The notes beneath the pieces were generated by a model. The model was given only the letters and a program-made list of their open reading frames with translations. It had not been told where the DNA came from and searched no databases. Both the position numbers and the translations under genes were made by a program. A stretch of DNA of 64,000 nucleotides from an uncultured Gammaproteobacteria bacterium (GTDB lineage: Bacteria > Patescibacteriota > Patescibacteriia > Magasanikbacterales > GWA2-37-8), in assembly GCA_964511375.1 (NCBI GenBank), contig CAZEEW010000003.1, forward strand, positions 10,987 to 74,986, read 5' to 3'. Each line of letters opens with the position of its first letter. Position 1 is the first letter of the stretch. This document shows, one piece after another, positions 1 through 64,000 of the stretch.

Positions 1-91
1 TGATAAAGCCGGAATCGAAATTGGTAGAACACTGGAAAATATTCCGACTCCACCAGTACCCATCCCAAGAGGCCTTGAATCAGTAAGTCAT

Positions 92-2281
92 ATGTTAAAG
101 GGTGTTGACCTTGGCGACATCAAAGGTGTGGATCGTGCCAATATAGTCGACATGAAAGTGTTTGGATCATCCGTTGAGGGGAAGCTTAAACCGAATGATG
201 TGGATATTTTTGTGAAAGTGAAAGATGGCTCAATGAAATTCAAAAACCGTGGCGGATTGCCATCGCCGATTGTGGTCAAGAAAGGAAAAATACAATATTT
301 CATAATGCCAGAAAGCCAGGGTGATGAATTGCTCGATGCGATGCTTTATACCGGACGAAAAGATCAAAGCCGATTATATTCCGGTGCAACCGTAAAAGTA
401 CCAAGGAATTATTGGAGCGGTGCTTTGAAAATTGCCGATGATTCGATGAGTCATCCCGGGAGCAGAAAAGCAGTCGATGACATTGCTGACTTCATTCGGG
501 GCGAACATAAAAAATTTGCCACTGCTGAAAAACAGCGTGGTCTTTTGGATTATGAATTGCCTGATTACTTAAGGCACTATCTAACACCTGAAGGGCGTGA
601 ATTTTTACAAAAGAGCGGAATGAACATCACTTCCGAAATAAACAAACCGCTCCGAGTAAAAAACCCATTTGCTAAGACAAGACAGATTGATGACACGGTC
701 GAGGGAATAAACAATTATTTCCGCAAAAGATACGGCGTAAGACTTTTTGAACAGGATGCGTTCAAAGCATTCGCGGCTCGAAAAGCCGAACACATCAAGG
801 CGGTTGGCACATACGACTTCTTGACCGAAATTGGAAAAGAATTCGGTAAGCAAGCTGAAGTGATAACTAAACAGATCAAGAATCCAGTAACCGGAAAGAT
901 GACTGCCAAAGAAATAATCAAACCAATATACGAAAATGGCATTAAATATATTGAAAGCTCTGTGCCTCAATTAAAAGGCACATTGTTGCCCGAACAAATC
1001 GTGAAGCATGTTGATGATACTTATAAGACTTTAACTAATGAGGAAGCAACAAAGAGATTTTTGAAGCTTTACGATAAGGTTCTCGGTTTTTGGAAAGGTT
1101 CGGTCACTGGATGGTTTCCAGCTTTCCACACAAGAAACTTCATGGGCGGTACTTTTAATAATTGGATCGCTGGTGTGACCAATCCTTCAAGATATTTGCA
1201 AGCCGATCAAATAGCCAGAGGATCGAAAGGAATGGTTACTACCAAGATTGGAACTAAGTACGGATACGACCAAATAAAAGAATTGGCAAGCAAATTGGGA
1301 GTGGTCGGTCAGCCGGGATACTTGGATGTTATGAAAGAGGTGGAAAAAGATGCCACTAAAGGGCCGGTGGCCAAACTTATGGGAACGCCTGCAAAAGCAA
1401 TGGAAGTCGTGGAAAACAGACTGCGACTGCCACTGTTTGTTGATCGTTTGATCAAGGGTGATGCACCTGAACAGGCGGCCAAAACAGTCTTCCAATTCCA
1501 CTTCGACTATGCACCGGAAGCTTTGGCACCATTTGAGCAAAATATCATGAAGCGGTTATTGCCGTTTTACAGATGGACTCGTGGAAACATTCCTCTGCAA
1601 CTTGAACAGATGGTAAAACAGCCAGGCAAATATTCGGCCATTGGAAAGGGATTGCAAAACCTCCAATCAGACAAAGAGAAAGCTCAAGAGGAATTTGCTT
1701 CATTGCCTCCTTATATGCGAGAGGGATTGCCGGTCCGACTTGGCGAGAAAGACGGCTTCTCGCAATACATCTACGGGTTCGGTTTGCCTGTTGAGGACAT
1801 AAACAGACTTTATAAAGGAAGCGCAAAAAGAACTGTGGCCAGTATGGTTGGCGAATTATCTCCGCTTCTAAAATACCCAATCGAAGTGGGTACTGGACAA
1901 AATCTATTTACTGGAGAGCCAATAGCCGAATCAAACCGTGTGTATCCGTTTATAAACAAAGTACCGGGGTTAAGAGAATGGCTGGAAGTTAGAGAAAAAG
2001 AAAATAAAAACGGTTCAGTAAGCTACACAGCCAATGCCTACAAGCTTCACTTTTTGAATACCGCATTGGGGAGGTTTTATACCACGGCCGGAAAATTAAC
2101 TGATGACAAAACATCCGGTGCGGTTAAGTTTTTGTATGGATTACTCGGCTCAAAGGCAAAATCAGTGGATATAGAAAAAGAAAAGTATTGGCGAGATCAA
2201 GAACTGCAAGACCGGCTTGAACAAGCATTGGAAAGTAGAGGTCTAATTAGACAATTTGAAAGAGCATATGTACCAAAATAA
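92..2281 (+). CDS. large hypothetical protein with N-terminal minimal nucleotidyltransferase-fold motif; reading frame is open back to the window edge, so the true start may lie upstream
   Basis: 729-aa ORF. VFGSSVEGKLKPNDVDIFV fits the GS-x(9-13)-DxD Pol-beta NTase signature. No in-frame stop between nt 2 and the ATG at 92. The rest is unrecognised. Confidence 0.4.
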   Translation: MLKGVDLGDIKGVDRANIVDMKVFGSSVEGKLKPNDVDIFVKVKDGSMKFKNRGGLPSPIVVKKGKIQYFIMPESQGDELLDAMLYTGRKDQSRLYSGATVKVPRNYWSGALKIADDSMSHPGSRKAVDDIADFIRGEHKKFATAEKQRGLLDYELPDYLRHYLTPEGREFLQKSGMNITSEINKPLRVKNPFAKTRQIDDTVEGINNYFRKRYGVRLFEQDAFKAFAARKAEHIKAVGTYDFLTEIGKEFGKQAEVITKQIKNPVTGKMTAKEIIKPIYENGIKYIESSVPQLKGTLLPEQIVKHVDDTYKTLTNEEATKRFLKLYDKVLGFWKGSVTGWFPAFHTRNFMGGTFNNWIAGVTNPSRYLQADQIARGSKGMVTTKIGTKYGYDQIKELASKLGVVGQPGYLDVMKEVEKDATKGPVAKLMGTPAKAMEVVENRLRLPLFVDRLIKGDAPEQAAKTVFQFHFDYAPEALAPFEQNIMKRLLPFYRWTRGNIPLQLEQMVKQPGKYSAIGKGLQNLQSDKEKAQEEFASLPPYMREGLPVRLGEKDGFSQYIYGFGLPVEDINRLYKGSAKRTVASMVGELSPLLKYPIEVGTGQNLFTGEPIAESNRVYPFINKVPGLREWLEVREKENKNGSVSYTANAYKLHFLNTALGRFYTTAGKLTDDKTSGAVKFLYGLLGSKAKSVDIEKEKYWRDQELQDRLEQALESRGLIRQFERAYVPK

Positions 2282-2501
2282 AAATATGAATGACGAATCT
2301 TATCAAAACAACATGCAGGACAAAAGGCTTGATAGCATCGAAAAGCATATTGTCATTATTAACGAGGAAATGGGGTCGGTTAAAAATGACATGGCTTGGA
2401 TCAAGAAGTTTTTCTGGCTAATTGCCACCGCATCAGTCGGCGGACTTATAACCGCATTAATTAATTTACTAATCTCATTAGCAAAACACTATGGAACTTA
2501 A
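2268..2501 (+). CDS. small tail-anchored membrane protein, holin-like (first gene of overlapping lysis-type cassette)
   Basis: Soluble N-terminus with a single C-terminal TM (WIKKFFWLIATASVGGLITALINLLISL). Its stop overlaps the amidase start (ATGgaacTTAA). Start is uncertain: TTG 2256, ATG 2268 or ATG 2286. Confidence 0.4.
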   Translation: MYQNKNMNDESYQNNMQDKRLDSIEKHIVIINEEMGSVKNDMAWIKKFFWLIATASVGGLITALINLLISLAKHYGT

Positions 2502-3003
2502 ACCTGACAAAATCAAATATTTGATTATCCATCATTCTGCGACCGCCAGAGATACCACAACATTCGATGCGGTAAAAAGATATCACATCTCAAAAGGCTG
2601 GGGTGACATCGGATATCACTTTTTTATAACAGCCAGCGGTAAAGTGATGGCTGGACGATCCGAAAATACGATCGGGGCACATTGCGTGGCTGATAGTATG
2701 AATTTCAAATCACTTGGAATTTGTCTGCCCGGAAACTTCATGACGGAAGTACCAACCGTTGAGCAATTATCTTCACTATTGGAATTACTCAAAAAGCTAA
2801 TGTCGAAGTATAGCATTCCAAAAGAGAATGTTCTCGGACATCGTGAGGTTGTCGGAGCTTCGACGGCTTGCCCGGGAGATAATCTCCAGAAATGGGTATC
2901 CAATTTTAGAGGACAAAAAGACGAAATTGACCGGTCCGCAATTGCCGAACAGGTCATGAATCATTTAGAACAAGCAATCGATAAATTAAAACAAATACTA
3001 TGA
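2491..3003 (+). CDS. N-acetylmuramoyl-L-alanine amidase (Amidase_2/PGRP, T7-lysozyme-like)
   Basis: Amidase_2 hallmarks are present: IIHHSAT, GYHFFI, GAHC and a C-terminal ACPG zinc/catalytic residue pattern. Overlaps both neighbouring genes. Confidence 0.75.
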   Translation: MELKPDKIKYLIIHHSATARDTTTFDAVKRYHISKGWGDIGYHFFITASGKVMAGRSENTIGAHCVADSMNFKSLGICLPGNFMTEVPTVEQLSSLLELLKKLMSKYSIPKENVLGHREVVGASTACPGDNLQKWVSNFRGQKDEIDRSAIAEQVMNHLEQAIDKLKQIL

Positions 3004-3218
3004 CACAAGCACATAAAGAAGCCCTAAAGCACCTTGCGGTCGTTTTTCTGTATTCCGGAGTCTCATCCATCCTGCCGATCCTTTTAGCTTATATACAGAA
3101 TGACCCTCGCTGGGCGTTACTTATACCGATTATAAACTCGGCGTGGTACGCCATAACCCGATACCTGAAAGAAAGGAAACTGATTGAGGAAGCCTTAACG
3201 AGAGGTGATGAATTTTAG
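3000..3218 (+). CDS. small two-TM membrane protein, class-II-holin-like
   Basis: 72 aa with two hydrophobic helices and a charged C-terminus. Its ATG overlaps the amidase stop (ATGA). Confidence 0.4.
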   Translation: MTQAHKEALKHLAVVFLYSGVSSILPILLAYIQNDPRWALLIPIINSAWYAITRYLKERKLIEEALTRGDEF

Positions 3219-3394
3219 CTAATTTAAGCAATTCTGATTAGTAAACTTTTTGAGCAAAAGCCGGAACCTCAAAATAACTAGGATTATCCTTGTAAATTCG
3301 GCGTAATTGGCGTATAATTTTATCAACACGATGAAAAGATAACACCCGAATTGGTTCTAACTTCGGGACATCGTCACCGCCAAGTTTTAGATTT

Positions 3395-3428
3395 AAAAAA
3401 CAAGGTTGTTCCTAGCCTTGTTTTTTGT
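3395..3428 (+). terminator. rho-independent terminator after the lysis-type cassette
   Basis: Hairpin aacaaggtt-N6-agccttgtt followed by a T-run. The arms are near-identical to the terminator at 29522. Confidence 0.5.
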
Positions 3429-3456
3429 TACAATAATACAATATTAATCGCTAATT

Positions 3457-4374
3457 GTGAATTGGTTTATTTTAGCCCTTTTACCTCCTGCTCTTTTGGC
3501 TGGGGTCAACTATATAGACAAGTACCTGGTTAGTAATTTTTTTAAAGAGAAAGCAACCGGGTCGCTTGCAATTTTTTCTGGTTTAGTAGCTATTTTCGTT
3601 GCAAGCATTACGGGGGTCATTAATCCAGAAATTATTTGGCAAAGCAGCTTTTTGACTGCCGGCGGTACAGTTTTAGCGGGATTGATATTATCTTTAGCTA
3701 CGCTTTTTTATTTATATGCCTTAAGGTACAACGATACTTCATTGGTTGTGCCTTACTTTCAGCTGGTAACAGTTTTTACTTATTTTTTAGGCTTGTTGTT
3801 TTTGAACGAAACATTAAATCATGGACAGTTAATAGGATCAATACTGGTGATTGGCGGAGGAATTGCTTTGGCTTTGGAAAGGGAAAATAGAAAAACTAGG
3901 TTTAAAATAAAAACTTTTCTTTTGATGCTATTGGCATCTTTTTTGATTGCTTTAAGCAATTTAATTTTTAAAAAAACCGCTTTGGAAATTGGTTATCTAG
4001 CTTCTGTATTTTGGGGTAGTATAGGAACATTCCTTTTGGGGGCAGTCTTATTCGTTTTGGTAAAAGATTTTCGTTTGCATTTTCGAAAAGTTTTAGCTTT
4101 AAAAAAGCGCTTTGTAATTGGTCTGAATTTACTCAATGAATCTTTGGTTGTATTGGCGGGATTAGTATCTAGATTAGCTGCCTTATTTATTCCCCTCGCT
4201 CTGGTTTCGGTAATAGGTAGTACACAGTCCTTTTTTTCCTTAATTTACGGCATGGGAATAACATTATTTATTCCCTATGTTGCTAACGAAAAAATTACCT
4301 TAACCCATGTAGTATATAAATTTTTGGTTGTAGCGGTAATGTTTTTAGGAGTCTACCTTTTATATTCATTTTAG
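3457..4374 (+). CDS. DMT/EamA-like polytopic membrane transporter
   Basis: 305 aa with about 10 predicted TM helices. GTG start. Confidence 0.45.
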   Translation: MNWFILALLPPALLAGVNYIDKYLVSNFFKEKATGSLAIFSGLVAIFVASITGVINPEIIWQSSFLTAGGTVLAGLILSLATLFYLYALRYNDTSLVVPYFQLVTVFTYFLGLLFLNETLNHGQLIGSILVIGGGIALALERENRKTRFKIKTFLLMLLASFLIALSNLIFKKTALEIGYLASVFWGSIGTFLLGAVLFVLVKDFRLHFRKVLALKKRFVIGLNLLNESLVVLAGLVSRLAALFIPLALVSVIGSTQSFFSLIYGMGITLFIPYVANEKITLTHVVYKFLVVAVMFLGVYLLYSF

Positions 4375-4424
4375 CTTTCTAAAGGCCTTTTTGGTCGAAT
4401 AACTATATGGTATAATGTACTTGT

Positions 4425-4850
4425 ATGAGTCACATATTCGAAGAATCAGAATTTTCAGATTATTCTCAATCAGATGTGTCTTTTTTGGGCTTTAAAAACG
4501 AGCAGTTGTCTTCAATTGAAGCTGAAGGTAAACTTAGTGTAGATGTTTGGCAAAATGATCAGGAAATCACCGTTATGGCTACTATGGCTGGGGCTAAGCC
4601 AGAAAATATTGAATTGCATTTACATAACGATCTTTTAACTATTCGAGGCTTTCGTGAGCGCCCAGACGCCTCAAATAGTGAACCGTATTTTACCGAGTGT
4701 TTTTGGGGTAGATTTTCACGTACAATTGTTCTACCTACTGATGTTAAGCCTGAATTAGCTAAAGCCGAATATCGTCGTGGGGTGCTAACCGTTAGCCTGC
4801 CCAAGATCAAACCGGATAGTTCCATACCAATTATGGTGGTAGAAGAATAA
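4425..4850 (+). CDS. small heat shock protein Hsp20/alpha-crystallin family
   Basis: Alpha-crystallin domain with the terminal motif GVLTVSLPK. An extended -10 (tggtataat) lies upstream. Confidence 0.8.
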   Translation: MSHIFEESEFSDYSQSDVSFLGFKNEQLSSIEAEGKLSVDVWQNDQEITVMATMAGAKPENIELHLHNDLLTIRGFRERPDASNSEPYFTECFWGRFSRTIVLPTDVKPELAKAEYRRGVLTVSLPKIKPDSSIPIMVVEE

Positions 4851-4901
4851 CTTTGTAATACTTATTATTACCCCGGCGGGTTTTTTAGATATCATAAAGA
4901 C

Positions 4902-5732
4902 ATGTTAAATACATTAGAACAATTAAATAGGTTTTTAGAAGAAGCGGCTATCTCGGCACGTATAAATTGGGGTGTTAAGTTTTATGAACTGCGCCCCTTT
5001 TTAGTTTCAAATCTTGAAGAATTAAAACAAAAAATCAGCTCTCGTGGTTACCCCATGGAAAAGCTGGAAATATTATTGAGTGTTTTAAGAGAAGAGGAAG
5101 TCTCTGACATGGAGATCCTTAATGGATTAGAATCTTTGGAAGAGATTTTTACTTTATCTGGGGTCCAGGAAGAAAAAATTGAAAATTTTAAAAATTTATT
5201 AGGAATTTTTCGAAACCGAGTAAACAATGAAGAAAAGTTTAGGAGCTTACGGGGTAAGCTCCTAAAAAATATGAGTCCAGAAAAAAGTGCTGAATATGAT
5301 GTAAAATTGTTTAAGAACGAAGGAATGAATTATTGTTTAGTATATTACGTTTCGGTCTATAAAGCTTTGAGTGAGTTAAATACCCCTGAAGAAAAAAGGA
5401 AGTTTATTGAGGCAGAAGAAGTAAGACTGGAGAACGGTGGCTTACCGGGAATAAAGCAAGATTTTAAAAATGATGAGTCGCTAAACAAGTTTATACTTTT
5501 GATTTTGAAAGACGATTTAAGAGATAACCTAATTGATGTGTTTTATAATTGTAAAGAAACAATTTTGGGGGATGATAATCCAGAGGTAATAGAGAGAAAG
5601 TTGAAAGAGTATATTTATGAATTAATATTGGCCTTTGAAAAACAGGGAATTAAACAATTATCAAGTAAGTTTTTTTCACCTTACGGAGTTAATCCGACTT
5701 TTCAGAATTTACATCCAATTTTTCATTATTAA
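4902..5732 (+). CDS. hypothetical helical protein
   Basis: 276-aa ORF with no recognisable motif. Tightly followed by the 1029-aa ORF. Confidence 0.4.
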   Translation: MLNTLEQLNRFLEEAAISARINWGVKFYELRPFLVSNLEELKQKISSRGYPMEKLEILLSVLREEEVSDMEILNGLESLEEIFTLSGVQEEKIENFKNLLGIFRNRVNNEEKFRSLRGKLLKNMSPEKSAEYDVKLFKNEGMNYCLVYYVSVYKALSELNTPEEKRKFIEAEEVRLENGGLPGIKQDFKNDESLNKFILLILKDDLRDNLIDVFYNCKETILGDDNPEVIERKLKEYIYELILAFEKQGIKQLSSKFFSPYGVNPTFQNLHPIFHY

Positions 5733-5737
5733 TTCCT

Positions 5738-8700
5738 GTGATAGAAATAGAATCAAATCATATTGAACGTCAGCGGAAGGAAGTGCCGACGCGGACGCCA
5801 AACGAGGCGACCAGAAGACGTCGGGAGGCTTTAGAATTGACTAGGCATATTTTGGCTGTGGAGACTAACGGGATGGACGCAGGCGAATCTAAAGAGGAGC
5901 TAAAAAAACGAGTTTACGAGAAAGTTGTCCACTCCCTTACGACTGCCTCTCAGGCCAGGTTAGAAGACGCCTTGGATGAAAATAAGGAAAAAATAGTTTA
6001 TTTTATTCGAGGCGGTCGAGCAGCTCTAAATCGAGAGATTAGATACATACAAGAGGGAGAAAATTTATCAGATAATGAAAAAGAAGAGAAAATTGCTGAA
6101 CTTTACAGGGACTATGCGCATGCTAAGTTAGTAGAAAAATTGACTATTGTAAGGGTTGTTGAATTCTTATTAAAGAATATCTTGAATCCCTATGCCTCTT
6201 CTGAGGAACTGGCCGCCGTTACTGGGTCGGTTAAAAACGGTGAACATTGGACAAGTAATTTTGACCCTGATACTAATCTGGAGATGGGAATGACCGAGTT
6301 CATCTCAGAACCAAAGTTAGAAGAGATCAGGGCCGGTATACAAGTTGCATTACAGATGAGAAGTAAGATAAGAGATTTGATAGAACAAAGCAAAAGTTAC
6401 GATGGACGACCGGATGGTCGTGTGATCGTTCAGACTGTTTTTGGTTTTCAGCCCAAAGGTAGAGTTAAGGTGGTTGAAAGCTCTTTGTCTATTACCCTTT
6501 TATTTTCCGATGACAGTGATTATAGCAAGGCATGGGGTGATGAGAAAATGGCAGATTTATCTGGCGGTTTTCATAGTACGTATTTGTCTAGGGGATCAAA
6601 AAGGAGATTTGGCGATCAGTTCGACCGTAAAGATGAGAACCCAAAAGGAATAGTTAACTGCTCTAAAGGATCCGAATTTAGAGCAAGTACAGTAGCGCAT
6701 GAAAATGAACACTCTTTATATGAGATAACAATGAATAATCGTGGAAAGATAAAATATACGCTTGAAAAAGTCCTTGAGCAGATGATGGGTGCTGGTTCCG
6801 AACAGCAGGAGGTCTACGCCAGAAGAATTTATAATGAGTTTTTCTTTGAAGCCTACAGAAGATTTGTGGCTTCGTTTGCAAACGAAGCTTTGGCATATGT
6901 ATTAAACAATGAAAATGATTATAGCAATGTAGAAAAAATAGTGCAGACCAATTATGATCAGTTAACACAGACTAAATTATATTCGCACCATCATATTACC
7001 GAAGAAGCTGTAAAAGGCATAAAAGATGATATTTTATATGAGGTGGCCCGAATGAGCAAGGAACATGTAGTTGGTTCAGCTGAGAAAGAATCTGCTTTTG
7101 ATTTTTTACTGCAGAGATTAAACGAAATGGGTGGTGGAATAACTAGACAAAGTATTGAAGAGACATGCCGTTCAATTATTAGAATTATTGCTACCTTAAA
7201 ACAAAAGGGTTTTGGTAATGATTACATTCGTGCACTTTTTGCTGGTGAAAGTCCTGCTCGATGGCCGGAGATTGCCGAAAAAGTTATTAATTTTAAAAGT
7301 AATGAAGAGCAGATTAAATCGAAGGAAGCTGAGGCTCTTCACCAAGAGAAGCTTTCCGCCTGGGCTTTGATCCAGTCGATCGATTACGGCGAAGAAGAAG
7401 CTCCCTCTGCGATTCAAAATAGAGAGGATGAACCTAGAGAGGGCAGGCTTGAAATAGTTAACAGTAACGATTATGAATGGATAAGTGTACAGAGCGTAGG
7501 AACAAAAATTAAAGAAAAGAAAAAGCTTTTGCCAGCGGTAGAAGAAAAGAAATACGTAAGAGCCTGTATAGCGGCAAGAAAGGAAGGAGAGGATAAGAAG
7601 AATTTTAGCGGCGATGGTGTAGAGGTTGATAGTAAAGCGGGAGGAGAATATATTACCTTTGAAGGCGGTAGAATATTTTATGATAATGGTGACAAGATTT
7701 TAGATGACCAAAACAAAGTTGTTTTTGATTTTAACAGAAAAAACCTCCTAGGTGATAATCCTAAAAGAAGAGAATTGTTATGCACAAATAAAGGAGCAAT
7801 TGTCACTGGTAAGTTTTATGCTCCCGACGGAATAAAGAGGGTTGTGCTCAGAGAAGATGGTGAGATATTAGGAATGGAATATAAGAATGTTAAGGATTGT
7901 TTTCTGGAACAAGGTGAGCTGTTGATGTTGGTGGATACTGGTTCGGGGTCAGCTCTCATAAAAGAATCTGGTGAAGTAGTGGCAAATTTCAAAATCGATG
8001 ATAAAGAAAAAATATTTAGTGATGGTAAAAAAACTTATTTCTTTGAAGCAGGCGGGGAAGACCTCTATTTCCTCAAAGATACAAATGGGAATATTTTGGG
8101 CAAAAATCAAGGTTATACCGCAGAAGAGATCATGGCAATTGAGCCTAGTCAGTTTGATGGCGGTACGGTCTTAGTTGATTATAGCCAGCCTGACGCAAGA
8201 TATTTCACACTTTATGGTGAAGAGATCCCAACCGATACTAATAGATTTTTTGTTTATCAAGGAGACATTTATTTTAAAGAAATTTCTGGTGTTAGATATC
8301 AAAACTTAGAAGGGAAAAAAATAGGAAGAGAAGATTTTTCTGTTTTTTATCCTTATCGTCGTTTTTCTGATGGGTCTTTGGTATTTCTAGCTCGAGAAAA
8401 AGATACTGCTAATGATTTTTACAGCGATGAGCAAGGGAATGTGCTCGGTTCTCTTTTGTTGGAGAAATATGGTAAACCTAAAGATATTTTTAAAACTCAC
8501 GATGGCCAATATGTTTATTTAGTTGAGAATTCTGACAAAACACAATCATTGCGAAATGAAGGTGGAAATGAAATTTTGAGAGGAAGGTTTGAACAGTTGG
8601 TTGAAACTGATAAAGGTTGGATTTTTGGTGTGTCTGACGACAATAAAGAATCCTTTGCCGTCTTCAACGAAAAAGGAGAAAAAATTAGTGACGATTATAC

Positions 8701-8827
8701 CCCAAGCTCCGAAAATTTAATTGAATACTACGAAACAAGAGGTGGAAATATGGTGTGTAATGTTATTGGAGGAAAACTTGACGATGATGTATTTAAGGTA
8801 ATAAGAGAAAAACTAAAAGTTGGCTAA
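5738..8827 (+). CDS. large hypothetical protein with central HExxH (zincin-like) motif and C-terminal tandem ~35-45 aa repeats
   Basis: VAHENEHSLYE with downstream Glu candidates. Repeated G/D-rich units (DGxxxY/F..E.G.xLG). No signal peptide. Confidence 0.45.
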   Translation: MIEIESNHIERQRKEVPTRTPNEATRRRREALELTRHILAVETNGMDAGESKEELKKRVYEKVVHSLTTASQARLEDALDENKEKIVYFIRGGRAALNREIRYIQEGENLSDNEKEEKIAELYRDYAHAKLVEKLTIVRVVEFLLKNILNPYASSEELAAVTGSVKNGEHWTSNFDPDTNLEMGMTEFISEPKLEEIRAGIQVALQMRSKIRDLIEQSKSYDGRPDGRVIVQTVFGFQPKGRVKVVESSLSITLLFSDDSDYSKAWGDEKMADLSGGFHSTYLSRGSKRRFGDQFDRKDENPKGIVNCSKGSEFRASTVAHENEHSLYEITMNNRGKIKYTLEKVLEQMMGAGSEQQEVYARRIYNEFFFEAYRRFVASFANEALAYVLNNENDYSNVEKIVQTNYDQLTQTKLYSHHHITEEAVKGIKDDILYEVARMSKEHVVGSAEKESAFDFLLQRLNEMGGGITRQSIEETCRSIIRIIATLKQKGFGNDYIRALFAGESPARWPEIAEKVINFKSNEEQIKSKEAEALHQEKLSAWALIQSIDYGEEEAPSAIQNREDEPREGRLEIVNSNDYEWISVQSVGTKIKEKKKLLPAVEEKKYVRACIAARKEGEDKKNFSGDGVEVDSKAGGEYITFEGGRIFYDNGDKILDDQNKVVFDFNRKNLLGDNPKRRELLCTNKGAIVTGKFYAPDGIKRVVLREDGEILGMEYKNVKDCFLEQGELLMLVDTGSGSALIKESGEVVANFKIDDKEKIFSDGKKTYFFEAGGEDLYFLKDTNGNILGKNQGYTAEEIMAIEPSQFDGGTVLVDYSQPDARYFTLYGEEIPTDTNRFFVYQGDIYFKEISGVRYQNLEGKKIGREDFSVFYPYRRFSDGSLVFLAREKDTANDFYSDEQGNVLGSLLLEKYGKPKDIFKTHDGQYVYLVENSDKTQSLRNEGGNEILRGRFEQLVETDKGWIFGVSDDNKESFAVFNEKGEKISDDYTPSSENLIEYYETRGGNMVCNVIGGKLDDDVFKVIREKLKVG

Positions 8828-8878
8828 ATTAATTTTTTCTTTATATATAATCGATTTATCAGATTCTAGACCAAGCTA

Positions 8879-8907
8879 TTGACAAACAGGATGATTCATA
8901 GTAATAT
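8879..8907 (+). promoter_or_regulatory. sigma70-like promoter of rplJ-rplL
   Basis: TTGACA-17-TAATAT. Confidence 0.5.
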
Positions 8908-9043
8908 CCATTCACCATAGACAGCAGGCGGTTTGAGAAATCAAGCCTTAATTACCTGCCGAGGTGCAAAAAAGCCTTTATTAAAGGCTTCGGAGGTCGA
9001 TTTGTACTAAAAATTAGGTCTGTGGCTAACACAGATTTTTTGT
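8908..9043 (+). promoter_or_regulatory. structured 5' leader of rplJ (possible L10 autoregulatory leader)
   Basis: 135-nt untranslated leader with paired segments: cagcaggcgg/cctgccgagg and aaagccttt/aaaggcttc. Confidence 0.3.
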
Positions 9044-9568
9044 ATGGCAAAATCCAAACAACAAAAAGTAGAAACCATAGATAGCTTAGGCCAAGGTTTA
9101 AAATCCGCCAAAGCAGTGGTTTTTGCCAACTTCCAAGGTTTAAAAGTTAGCGAGGCCGAGGAATTACGCAAACTCTGCCGCAAGAACGACATCCAGGTTT
9201 TAGCTGCTAAGAAAACCCTTTTAAAGCGTGCTTTAACTGATGCTGGTCTTGAAGGTGCTGATCCAAGCGTTTTCCAAGGTGGTGTTGCGACTTTTATGGG
9301 CACGGGTGATGAAGTAGCTCCTGCGAAAGTAGTAAGCGACTTTGCTAAAACCCACGAGATCGTCTCCGTATTCGGTGGCGTACTCGAAGGAAAATTCATT
9401 GATGCCGCCATGGTAAAAAGCCTGGCTAGTCTACCTTCTAAGACTGAACTCTTGGCTAAGGTAGTTGGCTCAATTAATGCCCCAGTTTCTGGCTTTGTTA
9501 ATGTCTTAGCTGGTAACCTACGTAACTTGGTGAGTGTTCTTAATAACATTAAAGAAGCGAAAGCTTAA
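9044..9568 (+). CDS. rplJ: 50S ribosomal protein L10
   Basis: The N-terminal region is clearly L10, and gene order with rplL supports it. Confidence 0.9.
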   Translation: MAKSKQQKVETIDSLGQGLKSAKAVVFANFQGLKVSEAEELRKLCRKNDIQVLAAKKTLLKRALTDAGLEGADPSVFQGGVATFMGTGDEVAPAKVVSDFAKTHEIVSVFGGVLEGKFIDAAMVKSLASLPSKTELLAKVVGSINAPVSGFVNVLAGNLRNLVSVLNNIKEAKA

Positions 9569-9589
9569 TAATTAGTTTAACTTAATACT

Positions 9590-9997
9590 ATGAGTGACGA
9601 ACAAAAAGTTGTTGAGGTCCCAGAGAAATTCAAGGCCCTCGTTGAACAAATTGAAAAGATGTCTGTTTTGGACTTAGCTGAACTTGTTAAAATTTTAGAA
9701 GACAAGTTTGGTGTTTCTGCTGCTGCTCCAGCTATGATGATGGCTGCTGCTCCAGCTGCTGGTGGTGCTGCCGCTGCCGAAGAGAAGACCGAATTCAACG
9801 TTGAATTAGCTGATGCTGGTGCTAACAAGATCAATGTGATCAAGGCTGTAAAAGAAATCACTGGTCTTGGTTTAGCTGATGCTAAGGCTTTGGTTGACGG
9901 AGCTCCAAAGATGGTCAAGGAAGGCGTTAAGAAAGAAGAGGCTGAAGAAATGAAGAAAAAGATCGAAGAAGCCGGTGGTAAAGTCAACTTAAAGTAA
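9590..9997 (+). CDS. rplL: 50S ribosomal protein L7/L12
   Basis: Ala-rich hinge and the C-terminal [28 protein letters not shown]...EAGGKV motif. Confidence 0.95.
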
Positions 9998-10011
9998 TTG
10001 CATTACTTAAT

Positions 10012-10042
10012 AAAAAATCCTCCCATTCGGAGGATTTTTTTG
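10012..10042. terminator. bidirectional rho-independent terminator between rplL and the convergent gene
   Basis: aatcctcc-cattc-ggaggatt flanked by an A-run and a T-run. Confidence 0.7.
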
Positions 10043-10046
10043 TAGG

Positions 10047-12362
10047 TTATTTCCAATTTAATTTTAGTAAGCGGTTCTTGTCCAGAGTATAAAGGGTTCG
10101 GTTGGCTTCGTCGACAACTAGCCCGGTAGGGAAGGTAAATTGTTTGCTGGTTAATTGTTGTTTAACGCGTCCATCTTTTTCTAAAATTACAATTCTTTTT
10201 TTAGATGGTTCAATAAGATATAAATAGCTAAGGTCGTTATATGACCATATTTTTTGTGGGGCGTGTAGAGCAGGCTCTAGACCTTCAATAGCAAAATTTT
10301 GTTTCTGACCTTTAGTGAACTTTTGGACCTCCCCGGTAGATTGTAAGACAAAAATGTCGCCATCAATTGTCAAATCAATCGCCTGGCTAAAATTCGCCGC
10401 TCCACTTGTTAGCCAGTTTGTTCCTTTCGCAAATCCATTTTTGATACTGTCATGCTTGTAAATTAAACCACTAGTTTTGTCTACGGTATATAACCGTCGG
10501 TTATATACTACCAATCCTCCGAGCTCAGCTGAAGTTTCGCCAAAACTAATTTCAATTTTTTCTAAGGTGTTATTCCCTGGAGTAAAACGTACCAATTCTT
10601 TATTACTGCTAACAAATAAGGCATAATCATTTTCTTTGGGTGAACCACCTAAGCAGAAACCAGAAGAAACTGGGGCAGTAACCACTTCTCCAGTTTTAGT
10701 TAATTCGTCATAAACAAACAGTTTGGGGCTGGAAGAGTTAAAACTAATTATTTTACTGCCAATTTTAACAATTTGTTCAAGGGGTTGGTCAAGAGTTTGG
10801 TTTGACCAATTGTACATTTCTTCGGTGTTTGCTACTACTAATTTTCTTAACTTAAAACTTAAATTTTCTAATTCAGCGTCTAGTTCGCGGCAGGTTTCTG
10901 AATTTTTTTCTTCGTCACAAGCCAGTGTTAAGAAGATTTCTCTAGCCCCTTGTAGCTCTTTTAGGGCGCCAGTTTGGTCGTTATATATTAAGGCGCTTTC
11001 CGCTGAGTCTTTTTTGTTTCTAATCAGTGTTGTTTTTTCTTGGAATACAGCAGCCTCTGCTTCTCGAGAGCTCTTTTTTTCGGTGTAAACAATATTGCCA
11101 GCAAATATTAGGATGGCTGCTATAGCTAAGGTAAATAGTATTTTAGTCAAAAGCGGAAGGTCTTTAACACTACGAACATAGTGGTCGAATTGTCTTTTAT
11201 AATTTTCTCCCACTTCACGGCGACGTCCTTTAATATTGGTGGTAAGATAAAAGAGGTTAATTAACTGGTGGCTAATACCTAGTAAAATGGCCCAAGTAAA
11301 CATCGCCAACCACAATAAGACTTTGCCGATAATTTTCACGCCTTTTATAAAATAATTAAGATATTTGGTCCATTCCGGCAAGGTAGCGATTTTACTTCCT
11401 GGCAGATTGCGGTGGTTTGTCGGAACTAGGGGACGACGATGTGTAGATTGTATATCAGCTGCTGGAGTAGTTTCCGGTCGCAAACGTTCTTCGATTATTT
11501 CGACCGTTTTTTCTTCGGTGGTCTCTCCATCATTCCAGACATTTTTTAGTTTTTCGTTTAGACGCGGTAAGAGAGAAGAAGAGAGGGTCTCGGAGGTGTC
11601 TTTCTCTGTTCTAAACAAGTGGTTTAGTGATTTAGCACCCGATCCTTTGGTAATTGGGGATTTCTTAGGTACCGGTGTTTGTTTATCTTCAATAGTTGGA
11701 ACATAGTTAATGATCAAACCGCCGAAAGAATTACCGTTTTTAATCTCGGTTAGTACTTTTTGTAGATGTTCAGCGCTTAACCTCGGTGGTCGAGAAGTGA
11801 GTAATTTACTTAAACGGTCAGCATCAAAAGTCTCAGTAATGTGCGGGGTCCCGACAAATAAAAAGTCGTTAGGGCTGATCTTTCCCTGCACTACTTGAGA
11901 AAATAATTGGTTATCCGAGGGTTCGTCATTGCTCTCCGGGTTAATGAGTTCCATGACTTTAAATAGGCTATCTTTAGTTTTATAGAACAAATTCAAGGTT
12001 GGTTGGCCATAATAGCTGAAAACAATTTCGGGTTGTCTAATCACCCCAGCTAAACAGTGAATTTCAAGGTTCTCCGCTGTTAAGGCAAAGCCCGAATGGT
12101 TGACTTTTTCCAACACAACTTCAAAAGCCGATTTGCCTAATTCGTCTTCAGTAACATAATAATCATTTTCTATCTGATCAATTATCCCTTGTAATTGGAT
12201 TATCTGTTCTTTGGAGGCGCCATTCAGTTCACAGACAGCAAAAAAATAGCCCTTTTCCCGCTCTTCCGGAGTGGACGGCTCAGTAATGTGTAAGAGTACG
12301 TGTGAACGCTCGGATTCGCCTCCTTCAACAAAAAATTCGTGGATCTGTAATTTGTGCTCCAT
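10047..12362 (-). CDS. membrane protein with two central TM helices and C-terminal beta-propeller-like (NHL/YVTN-type) repeats
   Basis: ORF trimmed to ATG 12362, which has a -10-like tatact upstream. The longer 12629 start overlaps the divergent gene. Repeated strand motifs LYTVD, LYLIE and LYTLD. Confidence 0.5.
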   Translation of the reverse strand: MEHKLQIHEFFVEGGESERSHVLLHITEPSTPEEREKGYFFAVCELNGASKEQIIQLQGIIDQIENDYYVTEDELGKSAFEVVLEKVNHSGFALTAENLEIHCLAGVIRQPEIVFSYYGQPTLNLFYKTKDSLFKVMELINPESNDEPSDNQLFSQVVQGKISPNDFLFVGTPHITETFDADRLSKLLTSRPPRLSAEHLQKVLTEIKNGNSFGGLIINYVPTIEDKQTPVPKKSPITKGSGAKSLNHLFRTEKDTSETLSSSLLPRLNEKLKNVWNDGETTEEKTVEIIEERLRPETTPAADIQSTHRRPLVPTNHRNLPGSKIATLPEWTKYLNYFIKGVKIIGKVLLWLAMFTWAILLGISHQLINLFYLTTNIKGRRREVGENYKRQFDHYVRSVKDLPLLTKILFTLAIAAILIFAGNIVYTEKKSSREAEAAVFQEKTTLIRNKKDSAESALIYNDQTGALKELQGAREIFLTLACDEEKNSETCRELDAELENLSFKLRKLVVANTEEMYNWSNQTLDQPLEQIVKIGSKIISFNSSSPKLFVYDELTKTGEVVTAPVSSGFCLGGSPKENDYALFVSSNKELVRFTPGNNTLEKIEISFGETSAELGGLVVYNRRLYTVDKTSGLIYKHDSIKNGFAKGTNWLTSGAANFSQAIDLTIDGDIFVLQSTGEVQKFTKGQKQNFAIEGLEPALHAPQKIWSYNDLSYLYLIEPSKKRIVILEKDGRVKQQLTSKQFTFPTGLVVDEANRTLYTLDKNRLLKLNWK

Positions 12363-12468
12363 AGTTTTGACTTTTGTGACTCTTAATAGTATACTACAAA
12401 GGCCAAAAAAAGTCCAAACCTTTGCCAAATTAACAAGTAATTTGGTAAGGAAAAAAAGGATAATAAAT

Positions 12469-13065
12469 ATGCTTGAACACCTTTTTGGTTCGAAAACCAG
12501 ACTTAAGCTTTTGCAGCTATTTTTTCGCCATCCCGATCGGGCTTTTTTTGTTCGCGAAATTTGTCGAATGGTGGGTTCGCATTTAAATGCTGTTCGTCGC
12601 GAACTTTCTAACTTAGAACATCTTGGCATTATTGCTGTTACCGATAAACAGGAAGTGCCAGATTATGACCAAGGCAGTGAACGGGCTAAGTACTATATTC
12701 TCCAAAAGGACTTTTTATTGTTCGGTGAATTAAAGTCCCTTTTGCTTAAAGCGCAGGTCATGGAAGAACAAGCCTTTGTCTCTGATTTAAAGTCTAAGGG
12801 TGGGTTGATCAAACTTTTTGTTCTTACGGGGATATTCACTGACGAACCACAAACCAACACGGATATTTTGTTGGTAGGAAAGGTTAAACCAGTTAGTACC
12901 TCTAAAATTATCCGCGACTACGAGAAGTCCATTGATCGGCCGATCCGTTACACAATTATGACCGAAGAGGAGTATAACGAGCGTAAAGAAATTGGTGATA
13001 AATTTTTATATAGCATCCTCGAATCCAAGCACATCGTCATTTATGACGAAGTCAACGTAATGTAG
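12469..13065 (+). CDS. winged-helix DNA-binding protein (ArsR-like HTH N-terminus)
   Basis: Start trimmed to ATG 12469, preceded by aaaggat. HTH-like segment REICRMVGSHLNAVRRELSNLEHLGII. Confidence 0.4.
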   Translation: MLEHLFGSKTRLKLLQLFFRHPDRAFFVREICRMVGSHLNAVRRELSNLEHLGIIAVTDKQEVPDYDQGSERAKYYILQKDFLLFGELKSLLLKAQVMEEQAFVSDLKSKGGLIKLFVLTGIFTDEPQTNTDILLVGKVKPVSTSKIIRDYEKSIDRPIRYTIMTEEEYNERKEIGDKFLYSILESKHIVIYDEVNVM

Positions 13066-13075
13066 GTCATGAATT

Positions 13076-13453
13076 ATGTATTTAGGAATCGATAACAGTG
13101 AAGAGGAAAAAATTATTTTTTTTAAATGGGAAAATAATGATTTTTTGATTGAAGAAAAGCCAATGCACGAGTCTCGCGACCTGCTTTTAAGTTTACGTTC
13201 GCTTCTAACAGAAAACAACCTCTCTTTTCAGGACCTGGAAGGCTTAGCTGTTCGGACGGGAGCGGGAAAATTTACTAGCACAAGAGTAGCGGTAACGGTT
13301 GTTAATACTCTGGGTTTTGCGCTTAAAATACCGGTCGTAGGAGTGGGTGTTATAACCAAAGATACGGTGGAAAAAATCAGAGAAGCCTCTCCTGGGATTT
13401 ATGTTAGCGCCACTTATAGTGGTGAACCAAATATTGGTAAAAAGAAAGAGTAA
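13076..13453 (+). CDS. tsaB: TsaB/YeaZ-like protein, N-terminal domain only
   Basis: LGIDNS...GAGKFTSTRVAVTVVNTLGFALKIPVVGV matches the TsaB/Kae1 N-lobe. Only 125 aa. Confidence 0.5.
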   Translation: MYLGIDNSEEEKIIFFKWENNDFLIEEKPMHESRDLLLSLRSLLTENNLSFQDLEGLAVRTGAGKFTSTRVAVTVVNTLGFALKIPVVGVGVITKDTVEKIREASPGIYVSATYSGEPNIGKKKE

Positions 13454-13456
13454 ATT

Positions 13457-14956
13457 ATGCTTTCGGATTATCAGCGGTATCGAATTTATGAAACATTGCC
13501 TGGTTTAAGCATCTGGCTCACGCTTATTGTTGGTGTAGTTCTGTCTTTTGTAAAACCGCTTTGGATGATTTACGCCGTTTTAGTTTTTGATGTCTATTGG
13601 GTGCTGCGGGTAATTTATTTTTCTTTTTATTTAGTAATGTCTTGGCGCCGTTTTCGCAAATCTATTGCTATAAACTGGTGGAAAAGGCTAACAAAAGAAT
13701 TTCCGAATTGGCGGCAAAAGAAGTGTGTGGTATTTCTTCCGCTATATAACGAAGAATGGAGTATTGTTAAAGCAACTTTGGACGGGTTATCTAACGCGAA
13801 CTATCCTACGCAAGAAATATATGTTGTTTTGTCTGGTGAAGAAAGAAAGTTAGCTCACTGGCTAGAATTACAAAGTAGGATTAAGGAAAATTATTCTGGT
13901 ATATTTGCCGATCTAATATTTTATACTCATCCATCGGGATTGGCTGGGGAAATTCCTGGCAAAGGATCCAATATACATAACGCTGAATGGGAATTTAAAA
14001 AGTACGCTGACGAACGCAATTGGGATTATGGAGATATAGTTATCTCTGTTTTTGACATCGACACTGTTGTCCATAAAGAGTACTTTGCTCATTTAATGTA
14101 CATGTATTTAAGTCATCCTAATCCAACCCGAAGCTCTTTCCAGCCTGTTACTTTATACAATAATAATCTATGGGATTCACCGGCGCCGCTAAGAATTATG
14201 GCCTTCGGTACTAGTTTTTGGATGTTATTTAGCTTGGCGAGATTAGACAACATGGTAACTTTTTCATCACACAGTATGAGTTTTAAGGCCGTGATGGATT
14301 GTGGTGGTCACGCTAAAGATATTGTGAGTGAAGATTCGCGTATTTTTTATCAATGCTGGCTCCGATATAATGGTGAATATGAAGTCTCGCCCTTGTACAT
14401 TCCAGTATCCATGGATACTGTAAATGATGTTAGTGTTTGGAAAAGTCTAAAAAATTTATATTTACAACAACGTCGCTGGGCTTGGGGAGCTGAGAATTTG
14501 TCCTACTTACTATGGGAACTACGCCGCCGCCCAGAAATCCCTTGGACGAAAAAATTAAAAGCGATTTTTATAGAATGGGAAGGTAAGTGGAGTTGGGGAG
14601 TTGTTGCTATCATGATTACCGTACTTGGGCGTTTGCCGCTCTGGTTTGCTGGCGAAGAGCTACGCCAAAGTGCTTTATTTTTTAACACTCCGCATGTTCT
14701 CGAGATTCTTATGACTTTGGCTATGATTGGTTTATTTACTTCAGCCATCATGAGTATGTTGATTTTGCCAACTAGACCGCAGGGTTATTCTTCTCACCGC
14801 TATCTTTATATGATATTGCAGTGGTTGCTTTTGCCGATCTCGTTGGTATTTTTTTCCGCCATTCCTTGTATTGATGCTGTCACCCATTTAATGTTTGGTA
14901 ACTACTTGGGTTTCAATGTTTCAACTAAAAAACGTTTACAACCTAATTATTCATAA
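13457..14956 (+). CDS. family 2 glycosyltransferase, membrane-embedded processive type (cellulose/chitin-synthase-like)
   Basis: QQRRWAWG (QxxRW) motif and D-rich catalytic motifs. Multiple TM helices on both sides. Confidence 0.7.
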   Translation: MLSDYQRYRIYETLPGLSIWLTLIVGVVLSFVKPLWMIYAVLVFDVYWVLRVIYFSFYLVMSWRRFRKSIAINWWKRLTKEFPNWRQKKCVVFLPLYNEEWSIVKATLDGLSNANYPTQEIYVVLSGEERKLAHWLELQSRIKENYSGIFADLIFYTHPSGLAGEIPGKGSNIHNAEWEFKKYADERNWDYGDIVISVFDIDTVVHKEYFAHLMYMYLSHPNPTRSSFQPVTLYNNNLWDSPAPLRIMAFGTSFWMLFSLARLDNMVTFSSHSMSFKAVMDCGGHAKDIVSEDSRIFYQCWLRYNGEYEVSPLYIPVSMDTVNDVSVWKSLKNLYLQQRRWAWGAENLSYLLWELRRRPEIPWTKKLKAIFIEWEGKWSWGVVAIMITVLGRLPLWFAGEELRQSALFFNTPHVLEILMTLAMIGLFTSAIMSMLILPTRPQGYSSHRYLYMILQWLLLPISLVFFSAIPCIDAVTHLMFGNYLGFNVSTKKRLQPNYS

Positions 14957-14962
14957 AAACAT

Positions 14963-16387
14963 ATGCGAACTTTAAAAATAGTTCTCATCATTATTGTGGG
15001 CATTATCCTTCTCGGTGCGGGAACTGGGTATTGGTGGTATAAAAATGGCGGCATGGCCAACTGGTTTGTTAACCGAGCGGGTGAAAAAATCCTCGGCAGC
15101 ACGACCGATGTCCCTTTGTTGCATGAAGCTTTAGGTTTCACTAAGCCTCAGACTTATCTTGTTCTTCTAATGAATAATACGGAAATGCGACCCGGCGGTG
15201 GTTTCCTTGGTTCTTACGCTGTACTCCGGGTTGATCACGGTCGCCCCCAAATACTAAAAGTAGAAGGAACAGAAATATTAGATAATTCTGCCCCTGCCGA
15301 TTTCCAAGTTGAGCCTCCGCGTGAAATGAAGGAGCTGATTAAAGTCAAAAGGTGGAATTTCCGAGATAGCAATTGGTATCCAGATTTTACATTGTCAGCG
15401 GCTAAAGGGTTAGAGCTTTACAAACTGGAAAAGGGTTTGGCAGCTAACGACATTGATGGAGTAATTGGTTTTACGCCGACCCTAATTGAGGATTTACTAC
15501 GTATTACCGGGCCAGTTAATGTGGATGGTGATGAATTTAATGCTAACAACTTTTTAGAAAAAATTGAATTCGAAGTCGAATATGGTTATGCGGAAAGAGG
15601 TATTGAGTTTCGTGACCGCAAACAAATGCTTTCTAAGTTGAGCTATGAAGTGTTAAGAAAAGCTGTACGGGAAATGTATCGCCAGTGGCCAGAGTATTTG
15701 AGCCTCATTGAGAAAATGATTAAAGAAAAACAGGTGGTTGCTTATTCTTTGAATCCAGAGTTACAAAAATTTATTATGGCCAAGGGTTTAGCTGGTGAGA
15801 TGAAAGATTCTGAAGGAGATTATTTACTTTGGGCTGACGCGAACCTTGGATCAATGAAAACTGATTTAGCACTAGCCCGCACTTTAAGTTATGAACTGAA
15901 ACCAGATAAAAATGGTTACCTGGCTAAGGTTACGATGCATTATGATCATAATGGTGTTTACGATTGGCGGACTACTCGTTATCAGACATTCGCACGATTG
16001 TATGTCCCAAAAGGGAGCAAGGTACTAGCAGTAAATGGTCAAAGTGTAGAAAAAGGCATCAAAGATCCTTTCTTCTCAACTGGTGAGGAAAAAGGTAGAA
16101 CTTGGTTTGGTGCTTTTCTAGTCATTGACCCTGGTAAAGAGAAGGATTTAACTTTTGAATACTTGTTGCCAGAGTCTCTGGTACAAAAAATAAAGTCTGG
16201 TGAATATCAGCTTTTGGCACAAAAACAAATCGGTACGCCAGCTAACCAATTAAAGTTGAATTTAGATTTTGGCCGCAGCGTCTATTTTGCTGAACCAGGT
16301 GAGAGTAAAGAATTTTTTGGAGATAAAAAATATTCTCTAACCACTGATCTTAGAGAAGATCGTGTGTTTACCGTAAAAACTAAATAA
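14963..16387 (+). CDS. membrane-anchored protein, DUF4012-like
   Basis: N-terminal TM, then MRPGGGFLGSYAVL, which is characteristic of a CPR-enriched uncharacterised family. Confidence 0.4.
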   Translation: MRTLKIVLIIIVGIILLGAGTGYWWYKNGGMANWFVNRAGEKILGSTTDVPLLHEALGFTKPQTYLVLLMNNTEMRPGGGFLGSYAVLRVDHGRPQILKVEGTEILDNSAPADFQVEPPREMKELIKVKRWNFRDSNWYPDFTLSAAKGLELYKLEKGLAANDIDGVIGFTPTLIEDLLRITGPVNVDGDEFNANNFLEKIEFEVEYGYAERGIEFRDRKQMLSKLSYEVLRKAVREMYRQWPEYLSLIEKMIKEKQVVAYSLNPELQKFIMAKGLAGEMKDSEGDYLLWADANLGSMKTDLALARTLSYELKPDKNGYLAKVTMHYDHNGVYDWRTTRYQTFARLYVPKGSKVLAVNGQSVEKGIKDPFFSTGEEKGRTWFGAFLVIDPGKEKDLTFEYLLPESLVQKIKSGEYQLLAQKQIGTPANQLKLNLDFGRSVYFAEPGESKEFFGDKKYSLTTDLREDRVFTVKTK

Positions 16388-16390
16388 TCG

Positions 16391-17410
16391 TTGATCTCTG
16401 TTATGTTTATTAAAAAAATTGGTATTGATCTAGGCACAACTAATGTCTTGGTGTATGTACCACGCAAAGGTATTGTTATTAATGAACCCAGTGTCGTAGC
16501 TGTTTCTAAGGTGGATGGTAAGGTATTAGCGGTCGGACTCGAGGCAAAAGATATGATTGGCCGTACCCCGGATAGTATTATTGCCGAGCGACCTCTAAAA
16601 GAAGGAGTTATCGCTAATTACCATACAACCGAAGCCATGATCCGCTATTTTATTAACAAGGCTTTAGGTGGTATGCGTTTATTCCGCCCGGAAGTCATGG
16701 TCGCTGTTCCGGCAGGAATCACATCGACGGAGCGTCGTGCGGTTATTGATGCCACAATCGCGGCTGGTGCTAAAGCGGCATATATTATTAAAGAGCCGTT
16801 AGTCGCGGCCATTGGCGCAGATATTCCAATTGGTTCAGCTTCTGGTCACATGATCATTGATATTGGTGGTGGCACAGCAGAAATCGCAGTTATTTCTTTA
16901 GGTGGAATTGTGTCCTGCGGCTCGGCGAGAATTGGTGGTAACAAATTTGACCGCTCAATTGCTGAATATGTTCGTCATAAATATAACTTGGCTGTCGGAG
17001 AAAGAACAGCCGAAGAAATTAAAATTGGTATTGGCTCGGCGATGTATATGGAAAAGCCTTTGACCATGGATATTAAAGGAAGAGACATGATTACTGGTTT
17101 ACCCCGTACGCTCAATGTCAGCTCAGATGACACAACAGAAGCCCTTCAACATGATTTGGAAATGTTGATTGAAGCGGTTAAAGAAGTACTACAGAAAACT
17201 CCACCCGAACTTTCGGCCGATGTCATTGACAAAGGCATTATCCTGTCTGGGGGATCGGCACAACTCAGAAATCTTGATGAATTAGTCGCCCAGGCAACTG
17301 GTGTTGCCACTTATGTTGCTGAAGAGCCTCTGCTTTGTGTCGCCAAAGGTACAGGTATTGCCCTCGAGAACCTCGAGAGTTACAAGCGGAGTATTTTGGC
17401 AACGAAGTAG
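16391..17410 (+). CDS. mreB: rod shape-determining protein MreB
   Basis: IGIDLGTTNVLVYV, actin-fold phosphate motifs and DIGGGTAEIAV. Confidence 0.9.
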   Translation: MISVMFIKKIGIDLGTTNVLVYVPRKGIVINEPSVVAVSKVDGKVLAVGLEAKDMIGRTPDSIIAERPLKEGVIANYHTTEAMIRYFINKALGGMRLFRPEVMVAVPAGITSTERRAVIDATIAAGAKAAYIIKEPLVAAIGADIPIGSASGHMIIDIGGGTAEIAVISLGGIVSCGSARIGGNKFDRSIAEYVRHKYNLAVGERTAEEIKIGIGSAMYMEKPLTMDIKGRDMITGLPRTLNVSSDDTTEALQHDLEMLIEAVKEVLQKTPPELSADVIDKGIILSGGSAQLRNLDELVAQATGVATYVAEEPLLCVAKGTGIALENLESYKRSILATK

Positions 17411-17434
17411 GAGTAAACAAATAGAAAAGAAACA

Positions 17435-17466
17435 AAAACCCAGCGCTAAGTGCACTGGGTTTTATT
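17435..17466. terminator. bidirectional terminator (mreB / islet-1 gene)
   Basis: aaaacccag-N11-ctgggtttt followed by a T-run. Confidence 0.6.
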
Positions 17467-17482
17467 GTGTTCCGTGACTTTA

Positions 17483-17554
17483 CGCTTCGCAGTTGATCTG
17501 AAATAGCAACTGTTACTATCTCAGACCGACACTGCGAAGCGCCGGCTATTTCAG
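17483..17554 (-). repeat. interleaved inverted repeats (pseudoknot-like or alternative hairpins) in the 3' region of the islet-1 gene
   Basis: cgcttcgcagt (17483-93) pairs with actgcgaagcg (17531-41). ctgaaatagc (17498-507) pairs with gctatttcag (17545-54). The order is A-B-A'-B'. B' overlaps the stop codon. Confidence 0.5.
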
Positions 17555-17769
17555 GATTTCTTCTTGAGACGGCGCTGGATGCGCCACAGGTAGGTGTATC
17601 CGATGGCGAGCAGGAGTCCCAGGACGATCTCGGTGAACGCCTCGACCGGCGTGTCTTTGATGAAGAGGCGGATGAGCCCCGTGACCACCATGATGTAGCC
17701 CAGGATCACGAACACCGGGACGAATGTATCGAAGAGATTCAGGATCATCATCTTGAACTGCTGAAACAT
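17551..17769 (-). CDS. 72-aa two-TM small membrane protein encoded in GC-rich islet 1
   Basis: GC3 near 90% against an AT-rich host. The RBS is gggaggc, 7 nt before the ATG. Promoter TTGACA-17-TATACT. Confidence 0.6.
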   Translation of the reverse strand: MFQQFKMMILNLFDTFVPVFVILGYIMVVTGLIRLFIKDTPVEAFTEIVLGLLLAIGYTYLWRIQRRLKKKS

Positions 17770-17819
17770 TTCTTTGCCTCCCTGCGCCGCGCAGGCGCTC
17801 CGTTGTCAGGGAACCAGTG

Positions 17820-17848
17820 AGTATAGCAAAGAGAGAGAGAGTTGTCAA
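17820..17848 (-). promoter_or_regulatory. sigma70-like promoter for the islet-1 gene, with a (CT)6 dinucleotide repeat in the spacer
   Basis: On the - strand: TTGACA-actctctctctctttgc-TATACT. The 13-mer tctttgctatact is shared with the helicase promoter at 28175. Confidence 0.5.
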
Positions 17849-17871
17849 GAACTGGGGTGTGCGGTAAAATG
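17843..17871 (+). promoter_or_regulatory. divergent promoter for the GT1 gene
   Basis: TTGTCA-17-TAAAAT, followed by the ggagggg RBS and ATG 17880. Confidence 0.4.
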
Positions 17872-17879
17872 GAGGGGTT

Positions 17880-18989
17880 ATGATTATCGGCATTGAAGTT
17901 GATCACGCCAACAAAGAACCACGAACTGGAGTTGAAGAAGTGTGTTGGCAAATAATTCAAAATTTAAAAAAAATTGTACCGAGCGAGGTGCAAGTCATTT
18001 TGTATTCCCGGAGTCCATTGAGAGGGGAACTGGGTATGTTGCCAACTAACTGGGAATCTAAAGTTCTTACCTGGTCACTTAGAAAGTTGTGGAGCCAAAC
18101 TCGTTTGGCGTATGAATTATGGAAAAACCCACCAGACATATATTTTGCTCCCGGACAGTTGCTGCCTTTTTTTTACACACCAAAGAATACCGTTACCTTT
18201 TTACACGACAGTGCTTTCCGGGTTTTTCCTGAGGCATATAACTTCTGGGGCAGGCAGTATCTAAAATTAATGGATCGACATATCTTTAAATCCAGTAAGT
18301 ATGTTGTAACTTCTTCAGAATTTAATCGTAAAGAAGTGAGAAGATTGTATGGTGAAAGTGCGGTTCAGAAGGTAAAAGTCATACCCCTCGGATTTTCTAG
18401 CGAATTTTCTGTTATCCCGAGAGATAACACTGTCTTAGATAAATATAATTTGAAGAAACCATACATATTATATGTCGGTCGGGTTGAAGAAAAGAAAAAC
18501 ATTGTGCGGCTTATTCAAGCTTTTAATGGTGTTAGGAAGACTATAGATGTTCAGTTGGTTTTAATCGGTAAACCAGGTGTGGGCTATGAAAAAATTAAAA
18601 AAGAAATTGAAGCCAGTCTTTTTAAAGAAGATATCCACGAATTAGGTTTTGTTAAAAAGGAAGATCTTTCAGCATTTTACTATGGCGCCTGGGTATTTGC
18701 CTTCCCATCGTTATATGAAGGTTTCGGTTTGCCGGTATTAGAAGCATTTGCATCTCAAATACCAGTCTTAACTTCTAAAGGTACAGGTGCTATCGAAGTT
18801 GCAGGCGATGCTGCGGTTATTGTTGACCCAATGAGTGTGGAAGAAATAACTAAGGGGATAGATAAGTTATTGAATGATGGCAATTTTAGAAAAGATTTAG
18901 TCTTAAAGGGCAAGGAACGTTTGTGTTATTACTCCTGGGAGAAGACTTCGGTTGGTATTTGGGAAATTTTACGCAATTGTCAGGAATAA
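17880..18989 (+). CDS. glycosyltransferase family 1 (GT4-type)
   Basis: EGFGLPVLEAFASQIPVLTS and the E-x7-E region. Confidence 0.75.
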   Translation: MIIGIEVDHANKEPRTGVEEVCWQIIQNLKKIVPSEVQVILYSRSPLRGELGMLPTNWESKVLTWSLRKLWSQTRLAYELWKNPPDIYFAPGQLLPFFYTPKNTVTFLHDSAFRVFPEAYNFWGRQYLKLMDRHIFKSSKYVVTSSEFNRKEVRRLYGESAVQKVKVIPLGFSSEFSVIPRDNTVLDKYNLKKPYILYVGRVEEKKNIVRLIQAFNGVRKTIDVQLVLIGKPGVGYEKIKKEIEASLFKEDIHELGFVKKEDLSAFYYGAWVFAFPSLYEGFGLPVLEAFASQIPVLTSKGTGAIEVAGDAAVIVDPMSVEEITKGIDKLLNDGNFRKDLVLKGKERLCYYSWEKTSVGIWEILRNCQE

Positions 18990-19023
18990 TCTTTTTTGTT
19001 ATTATATACCTGTTTTAAGGTAG

Positions 19024-19938
19024 ATGCTTGTGGTAATTGGCCATGAAAAAAATTGGGAGTTTTTTAACCGAGCTGCTACGGAAGGGGTTTTGTCACACTC
19101 ATATATTTTTTACGGTCCAGAAAAAGTTGGCAAAAAAACCTTGGCTTTGAACATCGCCTCTCGGTTACTAAATATCCCGGTTGAAAAACTTCCAACTAAT
19201 CCGGATTTTTATTTTCTAGAACGTATTGAAGACGAAAAAACTGGCAAGTTAAAACAAGACATCTCTATCTCTCAGACCAGGCAGCTACGTGAAAGGCTGG
19301 CTAATGGTTCGTGGCTACGTGGTTACCAGGTGGTAGTAATTAACGAGGCGGAGAAGTTAAACGAAGAATCTGGGAATTCACTTTTAAAATTATTGGAAGA
19401 ACCGGGATCAAACACAATTTTTTTCTTAATCACGACCGACGGTGAGGCTGTATTGCCAACCATTCGCTCTCGATCACAATTAGTCCATTTTGGTTTGGTT
19501 AAGGAGGACGATTTAAAACAGGGATTGAATAAGTTGGGGTATAATGAGAAAAATATTTCTGAAGTTCTACCTTTGGCTGAGGGTCGACCTGGAAAGGCGA
19601 TTGAACTTTTGGAAGATGGTACTAAACTTCTAGAACTGAAAACTCGGCGTGAAATGCTGAAAAGGATGTTGACGAGTAGTTTGCAGGAAAATTTTGGAAC
19701 AGTGGAGAAAATTTTTAAAGATAAAAAGGAAATGACTCGAGAGAAAGAAATGGTCAAAGATTTAGTCGAAGACTGGCAGATAATCCTTCGCGATATGTTA
19801 TTAGGCACTGAGGCTAGTGAGACCTGGGCGCCAAGGAGAATCATTAGGGTGTTAAAGGATTTATTTGAAACAAGGATGTTGTTAAAAACTAACACTCAGC
19901 CCCGCTTACTTTTAGAACAAATAATAATCAATTTTTAG
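19024..19938 (+). CDS. holB: DNA polymerase III delta-prime subunit
   Basis: AAA+ clamp-loader fold: YIFYGPEKVGKKT, VVVINEAEKLN and the SRS motif (LPTIRSRSQ). Confidence 0.7.
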   Translation: MLVVIGHEKNWEFFNRAATEGVLSHSYIFYGPEKVGKKTLALNIASRLLNIPVEKLPTNPDFYFLERIEDEKTGKLKQDISISQTRQLRERLANGSWLRGYQVVVINEAEKLNEESGNSLLKLLEEPGSNTIFFLITTDGEAVLPTIRSRSQLVHFGLVKEDDLKQGLNKLGYNEKNISEVLPLAEGRPGKAIELLEDGTKLLELKTRREMLKRMLTSSLQENFGTVEKIFKDKKEMTREKEMVKDLVEDWQIILRDMLLGTEASETWAPRRIIRVLKDLFETRMLLKTNTQPRLLLEQIIINF

Positions 19939-19947
19939 TTTAAAACT

Positions 19948-21027
19948 ATGCCCAGAAAATATTTCTTAGGCCTGACCGTTTTATTACTGGTTATTCTAAC
20001 TGGTCAGGGGTGTATAAGCCGGGGTAACAGTGCTAAGGGCCCAATGGGTATTTATACTACAACCAACAAAGGAGATAGTTGGCAGCAGAAAGCTACGGTA
20101 TTAACTCCCCAGGGCATTAAAAGCATGGCAAGCCTGAAGGTTTACCGTGTTTTTCCCGATCCTTCTGATCCTAACGCTATTTACGTTACCTCTCGTCAAC
20201 AGGGCGTCTACTACACCTACAATCGGGGGGAAAGCTGGCAACCAATAGAAGCATTGGCCGGTCGGTTTATCTACGGCTTTGCTATTGATCCGAAAGACAA
20301 ATGTAACCTTTATGCCAGCGATGGGCCGAACATTTTTAAGTCCACGGATTGTTCACGTACTTGGAAGACGGTATATTCCGAACAGCGCCCAGATCAGCGT
20401 CTCATTGGTGTAGAAGTTGACTATGGTAATTCCAACTTAATCTATGCTGCATTAAGCGGTGGGGATGTTATGGTTAGTAATGATGGCGGCACGAAATGGC
20501 GTGTCGTTCAGCGCCTCGGTGCATATTTAAGAGATATTACTGTCGATCCCACTAAACCAAAACGTCTTTATGTCGCTACCCATAATCAAGGTCTAGTTCG
20601 TACCGACGATGCTGGGGCCAGCTGGATTAACTTAAGCACTGGTTTTAGTGGTTTCAGCGGCAGTTTGGAATATAACCGCATGAAGATTAACCCGACTAAA
20701 AAAGACAGCTTGTTTTGGCTTTCAACCTATGGTATTCTGCAATCGGATGATGCGGGTAAGACTTGGCGAGCTATTCCGCTCTTGACCCCACCAGGTAGTG
20801 TTAAAATTTATGGTTTTGCAGTCAACCCAACGAACGAGAAAGAAATGTATTACACCGGTACTGTTTTGGGGCAGGAAAATGTCCATGTTCGTTCTACTTT
20901 TTACCGTACGACCGATGGTGGTCAAAACTGGGTAACTAAGAAATTGCCAAGTAATACAATTCCTGTAATATTAGAAATTCATAGGGATAACCCTTCCATT
21001 TTATACCTCGGTTTTACTGTAATCTAA
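19948..21027 (+). CDS. secreted/lipoprotein BNR(Asp-box)-repeat beta-propeller protein
   Basis: Signal peptide ending in GC. At least seven S/T-x-D-x-G-x-T/S-W repeats. Confidence 0.6.
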   Translation: MPRKYFLGLTVLLLVILTGQGCISRGNSAKGPMGIYTTTNKGDSWQQKATVLTPQGIKSMASLKVYRVFPDPSDPNAIYVTSRQQGVYYTYNRGESWQPIEALAGRFIYGFAIDPKDKCNLYASDGPNIFKSTDCSRTWKTVYSEQRPDQRLIGVEVDYGNSNLIYAALSGGDVMVSNDGGTKWRVVQRLGAYLRDITVDPTKPKRLYVATHNQGLVRTDDAGASWINLSTGFSGFSGSLEYNRMKINPTKKDSLFWLSTYGILQSDDAGKTWRAIPLLTPPGSVKIYGFAVNPTNEKEMYYTGTVLGQENVHVRSTFYRTTDGGQNWVTKKLPSNTIPVILEIHRDNPSILYLGFTVI

Positions 21028-21044
21028 ATTAATTTAATTACATT

Positions 21045-21593
21045 ATGAATGTAAAAGATTTCCAAGGAGATTTTGAAAAAATAGTCGAGTTCTTAAAACA
21101 AGATATCGCTGGTTTGCGTACCGGTCGAGCTACTACGGCGATGGTGGACAGTATTACGGTTGAAGCCTATGGTACTAGGCAGCCGTTAAAAGCTGTTGCG
21201 TCTATTACGGTAAGTGACGCCAAGTCTTTAGCGATTGACCCCTGGGATAAAAGTCAGATTGGCGCCATTGAAAAATCTATCCGTGACTCTGGTCTTGGCA
21301 TCAATCCTATCAACGATGGCCGTATGATTCGCTTGGTCTTGCCAGACCTTACTTCAGAACGCCGCCAAGAGTTATTAAAGATTTTAAACCAAAAGTTAGA
21401 ACAAGCTCGTATTTCCGTTCGCAAAGTTCGCGAAGAAGCCCGTGACTTAATTGAGGCAGAAGAAAAAGAAGGTGGCATGAGCGAGGACGACAAATTCCGC
21501 GCTTTCGAAGACTTAGAAAAAATGGTCAAAGATTTCAATGATAAGATTAAAGAAGTTGGAGATAATAAAGAAGGGGAGATTAATACAGTTTAA
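21045..21593 (+). CDS. frr: ribosome recycling factor
   Basis: Typical RRF sequence throughout. Confidence 0.9.
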   Translation: MNVKDFQGDFEKIVEFLKQDIAGLRTGRATTAMVDSITVEAYGTRQPLKAVASITVSDAKSLAIDPWDKSQIGAIEKSIRDSGLGINPINDGRMIRLVLPDLTSERRQELLKILNQKLEQARISVRKVREEARDLIEAEEKEGGMSEDDKFRAFEDLEKMVKDFNDKIKEVGDNKEGEINTV

Positions 21594-21604
21594 AACCGAC
21601 TTGA

Positions 21605-21803
21605 CAGTAGATAGTTGAAGTAGTACGCTACTATTAGCGTTGATGAGGGAAGGCACCCTCGGAGCTAAAATAACAATAAAATACTTAAAGTGCTCGGGAT
21701 GGACTGGCTAGGTTGTTATCCTGTCTCAGCCCATCTCGGGAACTTGGGTGGAACCTCCTCTGGAAAAAACAGGGGACCCAAGGCCAAATTTTTGGCCTTT
21801 TTT
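21605..21803 (+). promoter_or_regulatory. T-box-like leader (glycine specifier GGC) upstream of glyQS
   Basis: Elements present: GA/K-turn-like tgatgag, aaggcac containing a GGC-A specifier, the T-box-like gggtggaacc, then the terminator ggccaaa-ttttt-ggcc plus a T-run just before the glyQS start. Confidence 0.4.
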
Positions 21804-21816
21804 AATTACTTAATAA

Positions 21817-23226
21817 TTGGTATACTTAACTTATACACATATGCCTAATAATGATTCTTTAGAAAAAATTGTTGCCCTCTGCAAACGTCGGGGCTTTATT
21901 TTCCCCACCGCCGAAATATATGGTGGTCTGGCGGCGAGCTATGACTACGGCCCATTGGGTGTAGAACTGAAAAACAACCTAAAAAAATCCTGGTTGAAGT
22001 TTATGGTTCAGTCCCGAAACGATGTATTGGGTTTGGATTCTTCTATCCTCACTCCTCGGATCGTTTGGGAAGCCAGTGGTCACATGCAAAGCTTTCATGA
22101 TCCTTTAGTTGAGTGTAAAGTTTGTCACCATCGTTTTCGTGCGGATCATCTCCTGGAGGCTAAAGCAGCGGAACCGGGTTATCTAAAAGAAGAGCCGGTT
22201 GATCTCAAAGATATCCCTTGTCCAGATTGCGGTGGTGAATTATCTGAACCTCGTAATTTTAATTTGCTCATGAAAACCGAACTGGGGGCAGTGGAGGGTG
22301 CAAAGGATGAAGCATATTTACGTGGTGAGACTTGTCAGGGGATTTATTACAACTTTCTAAATGTTAAAGATTCAATGCGTAAAAAATTGCCATTTGGTAT
22401 TGCCCAAGTAGGCAAAGCATTCCGTAACGAAATCACGGTTAAGAATTATATCTTCCGCACTCGTGAATTTGAACAAATGGAAATGCAATACTTTGTAAAA
22501 CCAGACGAGGCAGAAAAACATTATGATTTTTGGAAAGCCGAAGCTTGGAAGTGGTATATTAGCCTGGGGATGAAAGAAGAAAATATGCGCTGGCGCCAAC
22601 ACGCCGAAGATGAACGGGCTCATTATGCCAAAGACGCTTGGGATATTGAATATAATACGCCGTGGGCGGGTTGGAAAGAAATGAGTGGCTTACATAATCG
22701 TGGTGATTGGGATTTAAGTCGTCATAGTGAGTTTTCGAAAACTGATCTTTCTTACCACAATTTAGAAACGAACGAGAAGTTTATTCCCTACATTATCGAG
22801 GCTTCCTTTGGGTGTGACCGTAGCTTACTACTTTTTCTTGCTAGTTCTTATGAAGAAGTAGATACCAGAAGCGGTGATGAGGACGGTAAACATGAAAAGG
22901 AAATTGTTTTACGTCTACCGAAAGAATTAGCACCAATCAAAATCGCTGTATTACCATTATCCAAAAAAGAACCTTTACAGCAGTTAGCTTCGGAGATCCA
23001 GGGGTCACTATGGGGTAGGTGGATGACGCAATATGACGAAACTGGTTCGATCGGTAAGCGTTATCGCCGTCAAGATGAGATTGGTACGCCCTATTGTGTG
23101 ACAATCGATTTTGATTCTTTGGAAGATAAAAAAGTAACTGTTCGCGACCGAGACACAATGGCGCAGGATCGGGTAGATATGTCGGAGTTAAAACAATATT
23201 TTCAAGATAAGCTTGGTAATTGTTAG
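21817..23226 (+). CDS. glyQS: glycyl-tRNA synthetase, alpha2 (single-chain) type
   Basis: Class II aaRS motifs. The N-terminal region FPTAEIYGG...YDYGPLG is typical of GlyRS. Confidence 0.9.
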   Translation: MVYLTYTHMPNNDSLEKIVALCKRRGFIFPTAEIYGGLAASYDYGPLGVELKNNLKKSWLKFMVQSRNDVLGLDSSILTPRIVWEASGHMQSFHDPLVECKVCHHRFRADHLLEAKAAEPGYLKEEPVDLKDIPCPDCGGELSEPRNFNLLMKTELGAVEGAKDEAYLRGETCQGIYYNFLNVKDSMRKKLPFGIAQVGKAFRNEITVKNYIFRTREFEQMEMQYFVKPDEAEKHYDFWKAEAWKWYISLGMKEENMRWRQHAEDERAHYAKDAWDIEYNTPWAGWKEMSGLHNRGDWDLSRHSEFSKTDLSYHNLETNEKFIPYIIEASFGCDRSLLLFLASSYEEVDTRSGDEDGKHEKEIVLRLPKELAPIKIAVLPLSKKEPLQQLASEIQGSLWGRWMTQYDETGSIGKRYRRQDEIGTPYCVTIDFDSLEDKKVTVRDRDTMAQDRVDMSELKQYFQDKLGNC

Positions 23227-24526
23227 TATGTATAAAGTAAGAAAGTTAAAAAACAATTTAACTTTGATTACCATTCCGGTTAAAGGCACGGAAGCGACTA
23301 CGGTCATGGTCTTAGTTCCGGTCGGGTCTCGCTATGAAACAGCGAAATTATCTGGTGTATCGCATTTTATTGAACACATGCTTTTTAAAGGTACAAAGAA
23401 GCGACCCAATGCCTTAAACATCTCCGCAGAGTTGGAAGCTGAAGGGGCAGATTACAATGCTTTTACTGGAAAGGACTATACTTCTTTCTATGTTAAGATC
23501 GCCGCCAAAGAACAGGAAAAAGCTTTCGATATTCTTTCGGATATGCTTTTCAATTCCGAGTTTAATCCCGAAGATTTAGATAAGGAACGGGGAGTAATCG
23601 CCGAAGAAATCCGTATGTATGAAGACAATCCAACAATGGCGATTGATGCTTTGTTTGATAGTCTAATCTTTGGTGGTCATCCTTTGGGTTGGGAAATTGC
23701 CGGCACCGTTGATTCAGTTAAGCAAATGACCAGGGGGGAAGTGCTCGCGTATTATGGATCTGCCTACCGACCAGACAACATGGTATTAGTAGTTGCTGGT
23801 AAAATTGATGAAAACAAACTTAAAAAATATTTGAAATATTTTACCGAAGTAGGGAATACTAATAGTAAAGGTAAAAATATTTTAACGGCAAAAAAGTTTT
23901 TACATCACAACTGGCCTAAACAGCTGGTAAGAATAGAGGACAGGGTAAAGGTGTCTACCCGTAAAGTGGACCAATCGCATTTAATAATTGGTTTCCCTGG
24001 TATTTCCGCTAATCATCCCGATCGTTACGCTCAGGCTTTACTACTTAAGATCTTGGGTGGAGGAATGAGCTCGCGTCTTTTCCAAGAAGTGCGTGTTAAA
24101 AGAGGCTTGGCGTACATGGTTGGTGCGGGTAGTTCATCGTTTCGAGAAACTGGCTATGTTTTGGTACAGGCTGGTTTAGATAGTCGCAGATTATCTGAAG
24201 CCTTGGTGGTTATAAAAAGTGAAATAGAAAAAATAACCAAGGAATTAGTAACAGAAAAAGAACTAAGGGACGCTAAAACAAATTTTACTGGTCGTTTTAG
24301 CTTATCTATGGAAGATTCCAGTAGCCAGGCAGAATGGTTTGCTCGACAGTTCTGGTTTGCACCAAAAATTGAAACATACCAGGATGTCCTTAAGAAAATT
24401 AATAAAGTAACTAGAGAAGATATTCATCGGGTGGCCAAAAAATTATTGGATTGGAACAAATTGCACGCGGCAATGATTGGGCCTTTAACTAAGGACGAGA
24501 TAATTAAAGCCTTACCAAAAGTTTAA
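23213..24526 (+). CDS. M16 family zinc peptidase (insulinase-like)
   Basis: HxxEH motif in SHFIEHMLFKGT. Confidence 0.8.
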   Translation: MVIVSMYKVRKLKNNLTLITIPVKGTEATTVMVLVPVGSRYETAKLSGVSHFIEHMLFKGTKKRPNALNISAELEAEGADYNAFTGKDYTSFYVKIAAKEQEKAFDILSDMLFNSEFNPEDLDKERGVIAEEIRMYEDNPTMAIDALFDSLIFGGHPLGWEIAGTVDSVKQMTRGEVLAYYGSAYRPDNMVLVVAGKIDENKLKKYLKYFTEVGNTNSKGKNILTAKKFLHHNWPKQLVRIEDRVKVSTRKVDQSHLIIGFPGISANHPDRYAQALLLKILGGGMSSRLFQEVRVKRGLAYMVGAGSSSFRETGYVLVQAGLDSRRLSEALVVIKSEIEKITKELVTEKELRDAKTNFTGRFSLSMEDSSSQAEWFARQFWFAPKIETYQDVLKKINKVTREDIHRVAKKLLDWNKLHAAMIGPLTKDEIIKALPKV

Positions 24527-24543
24527 CTCTTAACTTAATCCAT

Positions 24544-25308
24544 ATGAGCACAAAAAAATATTTATTTGCCAATTGGAAGATGTATTTGGATTATAGCGAG
24601 AGTCTGTCTCTAGCTAAGGAATATGTAAAGTTAAAAAAAAATTTTAATGGGGAAGCTGAAATGACAATATTTCCTAGCCCGCTGGCCTTTAAAGGTGTAC
24701 AGGAAATTTTGGATAAAAGCGACGTCAAAATCGGTGCACAAAATGTTTACTGGGTAGATAAGGGAGGTTACACTGGCGAAGTGTCGCCTGGAATGTATAA
24801 AGCCGCGGGGGCTAATTATGTATTAGTTGGTCACTCCGAGCGTCGCCATGTGTTTGGTGAAAGTAATCATGATACCCATGAGAAAATGGAAGCGGTTTTA
24901 CAGGCTGGTTTGACGCCTTTACTATGTGTGGGAGAAACTTTAGGAGAAAGAGAGAATAACCAGGCAGGAGAAGTCGTCGAAGCCCAACTGCGAGCAGCTC
25001 TGGATGGTATTAGCTATCCCACTAATACTGAGTTATTTATTGCCTATGAACCAGTTTGGGCGATTGGTACTGGTGAATCCTGCGACGCCGCTGAGGCGGA
25101 AAAGATGCATTCTTTTATTAGTAATGCGGTTCAAGGGTTAGTATCTGATCATCCGCCAGTTATCCTTTACGGCGGAAGCGTGCGGGAAACAAATGTTATG
25201 GATTATTTGAAGTATCCGCTTGTTCACGGGGTCTTGGTCGGTGGGGCGTCGACAAAAATTGAAAGCTGGACAGAAATTGTAAAAAACGCTACAATTATAC
25301 CTCGTTAG
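24544..25308 (+). CDS. tpiA: triosephosphate isomerase
   Basis: AYEPVWAIGTG and GGSV motifs. Confidence 0.9.
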   Translation: MSTKKYLFANWKMYLDYSESLSLAKEYVKLKKNFNGEAEMTIFPSPLAFKGVQEILDKSDVKIGAQNVYWVDKGGYTGEVSPGMYKAAGANYVLVGHSERRHVFGESNHDTHEKMEAVLQAGLTPLLCVGETLGERENNQAGEVVEAQLRAALDGISYPTNTELFIAYEPVWAIGTGESCDAAEAEKMHSFISNAVQGLVSDHPPVILYGGSVRETNVMDYLKYPLVHGVLVGGASTKIESWTEIVKNATIIPR

Positions 25309-25317
25309 TCAATCTTT

Positions 25318-26220
25318 ATGATTTTTTATATCGCTCTCGGAATTGTTGTGGTGTGTCTAATAGCAGTGGGATATATTGTTGTAAGTAAGTTTCCTCAACT
25401 GGCTAATTTAGATGTAAATAATTTACCTGAAGAGAAAGAATCTAAGAAAAAGAAAGAAATACTTAATCAGCGTATTGATGAACAAGGTCGACGTTTGCAA
25501 AAACGCTTGGCCATTTGGTTTAAGCCGGTTCGACGTGGTTGGGGTTTGTTGCAGCTTAAGTTTAGAGTCTATGTAGGAAAGATGGAGCGTCTTTGGCATC
25601 ACGAGCAGCGGTTAGAAGAAAAGAAAGTGCGAGCGGAAATGAGTAGTGAAGAAAAAGTTAACCGTTTGGAAGAGATTCTAAAAGAAGCAGAAATTTGTCG
25701 GAATTCCGGTGAGTTAGATAAGGCCGAGGAACTATACATTGGCGCGATTAAAATTAAGCCAAATTCTACCGTCGCTTATCATGGTTTGGGAGAAACATAT
25801 TTAGCCAAAGAATCATTAGAAGAAGCCCGACAGACTTTCAAGTATTTGTGCCAGTTAGACAAAGATGACGAGCAAGCTTTGGTAAAGCTCGGAGAAATAG
25901 CTGAAAAAGAAGGAAAAGTGGAAAAAGCCATCGACTATTATGAGCGGGCCATAATTTTAAACGATTCTTTGTCTCCACGTTTTTACCACTTGGCCGAGCT
26001 CTTAATGAAGGTAAATCAACCGCAAGTTGCCAAAGAGGCTATAGTCCAAGCAGTGGAATTAGAACCCAAGAATCCCAAGTACCTTGACTTACTCATAGAA
26101 ATTGCTATAATATCCGCCGACAAAGCGCTGGCGGTTAAGGGCTACGATGAGTTAAGGCTTGTTAACCCTGATAACCAGAAGCTGGTCGAATTTAAAGAAA
26201 GAATAGCGGAGATTGTATAA
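25318..26220 (+). CDS. TPR-repeat protein with N-terminal TM anchor
   Basis: N-terminal TM helix followed by several 34-aa TPR-like repeats. Confidence 0.55.
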   Translation: MIFYIALGIVVVCLIAVGYIVVSKFPQLANLDVNNLPEEKESKKKKEILNQRIDEQGRRLQKRLAIWFKPVRRGWGLLQLKFRVYVGKMERLWHHEQRLEEKKVRAEMSSEEKVNRLEEILKEAEICRNSGELDKAEELYIGAIKIKPNSTVAYHGLGETYLAKESLEEARQTFKYLCQLDKDDEQALVKLGEIAEKEGKVEKAIDYYERAIILNDSLSPRFYHLAELLMKVNQPQVAKEAIVQAVELEPKNPKYLDLLIEIAIISADKALAVKGYDELRLVNPDNQKLVEFKERIAEIV

Positions 26221-26229
26221 ATAATTCTT

Positions 26230-26314
26230 GGGCAGGTACCGAAGCGGTCAAACGGGGCAGACTGTAAATCTGCTGGCTCTGCCTTCCTAGGTTCGAATCC
26301 TAGCCTGCCCACCA
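26230..26314 (+). tRNA. tRNA-Tyr(GTA), class II with long variable arm, encoded CCA
   Basis: Cloverleaf checked by hand. Anticodon stem GCAGA/TCTGC, loop CTGTAAA, T-arm CTAGG-TTCGAAT-CCTAG. Confidence 0.9.
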
Positions 26315-26324
26315 AGATAAAAAT

Positions 26325-26397
26325 GCCGCCTTAGCTCAGTTGGTAGAGCAGCACTTTTGTAAAGTGACGGTCCTGGGTTCAAGTCCCTGAGGCGGCT
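26325..26397 (+). tRNA. tRNA-Thr(TGT)
   Basis: Acceptor GCCGCCT/AGGCGGC. Anticodon loop TTTGTAA. One mismatch each in the anticodon and T stems. Confidence 0.75.
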
Positions 26398-26419
26398 CTG
26401 TGCATTAATAAGGGGTAAT

Positions 26420-26815
26420 ATGCATACAAAATTAAAAGGAGATATAGGGGAATTAGCAGTTGCTGGTGAGTTGCTTCGACTTGGGTGGAACGTTTCTTTT
26501 CCTTATGGTGAAAATTTGAAATACGATTTGATTGTTGAGAAGCAGGGGAAGATGAAGCGTGTACAGGTTAAGACAGTCATACCTAAAAATGGAGCTTTGC
26601 GGATAAATTGTCGCTCTTCAAATAATTGGACCGTTGTTCATTACAATAAAAATGATTTTGAAGTACTAGCAGTTTACGATTTAATTGCGCAAGATATATA
26701 TTTCATTCCGGTCTCAAAAATAAATAAAAGTTTGATTAATCTAAGGTTAAAGCCGGCGAAGAATTTTCAGAAGTTGAATATTAATTTAGCAAAAAGTTTT
26801 AAGAGTTTTAATTAG
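26420..26815 (+). CDS. small PD-(D/E)xK-type nuclease-like protein (Hjc/NucS-like fold), inserted between tRNA genes
   Basis: GDIGELAVAGELLRLGW...YDLIVEK...RVQVKT fits a G-x-E...D...(E/Q)-x-K arrangement. It sits where tRNA-Gly lies in the canonical thrU-tyrU-glyT-thrT cluster. Confidence 0.35.
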   Translation: MHTKLKGDIGELAVAGELLRLGWNVSFPYGENLKYDLIVEKQGKMKRVQVKTVIPKNGALRINCRSSNNWTVVHYNKNDFEVLAVYDLIAQDIYFIPVSKINKSLINLRLKPAKNFQKLNINLAKSFKSFN

Positions 26816-26816
26816 C

Positions 26817-26892
26817 GCCGTTGTAGCTCAGATGGTAGAGCGTCTCCATGGTAAGGAGAAGGTCTCGGGTTCAATTCCCGACAACGGCTCCA
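26817..26892 (+). tRNA. tRNA-Thr(GGT), encoded CCA
   Basis: Acceptor GCCGTTG/CAACGGC. Anticodon stem TCTCC/GGAGA with loop ATGGTAA. Confidence 0.85.
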
Positions 26893-26919
26893 GGTCGTTT
26901 TAAAATAATTAGGAAATCT

Positions 26920-27084
26920 ATGCCATCAAAAGAAAGAGAAAATCTAATTAAATTCGAGTGTGGCGATTGCAAACACACCAACTACTTCAGTCGTAAGAAT
27001 AAAAAGACTTTGAAGACCAGATTGCTGTTAAGCAAATATTGCAAGCATTGCAAGAAACACACCGAACATAAAGAAACCAAGTAA
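26920..27084 (+). CDS. rpmG: 50S ribosomal protein L33
   Basis: ECGDCKHTNYFSRKNKK...YCKHCKKHTEHKETK. Start trimmed to ATG 26920, which has aggaaa upstream. The longer track ORF overlaps the tRNA. Confidence 0.85.
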   Translation: MPSKERENLIKFECGDCKHTNYFSRKNKKTLKTRLLLSKYCKHCKKHTEHKETK

Positions 27085-27091
27085 CGAATGG

Positions 27092-27117
27092 GGCAGAAAT
27101 CATTTTCTGCCTCGTTT
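27092..27117 (+). terminator. rpmG terminator
   Basis: ggcagaaa-tcat-tttctgcc followed by a T-rich tail. Confidence 0.6.
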
Positions 27118-27122
27118 AATAC

Positions 27123-27193
27123 GGGGGGTTCGTATAGTGGAAGTACAGGGGTCTCCAAAACCTCTAGCGCGGGTCCGATTCCTGCACCCCCTG
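27123..27193 (+). tRNA. tRNA-Trp(CCA)
   Basis: Acceptor GGGGGGT/ACCCCCT (G1-U72). Anticodon stem GGGGT/ACCTC with loop CTCCAAA. Confidence 0.8.
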
Positions 27194-27230
27194 CAACGAA
27201 GTAAATGAATACAGATACAAAAAAACCGAG

Positions 27231-27259
27231 TTGAATACCAGCTTGGTTTTTGTTATAAT
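27231..27259 (+). promoter_or_regulatory. consensus-like sigma70 promoter
   Basis: TTGAAT-17-TATAAT, upstream of the 27283 gene. Confidence 0.55.
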
Positions 27260-27282
27260 TTCATTATCTTAATTTTTATATT

Positions 27283-27933
27283 ATGGGTCGTGAGAACAAA
27301 TTATCTAGTGGAGAATGGGTAGACCGAAATATAAACATGAGGTTTGTTGAAAAGAATAGAATTACCAGGAGACTTGCACGTATTCGATATAACCAAAAAA
27401 TTAATAATTTTTTGCGCAGGGAATTCGATGAGGAAGTTGAAAAGGCGCTGAACGCAAACGAGCTTGCTGAGAAAATATTAAACTATGTAAATACCAATAT
27501 TGGCGATAGTCATAAGTATGGTTTTTTTGGTAAGGAGATTTTAGAAAATTTGGTACATGATATATTGGAACACGGCAACTTTCCTATTAGGGTTATTGGC
27601 ACTGGTTTAAACAGAATAGTTTTTGTTTGTAAGTATGAAGGGAAATTTTATGCTTTAAAAATAGCAATTCGAAATAATGGTGTACACGATAATTCTGGCG
27701 AGGCAATACTTTGTCAGCATTCTGGTGAGCAAGATAGAAAATACTTCGCAAAGATATATGAAACTGGAGGGTGGAGGGTCGGATGGGTAATGCAGGAATT
27801 GTGCCAACCTGCCCCAGTAAATTCTATTGATGATCCGGGTTTATTTGAAGTGATTGAAAAGTATAATATTTCGGATCCACAAGGTGGTTATAATAAAGAC
27901 GGAGATTATAAGCTTTTTGATTTTGCTCACTAG
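27283..27933 (+). CDS. hypothetical protein with protein-kinase-like motifs (Gly-rich loop, YALKI, DFA at extreme C-terminus)
   Basis: GTGLNRIVFVCKYEGKFYALKIAIRN...HDN...KLFDFAH. The ORF ends right after the DFG-like motif, so it is either a very minimal kinase-like fold or a truncation. Confidence 0.3.
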   Translation: MGRENKLSSGEWVDRNINMRFVEKNRITRRLARIRYNQKINNFLRREFDEEVEKALNANELAEKILNYVNTNIGDSHKYGFFGKEILENLVHDILEHGNFPIRVIGTGLNRIVFVCKYEGKFYALKIAIRNNGVHDNSGEAILCQHSGEQDRKYFAKIYETGGWRVGWVMQELCQPAPVNSIDDPGLFEVIEKYNISDPQGGYNKDGDYKLFDFAH

Positions 27934-27950
27934 ACATTTAATATACATTT

Positions 27951-27980
27951 AAAAATCCCCGAGTTCATCGGGGATTTTGT
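27951..27980. terminator. bidirectional terminator
   Basis: aatccccga-gttca-tcggggatt. Confidence 0.6.
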
Positions 27981-28094
27981 TTAGTACTTCTTTACCGTTC
28001 GATTTCTTAAAACCTTAGTTTTCTTGGCCAAGGCTTTTCCAATCTTGGTATTCTTTTTGGAGTGCTTAATGCGGCTCTTTAAAGCAGAATTCAT
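27981..28094 (-). CDS. 37-aa highly basic protein (ribosomal-protein-like composition, weak resemblance to bS20 N-terminus)
   Basis: MNSALKSRIKHSKKNTKIGKALAKKTKVLRNRTVKKY. Not in the ORF track (<60 aa). A terminator lies immediately 3'. No SD. Confidence 0.3.
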   Translation of the reverse strand: MNSALKSRIKHSKKNTKIGKALAKKTKVLRNRTVKKY

Positions 28095-28158
28095 AGAAAT
28101 TTGGCTTAAATTTAATTAACAATAGCAGTATACACCTTTTAGCAAAAAAGATCAACCC

Positions 28159-28187
28159 TTGACAGTGCCCTAATTCTTTGCTATACT
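28159..28187 (+). promoter_or_regulatory. sigma70-like promoter of DEAD-box helicase gene
   Basis: TTGACA-17-TATACT. Confidence 0.55.
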
Positions 28188-28205
28188 GCCAAGTCTTTTA
28201 TTTAT

Positions 28206-28225
28206 GTTACAGTAATTACTGTAAC
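28206..28225 (+). promoter_or_regulatory. perfect 20-bp palindrome in helicase 5' UTR
   Basis: gttacagtaa|ttactgtaac, within a roughly 100-nt leader. Confidence 0.4.
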
Positions 28226-28291
28226 GACTCGAATCTCATAGTGTCATACGTTTTGTGGCCTTGAAGAAAATCGGGTCACAATTTTATTAAT

Positions 28292-29536
28292 ATGACACAT
28301 ATAGTAGCTACTACTGGTAGCTTTAGCGATTTACCAATCGCCACAACTCTTCTTAGTATATTGGAAAGCTTGCATTATAACAAGCCTACACCAATACAGT
28401 ACCAATGTATCGCCCCGGCTAATGAGGGAAAAGATATTGTTGGTATTGCCCAAACTGGCACTGGTAAGACCTTGGCTTTTACCATTCCTCTTATCCAGAG
28501 ATTGGCTGAAACCAAAGGCCAAGGTTTAATATTATTACCAACTCGCGAATTAGCTTTACAGGTGAATGAGGTATTAGAAAAAGTTGGAAAAAAAATTGGT
28601 CTTAAAACGGCCGTGATCATCGGGGGAGCTTCCTCTCATGAACAAATTCGAGCTTTACGTCGTGAACCTCATGTTATTGTTTCTACACCCGGACGCCTTA
28701 TTGACCACTTACAACAAAAGAATTTGAACTTAAATCGTATTTCCGTTGTAATTTTAGATGAAGCCGATCGAATGTTAGACATTGGTTTCATGCCGGCGAT
28801 TAAGCAGATTCTTTCTCTCTGTCCAACTAATCGTCAGACCATGATGTTTTCTGCTACCATGCCTAATGAAATTGCAGAAATTGCTTCACGGTTCATGAAG
28901 TTGCCGCTACGTATTGAAGTCGCTCCGGCTGGAACCTCTTCACAAAATGTGAATCAGGAATTATTCATCATCTCTAAGGAGGCGAAGATGCAGTTATTGG
29001 AAAAAGTGTTGGAGGACAACCCCGGAACAGTTTTAGTTTTTTCTAGAACTAAATTTGGCGCTAAGAAGATAACAAATAATATCCGCGCCATGGGCCATAC
29101 TGCCGCGGAGATCCATTCGAATAAGTCTCTTGCCCAAAGGCGGGCAGCATTGGAAGGTTTTAAATCAGGAAGGTTTCGCGTTTTAGTTGCTACCGACATC
29201 GCATCCCGTGGTATTGATGTAAAAAATATTTCATTGGTTGTGAATTATGATCTCCCGGACAATTCTGAAGACTATGTTCACCGGATCGGTCGGACTGGTC
29301 GAGCTAATGAATCTGGTAAGGCAGTTTCTTTTGCTACACCGGAAGAACGGGGAGATATTCGACAAATTGAACGACTAATTAAAAAAACTATTCCTGTTTT
29401 ATCTCTTCCTATCTTGCCGCCACGTCGAGGTAAGGTAGAAGTATCACGAGGTGAGAGTCGGCCCATTGGCAAACGTAATTTTTCTAGAATGAAGAAAGAA
29501 CTTCACTACCCCCGACGTTCTAAAAAACAAGGTTGA
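28292..29536 (+). CDS. DEAD-box ATP-dependent RNA helicase
   Basis: Q-motif, AQTGTGKT, DEAD, SAT and HRIGRTGR motifs. Basic C-terminal tail. Confidence 0.9.
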   Translation: MTHIVATTGSFSDLPIATTLLSILESLHYNKPTPIQYQCIAPANEGKDIVGIAQTGTGKTLAFTIPLIQRLAETKGQGLILLPTRELALQVNEVLEKVGKKIGLKTAVIIGGASSHEQIRALRREPHVIVSTPGRLIDHLQQKNLNLNRISVVILDEADRMLDIGFMPAIKQILSLCPTNRQTMMFSATMPNEIAEIASRFMKLPLRIEVAPAGTSSQNVNQELFIISKEAKMQLLEKVLEDNPGTVLVFSRTKFGAKKITNNIRAMGHTAAEIHSNKSLAQRRAALEGFKSGRFRVLVATDIASRGIDVKNISLVVNYDLPDNSEDYVHRIGRTGRANESGKAVSFATPEERGDIRQIERLIKKTIPVLSLPILPPRRGKVEVSRGESRPIGKRNFSRMKKELHYPRRSKKQG

Positions 29537-29554
29537 AACAAACCTTGTTTTTTG
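29522..29554 (+). terminator. helicase terminator overlapping stop codon
   Basis: aacaaggtt-gaaaca-aaccttgtt plus a T-run. The arms are near-identical to 3395-3428. Confidence 0.6.
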
Positions 29555-29598
29555 TTAAAATTGCTGAAGAGGGTTTTAAAAATTTTAAATTCATTAGT

Positions 29599-30351
29599 AT
29601 GCAACCTTGGGAAATTGCTTTGAATACTTTTTTAGCTGAATGGGAGAAAGAAGAACATTTTGTTGGTGCTTTACTTTGTGGTAGTCATGCTGTCGGTACT
29701 GCTAATAGCTTGTCTGATGTTGATGTACACATTATCTTGTCAGATAAGGCTAGTTGGCGTGAAAGAGGTAATAAAACAGTGAATGGAATTCAAATTGAAT
29801 ATTTCGTTAATCCAAAACATAAAATACATGAGTATTTAATAGAACAGTATGCATGGAATAGTTATATTACTGTTCGGATGTTTGCGACTGGCAAGACAGT
29901 CCGTGATCCTTATGGGGAAATGAAAAAGTTGCAAAACTGGGCCAAACAGGAGGTGAATAGGAAGTTTAAGAAGATGACTAAAGCGCGAATTGAACTGGAG
30001 AAATATCATCTATGGTATATTTTGGATAATCTTAAAGATTTACACATGCACAATTCTTTGGGTTTTATTTTCCTTTACCACAATGCCCTAGACAAGGCTT
30101 TTCATGTTTACGCTGAATATTTGCAGATGGAGATTCACTCCGAAGCTAAATTATACAAATACTTTAGTAGTAACGAATATCGCCATAAGTATAAAATGCC
30201 AGCTTTTCCCGACCAACAATTTACGCGGTTGTTTATAACAGCCTTAAAAAAGCAGAGTTATTCAAATATTGTAAAATTAATCAATCATGTAATAATTAAA
30301 ATGGGTGGCCTGAAACTCGAAAATTGGCACCTGCGTACTTCTGCTAATTAG
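29599..30351 (+). CDS. nucleotidyltransferase-domain protein (Pol-beta superfamily, KNTase/Lnu-like)
   Basis: CGSHAVGTANSLSDVDVHII. Start trimmed to ATG 29599; the upstream TTG would sit inside the terminator. Confidence 0.55.
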   Translation: MQPWEIALNTFLAEWEKEEHFVGALLCGSHAVGTANSLSDVDVHIILSDKASWRERGNKTVNGIQIEYFVNPKHKIHEYLIEQYAWNSYITVRMFATGKTVRDPYGEMKKLQNWAKQEVNRKFKKMTKARIELEKYHLWYILDNLKDLHMHNSLGFIFLYHNALDKAFHVYAEYLQMEIHSEAKLYKYFSSNEYRHKYKMPAFPDQQFTRLFITALKKQSYSNIVKLINHVIIKMGGLKLENWHLRTSAN

Positions 30352-30378
30352 TTTTTATTAGAATTAACAAAAAACAGC

Positions 30379-30407
30379 TTGACAATAAGCAGGAGGGTGT
30401 TATCATT
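30379..30407 (+). promoter_or_regulatory. promoter of ABC transporter operon
   Basis: TTGACA-16-TATCAT. Confidence 0.4.
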
Positions 30408-30409
30408 GG

Positions 30410-30432
30410 ATACATACTATTATAGTATGTAT
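30410..30432 (+). promoter_or_regulatory. perfect 11-1-11 palindrome (operator candidate) between promoter and ABC transporter start
   Basis: atacatactat-t-atagtatgtat. Confidence 0.5.
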
Positions 30433-30446
30433 TATGTTATTTACAT

Positions 30447-31346
30447 ATGCCGGCCTTACAAATTACCAAAGCATCCAAAATATTTACGGCTAAAAACAAT
30501 CAAACCGTTCGCGCTCTAGATGAAGTAAGTATGAATGTAGAGGCGGGGGAAATCCACGGCCTGCTTGGCCCGAACGGAGCAGGCAAGTCCACACTTATTA
30601 ATTTGATTAGCGGCGTTCTGCGTCCGACGGCCGGAGATATTGTAGTACACGGCGCTAGCGTGATAACACATACCGAAGATGTAAAAAAGATGCTTGGGGT
30701 CGTGCCACAAGAAATTGTTATTGAAATGGCCTTCACTGTGGAAGAGGTATTATATTATTTTAGTGGTATGTATGGCGTACCCCGAGAAGGACGGAAAGAA
30801 AAGATCGACAAAGTTTTGGTCGATCTGCAGCTGTTGGACAAGAAAAAAGAGCGGGCGCGTAGTCTTTCCGGTGGTATGAAGCGTCGGTTGATGATTGCTA
30901 AGGCGATTTTACATGAACCAAAGATCTTAATTCTAGACGAACCGACAGCTGGTGTGGACGTGGCCTTGCGGCAAAAAATTTGGGGGCTAGTTCGAGAATT
31001 GAATCAAAAAGGCACGACAATATTGTTCACTACCCATTATCTAGAAGAAGCTGAACAACTCTGTGACAATATTACCCTTATTAATCACGGCAAGATAATT
31101 AAAGAAGGGAAATTAAAAAATATTCTCCAGGAATATTCAACCAATGCTATACATTTCGAGCTGCACGATCGTAATGTAGAGCATTTGCCAGGGGTAAGAA
31201 GTCTCGGAACTATTTGGGAAATGGAGTCAGAAAATTTAGACGAGGACTTAAGCCGTCTGCTTAAACATTATGATGGAAATATTAAATCCATTCGTAATGA
31301 ATCTGCCTCCTTGGAGCAGGTCTTCTTAAAATTAACTAATAGCTAA
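30447..31346 (+). CDS. ABC transporter ATP-binding protein
   Basis: Walker [10 protein letters not shown], signature LSGGMKRRL and Walker B ILILDEP. Confidence 0.9.
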
Positions 31347-31348
31347 TT

Positions 31349-32107
31349 ATGGGTACATACACCTGGGCTTTGTATGCCCGTGAAGTGAAACGTTTCCAAA
31401 AGTTATGGATGGATACTATTTTTAGTCCAATTGTGTCCATGGCTTTGTACCTAACAATTTTTGGTATTGTCGTTGGCAATCGTTCCATTGAGGGGGTAAA
31501 TTTTTTAGCTTTTGTTTATTCTGGATTGTTGGCTATGATTATGGTTAACAGCAGCTTCTCCAATCCGGCTTTCTCTTTGATCATCGCTAAAAATGTTGGT
31601 AATATTATCGATTTACAAATTGTGCCTCTAAAACCCTGGCAGATTGGTTTGGCATATTCTACGGCAGCTTTTACGCGTGGCTTGGTAACTCTCATTGCCG
31701 CCATGCTGTTTACCGTTTGGTTTATACCGGGTTTAGGTTTGCATAATATTTTTTACCTTATCGTCGGACTGCTTGTTACTGGCCTAGAATTTGGACTGCT
31801 CGGAGTAATTTTTGGCATGTTGGCTAAGAGTTTTGAATCGTTAACTTTTATGACGACTTTTATCATGCAACCCATGATATTTTTAGCTGGGGTTTTTTAT
31901 CCAGTCGCTGTTCTTCCGGGTATCTGGTCTAAAGTAAGCTTGTTTAATCCGATCTTCCATAATGTTGAACTACTACGCTATTCACTTACGGGGTATAGTG
32001 ATATTGCCCCGTATTTTTCCTTGTTAATAACTATTGCTGTTGTAATCATCCTTTTTACTGGCATGTTTTTTGTGGTAAGAAGAGGAATAAGCAATGTTAG
32101 TGTTTAA
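31349..32107 (+). CDS. ABC-2 type transporter permease
   Basis: Six TM helices, adjacent to the ATPase. Confidence 0.75.
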   Translation: MGTYTWALYAREVKRFQKLWMDTIFSPIVSMALYLTIFGIVVGNRSIEGVNFLAFVYSGLLAMIMVNSSFSNPAFSLIIAKNVGNIIDLQIVPLKPWQIGLAYSTAAFTRGLVTLIAAMLFTVWFIPGLGLHNIFYLIVGLLVTGLEFGLLGVIFGMLAKSFESLTFMTTFIMQPMIFLAGVFYPVAVLPGIWSKVSLFNPIFHNVELLRYSLTGYSDIAPYFSLLITIAVVIILFTGMFFVVRRGISNVSV

Positions 32108-32205
32108 TTGAATTGGAGGGTAGACAATGTGGAATGGACCATATTGCTTTTTTATTTACATTATGTTTAAATTTTTCTATCTTCAACCACTAGAAGGGGG
32201 TGGTT

Positions 32206-32421
32206 GTGAAAGATGAAGCCCGGCTTCCGAACCTCGGAAGCGAAGCGGCTCGGTTTTTCCTAGCCTTGGGGAAGGTTGCTGATATCCCAGTCAGCACAGC
32301 GGTCTCCACGGCCGGGGAAGAGAGCGCCTACTCTTTCGGGCATTGGAAGTGCCCGATTTGTGGGCGCAAGAACTTCTCGGTAGGCACGTGCCCGCAGTGC
32401 GGCACGCGACGGCCCCTCTGA
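32206..32421 (+). CDS. 71-aa zinc-ribbon protein encoded in GC-rich islet 2
   Basis: CPICG-x11-CPQCG. GC-rich codons. GTG start after aaggggg. Flanked by the 11-bp direct repeat gaagggggtgg. Confidence 0.5.
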   Translation: MKDEARLPNLGSEAARFFLALGKVADIPVSTAVSTAGEESAYSFGHWKCPICGRKNFSVGTCPQCGTRRPL

Positions 32422-32586
32422 AGGGGGTGGGGAGAGATCATGAAGCTGCCTTACTAGGGTGGGCGAGCACTCAGCAGGACTCCGCTCAACCACCTGTTGG
32501 GTTTCTGTGTATTAGGAACCCAGCAGGGGGAGATGGGCGGAGTTTTGTGTTGACTAAAAATATATTTTAGTATTTAATGGTCTGGT

Positions 32587-33789
32587 ATGAAAAAAGTAAA
32601 AAAACCAGAACTCATGTGTCCTATACGTAATTTTGCTAGCCTTGAGGCTTGCAAGGATTATGCTGATGCAGTATATTTTGGTGTTTCTGACTTTAGTCTA
32701 CGGGCAAACGCTAATGCAGTCCGTCAAGAAAATATGGGAGATTTTGTTGCTAAATGTCATGAGTATAAAATAAAGGCCTACCTTACAGTTAATGCGGTTG
32801 TTTACGAGACTGGCTTAAAAGAACTGGACAAGTTAATGAAAAAGGCAAAGTCCGCCAAAGTCGATGCCGTTATTGTTTGGGATCCAGCAGTAATACAATT
32901 AGCCAAAAAACACGGTTTAACAATATTTATTTCTACGCAAGCCAATGTTTCTAATTCAGAAACAGTTGAATTTTATCATAAACAAGGAGCGAAACGAGTT
33001 GTCTTGGCGCGGGAGATGAGTTTAGAACAAATTAAAACTGTCCGTAAGAAAACAAAAATTGAAATCGAAACCTTTGTTCATGGGGCCATGTGTATGGCCA
33101 TCTCCGGTCGTTGTGTTTTATCTAGTTATTTGTATGGCACTTCCGCAAACTGTGGCTTTTGCGCCCAACCTTGTCGTAAAGAGTGGGTTTTGAGTGACGG
33201 GGAAGGTAATCAGCTGGTAACGGAGGGAAAATATTTTTTGAGTGCCAAGGATTTGTGTATGATTGAATTTGTCCCTGAGCTAATAAAAGCTGGGATAAAT
33301 TCTTTTAAGATTGAAGGTCGTCGTCGCGACCCACGATATATCGCGGTAACGGCCAAATGTTATCGCGAAGCGATTGATAGCTATTTTACTGGTAATTATA
33401 CTCGGGAAAAAGTGGCCGTCTGGCGGAAAGAGCTAGAGACTGTGTATAATCGAGGCTATTCCACTGGTTTTTACTTCAGCGTTCCCGGTAAAGAGGGAAT
33501 TAGTTATGAAAAGGCTGATAACGCTTCGGAACACAAAAAGAATTTGGTTGGATATGTCATTAAGTATTATCCAAAAATTGGCGTGGCCGAAGTTAAATTA
33601 AACCATGGTGTTATTAAAATCGGCGATCGACTTGTCGTTGAGGGTCAGGAAACATTTATCGAACAAGAAGTTACTTCTTTGGAAGTGGAATCTAAATCTA
33701 TTAAAAAAGGCAACAAAGGCATGACTGTGGCGGTAAAATTAGTTAAGCCAGCTAAACCGAAAGACCACCTCTTTGTTCTTAATGTATAA
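32587..33789 (+). CDS. peptidase U32 family protein
   Basis: N-terminal region typical of U32 (PrtC/YhbU-like). Conserved Cys cluster. Confidence 0.75.
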   Translation: MKKVKKPELMCPIRNFASLEACKDYADAVYFGVSDFSLRANANAVRQENMGDFVAKCHEYKIKAYLTVNAVVYETGLKELDKLMKKAKSAKVDAVIVWDPAVIQLAKKHGLTIFISTQANVSNSETVEFYHKQGAKRVVLAREMSLEQIKTVRKKTKIEIETFVHGAMCMAISGRCVLSSYLYGTSANCGFCAQPCRKEWVLSDGEGNQLVTEGKYFLSAKDLCMIEFVPELIKAGINSFKIEGRRRDPRYIAVTAKCYREAIDSYFTGNYTREKVAVWRKELETVYNRGYSTGFYFSVPGKEGISYEKADNASEHKKNLVGYVIKYYPKIGVAEVKLNHGVIKIGDRLVVEGQETFIEQEVTSLEVESKSIKKGNKGMTVAVKLVKPAKPKDHLFVLNV

Positions 33790-33801
33790 AGCATCTCTAA
33801 T

Positions 33802-33824
33802 AAAGCGCACAAAGCGCTTTTTTG
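33802..33824 (+). terminator. U32 gene terminator
   Basis: aaagcgc-acaaa-gcgcttt plus a T-run. Confidence 0.55.
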
Positions 33825-33854
33825 TTGACAGCAAAAATTTTCTCTCATTATAAT
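33825..33854 (+). promoter_or_regulatory. sigma70-like promoter
   Basis: TTGACA-18-TATAAT. Confidence 0.5.
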
Positions 33855-33899
33855 AAAAAGAGAGCAGTTAATTTTAATTCAAGTAACCTTACTAAATAT

Positions 33900-34349
33900 A
33901 TGAATAACAAAGGAATAGTTGCCTGGGTTGCCTTAGGATTGGGCGTCGTGGCTTTAATTTTAGGTTGGGTAGCTTTTAACCGTTCTGGTTCTAACCTCGG
34001 AGATGAGATTGTGCAAAATTCCAGAGAGAACACTGTCGAGTTGCGCCAAGAGTGGCGACGTGACCTGGCATCTTTAGAAGCACGAGCCCGTTTGTTAGTT
34101 CTTCAGGCCCAGTTGTCTGCAAATAGGAATTATTCTGCGGCTAGTGATGAAATCCAAGATATACGTAACAACTTGCGCTCAGCTTACGCCAATGCTTCAG
34201 CTAACGCAAAAAATGGTTGGCAACAAGTTGACCAGTCTTTAGAATCTACTGAAAATAAACTGAGAGAAGGTAGCGCTGACGCCCTGGATTCTTTGGAACA
34301 GGCCATAGATAGATTGCAGGCGGAAGTACGCGTTGACGAATCTAGTTAA
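33900..34349 (+). CDS. membrane-anchored coiled-coil protein
   Basis: Trimmed to ATG 33900. N-terminal TM followed by a Q/A/L-rich helical region. Confidence 0.5.
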   Translation: MNNKGIVAWVALGLGVVALILGWVAFNRSGSNLGDEIVQNSRENTVELRQEWRRDLASLEARARLLVLQAQLSANRNYSAASDEIQDIRNNLRSAYANASANAKNGWQQVDQSLESTENKLREGSADALDSLEQAIDRLQAEVRVDESS

Positions 34350-34370
34350 ATATTTTATCATGGCTAGACT

Positions 34371-36347
34371 ATGCAAGAAGAGTTAACAAAACAAACCTCG
34401 CGATTCATTGATCTTCCTGCGCGCAATCTTAAGATCAGCCCAGGCGACGATTTTTTTGAACATGCTTTTGGAACCTGGCTTCAAAATACACTAATCCCGG
34501 ATGAATATAGTCGTTGGGGCTCTTTTGATATACTCCATCATGAAAATTATGACCGACTGAAAGTGTTGCTTGAAGATGAAGAGTATTTTTTAAACCACCC
34601 AAAGTCGTCTTTAGCAATTCGTTTGAAAAAATTTTTTGTCAGCGGTTTGGATGAGGAAGCAATCGAGCGTGTTGGTGTAACGCCCTTGCAGACGGATTTA
34701 GATTTAATAGAGTCACTGGACAATTTAGGGAATTTAGCCAAAGTAGTTTCTCATTTGCACAGTTATTCTTCAACACCGCTGTTTAATATTTTTCCCGAAC
34801 CTGATTACAAAAATAGTAGCTTTATGCTTGCATTTTTAATGCAGGGTGGTTTAGGTTTGCCTGATCGAGATTACTATCTGAAAAATGATGAAAAATTTCT
34901 GGCTACTAAAGAGAAATATTTAGCCCACATCCAAAGAATGTTCGAATTAGCTCACTGGGAGCGACAGGAGAAGGTTAGCGAAAGGATATGGAAGATTGAA
35001 ACGGCTCTGGCAGAATATTCCAGCCCGCGTGAGGATCTAAGGGACTCGGAAAAGAATTACCATAAGATGACCATAAATGAATTATCAACCCTCGCTCCCA
35101 ACTTGAACTGGCAGGAGTACTTTCAAAACATGGGTTTGACCGATTTGAAAGAGCTTAACATTGGACAGCCAGAATTCTTCAACAAACTTAGTTTGGCCTT
35201 AGAACAGTTTGCGTTAGATGATTGGAAGCTATATCTAAAGTGGCACTTGCTTTTAGATAATGCTAAATACCTGAGCAAGCCTCTCGTCGAAGAAAATTTT
35301 TCTTTTTATGGCCAACATTTAAATGGTCTTAAGGTTTTAAAATCAAGATATAAAAGAGTTATTGATCATCTGGACGGATTAGTAGGAGAAGCGGTTGGCG
35401 AATTATATGTGGCGCGGTATTTTCCAATGGAATACCGATTGGAAATGGATGCGTTAGTTAAAAATCTGCGTTTAGCCATAGAAAAACGATTGGATAATTT
35501 AACTTGGATGTCACGAGAAACTAAAGAAGCGGCACAGAAAAAACTAAAGACTTTAAGAGTTAAAATAGGTTACCCAGATGTATTTCCTGATTTTTCGGCC
35601 TGGCAAGTAACTTCGGACGTTTATTATGAAAACCTACGATCAGCTCGTTATTTTGAATGGCAGAGACAATTAAATAAAATTAATAAGCCAGTTGATCTTA
35701 ATGAATGGTTGATGCACGCTCATGAAGTGAACGCCTACTTTAGTCGAGAGCGAAACGAAATTGTTTTTCCCGCCGGTATATTACAACCTCCTTTCTTCCA
35801 TCCGGAAGCTGATCGTGCTGTAAATTACGGTGCTATTGGTTCAGTAATTGGGCACGAGATTATTCATGCCTTTGACGATCAGGGACGTAAATTTGATGAG
35901 CATGGTCACTTACGTGATTGGTGGGCTAAAGAAGACGAAGAAAAATTTAATGTATTAGCTAAACGATTAGTCGAACAGTACGATAATTATTATCCCTTTC
36001 CGGATGCCCATATTAATGGTGAATTTACCCTCGGCGAAAATATTGCGGACCTGGGTGGTGTGGTGGTAAGTTTTGAGGCGCTGAAGCTTGCTTTACAAGA
36101 GAAGCCAGAAGGTAGAATAGATAATTTGACGCCCGAGCAACGGTTTTTTTATTCTTTTGCTGCTTCAGAGAAGGGAAAGACGCGTGAAGAAAAAGGTCGC
36201 TTAGCCTTAATTATTGATCCTCACTCACCAAGTAAATACCGTGTAAATGGAGTAGTCACTAATTTGACGGAATTTTACGATGCCTTTAATGTAAAAGAAG
36301 GGGAGGGATTATATCAGCCGGCAGAAAAAAGGATACAAATTTGGTAA
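34371..36347 (+). CDS. pepO: M13 family metalloendopeptidase (PepO/neprilysin-like)
   Basis: VIGHEIIHAFDDQG (HExxH) and GENIADLGG. Confidence 0.85.
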   Translation: MQEELTKQTSRFIDLPARNLKISPGDDFFEHAFGTWLQNTLIPDEYSRWGSFDILHHENYDRLKVLLEDEEYFLNHPKSSLAIRLKKFFVSGLDEEAIERVGVTPLQTDLDLIESLDNLGNLAKVVSHLHSYSSTPLFNIFPEPDYKNSSFMLAFLMQGGLGLPDRDYYLKNDEKFLATKEKYLAHIQRMFELAHWERQEKVSERIWKIETALAEYSSPREDLRDSEKNYHKMTINELSTLAPNLNWQEYFQNMGLTDLKELNIGQPEFFNKLSLALEQFALDDWKLYLKWHLLLDNAKYLSKPLVEENFSFYGQHLNGLKVLKSRYKRVIDHLDGLVGEAVGELYVARYFPMEYRLEMDALVKNLRLAIEKRLDNLTWMSRETKEAAQKKLKTLRVKIGYPDVFPDFSAWQVTSDVYYENLRSARYFEWQRQLNKINKPVDLNEWLMHAHEVNAYFSRERNEIVFPAGILQPPFFHPEADRAVNYGAIGSVIGHEIIHAFDDQGRKFDEHGHLRDWWAKEDEEKFNVLAKRLVEQYDNYYPFPDAHINGEFTLGENIADLGGVVVSFEALKLALQEKPEGRIDNLTPEQRFFYSFAASEKGKTREEKGRLALIIDPHSPSKYRVNGVVTNLTEFYDAFNVKEGEGLYQPAEKRIQIW

Positions 36348-36760
36348 GCTATATGGAAGAAAAAGATAAAATACATAAAACTGACGAAGAATGGAAACAG
36401 TTATTGACACCCGAGGAATATCGCGTGCTACGAGAACGGGAGACAGAGCAATCATTTACGGGTGAGCTTTTAGATACAAATGAAACCGGCACTTATGTTT
36501 GCCGAGCCTGTGGCAACGAGCTTTTTTCTTCTCATACCAAATACCACTCTGGTAGTGGTTGGCCAAGTTTTTGGGAAGTAATTGAGGAGGGAAAAGTAGA
36601 AGCAAGAGTAGATAACACTTTGGGGCATACGCGCTATGAAGTTGTCTGTGCTCGATGTGATAGCCATTTGGGTCATGTTTTTGATGACGGACCAGAGCCT
36701 TCTGGGAAGAGGTATTGTGTTAATTCTCTTAGCCTAAAGCTCAAACCAAAAAGTAACTAA
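36341..36760 (+). CDS. msrB: peptide-methionine (R)-S-oxide reductase MsrB
   Basis: SelR domain with two CxxC pairs and a GHVFDDGP-type motif. Confidence 0.85.
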   Translation: MVSYMEEKDKIHKTDEEWKQLLTPEEYRVLRERETEQSFTGELLDTNETGTYVCRACGNELFSSHTKYHSGSGWPSFWEVIEEGKVEARVDNTLGHTRYEVVCARCDSHLGHVFDDGPEPSGKRYCVNSLSLKLKPKSN

Positions 36761-36777
36761 TTAAAGACGCGAAACGT

Positions 36778-36806
36778 ATACTTCCCTTAGGGAAGTATTT
36801 TTTTTC
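36778..36806 (+). terminator. msrB terminator
   Basis: Stem tacttccc/gggaagta followed by a T8 run. Confidence 0.6.
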
Positions 36807-36895
36807 ATACTAATTTAGTTTGACATTGATAATTCAGCATGTTACGTTAAATTTAGTTAATCTTTAAAGACAAATTAAGGCCTGTGCCCTAACAT

Positions 36896-37357
36896 TTGTC
36901 AAAGGACTTTGCCTCTATGAATAACTTTCATTTCACTGCGGGGTTAATCGGTGGTCTGACCGGAGGCTTGCTATTTGGTGTTGTCTTTTCAATAATCGGA
37001 GTTTTGCCATTGATCGCCTCTGTTGTTAACAGTTCATCGGCTTTCGTGGGTTGGATCATTCACCTTATCGTGAGTATGTTAATCGGTGTCTTCTTTGCTT
37101 TTTTCTTTGGCCGCCGAATAAATTCATATGGCAGTGCCACATTATACGGTTTGCTTTACGGGATTGCTCTTTGGATATTGGGAGCAATTATTTTGCTCCC
37201 CTTACTCGGACTAGCTGTGACTGTTGCCAATCTTTTAAGCACTCTTAGTTTAGTAAGTTTAGTCGGCTATCTGGTCTATGGCTTAGTTTTAGGTCTAGTC
37301 TTTGGTGCTGTAGATAGACCGCATTTGGTTGAACATCGAGGAGCTCTGCGTCATTGA
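36896..37357 (+). CDS. hydrophobic four-TM membrane protein
   Basis: Gly-rich TM helices. No recognisable family. Confidence 0.45.
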   Translation: MSKDFASMNNFHFTAGLIGGLTGGLLFGVVFSIIGVLPLIASVVNSSSAFVGWIIHLIVSMLIGVFFAFFFGRRINSYGSATLYGLLYGIALWILGAIILLPLLGLAVTVANLLSTLSLVSLVGYLVYGLVLGLVFGAVDRPHLVEHRGALRH

Positions 37358-37372
37358 AGTAAGCTTACGACT

Positions 37373-37903
37373 ATGCTTTTCTTAAAAATTCTTGTATTTT
37401 TAAGTTTTTTATTAATGGGGATTGCCTTACCTCCCATTTCTTTTGCTCAAGTTATCGTAGAACCTCCTTTACAGCCCAATGAAGAACCAGTAACTACAAC
37501 TACCTTGCCGCCAGTGGAAGGGAATGATCCTGTGCCCCAAAGAGTTACCCCAGGGGAATCAACTTTACCTTCTACTACTACACCACCCTCTGTGGGCGGA
37601 TCAATTTTCGACAACCTGAGTTTGTTTGGTCGCTCGTTGGGTCTGCCGGAAACTGACCCTCGTTTTATTTTTACTAACCTCTTGCGACAAATCTTAGGCC
37701 TGCTCGGAATCATCCTCTTGGTTATCATTCTTTATGCTGGCTTCTTATGGATGCTTTCCGGTGATAATGATGACCAAAGAACTAAAGCCAAGCGAACGCT
37801 TATTGGTGCTGTTATTGGTCTAATAATAATTTTAAGTGCTAATAGCATTGTCTTGTTTATATTTCGCACTTTATCCGGTGCAACTACAACACCGCCAATA
37901 TAA
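37373..37903 (+). CDS. secreted Pro/Thr-rich protein with two C-terminal TM helices (VirB2/TrbC pilin-like topology)
   Basis: Signal peptide, then a P/T-rich linker, then two hydrophobic helices separated by DNDDQRTKAKR. The VirB2 call rests on topology only. Confidence 0.3.
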   Translation: MLFLKILVFLSFLLMGIALPPISFAQVIVEPPLQPNEEPVTTTTLPPVEGNDPVPQRVTPGESTLPSTTTPPSVGGSIFDNLSLFGRSLGLPETDPRFIFTNLLRQILGLLGIILLVIILYAGFLWMLSGDNDDQRTKAKRTLIGAVIGLIIILSANSIVLFIFRTLSGATTTPPI

Positions 37904-37941
37904 TCGTTGTCTCTACCCGGTTTTAATTGTATATTAGGATT

Positions 37942-38457
37942 ATGCCCAGATCATATTCTGACAATATTATTTTCTACGATGCTGAATTTACTTCTCTTCG
38001 TCCACGCGAAGCAGAACTTTTATCATTGGCACTCGTTAAAATTACTGGTGAAGAATTGTATCTGGAATTAGAATCAGCTGCTCCGCTAGACCTTTGGGTA
38101 GAAAAAAATGTTATACCTTCCCTCAAAGAGGAGAAAGTGTCTCGACAAGAGGCGCGGGAAAGTATTACCCGTTTTGTGGGGAATACATGCCCCTACATAG
38201 TTGCCTATGTAAACCAATTTGACTCCGTTTATTGGTACGATCTTTTCGAATCGCCTAAAGATCACCCGGTTTTCTGGATTCCAATCGATTTTGCCTCAAT
38301 TCTTTTTGCTAACGGTTATGATCCAGTCAGTTTGAATAAACAGCGCTTTTATGAAGAATTAGGCTTAAGAAGAGAGGATTATGGCAAACACCATGCCCTG
38401 GAAGATGCTCGCTTGTTAAAGGACGTCTACCTGCGTTTTATGGAAAAAATGGCTTAA
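37942..38457 (+). CDS. DEDDh 3'-5' exonuclease (DnaQ-like)
   Basis: Exo I FYDAEFTSL and Exo III HHALEDARL. Trimmed to ATG 37942. Confidence 0.65.
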   Translation: MPRSYSDNIIFYDAEFTSLRPREAELLSLALVKITGEELYLELESAAPLDLWVEKNVIPSLKEEKVSRQEARESITRFVGNTCPYIVAYVNQFDSVYWYDLFESPKDHPVFWIPIDFASILFANGYDPVSLNKQRFYEELGLRREDYGKHHALEDARLLKDVYLRFMEKMA

Positions 38458-38547
38458 ATAAGCGATTTTTTACTTTATTTCATCTCTTGTTTTATTTTAA
38501 AAGCTATGATAAAATAATTGGGCTAAATAAGCCTATTTTTTGTTATT

Positions 38548-41340
38548 ATGTCTTTATTAACCAAAATATTTGGTGATCCGAATAAAAAAGTGATCGAGAG
38601 TCTTCAGCCTATCGTAGAAAAAATTAATTCCTTGGAGTCAGCCATGGTTAATTTGTCTATGAATGACTTAAAGGGAAAAACAGAAGAATTTAAAAATCGC
38701 CTAAGTAAAGGCGAGACATTGGAAGATCTTCTGCCAGAGGCGTTTGCAGTCGTTCGTGAAGTTTCAAAGCGCCTAACGGGCATGCGACATTTCGATGTCC
38801 AGCTTATGGGCGGTATCGTTTTGCATCGCGGACAGATTTCGGAAATGCGAACTGGTGAAGGTAAGACTTTGGTGGCAACTTTACCAATCTATTTAAATGC
38901 CTTAACTGGTCGGGGTGTTCATTTGGTTACCGTCAATGATTATCTGGCGAAACGTGACGCAGTTTGGATGAGCCAAATCTATGACGCACTTGGTTTAACT
39001 ATTGGTATTATCCAACAACAGAATGTTTCATATAAATATAATGCTACTGCCAGAGCAGCTGGCGAAAATCTAGCTGAGGGCAGTGAAAGTGACGAGCAGC
39101 GAGATAAAACTGGAATGTTTAAAGTTGAGAACGAATATCTAGATCGTTGTACTCGTAAAGAAGCTTACGCTTGTGATATTACCTATGGTACCAATAATGA
39201 ATTTGGTTTTGACTATCTCCGCGACAATATGGTGCAAGACTTGTCGCAAATGGTACAACGACCTTTTTATTTTGCTATCGTTGACGAAGTTGACTCTATT
39301 TTAATTGATGAAGCACGCACCCCACTTGTTATCTCTGCTCCAGCTGAAGATGCGACCGAAAAGTATTATCGCTTTGCTGACCTAGTAGCACGGTTGAAAG
39401 TTAACGAAGACTATAACGTCGATGAAAAGATGCGCTCGTCTACCTTGACAGAGGCTGGTATTAAAAAAATGGAAGAATGGTTAGGTATAGATAATATTTA
39501 CGCTGAAGGTGGTTTGGGTACAGTGCATCATGTCGAACAAGCTTTACGTGCCCATGCTTTGTTTAAACGCGATCGAGACTATGTTGTTGAAAACGGTGAA
39601 GTTATAATTGTCGATGAATTTACTGGTCGCAAAATGCCAGGTCGCAGGTATAGCGAAGGCTTGCATCAAGCCATTGAGGCGCAAGAGCGAGTTAAGATCC
39701 AACGCGAAAGCCAAACTCTTGCTACCATTACTTTCCAGAACTACTTCCGCATGTACGAAAAGTTAGCTGGTATGACTGGTACGGCGGTTACGGAAGCTGA
39801 AGAATTTGGCAAAATATATAAGCTAGAAGTTGTGGTCATTCCAACCAACAAAATTGCTCAACGTCTTGACCGCCCGGATCGTATTTACCGTACGGAAGAA
39901 GCTAAATATAAAGCCATCGCGCGGGAAGTAAAAGAACTGCAACAAAAAGGTCAGCCGGTCTTGATCGGTACTATCTCAGTGGATAAAAACGAAGCCCTAA
40001 GTCTGTTTTTAGAACGCGAAGGGATTAAACATGAAATTTTAAATGCTAAGAACCATGAGCGAGAAGGTGAAATTATTGCTCAAGCTGGCCGACCGGGTGC
40101 TGTGACTTTGGCCACAAACATGGCTGGTCGTGGTGTTGATATTATTTTAGGCGGTAATCCACCAGACAAAGAAATGGGGGACAAGGTCCGTGCTAACGGT
40201 GGTTTGTTTGTGATTGGTACAGAACGACATGAGTCACGCCGTATAGATAACCAGCTTCGTGGTCGCGCTGGTCGCCAGGGGGACCCGGGTGCTACCCAGT
40301 TTTATCTTTCTACTGAAGACGATCTTATGCGTATTTTCGCGGGTGATCGGATCCGAGCGGTTATGAAGACCCTGCGTGTACCAGATGACATGCCGATTGA
40401 GCAGAAAAGCATTACCAGTATTATTGAATCAGCCCAAAAGAAAGTTGAGGGTTTCCATTTTGATACCCGTAAGCATTTACTCGAGTTTGATGATGTCTTA
40501 AATCGTCATCGCGAAGTAATTTATGGCAAACGTAAGGTTATTTTAGAAGAGTTTACTCGCCAAAGAGAAATGATTCGGGCTAGTGAAGCAGGAAATCCAA
40601 CGGTTGAAACTCCAGAAGAAGTAGGCAAACAAAAACTGCAAGACATGATTTTAGAAATGATTGAGCAAGAACTGGAACAAATCATTTCTTTTCACACTGC
40701 TTCCGAAGAACGTAGCGAGTGGAACATGCAGGAAATTGCCGAGTCTGTCCAAACTATTTACCCTTTGACCGAAGAAGAAAAAGCTAAGCTTTTGGCTTTT
40801 AAAAATCCAAGTGCAGAAAAATTAGAATCAATCGAGGAAAGAACCAAGGCAATTGAATACTTGAATGAGCTGGCTAAGTCTAAATACGAAGAGTTGTTGA
40901 TTAAAAAAGTTCCGCATCCGGAAATGATGCTTGAGATTGAAAAGCAAGTTTTGCTTCGCGCTATTGACAATCTGTGGTTAGAACACTTAGTGGCTGTTGA
41001 TCACCTTAGAACAGGTATCGGTTTACGCGGTTATGGCCAGCGCGATCCGTTAGTTGAATACAAAAAAGAAACATACCAGATGTTTAATGAACTTCTGAGT
41101 TTAATACAAAAAGAAGTTGTCTATACTATTTATAAAGTTAGTATAGGTATTGAATTTGCACCTAGTGTCATGGCAAAAGAAAACGTGACTTTAAGTGGTG
41201 CGGCTAAAACTAGTGATGGTAATACAGCAACGCAAACCTCTAAACCAAAAATGATTGATCAAACTGGTAACGAACCAGGGCGCAATGATCCATGTCCGTG
41301 TGGAAGTGGATTGAAGTATAAAAAGTGTCATGGAAAGTAA
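38548..41340 (+). CDS. secA: preprotein translocase SecA
   Basis: Full-length SecA with a C-terminal CPCGSGLKYKKCHG zinc finger. Confidence 0.95.
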   Translation: MSLLTKIFGDPNKKVIESLQPIVEKINSLESAMVNLSMNDLKGKTEEFKNRLSKGETLEDLLPEAFAVVREVSKRLTGMRHFDVQLMGGIVLHRGQISEMRTGEGKTLVATLPIYLNALTGRGVHLVTVNDYLAKRDAVWMSQIYDALGLTIGIIQQQNVSYKYNATARAAGENLAEGSESDEQRDKTGMFKVENEYLDRCTRKEAYACDITYGTNNEFGFDYLRDNMVQDLSQMVQRPFYFAIVDEVDSILIDEARTPLVISAPAEDATEKYYRFADLVARLKVNEDYNVDEKMRSSTLTEAGIKKMEEWLGIDNIYAEGGLGTVHHVEQALRAHALFKRDRDYVVENGEVIIVDEFTGRKMPGRRYSEGLHQAIEAQERVKIQRESQTLATITFQNYFRMYEKLAGMTGTAVTEAEEFGKIYKLEVVVIPTNKIAQRLDRPDRIYRTEEAKYKAIAREVKELQQKGQPVLIGTISVDKNEALSLFLEREGIKHEILNAKNHEREGEIIAQAGRPGAVTLATNMAGRGVDIILGGNPPDKEMGDKVRANGGLFVIGTERHESRRIDNQLRGRAGRQGDPGATQFYLSTEDDLMRIFAGDRIRAVMKTLRVPDDMPIEQKSITSIIESAQKKVEGFHFDTRKHLLEFDDVLNRHREVIYGKRKVILEEFTRQREMIRASEAGNPTVETPEEVGKQKLQDMILEMIEQELEQIISFHTASEERSEWNMQEIAESVQTIYPLTEEEKAKLLAFKNPSAEKLESIEERTKAIEYLNELAKSKYEELLIKKVPHPEMMLEIEKQVLLRAIDNLWLEHLVAVDHLRTGIGLRGYGQRDPLVEYKKETYQMFNELLSLIQKEVVYTIYKVSIGIEFAPSVMAKENVTLSGAAKTSDGNTATQTSKPKMIDQTGNEPGRNDPCPCGSGLKYKKCHGK

Positions 41341-41343
41341 AAT

Positions 41344-41766
41344 ATGTTAGATAAACAAATTAAAGTAGGCGCCGGTGTTGTAATAATTAAAGACGGAAAA
41401 ACACTCTTAACCAAACGCCGTGGAGCGCATGCTGAAGGAACTTATGGTTCAGTTGGCGGACATGTTGAATATGGTGAGAGTCCTGTAGAGGCAGTAAAAA
41501 GAGAAGCAAGAGAAGAATTGGGTGTCGAAATTGGCAATATCCGATTTGCTACATGTCTGAATATGATTAAGTACGGTACTCATTATCTTGACGTTTCTTT
41601 TACCGCAGAAATAGTTTCTGGTGAACCAAAAATAATGGAGCCGGATAAAATAGAAAATATTGGCTGGTATCCTCTAAACAATTTGCCCAAGCCTTTATTT
41701 GAACCTGTACGGATTGTTTTGGAGCAAATTACTTCGGGCGTAGTTTATCGAGAAATAAAGGATTAA
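41344..41766 (+). CDS. NUDIX hydrolase
   Basis: Nudix box GGHVEYGESPVEAVKREAREELG. Confidence 0.8.
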   Translation: MLDKQIKVGAGVVIIKDGKTLLTKRRGAHAEGTYGSVGGHVEYGESPVEAVKREAREELGVEIGNIRFATCLNMIKYGTHYLDVSFTAEIVSGEPKIMEPDKIENIGWYPLNNLPKPLFEPVRIVLEQITSGVVYREIKD

Positions 41767-41769
41767 CCC

Positions 41770-41798
41770 TTGCCAAAACCAAAAAAATGAGCTAATAT
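41770..41798 (+). promoter_or_regulatory. sigma70-like promoter for secD
   Basis: TTGCCA-17-TAATAT. Confidence 0.45.
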
Positions 41799-41831
41799 TT
41801 ACCCACTTACAGGTTTAAAAAACATTAATTT

Positions 41832-43922
41832 ATGCAGAAAAACAAATACGCTAAGCCAGCTGCAAAGGGGATTACCCGTTCGCAGCTACGTTGGAGGACT
41901 CTCGGAGTGCTTTTTTTGTTAGTAGTTTCGCTTTTAGTTGTCATGCCTACGTATGCCAATCGCGGTATTAATTGGGTGAACAATAAGACCAATTTAGGTA
42001 TTCCAACTTTACCAGACAAGGGTTTTAACCTGGGTTTGGATTTACAAGGTGGTGCTCACTTGGTTTACAAAGCGGATACCACTCAAGTCCAGGGCGGAGA
42101 TGTCGATTCAGCAGTCGAGGGTGTACGAGATGTTATTGAACGACGTGTCCGTGGTGGTTTGGGTGTTTCTGAGCCATTAGTACAAACCAACGAAGTTGGT
42201 GATGAACAGCGTATAATTATTGAATTACCAGGTATTACTGATGTCAAACAAGCAATCGCGATGATCGGCGAAACACCAGTATTAGAATTCAAAGAGGTAA
42301 ATGATACTCCTGCTCGGGATCTGACTAAAGAAGAAAAGAAACAAATGGACGATTTTAACAAAGCTGCTGAGAAAAAAGCACGTGAAGCTTTAGTAGCTGC
42401 CAGAAAAGGTACAGATTTTGCTGAGCTAGTTAATAAATATAGTGATGACCCAGCGGAGGTTAAACAAAAAGGTGGTAATGTTGGTTTTGTGACCTCAGAT
42501 ATTTCTCCAGAATTGTACAAATGGGCAACTGGTAAAAAAATAAATGAAGTCAGTCGTGATTTAGTTAAGGATAATGACGGACTAAATATTTTGAAAAAGA
42601 TTTCCGAGCGTGATGGTGAGAAAAAAGTTACTGCTTCACACTTGCTCTTGTGTTATAACGGTGCAACTGGCTGTACTGATCCAAAGTACACCAAAGAAGA
42701 AGCAAAAGCAAAGATCGAGGAAATAAAAAAGCAAGCCACCATTCAGAATTTTCGTGATCTAGTCAAACAATATACCACTGAACCAGGTGGAGCCGATCGT
42801 AATGGCGAACTGGGCACTTTCAGTAAAGGCCAAATGGTTCCTGCTTTTGAGGATGTGGCCTTTAGTATGCCAAATAATTCTATCTCTGATCCGGTTGAGA
42901 CCGAATTCGGTTATCACTTGATTTACAAATATGGTGAAGAAATTCCCAAGGAATATGAGTTGGCACGCGTATTTGTAAATACTAAAACCGCGACAGACAT
43001 ACTGCCCCCAGCTGATCAATGGAAGAAAACTGGTCTTTCCGGTAAACAGTTAAAGCGTGCTGAGGTGGTTGAAGACCAGCAGACTAGCCAGATTCAAGTT
43101 AGTTTAAACTTCAATGATGAAGGTACTAAACTATTCGGTGAAATTACTGAACGAAATATTGGCAAACAAGTCGCTATTTTCTTAGACGGCGAACCTTTGA
43201 GCACTCCAGTAGTTAATGAAGCCATTACTAGTGGCAGCGCAGTTATTTCTGGTGGGTTTACTTTTCAGGAAGCAAAATTATTGGCTCAACGGCTAAACTC
43301 TGGTGCTTTGCCGGTGCCAGTAGAATTAATTAGCCAACAAAGTGTTGACGCTTCTTTGGGCAGCGACTCTTTGCAAAAGAGTTTTAAGGCCGGTATCGCT
43401 GGTTTGATTGCTGTTATGCTGTTCATGATTTTGTATTACCGTTTACCCGGTATTATTTCTGTTGCAACTTTAGTCATATATGCTGCTCTAACCTTGGCCT
43501 TATCCAAAATTTTGGGGGTTACGTTAACACTTTCCGGTATTGCTGGTTTCATTCTTTCTATCGGTATGGCTGTAGATGCTAACGTTTTGGTGTTTGAACG
43601 CCTAAAAGAGGAACTGCGCACGGGTAAATCCTTAAAAGTCGCAGGAGAAGAAGCTTTTGTACGCGCTTGGTCTTCTATTCGTGATGGAAATATTACCACG
43701 TTAATTTCCTGTGTTTTACTGGTATGGTTTGGTTCCGGATTTATCCAAGGCTTTGCGGTTACTCTTGGTCTTGGTATCTTGGTGAGTATGTTAACGGCCT
43801 TTGTCTTTAGTAGGACAATTATACGCTTAGTTTTTTCTTGGTTACCAGAGAGAGGAAACTGGTTTTTTCTAGGTCACCAGTCTAAAACTCTTGAGAGTGT
43901 AGAATCTACTGTAAATAAATAA
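41832..43922 (+). CDS. secD: SecD with inserted tandem parvulin-type PPIase (PpiC/SurA-like) domains
   Basis: SecD N-terminal TM, P1 region and C-terminal six-TM core. The central inserts carry FAELVNKYSDD...GGNVGFV and ASHLLL...GELGTFSKGQMVPAFEDVAF...GYHLIY, which are parvulin signatures. Confidence 0.7.
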   Translation: MQKNKYAKPAAKGITRSQLRWRTLGVLFLLVVSLLVVMPTYANRGINWVNNKTNLGIPTLPDKGFNLGLDLQGGAHLVYKADTTQVQGGDVDSAVEGVRDVIERRVRGGLGVSEPLVQTNEVGDEQRIIIELPGITDVKQAIAMIGETPVLEFKEVNDTPARDLTKEEKKQMDDFNKAAEKKAREALVAARKGTDFAELVNKYSDDPAEVKQKGGNVGFVTSDISPELYKWATGKKINEVSRDLVKDNDGLNILKKISERDGEKKVTASHLLLCYNGATGCTDPKYTKEEAKAKIEEIKKQATIQNFRDLVKQYTTEPGGADRNGELGTFSKGQMVPAFEDVAFSMPNNSISDPVETEFGYHLIYKYGEEIPKEYELARVFVNTKTATDILPPADQWKKTGLSGKQLKRAEVVEDQQTSQIQVSLNFNDEGTKLFGEITERNIGKQVAIFLDGEPLSTPVVNEAITSGSAVISGGFTFQEAKLLAQRLNSGALPVPVELISQQSVDASLGSDSLQKSFKAGIAGLIAVMLFMILYYRLPGIISVATLVIYAALTLALSKILGVTLTLSGIAGFILSIGMAVDANVLVFERLKEELRTGKSLKVAGEEAFVRAWSSIRDGNITTLISCVLLVWFGSGFIQGFAVTLGLGILVSMLTAFVFSRTIIRLVFSWLPERGNWFFLGHQSKTLESVESTVNK

Positions 43923-43933
43923 TTTTCGACATT

Positions 43934-44857
43934 ATGAGTAACATTCCTTTTATCAAATATTCAAAGCTTTGGCTTAGTATTACAACAGCCGTCATGCTCT
44001 TTAGCATTGCTTTTCTGGTAATCTGGGGTTTAAAACCAGGCATAGATTTTACTGGAGGCTCTTTGTTGGAAGCAGAATTTAGTCAAGTTCGTCCCGATGC
44101 TAATCTAGTACGTACTTCGTTGCAGGATTGGGATCATAAAAATGCTGTTGTGCAAACTACTGGAGAAAAGGGTTTGATTATCCGGACTTCTTTTTTGAAC
44201 GAAGAAGAGCATCAAAAATTGGTACAGAATTTAGGAGATAAATTCGGCACTGAAGAGAACAAAATTAACGAGCAACGTTTCGAAACAATTGGTTCTTCAG
44301 TAAGTAAGACTTTGCGTGAACGCGCTGTCTGGGCGATAATTTTAGTTAACTTAGGTATTATCGCCTATATCGCATACGCTTTTCGTAAGGTTTCTCGTCC
44401 AGTCGCAAGCTGGAAATATGGCGCTATTGCTATCTTTGCCCTTGTTCATGATGTTTTGCTCGTTATGGGTGTGTTTGCCATATTAGGTCGTTTTTCGGGC
44501 ACTGAAGTCGATATCGCTTTTGTGGTCGCTCTTCTCACTGTTCTTGGTTACTCTGTTAACGATACGATCGTTGTGTTTGACCGCGTCCGTGAAAATTTGT
44601 TACACCGCTATTCCGATGACTTCTCTGAAACCGTTAACTATGGTTTGAACCAAACTCTAATGCGCTCCATTAACACTACCTTGACCACCTTACTACCGTT
44701 GTTCGCCCTCTATTTCATCGGTGGAGAGACAATTAAAAATTTCTCTCTAGCACTTTTGATCGGTATCGCGAGCGGGGCCTATTCCTCGATATTTATTGCC
44801 AGTCCGCTTTTGGCAATGGTAGAAAAGTGGCAAACCAGACGTTTCGCCAAAGCCTAG
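43934..44857 (+). CDS. secF: protein translocase subunit SecF
   Basis: SecF topology and motifs. Adjacent to secD. Confidence 0.85.
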   Translation: MSNIPFIKYSKLWLSITTAVMLFSIAFLVIWGLKPGIDFTGGSLLEAEFSQVRPDANLVRTSLQDWDHKNAVVQTTGEKGLIIRTSFLNEEEHQKLVQNLGDKFGTEENKINEQRFETIGSSVSKTLRERAVWAIILVNLGIIAYIAYAFRKVSRPVASWKYGAIAIFALVHDVLLVMGVFAILGRFSGTEVDIAFVVALLTVLGYSVNDTIVVFDRVRENLLHRYSDDFSETVNYGLNQTLMRSINTTLTTLLPLFALYFIGGETIKNFSLALLIGIASGAYSSIFIASPLLAMVEKWQTRRFAKA

Positions 44858-44872
44858 AGTGTCAAATAAGAT

Positions 44873-44906
44873 AAAACCCCTTCCAAAATTTGGAAGGGGT
44901 TTTTGT
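44873..44906 (+). terminator. secF terminator
   Basis: aaccccttcc-aaaattt-ggaaggggtt plus a T-run. Confidence 0.65.
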
Positions 44907-44961
44907 TATCTTGCCTTTGTGGTATAATATTTGTGAACAATTTAGTAAATTTTTTCAAATT

Positions 44962-45123
44962 ATGAACGATACTACCGCCCGGCATTTAGTTTGTATTTTG
45001 GCAACACTAATTACTGGTTTTGCCTATTATGCCGGGTATGTTTCTGGGACACGTGGTTGGTGGTGGACAATTTTTGGTTGTCTTATCATCTACGGCGGGG
45101 TATATAGGATAATAAGTAAGTAA
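44962..45123 (+). CDS. 53-aa two-TM membrane protein (VirB3-like position)
   Basis: Trimmed from the 77-aa track ORF to the ATG after the extended -10 tggtataat. Two hydrophobic helices with a WWW motif. Immediately upstream of the VirB4-N-domain paralog. Confidence 0.4.
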   Translation: MNDTTARHLVCILATLITGFAYYAGYVSGTRGWWWTIFGCLIIYGGVYRIISK

Positions 45124-45125
45124 AT

Positions 45126-46541
45126 ATGGGTCTTTGGGTTATTGATACACCCTTTGGTTTTAGCCTTGATCTCACCCTTTGGCAGAGTATTTTAATGTTA
45201 CGCGAGTGGGAATTGGTCAAAGTCTTGTTTGCCATTGGTGGTTGGACCGCCGCTTGGTTGTTGTTCTTTTTTATTGGAAAAGAATGCTGGTTAGCGTTTC
45301 GTCAGGCGAAATATACCAAGGGTTGGGAGTGGGTATTATTGGCAGTTGACATTCCACCCATGTTTATCCAGACTCCTAAGGCAGTTGAACAGATCTTTGC
45401 TCATTTAAGCGGTATTCAATCCACGCCGAATTTTGGTGAAAAATATTGGCAGGGGGAAAAGCAAAGATATTTTAGTTTAGAAATTGTTAGTATAGAAGGG
45501 TATATCCAGTTTTTAATTCGCACTGAAAAATCTCTGCGCGACTTAGTCGAAGCAGCCATATATGCTCAGTATCCAGAAGCCGAGATTACTGAAGTAGAGG
45601 ATTACGTGGATGTCTTGCCTAAGACTTATCCAAATCCTGAATACGACATTGCCGCGGGAGAGTTTAAACTTATTAATGACGAGCCGTTTCCAATTCGCAC
45701 TTATCCAAGCTTTGAATACAGTTTGAGTAAGGATGTCGTGTTCAGTGACCCGATGGCCGCCCTGCTCGAAAACTTTAGTCGGATCGGTCATGGTGAAAAT
45801 TTCTGGATGCAGATAATTATTGAGCCAACAGATAACGCTTGGAAGCAAAAAGGGATAGATCTTGTAAAAAAGATTGTCGCGAACAAAAAAGAAGTTAAAC
45901 CGGTTCCTTTGGTTGCTAAAGCCACCGAAGGTTTGGTCGGTGAAGCAGTTAATATAATAAAATGGTCTTTTGACGGTGGAGACGAACCTAAAAAAGAAGA
46001 ACCAGCTGGCAAAGTTCAGGACTTAACTCCTGGCGCTAAAAATACCGTTGAGTCTATTGAAGACAAAATATCTAAGATTGGTTTTAAAACAAAGTTAAGG
46101 GTCTTGTACATTGCCAAGAAAGAGACCTTTAACCCCACGAAATGCATGAAAGGTTTTGTGGGTGCTCTCTACCAATTTAATATTAACGTGCGTAATGGTT
46201 TTAAGGGGCATAAATCTACAAGTGGTACTTACTGGTTCAAGGAATATAAGATTAGAGAATTAAAAAGAAAGTTTGCGGAAGCCGTAAGAAAGAGAAAAAT
46301 TAAAACCTTTGGTAACCCTTACATTTTGAATATTGAAGAACTGGCGACCATCTGGCACTTCCCATTGCCGTTTGTTAAAACGCCTCTTATGCAAAAGCAA
46401 ATTAGTAAAACCGCTGAACCCCCACTTGGTTTGCCAATTGAAACTATGGACGGCCCGCTTAAAAAGAAAGTTACTCCACCTCCCGAGGGGCCAACTAAAC
46501 CACTTGAACCAAGTACTCCTGAAGATTTACCTTACGGTTAA
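45126..46541 (+). CDS. paralog of the N-terminal domain of the VirB4/HerA-like ATPase (60575-63133), lacking the P-loop ATPase domain; Pro/Lys-rich C-terminus
   Basis: Collinear similarity to 60575-63133. LVEAAIYAQYPEAEITEVEDY aligns with FLEQQIHAQYPHAEISEEPDY, and FPIRTYPSFEY...DPMAALLENF aligns with FPFKSYKKMDTDPLVALLNPL. An N-terminal TM is present. No Walker A. Confidence 0.55.
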   Translation: MGLWVIDTPFGFSLDLTLWQSILMLREWELVKVLFAIGGWTAAWLLFFFIGKECWLAFRQAKYTKGWEWVLLAVDIPPMFIQTPKAVEQIFAHLSGIQSTPNFGEKYWQGEKQRYFSLEIVSIEGYIQFLIRTEKSLRDLVEAAIYAQYPEAEITEVEDYVDVLPKTYPNPEYDIAAGEFKLINDEPFPIRTYPSFEYSLSKDVVFSDPMAALLENFSRIGHGENFWMQIIIEPTDNAWKQKGIDLVKKIVANKKEVKPVPLVAKATEGLVGEAVNIIKWSFDGGDEPKKEEPAGKVQDLTPGAKNTVESIEDKISKIGFKTKLRVLYIAKKETFNPTKCMKGFVGALYQFNINVRNGFKGHKSTSGTYWFKEYKIRELKRKFAEAVRKRKIKTFGNPYILNIEELATIWHFPLPFVKTPLMQKQISKTAEPPLGLPIETMDGPLKKKVTPPPEGPTKPLEPSTPEDLPYG

Positions 46542-46555
46542 ACACATAAACAAAA

Positions 46556-46581
46556 ATATCCACCAAAGTGGATATTTTTAG
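46556..46581 (+). terminator. terminator after 45126-46541 gene
   Basis: atatccac-caaa-gtggatat plus a T-run. Confidence 0.6.
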
Positions 46582-46589
46582 TAAACACA

Positions 46590-46646
46590 CTTCTCGGTAC
46601 TCTAGAAAATACATAGACATATATTCTCTAGGGCACGACCGAGAAG
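46590..46646. repeat. GC-clamped long hairpin with AT-rich interior at 3' end of islet-3 gene
   Basis: Outer stem cttctcggt/accgagaag (9 bp) enclosing about 39 nt. The internal ctctag direct repeat is AT-rich. Confidence 0.45.
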
Positions 46647-46693
46647 CGGATGCACCCCTGGCGTGGGGCGCCATGGCAGGGTGTTCGGGGGGG

Positions 46694-46843
46694 CTAGCGG
46701 ACGATCCAGCAGATGAAACGCTGGTCGTCCGGGTTGGAGTAACAGGGCTTCAGGTCCGCCTTGAGGGCGAACCAGGAGATGACGAGAAATGTCAGGACAG
46801 CGAACGCGAGGCCCGCCGCCCTCTTCCAAGTGAACGCCGCCAC
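46694..46843 (-). CDS. 49-aa single-TM small protein encoded in GC-rich islet 3 (GTG start)
   Basis: Not in the ORF track. RBS aggagg, 5 nt before the GTG. GC3 about 87%. Sequence MAAFTWKRAAGLAFAVLTFLVISWFALKADLKPCYSNPDDQRFICWIVR. Confidence 0.45.
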   Translation of the reverse strand: MAAFTWKRAAGLAFAVLTFLVISWFALKADLKPCYSNPDDQRFICWIVR

Positions 46844-47102
46844 CGGAACCTCCTACTGATTTTTCTCAACTGCAACGGGAAGAGCGAGCCCTTCGTCTCT
46901 TCCGGCAGATGCAGTCGTTCCTGTATCTTCTCCGGCCGCTTCGGTAGAAGCCGCCAGATGATTCCCATGAGAACCGCGATCCCGATACCCAACCCCATTC
47001 TTACCTCCTGAGTTGGGTTGGTGCGCCTAGACGTGAACTTCACGCCAGACAACGACTAAACATACTCTTTTTGTCTGGTTTTGTCAATGTGATTAATGTG
47101 CA

Positions 47103-47129
47103 CAAAAAACTCGGGTGTTAACCCGAGTT
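47103..47129 (-). terminator. terminator of - strand membrane-protein gene
   Basis: aactcgggt-gtta-acccgagtt with a T-run on the - strand. Confidence 0.6.
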
Positions 47130-47145
47130 GTATCTATTCTTTTGT

Positions 47146-47664
47146 TTAAGCCAATATTTCTTGTGCTGTCCGTTTGTTTTGCCAGTATTTTATCGCCTCA
47201 TATCCACCGACCAAGAGAGTTACATATGTGAGGTCGCCAAGGAGGGTATTACGGAAGAAGGGAATAGCAGCGACATAGCTCGTCGCTAACCCAGAGAGGT
47301 TGTGGGTGTACATAGTACCAAAGGCCCAAACTGCGAAGTTGGTTAGTACAAAGAAAAGCAAACTATTAAAAATTGTGCTGCCAAAAATATTTCGGAAGTT
47401 TTTTTGTTTTTTTACTACTTGCCCTACTAGAAAAGCAATGGCAAAGCACCCGTATACCGTCGCCATAATCGGCCAAGAATAAAAACCAATAACTAAATCA
47501 CTTAAAAACATGGCGGCTAAGGGGATGAAGAACATTTTACGTGGTAGATATAATCCACCGAATAAGGCGATCGCGGCAATCGGTGCAAAGTTTGGTGCGT
47601 GCGGCAATAACCTTGCCAAGGCTCCAAGAGCAATTAAGAGATAAATTGGTAAGTATTTTTTCAT
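47146..47664 (-). CDS. polytopic membrane protein (ECF-S-component/DUF-like, 5-6 TM)
   Basis: Trimmed to ATG 47664 (MKKYLPIYLL). Hydrophobic throughout. Confidence 0.45.
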   Translation of the reverse strand: MKKYLPIYLLIALGALARLLPHAPNFAPIAAIALFGGLYLPRKMFFIPLAAMFLSDLVIGFYSWPIMATVYGCFAIAFLVGQVVKKQKNFRNIFGSTIFNSLLFFVLTNFAVWAFGTMYTHNLSGLATSYVAAIPFFRNTLLGDLTYVTLLVGGYEAIKYWQNKRTAQEILA

Positions 47665-47717
47665 ATTATCCGAATTATTTAGATGGTTAATTATATCACC
47701 ATTAGAGCAGTTTGTCA

Positions 47718-49499
47718 TTATTTAGACTTATCTCTAAATTTAATTGTTATATAAAGGCCGAGGATAATCAAGGTGGCAATCGATGCGAAGAAAATACGTT
47801 TGATCCAAATATGATAAACCCTATTTTCTTCTTCGGGCTTCGAACTAGTTGTGTTGTTTATTTCTTCCACTGTCTGTTGAGTATCTGTCGCAATCTTTTC
47901 CCCGAGAATATTTTTAGTATCAACGGTTTCTTTTGTCGGTTGTTTATTAATATTCCTTGATTGGGGGATATATTTAATTGGCTGCGAAATAACAGGTGGT
48001 GTTGTAGTAGTCTCCCTTGATTCAGTTGAAGTAGACGTATCCATTTCCACTGTGGTAGTCGGTGTACTAGTAACCATATCCAAAGTAGTGGTCGGTGTAG
48101 AAGTTGGAATAATTATTTCAACCGTAGAAGTAGGAGTGGTGGTGGTTGTTTCAATCACAGGATTATATAGAAAATTACCGCCTCCAACGTTTGGTACTGG
48201 TACTGTTTCAGTAAGCGAACTATCTGTTAAAATTATTGGCCAGCTTTTCCCCAGTAAGGCTGGCACAGCGTGTTTAGTGCCGAACCAGTCGATACCATCA
48301 GCTGAAAAAGAACTAGTATAGTAGCCATCGCTATTCGTCCCTTCGACCAATGACCCAGTCATAACATGCCAAGGATTTTTGCCGACGCTGTTAAACCAAT
48401 CGTTTTGGTTTTCACCCAAAGCATTGATACCCATCATGGCCCACGAGGTAGTAAGAGCATCAGAGGAGCCAAAACCCCATCCACCATCGTTTAATTGGGT
48501 ATTTTTAAGGTAATTCTTAGCATTGGTATAGATATTGGCTTCCACAGCCTTCCCGTGGTTCTCCGCGTATTTTAGAGCGTTTATAGCTGCTCCAGTAATG
48601 TCAGCACCGCTCCAGCCGTCCCAGGTAAAGGATCCATCTGCCTGTTGGTCAGCTATTACTGTCCTTATAATAACGTCCACTGAGTCAGAGTTAGTTTCGC
48701 CTCCTGTCACCAAGCTAAAGAGGCCAAAAATATCATCATTAATACCACGGAGACCGAATTGTTCATCTTTAACGCAGCGAGTCTTAATTTCGTTATTGAG
48801 GTCAGTAATACTTTTTTGGTTTGGGTTGAATCCACCCGCCATTAAACCCAGAGCATGGCGTGGATAGCTTGCGCAATAGTTTAATTCGCTAGAGCCAGAC
48901 AAGTCGTAGCTCTTTAAATAGTCTAAGAGCGAGTCATTTCCTTTTTTTACATTTTTGGAATAAATATTATTGGCTCCCAATGACATAGCTACCCATTCCG
49001 AAGTCGGGCCATCAATAATCATGCCGTCGTCACTCTGTTGGTTTTTGAAGAAGTTCAAAATCTTATTAACTGCACTTTGAATTAAATTTTGATCTACGGG
49101 CGAAGGGGAGGTGGTAGTATTAATGCCTCCACTACCTGAAGTGTTGCTGTCTGTTGAGGTGGGGGTAGTAGTTGCTATTTCAATGGCTGTAGTTGCGTCC
49201 ACAACCTCGGTAGTGGTGGTAGCGGTGGTGGTTGTTGTTGTCGTAACTACATCCAAGGTAGAAGTAGGAAGTGTAGATGTATTTTCTGCTGTGCTACTCA
49301 CAGTATCTGTTGTGGAGCTAGTGACAGTTATCTCGGCTGTTTGCGGTGTAGAAGAAGGAAATGAGTCGTCGTTGAGTAAGTTTTCTTCAGTTGGGGGAGG
49401 TGAGACAGTTTCGTCAGCCAGAACTTGGTGAGTTAATACAAAACTTAATACCAATATAGTCGCTATTCCTCCCAAAAACTTCTTACTTGCTCGTTTCAT
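47718..49499 (-). CDS. secreted Thr-rich surface protein with alpha/alpha-toroid (prenyltransferase/terpene-cyclase-like) central domain and C-terminal TM anchor
   Basis: Signal peptide. Poly-Thr linkers. W/G/D-rich repeats of the kind seen in terpenoid cyclase/PFTB-repeat folds. C-terminal TM IATLIILGLYITI. Confidence 0.4.
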   Translation of the reverse strand: MKRASKKFLGGIATILVLSFVLTHQVLADETVSPPPTEENLLNDDSFPSSTPQTAEITVTSSTTDTVSSTAENTSTLPTSTLDVVTTTTTTTATTTTEVVDATTAIEIATTTPTSTDSNTSGSGGINTTTSPSPVDQNLIQSAVNKILNFFKNQQSDDGMIIDGPTSEWVAMSLGANNIYSKNVKKGNDSLLDYLKSYDLSGSSELNYCASYPRHALGLMAGGFNPNQKSITDLNNEIKTRCVKDEQFGLRGINDDIFGLFSLVTGGETNSDSVDVIIRTVIADQQADGSFTWDGWSGADITGAAINALKYAENHGKAVEANIYTNAKNYLKNTQLNDGGWGFGSSDALTTSWAMMGINALGENQNDWFNSVGKNPWHVMTGSLVEGTNSDGYYTSSFSADGIDWFGTKHAVPALLGKSWPIILTDSSLTETVPVPNVGGGNFLYNPVIETTTTTPTSTVEIIIPTSTPTTTLDMVTSTPTTTVEMDTSTSTESRETTTTPPVISQPIKYIPQSRNINKQPTKETVDTKNILGEKIATDTQQTVEEINNTTSSKPEEENRVYHIWIKRIFFASIATLIILGLYITIKFRDKSK

Positions 49500-50064
49500 A
49501 TTTCCAGGTAATAGAATCGTTATTTTTTAAAATATAGTTAGAGATACCTACTTGGGATGCTTCGCCGTTTACATAAAAGAACCAGTATTTGCCAGTTAAA
49601 CGATCGCTTTTTACTCCATTGATGCTATCCACAAACTTTCCTAGGCTGCCAAATTCTTTTGTTACCCATGCCAACTTACCTTGGGCTTCAAGTTCTGCCA
49701 TGGCAGTGTACAAACTGGTATTTTCGTCATGTGAAATCGCATGGGGCGTACCATTAATTTCAATCGTTATTTTAACTGGTTTGGCCTTCTCACTGATTTC
49801 CGGAATTGTTACGCGCGGTTCGTTGTTTTTGGTATTACTATTGTTCTCGGGAGGTGTCTGGTTTTTTAGAATTTCTCGACGTTCTATCGCTGGAGCAGGT
49901 GGCGGAACAACATCTTCGGTAGTAGTGCTAACAGGTTCCTTATTTTTGTTTTCGCTGTATTTATCTCCAAACTGGGAGAAAAGTAAATACGCACCACTAA
50001 AACCGGCGATGAAAATTAAGACAGCGATTAAACGAACTAGGGCAGGGGATAAAGGTTTAGACAT
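49483..50064 (-). CDS. membrane-anchored protein with C-terminal DUF4430-like domain
   Basis: N-terminal TM, then a Pro-rich linker. The C-terminal block is ITIEINGT...GKYWFFYVNG. Confidence 0.4.
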   Translation of the reverse strand: MSKPLSPALVRLIAVLIFIAGFSGAYLLFSQFGDKYSENKNKEPVSTTTEDVVPPPAPAIERREILKNQTPPENNSNTKNNEPRVTIPEISEKAKPVKITIEINGTPHAISHDENTSLYTAMAELEAQGKLAWVTKEFGSLGKFVDSINGVKSDRLTGKYWFFYVNGEASQVGISNYILKNNDSITWKYETSK

Positions 50065-50288
50065 AATAAAAAATCTCTGTCCAAGCAGAGAAAAAAGATC
50101 TAAAAACAGAGTTCCTGCTCGGGATTTAAAGATATTTGAAGACCGGACTTGTCCCGAATTTGCTCGGGCCTTACCGTTGCGGCACAGTGGAGGAATTACA
50201 CCTCACTTCCACAAATATCTTTTTAAATTGTTAGTATAGAGAGATTAACATTTAGGAAACGGACTGTCAAACAGGAGTTATCAACAGG

Positions 50289-51134
50289 TTAGGCTCCTAT
50301 TATTTCCCTGGTTATTTGGTTAACCCAATCGTACGTTTCGTTTTCAATTAAAACATCAAATAAATCTTGGCAAAACATCTTTTCTTCTTCCTTGTGATGG
50401 TGTATAAAGGCAATTTTTAAAATATTTTCACTTTTGAATCCGTTAGCCATTTGCGCATCACCAGTGCTATCACCCAACAAAATAACGTTAGTGCGGTTTG
50501 TTATGGTTTCCCATAGAGGATAATGGCGAATTGAGGTCTCATCTTTGTTTAAAACATGAATAATCGGCTCCTTAACGCCGATGGCTTTCCCATCCCCATC
50601 CCATACAAAGGAATTAGTAACCACATGCACATTTTTTCGCAGTAAGCCTTCTTTTTCCAGAAACATTCTAATCGTATCACCAATGCCGCTCGAAGAAAGG
50701 ATAAGCAGGGGGATATTGTTAGCGTCTAGTAGATCTAGAAATTCTTTTGTTCCAGATTTTAGTTGAAAGTGTGCGTGGTTTACAACATCTTGTAAATCTG
50801 CGTGACGTAAGCCAGTTTTGATTAATAAATCAAAATGGCGAGTCCACCATTCCCGCATCAGTCTTTTACGTTCTTCGAGTGGTGTTTGTGGGTCATTTTC
50901 GAATGGATGGTAGTGATCAAATAGTTTGTGTGCTTCTTCACGGTATTCTGGAGTTAGATAATCGCCATCACGAAGGATAGAAATTGTCGAAGGTACTGGT
51001 TGGCCATTTATAGTAGTGGTAGTCAATGTGCCGTCAAAATCTGCTACCACATGAATTTCTTCTAAGCCACTTGTTTTCATGGCTTGCAAAGTAGAAGTAA
51101 ATTTTTCTTGGTCACAAATATATTGATCAGCCAT
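50289..51134 (-). CDS. HAD-superfamily hydrolase, pyrimidine 5'-nucleotidase (UMPH-1)-like
   Basis: DFDGTLT (motif I), S/T motif II and GDSTGD (motif IV). Confidence 0.6.
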   Translation of the reverse strand: MADQYICDQEKFTSTLQAMKTSGLEEIHVVADFDGTLTTTTINGQPVPSTISILRDGDYLTPEYREEAHKLFDHYHPFENDPQTPLEERKRLMREWWTRHFDLLIKTGLRHADLQDVVNHAHFQLKSGTKEFLDLLDANNIPLLILSSSGIGDTIRMFLEKEGLLRKNVHVVTNSFVWDGDGKAIGVKEPIIHVLNKDETSIRHYPLWETITNRTNVILLGDSTGDAQMANGFKSENILKIAFIHHHKEEEKMFCQDLFDVLIENETYDWVNQITREIIGA

Positions 51135-51137
51135 ATT

Positions 51138-51551
51138 TTAATTTTTAAAAGCTAACTGTATTTCTTGTTCCATGCCTGGTATATGATCATAACTTTCAAA
51201 TTCTTCTGGTTTTACCCAAGCATATTCAGAAAAATCTTGAGACATGTTTACAGCATCGGAATCGGCCTTAACCAAAAAAGTTAAACCAACCACATTATGT
51301 CCGTCCGGTCGGACGAAGGTGTAGTCTTTCAAGTATTCTTTGTAATCCTGAATTTCCAACCCGGCTTCTTCTTTTACTTCTCGTCGGAGTGTCTCCGTAA
51401 CTGTTTGTCCTTTTTCTACTTTGCCGCCCGGGAAAGCCCACTTACCAGGAAAAGCGATTTCTTTGTCACTGCGTTTTAAGATCAAAAATTTATCTCCCAC
51501 TTGGTTTTTAATAACCGCTGTGATAGCCACAATGTGTTTTTTATCGTCCAT
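51138..51551 (-). CDS. NUDIX hydrolase
   Basis: Nudix box FPGGKVEKGQTVTETLRREVKEEAGL. Trimmed to ATG 51551. Confidence 0.75.
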   Translation of the reverse strand: MDDKKHIVAITAVIKNQVGDKFLILKRSDKEIAFPGKWAFPGGKVEKGQTVTETLRREVKEEAGLEIQDYKEYLKDYTFVRPDGHNVVGLTFLVKADSDAVNMSQDFSEYAWVKPEEFESYDHIPGMEQEIQLAFKN

Positions 51552-51632
51552 ACTTGTTTTTTTTGCTAAATTAAGGTATAATTTGCTGAACTTAGGTATT
51601 CTACAGTATCTAGAATTAAGATTCAAACTTTA

Positions 51633-52571
51633 ATGACCTGGTTAGACAAACAACCGATTATCGCCCTTGCCCCCTTGGCTGACTATACAGATAGTCCTTT
51701 TTGCTGTACTTGTCGTGAGGTTGCTGGTCAAGACTTTGTTATATTCCGTGAGATGGTGAGTAGCGAAGCTTTAGTTAGGAAAAATGAAAAAACTCTAAAA
51801 ATGTGCCAGTTCGAAAATTCTGAGCAGCCAATCGTTATCCAGATTTTTGGTTCTGATCCTAGTACGATTCGCCAGGCAGCACGAATAGTGGTGGATAAAT
51901 ATGCTCCCGATGGGATAGATATTAACATGGGTTGCCCAGTACCAAAAATTACTGGAAAGAACGAAGCTGGGGCGTCTTTGATGAAAGACCCGGAGCGAGC
52001 GGTTAAAATAGTTAGAGAATTAAAGGCAGAAAATCTTGGCGTACCAATTTCGGTTAAAACCCGATTGGGTTGGAAAGACGAAAAAGATATATTAGATTTC
52101 GCTTCGCGCCTGGAAGTGGCCGGTGTTGATGCTTTAACTATCCACGGGCGCACAAAAGTACAAGGATATACCGGGCAAGCCAATTGGGAGATGATTGGCC
52201 AAGTTAAGCAAATATTAAACATCCCGGTAATAGCCAACGGAGACGTACAGTCTAAAAAAGATATGGATAAATGTCTTGAACTAACTCAAGCTAATGGTGT
52301 CATGATTGGTCGTGGCGCTCTTGGTAATCCTTGGATTTTCACCAATAAATTTCCAACTGTTGATGAAATTAAAGCTACTGTTTTGCGCCATGCAGAATTA
52401 CATTTAGACCATTACGGAGAGGGGAGTATGACAACTTTTCGCAAGCACTTAGTTTGGTATTTCAAAGGCGAGCGATGGGTAAATCAAAAGATCTCCTTAA
52501 AGGAGATCCGAATGAAGTTGGTAGCGGTGAGTTCTCTTCATGACCTAGTTATTGCTTTGGAAAAGATTTAA
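51633..52571 (+). CDS. dus: tRNA-dihydrouridine synthase
   Basis: TIM-barrel Dus motifs LAPLADYTD, INMGCP and HGRT. Confidence 0.85.
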   Translation: MTWLDKQPIIALAPLADYTDSPFCCTCREVAGQDFVIFREMVSSEALVRKNEKTLKMCQFENSEQPIVIQIFGSDPSTIRQAARIVVDKYAPDGIDINMGCPVPKITGKNEAGASLMKDPERAVKIVRELKAENLGVPISVKTRLGWKDEKDILDFASRLEVAGVDALTIHGRTKVQGYTGQANWEMIGQVKQILNIPVIANGDVQSKKDMDKCLELTQANGVMIGRGALGNPWIFTNKFPTVDEIKATVLRHAELHLDHYGEGSMTTFRKHLVWYFKGERWVNQKISLKEIRMKLVAVSSLHDLVIALEKI

Positions 52572-53085
52572 AAATATCTAAGGGTATTGGTGGGTTGCCT
52601 TCTAACACATGAAAAAAACATTGCTCACCTCTACGAACTTTACCTATTGCAGTAACTCTCCTGCCGTCAGGAAGATTGATTGACAAAATTTTCCACAGGA
52701 AAAATTCAGGAATATCTGTTTCGGTTATTACATCGTTGTAGTTAAAGTATGTCTTAGTCGGATCTGTTTTTATTTTTCGCGTTATTCGGTCTTCTATCGT
52801 ACGAACTCCTAGGTCGATAAGACGTTCTCTATCTTCTGCTGTTAGAGTTGTCCAGTGGCTATAAATAATCTCACCAGTAAATTTAAAGCCTCTTTTCTTT
52901 AGTAAATCTACTGGATTTTCTCCGCTTAGTATTTCTCTTAAGTCATCAAATCCTTCCTTGGCTCGTGGCGTTAGGCGAGAGCCTGTTTTTGATTCTTGTG
53001 CAGAAGACCTTTTCCCGCCAGCGCCCGATCTATTGTCGGTTGCAAAAAGTTCATACTGTCCATCCGGTCGTCCTCTTGTTTTCAT
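52549..53085 (-). CDS. hypothetical protein, translationally coupled downstream of folD
   Basis: 178-aa ORF whose start overlaps the folD stop (ATGA). No recognisable motifs. Confidence 0.4.
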   Translation of the reverse strand: MKTRGRPDGQYELFATDNRSGAGGKRSSAQESKTGSRLTPRAKEGFDDLREILSGENPVDLLKKRGFKFTGEIIYSHWTTLTAEDRERLIDLGVRTIEDRITRKIKTDPTKTYFNYNDVITETDIPEFFLWKILSINLPDGRRVTAIGKVRRGEQCFFHVLEGNPPIPLDIFKSFPKQ

Positions 53086-53933
53086 ACTTTTTTAATTTTT
53101 CTTTCCGCACAAGTTACAGTGTTTTGTAACAATAAGGCCACCGTAATTGGTCCGATCCCTCCGGGAGTAGGGGTAAAGTAGCTAGCTTTCTTTTTTATTT
53201 CTTTTGCGTTTGCATCACCATACATCTTCTCTCCCACATAGCTAATGCCGGTATCGATAACAATTGTTCCTTTTTTAACCATATCACCACGTAAAAGATT
53301 CTTTTTCCCCACTGCCGTAACCACAATGTCGGCTGTGCGGGTTTTTTCTTTAACATTTTTTGTACGTTTATTGCAGGTTGTAACTGACGCACCTTCGTTC
53401 ATGAGCATAATAGATAGAGGTCGGCCCACTAACGCTCCGGTGCCAACAATAGTAATGTTCTTTCCTTGCAAAGTAGTTTTAGTTTCTTTTAAAGCAGCCA
53501 GTACTGCCTCGGGGGTGGGAGGATAAAGAAAATTAGTGCCCATAACTAATTTTCCCACATTGGTATCTGTTAAGCAATCCACATCAATTGACGGATTAAT
53601 AGCATTAATAACGTCGGGTGTGTACAATCTTTCTGGCAAGGGAAGTTGAACGATTAGACCACACAGATCTCGGTCTTCTTGAATTTTTTTAATTTCGTTA
53701 ACTAATCTATCTCTGTCAATGTTTTCTTTAAAGGAATATAGCGAAAAAGAAATACCTACTCTTTCTGCTGCCTCTTGTTTTTTTCGAATGTATGTTTCTG
53801 ATGGCTTATGGTCGCCAACAAAAATCACAGCCAACCCAGGGCTTAATCCTTTTATTTTGAGCTTTTTCACTCGGTTGACTAACCGCTCTTCAATTTTTTC
53901 AGCAATAATTTTGCCTTTAATTAGCTTGGCCAT
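53082..53933 (-). CDS. folD: bifunctional methylenetetrahydrofolate dehydrogenase/cyclohydrolase
   Basis: FolD motifs: the YxxxK region, GRPLSIMLMN and PGGIGPITVA. Confidence 0.9.
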   Translation of the reverse strand: MAKLIKGKIIAEKIEERLVNRVKKLKIKGLSPGLAVIFVGDHKPSETYIRKKQEAAERVGISFSLYSFKENIDRDRLVNEIKKIQEDRDLCGLIVQLPLPERLYTPDVINAINPSIDVDCLTDTNVGKLVMGTNFLYPPTPEAVLAALKETKTTLQGKNITIVGTGALVGRPLSIMLMNEGASVTTCNKRTKNVKEKTRTADIVVTAVGKKNLLRGDMVKKGTIVIDTGISYVGEKMYGDANAKEIKKKASYFTPTPGGIGPITVALLLQNTVTCAERKIKKV

Positions 53934-53984
53934 ACGATAAGTATGGCCTTATTCTAGCAGATTTTAAGGAAAAAAACAATGTCT

Positions 53985-54530
53985 CTAAGATAAGCGCTGG
54001 CGAAGATACGTGCCGATGTTTTTAAACTTGTCTAAAATGTGCTTAGCTTCAGGATTGTAGTTTTTTAGTACTTTAGGGCCCATCTCTAATTTATGGATTT
54101 TTTCCAATAACTTAAGAGGGTGTAAACGTTTGAAATTGCCGGTTTCTACAAGGGTAATTTTGTTTCTCACATTACTCGGAAAATTTTTTGTAATCTCTTC
54201 ATTAATGGGCTGAGGACAAAAAAGATAAATGTTATTAAAGTCGTGCTTACCAGTATAGCTTTTTAACTTTGGTTGAAGTAGCTTATAGTATTCTTGTTTA
54301 ACAATGTGTACTTTGTCTTCATATACCGCTCCCGATCGAATTGTTTTACCAGATGTCCTGACTTTGAAATGGCCTTCTTTATCTGAATAGTCCGGTTTGT
54401 TGGCTTTAATATATTCCACTTCGTTTATTTCTCCGTCCTTAGCGATTAGCAGCCGAGCGTCATTTGTTCCTGAAACAACAATCAGAGACGTTTCTTTTTG
54501 GAATTTTGGCAACCCTTTTTTGATCATCAT
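53985..54530 (-). CDS. hypothetical protein
   Basis: 181-aa ORF with no recognisable motif. Confidence 0.4.
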   Translation of the reverse strand: MMIKKGLPKFQKETSLIVVSGTNDARLLIAKDGEINEVEYIKANKPDYSDKEGHFKVRTSGKTIRSGAVYEDKVHIVKQEYYKLLQPKLKSYTGKHDFNNIYLFCPQPINEEITKNFPSNVRNKITLVETGNFKRLHPLKLLEKIHKLEMGPKVLKNYNPEAKHILDKFKNIGTYLRQRLS

Positions 54531-54614
54531 ACTTTTGTTAGTTTAAAAGTTATATCTTTATCTTCTCGGATCGTGCATATACTTGTCAAAGGGACAAAAC
54601 TTTTTAATACAAAA

Positions 54615-54677
54615 ACCACCCCGAAAACCCTCCTCCCTCTGAACCTAAACTTTAGGTCAAGAGGGAGAAGCGGGGTG
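54615..54677. repeat. long nested imperfect hairpin (three stacked stems) in islet 4
   Basis: Three stacked stems: ccaccccg/cggggtgg, ctccctct/agagggag and acctaa/ttaggt. Confidence 0.5.
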
Positions 54678-54756
54678 GCTTCTGCGAAAGGAGCGATGAG
54701 GCCGCCCGGCACGGTGCCGGGGGCGGGGATAGGGGACAGTGCGGCTTAGACGCCGG

Positions 54757-54939
54757 CTAGCGGATCAGGAGCGCCGAGCGGCGCCGGGCGGGTTCCTGGT
54801 GGCGGCCGTTGGCGGCCGGGGGCGGGACCTCGGGAACGTCGGTGCGCGGCTCCGAGGCCGCGCGCCGGATCTGCTCGGAGAGCTGCTGCAGGTGGGGGGA
54901 TCCGATCCCCCGGGTCTTCTTGTAGACGCGCTGCTTCAT
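54757..54939 (-). CDS. 60-aa basic, Pro/Arg-rich hydrophilic protein encoded in GC-rich islet 4
   Basis: GC3 about 95%. RBS ggtggag, 7 nt before the ATG. The hairpin ccctgc-N6-gcaggg lies immediately upstream. Other frames here are also open because of composition. Confidence 0.4.
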   Translation of the reverse strand: MKQRVYKKTRGIGSPHLQQLSEQIRRAASEPRTDVPEVPPPAANGRHQEPARRRSALLIR

Positions 54940-55038
54940 GATCTATCTCCACCCTGCGGGCTTGCAGGGCCCGAATATTAAAGCACACTGGAGGGAAAAA
55001 ATCAAGATTGGGCATATTCGGTTGTTAATAAGTTAGAT

Positions 55039-55066
55039 TTGACAAGTTTGGTGGACAGTATATAAT
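55039..55066 (+). promoter_or_regulatory. sigma70-like promoter of cupredoxin gene
   Basis: TTGACA-16-TATAAT. Confidence 0.5.
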
Positions 55067-55111
55067 TGTAAATAACATACATCTTTAGTATGATATATAT
55101 ATTGAATACTT

Positions 55112-55525
55112 ATGTCTAAAATATTAGGATTGTTCGTGGGAGCGCTAGTTGCTCTCGCCTTGTTAGGCGCTGGTTGTAACGGAAACACAAGTCCCGAAAC
55201 CAGCAATACTCCACCCGGAGATAATGGACAAATGGGTAATGTGGATGTAGTAAAAATAGAAGTAACTGGAAAAAATTTTTCTTTTACACCAAGCCGAATC
55301 GAAGTTAAGAAAGGTCAAACTGTTGAAATAACGTTTGTAAATGAAAGCGGTTTTCATGACTGGGTCTTAGATGAGTTCAATGTTCGTACTAAACAAATGC
55401 AAGGCCCATCCACTGAGATCGTTACTTTTGTCGCAGATAAAACCGGAGAATTTGAATACTATTGCAGTGTCGGAAAACATCGTGAAATGGGCATGAAGGG
55501 AACTTTGGTGGTTACAGATAACTAG
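55112..55525 (+). CDS. cupredoxin-domain (plastocyanin/azurin-like blue copper) lipoprotein
   Basis: Lipobox LLGAGC. Type-1 Cu ligand pattern H...C-x2-H-x4-M (YYCSVGKHREMGM). Confidence 0.7.
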   Translation: MSKILGLFVGALVALALLGAGCNGNTSPETSNTPPGDNGQMGNVDVVKIEVTGKNFSFTPSRIEVKKGQTVEITFVNESGFHDWVLDEFNVRTKQMQGPSTEIVTFVADKTGEFEYYCSVGKHREMGMKGTLVVTDN

Positions 55526-55582
55526 GGTAAAGTTTAGTTAAGAAATTTTCTACTTGAACAATAACAATTTAAAGTAGAGTTT

Positions 55583-55610
55583 AAAAAATGCTCGTTAAGG
55601 GCATTTTAAA
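55583..55610. terminator. bidirectional terminator
   Basis: aaaatgc-N9-gcatttt. Confidence 0.5.
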
Positions 55611-56754
55611 TTTTTATAACTTTCTCAATCGTCTTAATTATCTTGTCGTGCACAAGATGCGGAGATACCAGCTTGGCTAACTTTCTAATCTCTTCTTTGG
55701 TCATTTTTACTTTTACAACTTTTTTTACGGCTGCAGAAACTTTTTCCGGATCAGCAAAAGAATCAATAACCATCCTCTTTAACCCGGCTTTAATAAGTAC
55801 TTCAGAGAAGCCAACGTTTTTAGAGACTAGAACTGGGGTGCCGTTAATTGCTGCTTCTGCTGCGACATTTGAAAAGGTTTCGAAATCTGAGGTGACAAGA
55901 AGCAAATCAATAGAGCGATAGAATTGTAGCAAATGATCGTGACTCATCGAATTAACCTTTTGAACAGTTTCTGGTATATCTACTGCGCTATCCCATCGCG
56001 AACTAACGATTATAGCATGATGAGGCCAGTCTTCTTCCAGTAGTTGATTATGTAGATTAATAAATGCCGTAAAATTTTTGATTGGTGTCCAACGTCCAAC
56101 TGCTGCTAAAATAACGCGGCCTTTTTTAGTTTCTATTACTGGTTTTGAATGGCAAACAGTGGCCGGGTTGGGAACGACGAGTGATTTTATTTTGGTATCC
56201 TGGAGTATCTCTTTTTCAACAATTCTCTTACAAACTGCTGACGGGTAGATAATAACTGAAGCAACCGAGGCTAACCACTTTTCGTACTTGAGAAGTTTTT
56301 TTCTAACGAAATATCCTTTGTGACTTACTTCTTTTTTCATAACTCCAGCGTACCGTAATACAATTGGGATACCTAATTCGCGGGCAGCTTGACCTATTAT
56401 CCAGGGCACAAAATATGTTCCGGTTATTAGCACAGCGTCGATAGATTCTTGGCGAAGAATTTTTTTGGTCTCTTCGATTAAAATATCCCACTTTTTTCTT
56501 AAATTACTAGCTCTTTCCCAGGAATATCTACTCATAACATCCATACCGTTAATAATGTGGTGACTAAAAAAAGTGGGCAGATATTTACGAAAAACTACTG
56601 CACCTAAAATATGCCGAGCGGTAATAACTTCGATACCTACTATTGATACATCCTTTTCTTGTAACCAATCAAACAAGGCTAGGTTAGAGATGGTAATACC
56701 ACCGAAAGCATCTCGGCTAACATTAGTAGCAATTTTCATTCTTTTAAACTCCAA
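55606..56754 (-). CDS. glycosyltransferase family 1 (GT4-type)
   Basis: GT-B fold with a C-terminal E-x7-E-like region (FETFSNVAAEAAINGTPVLVS). Confidence 0.7.
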   Translation of the reverse strand: MEFKRMKIATNVSRDAFGGITISNLALFDWLQEKDVSIVGIEVITARHILGAVVFRKYLPTFFSHHIINGMDVMSRYSWERASNLRKKWDILIEETKKILRQESIDAVLITGTYFVPWIIGQAARELGIPIVLRYAGVMKKEVSHKGYFVRKKLLKYEKWLASVASVIIYPSAVCKRIVEKEILQDTKIKSLVVPNPATVCHSKPVIETKKGRVILAAVGRWTPIKNFTAFINLHNQLLEEDWPHHAIIVSSRWDSAVDIPETVQKVNSMSHDHLLQFYRSIDLLLVTSDFETFSNVAAEAAINGTPVLVSKNVGFSEVLIKAGLKRMVIDSFADPEKVSAAVKKVVKVKMTKEEIRKLAKLVSPHLVHDKIIKTIEKVIKI

Positions 56755-57473
56755 TGAATTAAAGTGTTGCCAATATCTAGTACTATTTTGTTTTTATGCT
56801 TGGCAATTTCTGGCCCGATAATTTTCCCACCAGGTCCAGCACTAAAAAGAATAAGTTGACAAGAAGAGGCAATAGCAGCTGCGATGGCCTGTTTGTTATC
56901 ACTCCAGTTATTCTTTGGAAAACCTGAAAACTTTACTTTATTTTTACCGGTAAGTTCATAATTCTGTTTAAAGTTACTGATAATTTTTTTGTATTCTCGA
57001 TGCAGAATAAATACCCCTTCGCTATTAGTTAAAAGCCTTCTGATCATTTCCTTGTTCCAATCATTAACAAAGAAGTTGTCTATATAATGGGAACGGGGTT
57101 TAAAAAATTTATACAAATGATAATCGGTTCGCGAAATACCTGAAACCGACGGGGCAAAGTAAGTGGCTTTGTTACCAGCAGTAGTTATCAGTTGTTGCAG
57201 TTTTAAAGTATCAATGTCTTTTACTCCAAGCCGCTTATTCCAGTCTTCTTGTCCGTTAAATTTAGTAAATGGTTGGTGTTTATCGGCCGTTAAAATAGCA
57301 AGTTCGCCATCGCCCATTCTGACAATAGACAAACTCTTTTTTCTGGTTAGAGCATCGCCCACGATGGCGTAAACGGCTCGAGGACTAATGGTTTTAAGGC
57401 AAACTTGTTTTTCTGTAGTACTTAGACTTTTGACAGACCAAAACATAGAGCACGAAATAAATTTCAAAAACAA
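56736..57473 (-). CDS. GT-D type glycosyltransferase (DUF1792-like)
   Basis: VRMGDGE and FSAGPGGK / LDIGN motifs. Start may be the internal ATG at 57446. Confidence 0.5.
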   Translation of the reverse strand: MFLKFISCSMFWSVKSLSTTEKQVCLKTISPRAVYAIVGDALTRKKSLSIVRMGDGELAILTADKHQPFTKFNGQEDWNKRLGVKDIDTLKLQQLITTAGNKATYFAPSVSGISRTDYHLYKFFKPRSHYIDNFFVNDWNKEMIRRLLTNSEGVFILHREYKKIISNFKQNYELTGKNKVKFSGFPKNNWSDNKQAIAAAIASSCQLILFSAGPGGKIIGPEIAKHKNKIVLDIGNTLIHWSLKE

Positions 57474-57604
57474 AATATCATTCCATTCGAAGAAATTATA
57501 TCATAAAAAATTAATTTTGTAACCAGTTTTGTTTGACCAAACCAGAATAGTATGTTATCTGTTTAATATGAGTATGCAATTGTTTACTTTGAACGCCTGG
57601 TGGA

Positions 57605-57631
57605 CTGCCTAAGAGATAGGCAGATTTTTTG
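57605..57631 (+). terminator. orphan + strand intrinsic terminator hairpin
   Basis: ctgcct-aagagat-aggcag plus T6. No annotated + strand gene upstream. Confidence 0.4.
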
Positions 57632-57833
57632 TTGTGAAAGCAGTTTACCACAATTATTCTCGTTTTAGCTGGCGTAGGTTCGCTTGTTTACTTTTATATT
57701 TTTAAAATTATTAATAACATATGGCAAATCAAATTAATAACAACATCCAACCTCAAAAATTAAATGGCTATTTCGGGGAATATGGGGCCAGCTAGTGCCA
57801 GATTTTAAAAAAGTTAAGGATCTAGACCAAAAC

Positions 57834-57858
57834 AAAATACCACCAAACGGTGGTATTT
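57834..57858. terminator. terminator 3' of tRNA-Gln
   Basis: aaaataccacc-aaac-ggtggtatttt. Confidence 0.55.
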
Positions 57859-57862
57859 TGTT

Positions 57863-57936
57863 TGGCTCGGAGACTTGGATTCGAACCAAGATAAACGGAT
57901 TCAGAGTCCGTTGTCCTACCATTAGACGATCTCCGA
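57863..57936 (-). tRNA. tRNA-Gln(CTG), encoded CCA
   Basis: Acceptor TCGGAGA/TCTCCGA (U1-A72). Anticodon stem ACGGA/TCCGT with loop CTCTGAA. T-arm CTTGG-TTCGAAT-CCAAG. Confidence 0.85.
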
Positions 57937-57949
57937 ATTGGAGTTTCAA

Positions 57950-58888
57950 CTAGCTTCGAATGTCTTCTCCTTTGGGTAAGGCATTAAGCCAATCACGCTC
58001 AACTTCTTTTACACTCGACCAGCTCCAGCCGTGTTGTTTTACGAACTTAGGATGAGAAATGTAATGGGATTTTCCGTCTTTGACGAGGAAAAGCCCGTTT
58101 GTGCCTTTTACTTTAACCAATTGTTCTTTGGTTTTAGTGAAAAGTGCGCGTGGCGGGTCGGTAACTCGGCGTGTTTGGTGGTTGAAATCACCCAAAGATT
58201 TTCGGATTATATCATAACTATACCGGTAGTCAAGGCCGGTATCGTGGTCGCCAGTGTCGTTAACAATGAACTCTTCTTTGTCGTCATCATAGCCAACAAT
58301 CACAAACATATGGTAATAAGTACCACCGACCCGGAAGTTAATATTAGGATTATTTAAGTAATATCCATATATTGGCAAAATTACCGGCCGACCGGCTCTT
58401 AATTCTTCTTTAATTTGTTCAAAAGTTGGTTCATCTACAACTCGTGAGCTAAAAGACATGTAATCGTTAATTAGCCGGTTGGTGCGTGCTGCACTAGTGT
58501 CGGCGTTGCTGCCGTAGATCTTATTTTCGATGTCAAAAAGACGTTGCATCTCTTTTGCAGCCTTGGCCTTAGTTAGATCTTTACTTCCTAAATAATATTC
58601 ATTAACCATCACAACCGAGGCTTCCTCACAGGCATTTTTCCATGGCCCAACCCAAGCACCGTTGGGAATCTCCGAGGTAAACGGTACGTCCAGGTTAACA
58701 TATTTGGCTGGTGTCTGTGTCTCGGCGTCGTTTTTGTTTTTCTCCAGCAAGACCACCTCAGACTCCTTAACCGTGCTGGTAGAGGAACTTTGTGTCATTT
58801 CTTTTGTTTCGGTATTTTTTTGCTTGGCCCAAACAACGAGTACAGGTAGTAGGACAAGGATCAAGACAAAGATAAATATTTTTTTCAT
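57950..58888 (-). CDS. secreted papain-like cysteine peptidase, C39-like (Peptidase_C39_2-type)
   Basis: Signal peptide. Cys motif WKNACEEASVVMV and His motif YHMFVIVGYDD. Trimmed to ATG 58888. Confidence 0.5.
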   Translation of the reverse strand: MKKIFIFVLILVLLPVLVVWAKQKNTETKEMTQSSSTSTVKESEVVLLEKNKNDAETQTPAKYVNLDVPFTSEIPNGAWVGPWKNACEEASVVMVNEYYLGSKDLTKAKAAKEMQRLFDIENKIYGSNADTSAARTNRLINDYMSFSSRVVDEPTFEQIKEELRAGRPVILPIYGYYLNNPNINFRVGGTYYHMFVIVGYDDDKEEFIVNDTGDHDTGLDYRYSYDIIRKSLGDFNHQTRRVTDPPRALFTKTKEQLVKVKGTNGLFLVKDGKSHYISHPKFVKQHGWSWSSVKEVERDWLNALPKGEDIRS

Positions 58889-58936
58889 ATGCTTTAATTT
58901 AAAAGGATAGATTGCTCTATCCCTTTCCACCTGGCT

Positions 58937-60562
58937 TTACTTTACTACTTCGCCACCAAAGTCAGCTGCCAGGTTATGTATATCTTCTGGTTTAGTTTCG
59001 GATTGAGATTGCTCTTCTCGGAGCTCACAAACCAGAATGACATTTTCATTTAAAATTTGGGATAAAGCCTCTTCAACAATTTTTTTATTTTTCTTCTCTT
59101 CTATTTTTTCTTTATGGAAAGAATAGGGGAAAGAGATGTGCAAACCATACTCTGAGGTTTTTTCCAAAGTCGACATTTTTAGTACGAAGGTTAGGGAGTG
59201 ATTAGTTTCGGAGATTTTATCAATCGCTTTTGGCCACACACCTCGTATTTGTTCAATACCGCTTTGGAGAGGATGTTTGTGCGTAATGGAAGAAATAGCA
59301 GTTTTTAAAGTATTTTTTAAACCGCTTTTTTCCTTATTTTCCTCGGCTAACTCGGTTATAGGAATGGCTGACAAGTCATCTTTCGTTGAATTAAACTTTG
59401 TTGCAGGTATTGTAGCATCTTCGTTTGATCCGCCAAGCGGAGGGGGTTGTGGCGGCTCAGGCTTATTATTTATTTTTTCCAAATTAAAATCAATAGCAAG
59501 AATTTCCAAAGGCAGCGAAGGAATTGGTGAAGACTTGATCTGTTGTCGGGCTTCAATCATAGCGTTAGTAAGGCGGCTGTAAAATTCGCTAGATTTGGCC
59601 TGTGATAAAGCGGTTAATTCCTTTAGGGTTTCATTGCTGTAGGTGGCTCGGTCAACAAGTTTGACATCTACTTGTAACAACAATAAATGACGTAAGACCT
59701 CCAGACAGTCTAATGCCAATTGTTCAAAGTTAGCTCCGTTATCGTTTAGGGATTGTAAGGTTTGTAAAGATTTGTTTGGTTTGCTTTCAATGATACCGGA
59801 TAAATACTTAATGACAGCATCAATATTTGATGGCGGCAGTATGGCACTGGCGTTTTCGGCGGTAATTTTTTTCTCGTTAATGGAAAATACTTGGCCGAGT
59901 AAACTCTCGGCGTCCCTTAAACAGCCCTCGCTTTTGCCGACGATCCTTTCTAATACTTCTTTTGCTATTTTAATATCTTCCGCCTTGGCAATTTCTTCTA
60001 GCCGTTTAAACATTTCTTCGTAGCCAACTTTTTTAAAGTTAAATCTTTGGCAACGAGATAAAATTGTCGCCGGAAGTTTGTGCATCTCGGTTGTGGCGAG
60101 AATAAATACAACGTGCGCTGGAGGCTCTTCGATCGTTTTAAGTAGTGCGTTAAAAGCGCTGGTAGATAGCATGTGCACCTCGTCAATAATAAAGACCTTA
60201 AAAGGGGAGCGAGTTGGTTTAAATTGAGCGTTTTCAATAATATTCTCGCGGACATTATCTACACCAGTGTGCGAGGCGGCATCAATTTCAATTACATCAA
60301 TACTACGCCCAGCGCTAGTTTCTATACAGCTTTGGCATTTATCACACGGTTCAAATTCTCCAGGCTTCCGATTTTCGCAATTAACCGCTTTAGCTAAAAG
60401 ACGGGCGATCGTAGTTTTACCGACGCCGCGTGGACCAGAAAATAAATAAGCATGCGCGACTTTTTTAGTCGCGATTTGGTTTTGGATGGTGGTAGTAATA
60501 GCCTCCTGACCGGTCACTTCCGCGAAGGTCTGCGGCCGGTATTTTCGGTAAAGAGTTGTCAT
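58937..60562 (-). CDS. dnaX: DNA polymerase III subunit gamma/tau
   Basis: GPRGVGKTT Walker A, the DEVHML region and SRC-type zinc module residues. Confidence 0.9.
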   Translation of the reverse strand: MTTLYRKYRPQTFAEVTGQEAITTTIQNQIATKKVAHAYLFSGPRGVGKTTIARLLAKAVNCENRKPGEFEPCDKCQSCIETSAGRSIDVIEIDAASHTGVDNVRENIIENAQFKPTRSPFKVFIIDEVHMLSTSAFNALLKTIEEPPAHVVFILATTEMHKLPATILSRCQRFNFKKVGYEEMFKRLEEIAKAEDIKIAKEVLERIVGKSEGCLRDAESLLGQVFSINEKKITAENASAILPPSNIDAVIKYLSGIIESKPNKSLQTLQSLNDNGANFEQLALDCLEVLRHLLLLQVDVKLVDRATYSNETLKELTALSQAKSSEFYSRLTNAMIEARQQIKSSPIPSLPLEILAIDFNLEKINNKPEPPQPPPLGGSNEDATIPATKFNSTKDDLSAIPITELAEENKEKSGLKNTLKTAISSITHKHPLQSGIEQIRGVWPKAIDKISETNHSLTFVLKMSTLEKTSEYGLHISFPYSFHKEKIEEKKNKKIVEEALSQILNENVILVCELREEQSQSETKPEDIHNLAADFGGEVVK

Positions 60563-60574
60563 AGTCTAATCATT

Positions 60575-63133
60575 TTACATTGAGGCTTCGGTTAAATCAA
60601 GAGTCTCAGTTTTCGAGTCGCCAAGCTTGGCTCGTTCCATAATTTCTGCTTCCACAATCTCACGTGGACGACCATATTTTAAACGAGAGAGTTCTTTAAT
60701 GGCGGCGGCTAATTCTTTATTGCCGGGCTTTGGCGGGTAGGTCATCATGTTAAAAGGTTTAGCTGCCGTATTGTCGATTAGAAGTTTAGTATAAGCGGTA
60801 TATTGCTCAACGTTCATAAGGTCGTAAGCTGAGAAAACTGGAGCATATTCTTTGGCCAGTATTTCAGCATCTTCGACACCAATGCGGAAAGTAACTAAAG
60901 TACCAGCGTTACCAAGCACAGCATCGCGTACGGTATTCTTGCCTTTATTGTCTACTAACTGATTCAAATACTGATGAGCGATAATTAACTCTAAACGGTA
61001 TTTACGAGCTTCAGACAAAATGGTTGCAATCGAGTCAGTAATGAAGTTCTGGAACTCGTCAATGTACAAGAAAAAGTCATGACGCTGGTCTTCGGGTAGA
61101 GAAGCGCGTTCAAGAGCAGTCATTTGCAATTTGGATACGATAATCAAACCTAAAAGGTTAGAGTTAATCTCACCAACCAAACCTTTGGCCAGGTTTACTA
61201 GGAGAATTTTTTTCTTATCCATTATTTCCCGGAAGTTGAAGCCAGAGCGAGACTGACCAATGATATTTCTAATCATTTGGTTTTCCACAAAACGTCCCAC
61301 TTTGGAAATTAAATAACCTAACATTTCGGATTTATGGAAATCAGAAGTTTTGGCCATTTCTTTGTTCCAGAAGGCTAAGACCATTGGATCGTTTAACTTT
61401 GCTTTCCATTCTTCAACATATTCTTCATCCGTAAACATGCGAGGAATTTCCGCAATAGTACCAGGGTTTTCCATGTCGGCCATGAGTGTCAACATGACGT
61501 TTCTCATTTGATGCTCAAACATTGGACCAATCATGGAAGGGTCAGTAACTAATTTGTAGAATATGGAAACCATTTCCTGACAAACAAAGTCTTTTTGTTC
61601 CTCGGTTTTCGCTTCTAACATGTTTAAACCAATCGGTCGTTCAATGTCCGCAGGACTGAAGTAAATTACGTCATCCGCACGCTCTTTGGGCACGTGTTGT
61701 AAAACATATTCTACAAAATCTCCATGTGGATCAATAACACAAACACCTTCACCGTTAATAACATCCTGGACAGCTAGATTTTGGATAAAAACAGATTTAC
61801 CACTACCAGATTTACCGATGGTATATAAGTGACGTCGACGGTCGGCTCGCTTCATGCGGACGATAGACTCTTCACCGCGATAAACCGATCTACCAAGTAT
61901 GATACCTTCTTTCGGCATATTAATCGGTGGGGGAGCCTTGCGTGCACCCAGCCAGTTAATATGTGGAGTTTCCGTGGTGGGGATTGGCATGTGCCAGAAA
62001 CTCGACATTTCTTCTGTATTTGCGACCATTTCGTATTTTTCATGGAAGGATCGATAAATTGAATCCTGTATAATCTTTTTTTGGTTGCGTGGGAGTGCGG
62101 CACCAAAAGAATTACCGTAACGGTAAATATTATATTGACTGAACGAATTGATCATGTTTTCGAGGTTCAGCTGAGCTTTCTCTTTGGATGGTCCAGAACT
62201 AATCAAACGAATGGTCATTTCTAAACCACCATGACTAATTTTTTCTTCCATTCCTTTAACCATCTCTTCTTCCATTTGAGTTAGGTGGTATTGTTGTGAT
62301 ACTGAATCTTGACGGGTCGGGTCAGCCTTTTTGGGGAATACTACCTTTTTCCATTTTAAAAGGCTCCGCATGAATGAACTACGTTTAGCCACGTATTCAA
62401 ATTTTTGTCCTTCTTTTATATCTCTGATCATTTGTACGCCCTGACGTCGCCACTTTGGACCAGCTGGGCGAACAACGTATTGGATTAATGCCCCCTCACT
62501 ATCTAAGATCTTACTTAAGGGGTTGAGCAGCGCGACGAGCGGATCCGTGTCCATCTTTTTATAACTCTTAAATGGAAAGGCGGAGCGGAATTTAAACCAT
62601 AAATAAGCCCCAACAATGTGGCACTCTGGTTGAAAGATGTTATAATCCGGTTCTTCGCTTATCTCAGCATGGGGGTATTGGGCGTGGATTTGTTGCTCCA
62701 GGAAATCGCGGTATTTGTCTGGTACGGCGAGGTAAAAAGAAATCTTACTATCCTTTACAACAATCTCAAAAGAGAAATTATCTCTTCGTCCAGTAAACCA
62801 TTTCACCAGGCCCTTTTCGCGTTTTAAACCAGAAATCGAAGAAAAAATTGTATCCGCAATCGCAATGCGTTCGCGGATTTGGTTAATATTTTCCTCTTGG
62901 TTGGAGTTTTGTTGTCCTTCGTTTTTTCTTTCTTTTGGAACACGTATTAAAAGAATTGTTTTATGAAATGCCTTACCCTCCTTACCCAAAAGATGAAAGA
63001 AGGAACGGAGAATATAGAGGAGGGAAATGAAGGCAAAGAAACCGATTATCCCCATTAATAGATAAAACAACTCCGGTGTTTGGAGGATATAGTCGACCGC
63101 ACTCTTTAGATAAAAGAGATATTCGTTTTCCAT
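60575..63133 (-). CDS. VirB4/TraC/HerA-like P-loop ATPase (DUF87-type) with N-terminal TM segment
   Basis: Walker A GKSGSGKS and Walker B FFLYIDEFQNF. 852 aa. The N-terminal TM plus domain is paralogous to 45126-46541. Confidence 0.55.
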   Translation of the reverse strand: MENEYLFYLKSAVDYILQTPELFYLLMGIIGFFAFISLLYILRSFFHLLGKEGKAFHKTILLIRVPKERKNEGQQNSNQEENINQIRERIAIADTIFSSISGLKREKGLVKWFTGRRDNFSFEIVVKDSKISFYLAVPDKYRDFLEQQIHAQYPHAEISEEPDYNIFQPECHIVGAYLWFKFRSAFPFKSYKKMDTDPLVALLNPLSKILDSEGALIQYVVRPAGPKWRRQGVQMIRDIKEGQKFEYVAKRSSFMRSLLKWKKVVFPKKADPTRQDSVSQQYHLTQMEEEMVKGMEEKISHGGLEMTIRLISSGPSKEKAQLNLENMINSFSQYNIYRYGNSFGAALPRNQKKIIQDSIYRSFHEKYEMVANTEEMSSFWHMPIPTTETPHINWLGARKAPPPINMPKEGIILGRSVYRGEESIVRMKRADRRRHLYTIGKSGSGKSVFIQNLAVQDVINGEGVCVIDPHGDFVEYVLQHVPKERADDVIYFSPADIERPIGLNMLEAKTEEQKDFVCQEMVSIFYKLVTDPSMIGPMFEHQMRNVMLTLMADMENPGTIAEIPRMFTDEEYVEEWKAKLNDPMVLAFWNKEMAKTSDFHKSEMLGYLISKVGRFVENQMIRNIIGQSRSGFNFREIMDKKKILLVNLAKGLVGEINSNLLGLIIVSKLQMTALERASLPEDQRHDFFLYIDEFQNFITDSIATILSEARKYRLELIIAHQYLNQLVDNKGKNTVRDAVLGNAGTLVTFRIGVEDAEILAKEYAPVFSAYDLMNVEQYTAYTKLLIDNTAAKPFNMMTYPPKPGNKELAAAIKELSRLKYGRPREIVEAEIMERAKLGDSKTETLDLTEASM

Positions 63134-63634
63134 TTAAAGTTTAATAATACCTTCCTCAGTTTTTTTGAGATTTAATATGCGATCCGTTTTAATCTTTGCT
63201 TCTTGTTCTAAGAAAAAACGATTAACCCCAGGTAAGAGTTTGAGCCATTGCAAAATCAAGGCAAAAACCTTTTTCGCTTTCACTTTTGTCCCCTTCATTA
63301 AGGCTCGTATCTTCTTAGCTGTTTCTTCCCCCTTAATTTTAAATTCTTGTTTGGCAACTGGAGACAAACGTGAAAAAGCATCGCCCAATCCTTCTTCCAT
63401 TATCTTTTCAATTTTAACAGTTACCTCATCCCGAACTTGAGGAATAGTAGTGGGTTTTCGACGTAAAGTCGGGCCAAATTTTGACACCTCAGGGGTACGA
63501 TTGGCAGTTTCAGTTTTTTGGCCTTCCGGTTTATTCGGAGCTGCTTCACGAGGGGCAACTTTTTCAACCTGAGATTCTGGTGCCCGGGGTAATTCAGCAG
63601 AGATTTTCTTTTCGGTAATATTATTAGTTGACAT
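63134..63634 (-). CDS. hypothetical basic/Pro-rich protein immediately upstream of the ATPase (stop abuts ATPase start)
   Basis: 166 aa. P/E/K-rich N-terminus and a helical C-terminus. Confidence 0.4.
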   Translation of the reverse strand: MSTNNITEKKISAELPRAPESQVEKVAPREAAPNKPEGQKTETANRTPEVSKFGPTLRRKPTTIPQVRDEVTVKIEKIMEEGLGDAFSRLSPVAKQEFKIKGEETAKKIRALMKGTKVKAKKVFALILQWLKLLPGVNRFFLEQEAKIKTDRILNLKKTEEGIIKL

Positions 63635-63682
63635 AACAACTAAATTATATCACAAGAGAGTGATATTAACAATTTTTATTAC

Positions 63683-64000
63683 TTACGAAAGCTTCTTTTT
63701 AACTTCAGTGCCCTTAGGCCCGTCTTGAACGATGTAGCCCTGGGCTTCTATTTTTTTTCGCAGGTCGTCGCTCCTGTCCCAATCTTTATTAGCCCTTGCT
63801 TTATCGCGCTCCTCAATGAGTAAAGCGATTGTTGTTGGTAAGACAATTTCCTCCTCTTCCTTTTCGAGTGCTTCTTTAATTCTTAAACCAAAAATTTTAT
63901 CAAAGTCAAGTAATAGTTTTAAGCGATCTAGCTTGCTTAATGATTTATCCTCAAGCATGTCCCAAGTAAGGGCAATAGCATTCGGGGTGTCTAAATCGTC
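63683..64000 (-). CDS. cysS: cysteinyl-tRNA synthetase, C-terminal fragment (gene continues beyond window end)
   Basis: The C-terminal DALR/anticodon-binding tail ...RDKARANKDWDRSDDLRKKIEAQGYIVQDGPKGTEVK matches CysRS. The frame is open to nt 64000. Confidence 0.6.
   Translation of the reverse strand, partial: DDLDTPNAIALTWDMLEDKSLSKLDRLKLLLDFDKIFGLRIKEALEKEEEEIVLPTTIALLIEERDKARANKDWDRSDDLRKKIEAQGYIVQDGPKGTEVKKKLS

Follow-up and report, generated by a model that had tools for sequence, protein, structure and literature searches.

Canonical type IV coupling proteins (T4CPs) carry two transmembrane helices, lack a DUF8128 domain and are encoded together with a relaxase and a type IV secretion system (T4SS). 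Unable to synthesise nucleotides, lipids or most amino acids, Patescibacteria must obtain material from host cells. How macromolecules pass across their membrane is treated as an open question in the literature; epibiotic growth requires their T4SS, and the T4SS gene cluster is without a recognisable coupling protein. Quinonero-Coronel et al. (2025; PMC12102498) report T4CP homologues in 2,918 of 3,035 Patescibacteria genomes (~96%), more than the 2,417 (80%) that have VirB4, and only 148 of 5,713 such homologues lie near virB4, with the counts covering all T4CP homologues and not the DUF8128 type only.

Here we describe a clean example of a Patescibacteria coupling-protein homologue encoded away from the T4SS cluster, found in a window of 64 kb (the whole stretch of DNA analysed). 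Detachment of the gene from T4SS clusters was already reported in 2025, and the homologues covered there, encoded at a distance from virB4 and lacking a relaxase, represent the same phenomenon (PMC12102498). To this the locus adds three points open to test: a VirB4-like fold is predicted for the N-terminal DUF8128 domain, proteins of this architecture take the place of the coupling protein on plasmids of Gram-positive bacteria, and the ATPase gene forms a cassette with a small, lineage-specific partner. The searched passages of PMC12102498 do not describe DUF8128, its VirB4-like fold or a conserved small upstream partner. These additions leave the classification unchanged. The ATPase is a member of an already catalogued T4CP subtype that databases annotate as T4SS DNA-binding or coupling protein.

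A two-gene cassette ahead of dnaX

The 852-amino-acid and 166-amino-acid open reading frames (Table 1) are real genes. NCBI and Logan both list an identical copy of the larger protein, and more than 5,500 clusters of homologues were found. The layout agrees with what the sequence-only reading had proposed: the ORF list and motif positions place an N-terminal transmembrane segment, a GKSGSGKS Walker A motif and a DE Walker B motif in the 852-aa protein, the TAA stop of the 166-aa protein (p166) directly abuts its ATG, and dnaX starts 12 nt past its stop. No terminator-like sites were found among p166, the ATPase gene and dnaX, and the two-gene cassette is probably transcribed together with dnaX. 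A promoter-like site, a consensus match only, has its −10 element ending ~10 nt ahead of the p166 ATG and could possibly start a p166–T4CP–dnaX transcript with almost no leader.

Table 1. Features of the ATPase locus and related genes in the window
Feature	Coordinates	Strand	Basis
DUF8128-type type IV coupling-protein-like ATPase gene, 852 aa	60575..63133	-	ORF list, profiles, model
Single N-terminal transmembrane helix, aa ~24-46	62996..63064	-	Kyte-Doolittle and AlphaFold2
DUF8128 (PF26449) domain, aa 56-410	61904..62968	-	Precomputed Pfam hits and fold model
T4CP-type nucleotide-binding domain, aa 411-835	60629..61903	-	PF02534, PF10412, PF12696 above cutoff
Walker A GKSGSGKS, aa 440-447	61793..61816	-	Sequence motif
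All-helical insertion lying between the two Walker motifs, aa ~511-640	61214..61603	-	Secondary structure of model
Walker B FLYIDE, aa 688-693	61055..61072	-	Sequence motif
p166, small basic partner protein, 166 aa	63134..63634	-	ORF list
Promoter-like site TTGTTA, 17 nt, TG-TATAAT	63644..63672	-	Consensus scan, 10/12 plus TG extension
dnaX (DNA polymerase III tau/gamma), neighbour, not a functional part	58937..60562	-	PF13177 2.9e-45
VirB2/TrbC-like T4SS pilin gene	37373..37903	+	PF18895 and PF04956 matches

The surroundings are of a housekeeping kind, with cysS, p166, dnaX and a gene for a C39-like peptidase flanking the ATPase gene, and the synteny of p166, dnaX and cysS is kept across many genomes. 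Among the 34 closest loci, which are ABY1-like, p166 lies immediately upstream of the ATPase gene in 28 and dnaX follows within 0–4 kb downstream in 22; in other classes, dnaX is not found there and unrelated small genes occupy the position of p166.

The small protein, which had been called an orphan, proved to be a conserved and syntenic partner with at least 1,475 homologues, so the orphan label was rejected. It is basic (pI 9.96; K 15%, E 11%, P 6.6%), with a variable, P/E/K/T-rich stretch of ~60 residues followed by a strongly conserved region of ~105 residues that ends in '...WLKxLPGVNRFFLEQEAKIKTD...', and 27 columns are invariant among 23 aligned sequences. Searches of Pfam, NCBIfam, PADLOC and the PDB returned no relatives. 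p166 is most likely a dedicated partner of the ATPase in ABY1-like lineages, acting as an adaptor or regulator of the motor. In R388 trwA precedes trwB, and in pCF10 pcfB (161 aa) runs into the beginning of pcfC; p166 shares both position and size class with TrwA and PcfB. The comparison is one of position only, with no homology detected between p166 and PcfB/DUF3801 (hhalign 0.15%) or between PcfB/DUF3801 and the Paceibacteria-type partner (0.6%); a DUF3801 match appeared in only 1 of 14 members (E 0.017).

As the sequence-only reading had stated, no T4SS cluster adjoins the ATPase gene: the scanned ORFs, which cover most of the window, include no gene for a relaxase, VirB4, VirB6 or a PrgI-type protein. 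Its suggestion of a dispersed system gains from a VirB2-like pilin gene ~23 kb away, the sole T4SS-related gene found in the window besides the ATPase gene, which is a sign that components of the T4SS are scattered over this genome. The encoded pilin has a signal peptide, a P/T-rich linker and two hydrophobic helices, and it matches PF18895 (T4SS_pilin; 6.4e-12, 45.8 bits, cutoff 26.6) and PF04956 (30.5 bits).

The ATPase groups with coupling proteins

The 852-aa protein is a P-loop ATPase of the T4SS superfamily with a membrane anchor at its N-terminus. The anchor scores 2.36 on the Kyte-Doolittle scale over aa 24-42 and forms part of a long helix (aa 20-55) in the AlphaFold2 model of the protein (pLDDT 89.6); of 52 diverse relatives, 51 have one such segment and none has two. 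Across these relatives, G440 and K446 of Walker A are invariant, and the alignment of relatives also shows D692, E693, E708, K711, Q721 and Q725 as invariant, with the conserved motifs 'SEARKY' and 'AHQYxxQL' coming after Walker B. The AQYPHAEI string at aa 151-158, inside the DUF8128 domain, is an instance of a family signature, 'QIxAxYPxAxI'.

Several lines of evidence place the ATPase, by sequence, with the type IV coupling proteins (TrwB/VirD4/TraD) and not with VirB4, HerA or FtsK. First, it matches three coupling-protein families above cutoff: PF02534 (42.1 bits, cutoff 20.1, 7e-11), PF10412 TrwB_AAD_bind (37.3 bits, cutoff 20.5, 2e-9, aa 429-767) and PF12696 (27.3 bits, cutoff 22, 3.8e-6). 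These match 51, 50 and 29 of the 52 relatives, respectively, and by family name TrwB_AAD_bind is recorded in 51 of 52 and TraG-D_C in 50 of 52. The top NCBIfam models are TraD and VirD4-like CD1115, with equivalog cutoffs that the protein misses by a wide margin (46.9 bits versus 366, and 39.8 versus 250 within the same set); it is T4CP-like and outside every named equivalog family.

Second, its best PDB sequence matches are TrwB and DotL, with TrwB found at 1e-6 by phmmer and at 2.6e-8 by the family profile. A profile of the C-terminal domain scores 39.6 bits on TrwB against 0.1 on TrwK and 2.0 on PrgJ. By hhalign, the same domain reaches 97.5% against TrwB, 98.2% against an alignment of four VirB4 sequences and only 5.5% when compared with PcfC by itself; on these comparisons the separation from VirB4 is not clean at the profile–profile level.

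Third, the predicted structure has a TrwB-like fold (Foldseek TM 0.66, rmsd ~5 Å) with an all-alpha domain inserted in the nucleotide-binding domain, located where TrwB-type proteins have theirs. This helical insertion is common to the ATPase and to TrwB of R388, VirD4, TraD, DotL and Cag-beta, and the Walker A context (RRHLYTIGKSGSGKS against RHLLVNGATGTGKS), the Walker B and Q motifs and the membrane anchor are likewise shared. The window protein differs from them in its single transmembrane helix, in its DUF8128 domain and in having neither a relaxase gene nor a T4SS adjoining.

Relatives in Patescibacteria and on plasmids

More than 600 loci encoding the ATPase were found in species-representative genomes, across all major Patescibacteria classes. 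Identity is 72–80% across Magasanikbacteria and ~40% across the phylum and appears to track taxonomy, falling with taxonomic distance, the pattern expected of vertical inheritance. The family occurs in nearly all Patescibacteria; there the gene lies on the chromosome, throughout the phylum, and outside T4SS clusters.

By contrast, relatives on plasmids lie inside conjugation modules. On an Embleya plasmid the gene order is PrgI, a VirB4-like ATPase, an 812-aa homologue (aligned over aa 119-821, 8e-68), a replication-relaxation gene and NlpC/P60. A 27.6-kb B. licheniformis plasmid encodes an 885-aa homologue in which DUF8128 and the ATPase domain are both present; after it come a replication-relaxation gene, genes for conjugal transfer and one for an 847-aa protein known only as ATP-binding. 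The Bacillus and actinomycete plasmid relatives hold the coupling-protein position, with a distinct VirB4-like ATPase and a gene resembling that of a relaxase next to them. In Bacillus phage G, likewise, the VirB4-like gp155 is encoded next to the homologue gp156. The combination of DUF8128 with a T4CP ATPase, found in these relatives and on haloarchaeal megaplasmids, is common to the window protein (plasmid relatives score 63–115 bits with the N-domain profile and 168–303 bits with the C-domain profile), whereas the window gene is chromosomal, without conjugation neighbours and with p166 instead. There appears to be no experimental study of the DUF8128-type plasmid relatives in the literature, and 'DUF8128' retrieved no paper in a full-text search.

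Proposed role

We propose, with a probability of about 0.72, that p166 and this membrane-anchored motor of the T4CP branch of the FtsK-HerA superfamily form a two-gene cassette that most likely serves a dispersed T4SS. The motor would be held by one transmembrane helix, with its N-terminus outside and the motor domain in the cytoplasm, and by analogy with TrwB and VirD4 would assemble at the cytoplasmic membrane into a hexameric ring. There, ATP would drive the recruitment of a macromolecular substrate (DNA or protein) and push it towards a membrane channel, with p166 acting on the motor as an adaptor or regulator, placed as TrwA is before TrwB and PcfB before PcfC. In Patescibacteria the gene has moved out of the T4SS cluster, with no relaxase beside it. 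The dispersed Patescibacteria T4SS is the motor's most likely client, and a VirB2-like pilin gene is present in the window; that no T4SS channel gene, VirB4 or relaxase was found among the scanned ORFs of the window, the pilin gene excepted, counts against the link.

A role independent of any T4SS is quite possible. Its specific form, a stand-alone nucleic-acid translocase that imports host or environmental DNA or RNA or handles the chromosome in the manner of FtsK/SpoIIIE, seems to us rather unlikely. In its favour, PMC12102498 has T4CP homologues in 96% of genomes against 80% for VirB4, with few (148 of 5,713) near virB4, and Quinonero-Coronel et al. themselves raise exaptation of these homologues; the published counts span all T4CP homologues and not the DUF8128 type alone, which weakens the point. 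The same source reports that in S. epibionticum a coupling-protein homologue is non-essential and the T4SS genes are essential, which argues against an obligatory partnership. The missing relaxase, the very high conservation of the ATPase together with its housekeeping linkage, and the open question in the literature of how Patescibacteria take up host RNA and DNA also favour a stand-alone translocase. Against it, the ATPase gene here shows no linkage to ComEC, FtsK or uptake genes, the window holds the VirB2-like pilin gene, and relatives elsewhere are embedded in T4SS clusters. We know of no VirD4-type motor that imports its substrate.

We regard as distinctly unlikely a broader scenario in which the cassette is a phylum-wide, vertically inherited module that is no longer conjugative. 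It would be an engine of the host-dependent lifestyle at the cytoplasmic membrane, moving host-derived nucleic acid or effector proteins without a relaxase, either through a pilus-bearing T4SS or by the motor alone. Its two-domain architecture, a VirB4-like N-domain joined to a motor, would preserve an ancestral VirB4/VirD4 state, with a class-specific partner.

VirB4-like features and other assignments

The sequence-only reading had taken the protein for a VirB4-type ATPase resembling a VirB3–VirB4 fusion. Its assignment to the T4SS superfamily, with a P-loop and a transmembrane anchor, holds; by sequence the protein is a coupling protein, and its likeness to VirB4 is at the level of fold only. 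That likeness is seen in the DUF8128 domain, which is assigned from Pfam hits precomputed for the identical protein and for its best 120 homologues (the local Pfam scan did not return PF26449). The domain is modelled as an alpha/beta fold (pLDDT 90.1, pTM 0.88), predicted to resemble the R388 VirB4 protein TrwK: TrwK/VirB4 chains take all of the first 14 places among the Foldseek matches in the PDB (E 7.6e-6 to 3e-3, TMq 0.40–0.48; probability 1.0 for TrwK), and matches ranked after these chains are unrelated.

That the protein is itself a VirB4-type assembly ATPase, in the manner of a VirB3–VirB4 fusion, is nonetheless largely refuted and in our judgement very unlikely. Its length and two-domain layout do resemble those of TrwK/VirB4, the best Foldseek E-values of the full model are to TrwK/VirB4 (2e-13, ~920 aligned columns), the DUF8128 domain alone matches TrwK only, and the position just upstream, that of virB3 in such a reading, is taken by a small gene. 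Yet the full-length TM-score to TrwK is low (0.29, rmsd 16 Å), and the DUF8128 domain has no sequence similarity to VirB4 N-domains (0–0.2% by hhalign). When the protein was checked against VirB4 profiles, these gave fragments only (TIGR00929 19.2 bits versus 643, TraC 19.4 versus 567), PF03135 and AAA_10 did not match it in Pfam, and AAA_10 matched weakly in 10 of 52 relatives; the ATPase profile, at ~0–2 bits on TrwK and PrgJ, likewise separates the two. In addition, a separate VirB4-like protein coexists with relatives, p166 has no clear transmembrane segment and no VirB3 or PrgI match, and no VirB3–VirB4 fusion is found among 3,035 Patescibacteria genomes.

A HerA-type repair ATPase, or a defence ATPase such as the mad8-like protein of MADS, is highly improbable. 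PADLOC does match mad8 (8.5e-16 over aa 431-760), DUF87 matches at 6.5e-6 and HerA structures occur among the Foldseek matches (4d2i, 3e-10), and these matches arise because the P-loop core is common to such ATPases. The HerA profile NF040819 reaches 12 bits against a cutoff of 970, and PF01580 FtsK_SpoIIIE 14.4 against 24 over the P-loop region alone (aa 419-453); neither the HerA/NurA nor the FtsK alternative named at the outset thus finds support. No NurA, other mad or defence gene lies beside the ATPase gene between its cysS, dnaX and C39-like peptidase flanks, p166 has no PADLOC match, and the phylum-wide, seemingly vertical conservation is unlike that of defence islands.

That the gene is left over from an integrated conjugative element or a prophage is extremely unlikely, despite a full-length match to phrog_5156 (7e-86) and homologues in Bacillus phages G, D6E and Nachito and on plasmids, given that no integrase, relaxase or phage gene lies nearby, GC content is uniform along the window, p166, dnaX and cysS remain syntenic across many genomes, and matches in IMG/VR were limited to 12 loci, of which 11 cover just the ATPase domain. 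The phage relatives differ in context from the chromosomal window gene: gp156 of Bacillus phage G, 24% identical to the window ATPase over aa 94-801, adjoins the VirB4-like gp155.

Two abutting genes upstream of dnaX

The ORFs for the 852-aa ATPase and its 166-aa neighbour (p166) adjoin without a gap, the TAA stop of p166 abutting the ATG of the ATPase, and dnaX (PF13177, 2.9e-45) starts 12 nt past the ATPase ORF. p166 is K/E/P-rich, with a pI of 9.96, and the ATPase has a single strongly hydrophobic segment (aa 24–42), a transmembrane (TM) helix that is conserved in 51 of 52 relatives. The ORFs, their motifs, the TM segment, the small P/E/K-rich protein and dnaX are thus all as described in an earlier, sequence-only reading. 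Because p166 is preceded by a promoter-like site and no terminator-like site was seen between p166, the ATPase gene and dnaX, co-transcription of the three genes is plausible. With just ~10 nt between the end of the extended −10 element (TG-TATAAT) and the p166 ATG, the mRNA may have little or no leader.

Features of the window and of the 852-aa protein
Feature	Position	Strand	Remark
ATPase gene	60575-63133	-	852 aa
Walker A	aa 440-447		GKSGSGKS
Walker B	aa 688-693		FLYIDE
AQYPHAEI motif	aa 151-158		
p166 gene	63134-63634	-	166 aa
Promoter-like site up to the p166 ATG	63634-63672	-	TTGTTA-17-TG-TATAAT, just 5′ of the p166 ORF
Window flanks			cysS, dnaX, C39-like peptidase, tRNA-Gln, glycosyltransferases
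C39-like papain-type peptidase	57950-58930	-	directly downstream of dnaX; N-terminal TM or signal segment
AdoCbl riboswitch	50078-50234	-	RF01482, 64.7 bits; upstream of three genes
DUF4430 protein	49483-50064	-	downstream of AdoCbl riboswitch
593-aa protein	47718-49499	-	no Pfam family
DUF6580 membrane protein	47146-47718	-	ECF S-component-like; downstream of AdoCbl riboswitch
SecD-like protein	41832-43922	+	PpiC-type peptidyl-prolyl isomerase (Rotamase) domains, aa 253-365
VirB2/TrbC-like pilin	37373-37903	+	PF18895 45.8 bits, PF04956 30.5 bits
Large ORF	13457-14956	+	499 aa; no significant Pfam family
Large ORF	10047-12629	-	860 aa; no significant Pfam family
Large ORF	5738-8827	+	1029 aa; no significant Pfam family
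Large ORF	92-2281	+	729 aa; no significant Pfam family

A coupling-protein-type motor behind a predicted VirB4-like domain

The ATPase had been read as a VirB4 of a type IV secretion system (T4SS). Assignment to a T4SS-type ATPase stands; that to VirB4 does not, as the profiles matched are those of coupling proteins. First, the Pfam families T4SS-DNA_transf (7e-11), TrwB_AAD_bind (2e-9) and TraG-D_C (3.8e-6) all exceed their cutoffs, DUF87 does so narrowly, and in NCBIfam TraD and the VirD4-like family CD1115 rank first. Second, TrwB, the R388 coupling protein, tops the PDB sequence search, whether queried with the single sequence (1e-6) or with the family profile (2.6e-8); DotL comes next, and the VirB4 entry 4ag5 is at E 0.93. 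Third, among 52 diverse relatives, TrwB_AAD_bind is present in 51 and TraG-D_C in 50, with weak matches to VirB4-type AAA_10 and to FtsK in 10 each.

VirB4 is ruled out by sequence: NCBIfam VirB4 models match short fragments alone, and the C-terminal domain profile gives 39.6 bits to TrwB, 0.1 to TrwK (the R388 VirB4) and 2.0 to PrgJ. Profile–profile comparison of this domain is mixed (TrwB alone, 97.5%; a four-sequence VirB4 alignment, 98.2%; PcfC alone, 5.5%), and we therefore place the family towards the coupling-protein end of a VirB4/VirD4 continuum; it falls outside every named equivalog family. The two identities that the sequence-only reading had itself set against its proposal were run by profile and neighbourhood, and neither was found: HerA scores far under threshold (12 bits; cutoff 970) with no NurA neighbour, and FtsK_SpoIIIE is likewise far under its cutoff. 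A defence role was suggested by a PADLOC match to mad8 (8.5e-16), but with housekeeping genes on both flanks and nothing else of a defence kind present, we read this match as the shared P-loop core.

The AlphaFold2 model of the 852-aa protein (52-sequence alignment; pLDDT 89.6, pTM 0.81) comprises a long N-terminal helix (aa 20–55), an alpha/beta domain (aa 56–410) and a P-loop domain (aa 411–835) containing an all-helical block at ~aa 511–640. In Foldseek searches of the PDB, the motor half matches TrwB (TM 0.66, rmsd ~5 Å), then Cag-beta and HerA. The best E-values came from full-length alignments to TrwK (2e-13, ~920 columns, TM only 0.29), and aa 56–410 were therefore modelled alone (pLDDT 90.1, pTM 0.88). 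TrwK chains make up all of the top 14 matches of this model (E 7.6e-6 to 3e-3, probability 0.99–1.0, TMq 0.40–0.48); further matches are unrelated, at E ≥0.012. Precomputed Pfam matches identify the N-terminal region as PF26449 (DUF8128), which is thus predicted to have a VirB4-like fold.

A widespread family with class-specific small partners

At 90% identity the family forms more than 5,500 clusters, the best 120 of which (72–100% identical) belong to Magasanikbacteria and elsewhere in the Patescibacteria; at 50% identity there are 5,766 clusters (E ≤1e-30). A species-representative scan gave at least 600 loci, with Magasanik-, Uhr-, Falkow-, Komeili-, Buchanan-, Staskawicz-, Levy-, Woese-, Davies-, Curtiss-, Peregrini-, Berkel- and Saccharibacteria among the matches listed. 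Identity appears to drop with taxonomic distance, going by record titles. Several records with a Patescibacteria-type locus (L004, L005, L016, L020, L078 and others) are titled 'uncultured Gammaproteobacteria', 'Bdellovibrionales', 'Methylomirabilota' or 'Limisphaerales'; p166–dnaX–cysS synteny is found in L004, L005 and L016 despite such titles, which probably stem from mislabelled or contaminated bins.

The GC content of the window is uniform and relatives in IMG/VR amount to just 12 loci, 11 of them with the motor domain only; therefore the gene is not on a mobile element here. Conserved synteny and the lack of mobility genes likewise speak against a prophage or other mobile element.

p166 had been called an orphan, a description refuted by at least 1,475 homologues. 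The N-terminal ~60 aa vary, whereas the C-terminal ~105 aa are strongly conserved (27 columns are invariant) and bear the signature '...WLKxLPGVNRFFLEQEAKIKTD'; Pfam, NCBIfam, PADLOC and the PDB hold no relative of p166. Of the 34 closest loci, 28 have a p166 profile match upstream of the ATPase gene and in the same orientation, the two mostly −4 to +18 nt apart. Among the six exceptions, L007, L015 and L020 are cut at or near the upstream contig end, and L022, L024 and L030 have upstream sequence and no p166. dnaX lies 0–4 kb downstream in 22 of the 34 and not in other classes, so this link looks like lineage synteny. The C39-like peptidase follows dnaX in 4 of the 34, a window-identical contig included.

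In other classes different small genes, of Paceibacteria (motif 'KGVxHAVxVAxxMxDxYxLDxxHD'), Microgenomatia and Saccharimonadia types, occupy the position of p166, each encoding a disordered P/E/A/Q-rich N-terminal half. The partners in L035–L081 are 120–190 aa long, with a short conserved helical C-terminal part (for example, L036 5276-5686, L051 5533-5970 and L067 5528-5968). Homology among these three types and the ABY1-like partners was rejected (hhalign <1% for every pair); the four have in common only position, size and the disordered half. In pCF10 (pcfB–pcfC) and R388 (trwA–trwB), too, the coupling-protein gene is immediately preceded by a small gene. PcfB itself shows no homology to p166: a weak PcfB/DUF3801 match in 1 of 14 Paceibacteria-type partners is chance (hhalign <1%).

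The C-terminal extensions of long family members (200–1,200 aa) are disordered and P/A-rich, and TPR repeats stand at the N terminus of one variant; with no Pfam domain in the extensions, fused domains are uninformative as to function. The P/A-rich tails of P0267, P0273, P0277 and P0262 (450–1,200 aa; short repeats such as 'PPPIGAPPV[DE]L' and 'L[NS]ITDITGGK') resemble in composition the N-terminal halves of the small upstream partners.

Relatives in conjugation clusters and a possible link to secretion

Outside the phylum, the DUF8128-plus-motor architecture occurs in four settings: a Bacillus plasmid, an Embleya plasmid, haloarchaeal megaplasmids and Bacillus phages. The Embleya plasmid reads PrgI, VirB4-like ATPase (AAA_10/TraC), 812-aa homologue (aligned over aa 119–821, 8e-68), replication-relaxation gene and NlpC/P60. 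In phage G, the family member gp156 adjoins VirB4-like gp155; phrog_5156 matches the 852-aa protein at full length (7e-86). A 27.6-kb Bacillus licheniformis plasmid encodes an 885-aa homologue that scores 114.6 bits for the N-domain and 186.9 bits for the motor; downstream of its gene come a replication-relaxation gene, genes for conjugal transfer and one for an 847-aa ATP-binding protein. Since the DUF8128 protein is a second ATPase next to a demonstrably VirB4-like one in Embleya and phage G, and gene order around it is the same on the Bacillus plasmid, it holds the coupling-protein position in those clusters. Its pairing with an immediately following replication-relaxation family gene (L087 5741-9259, Embleya; L102 1-3560, B. 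licheniformis), kept on both plasmids, is missing from the Patescibacteria locus. Two further relatives are a 2,407-aa protein of Halorubrum salinarum pHAR01 (L084 7689-14912; DUF8128 aa 72–366, T4CP-like motor aa 691–1058) and ORF23 of the temperate, thermophilic phage D6E (L082 5785-8043), a full-length member between partition protein and integrase genes in the lysogeny/accessory region.

Among the window ORFs scanned, VirB4, VirB6, PrgI and relaxase were not detected. The multi-TM ORFs are EamA, ABC-2, SecD/F, DUF6580 and similar, with no VirB6-like polytopic protein. The pilin gene stands isolated from any other T4SS gene, flanked by secA and the gene for a 4-TM protein, and fits a dispersed T4SS; its product combines a signal peptide with a P/T-rich linker and a pair of hydrophobic helices.

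The gene belongs to a catalogued family that already carries the annotation T4SS DNA-binding or coupling protein, and detachment of such genes from T4SS in this phylum is already published (Quinonero-Coronel et al. 2025, PMC12102498). That study counts 5,713 VirD4-type homologues, only 148 of them near virB4, gives relaxases as rare and VirB3–VirB4 fusions as absent, and suggests exaptation; the locus, which is not on a mobile element, has no VirB4 or relaxase among the window ORFs scanned and has its pilin gene apart, matches it. Of interest beyond this are the DUF8128 subtype, so far uncharacterised, the predicted VirB4-like fold of its N-domain and the conserved gene for its partner.

By analogy with TrwB/VirD4, the protein would form a hexameric membrane ring in which ATP hydrolysis recruits and drives a DNA or protein substrate, with p166 as a putative adaptor or regulator; DUF8128, after the VirB4 N-terminal domain, could dock to membrane partners. 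The motor may feed a Patescibacteria T4SS rather than act alone, as its plasmid relatives in conjugation clusters and the pilin gene would suggest, but VirD4-type homologues are more widely distributed than VirB4 (2,918 of 3,035 genomes versus 2,417, in PMC12102498), the Saccharibacterium S. epibionticum coupling-protein homologue is reported there as non-essential, and a relaxase is missing. The essential T4SS cluster of S. epibionticum is without recognisable coupling and relaxase proteins (Wang et al. 2023).

Other genes in the window

The Rotamase insertion in the SecD-like protein lies between the SecD N-terminal and P1-head domains, an unusual fusion. The riboswitch and the three genes downstream of it (47146-50234) could form a patescibacterial operon for B12 uptake.
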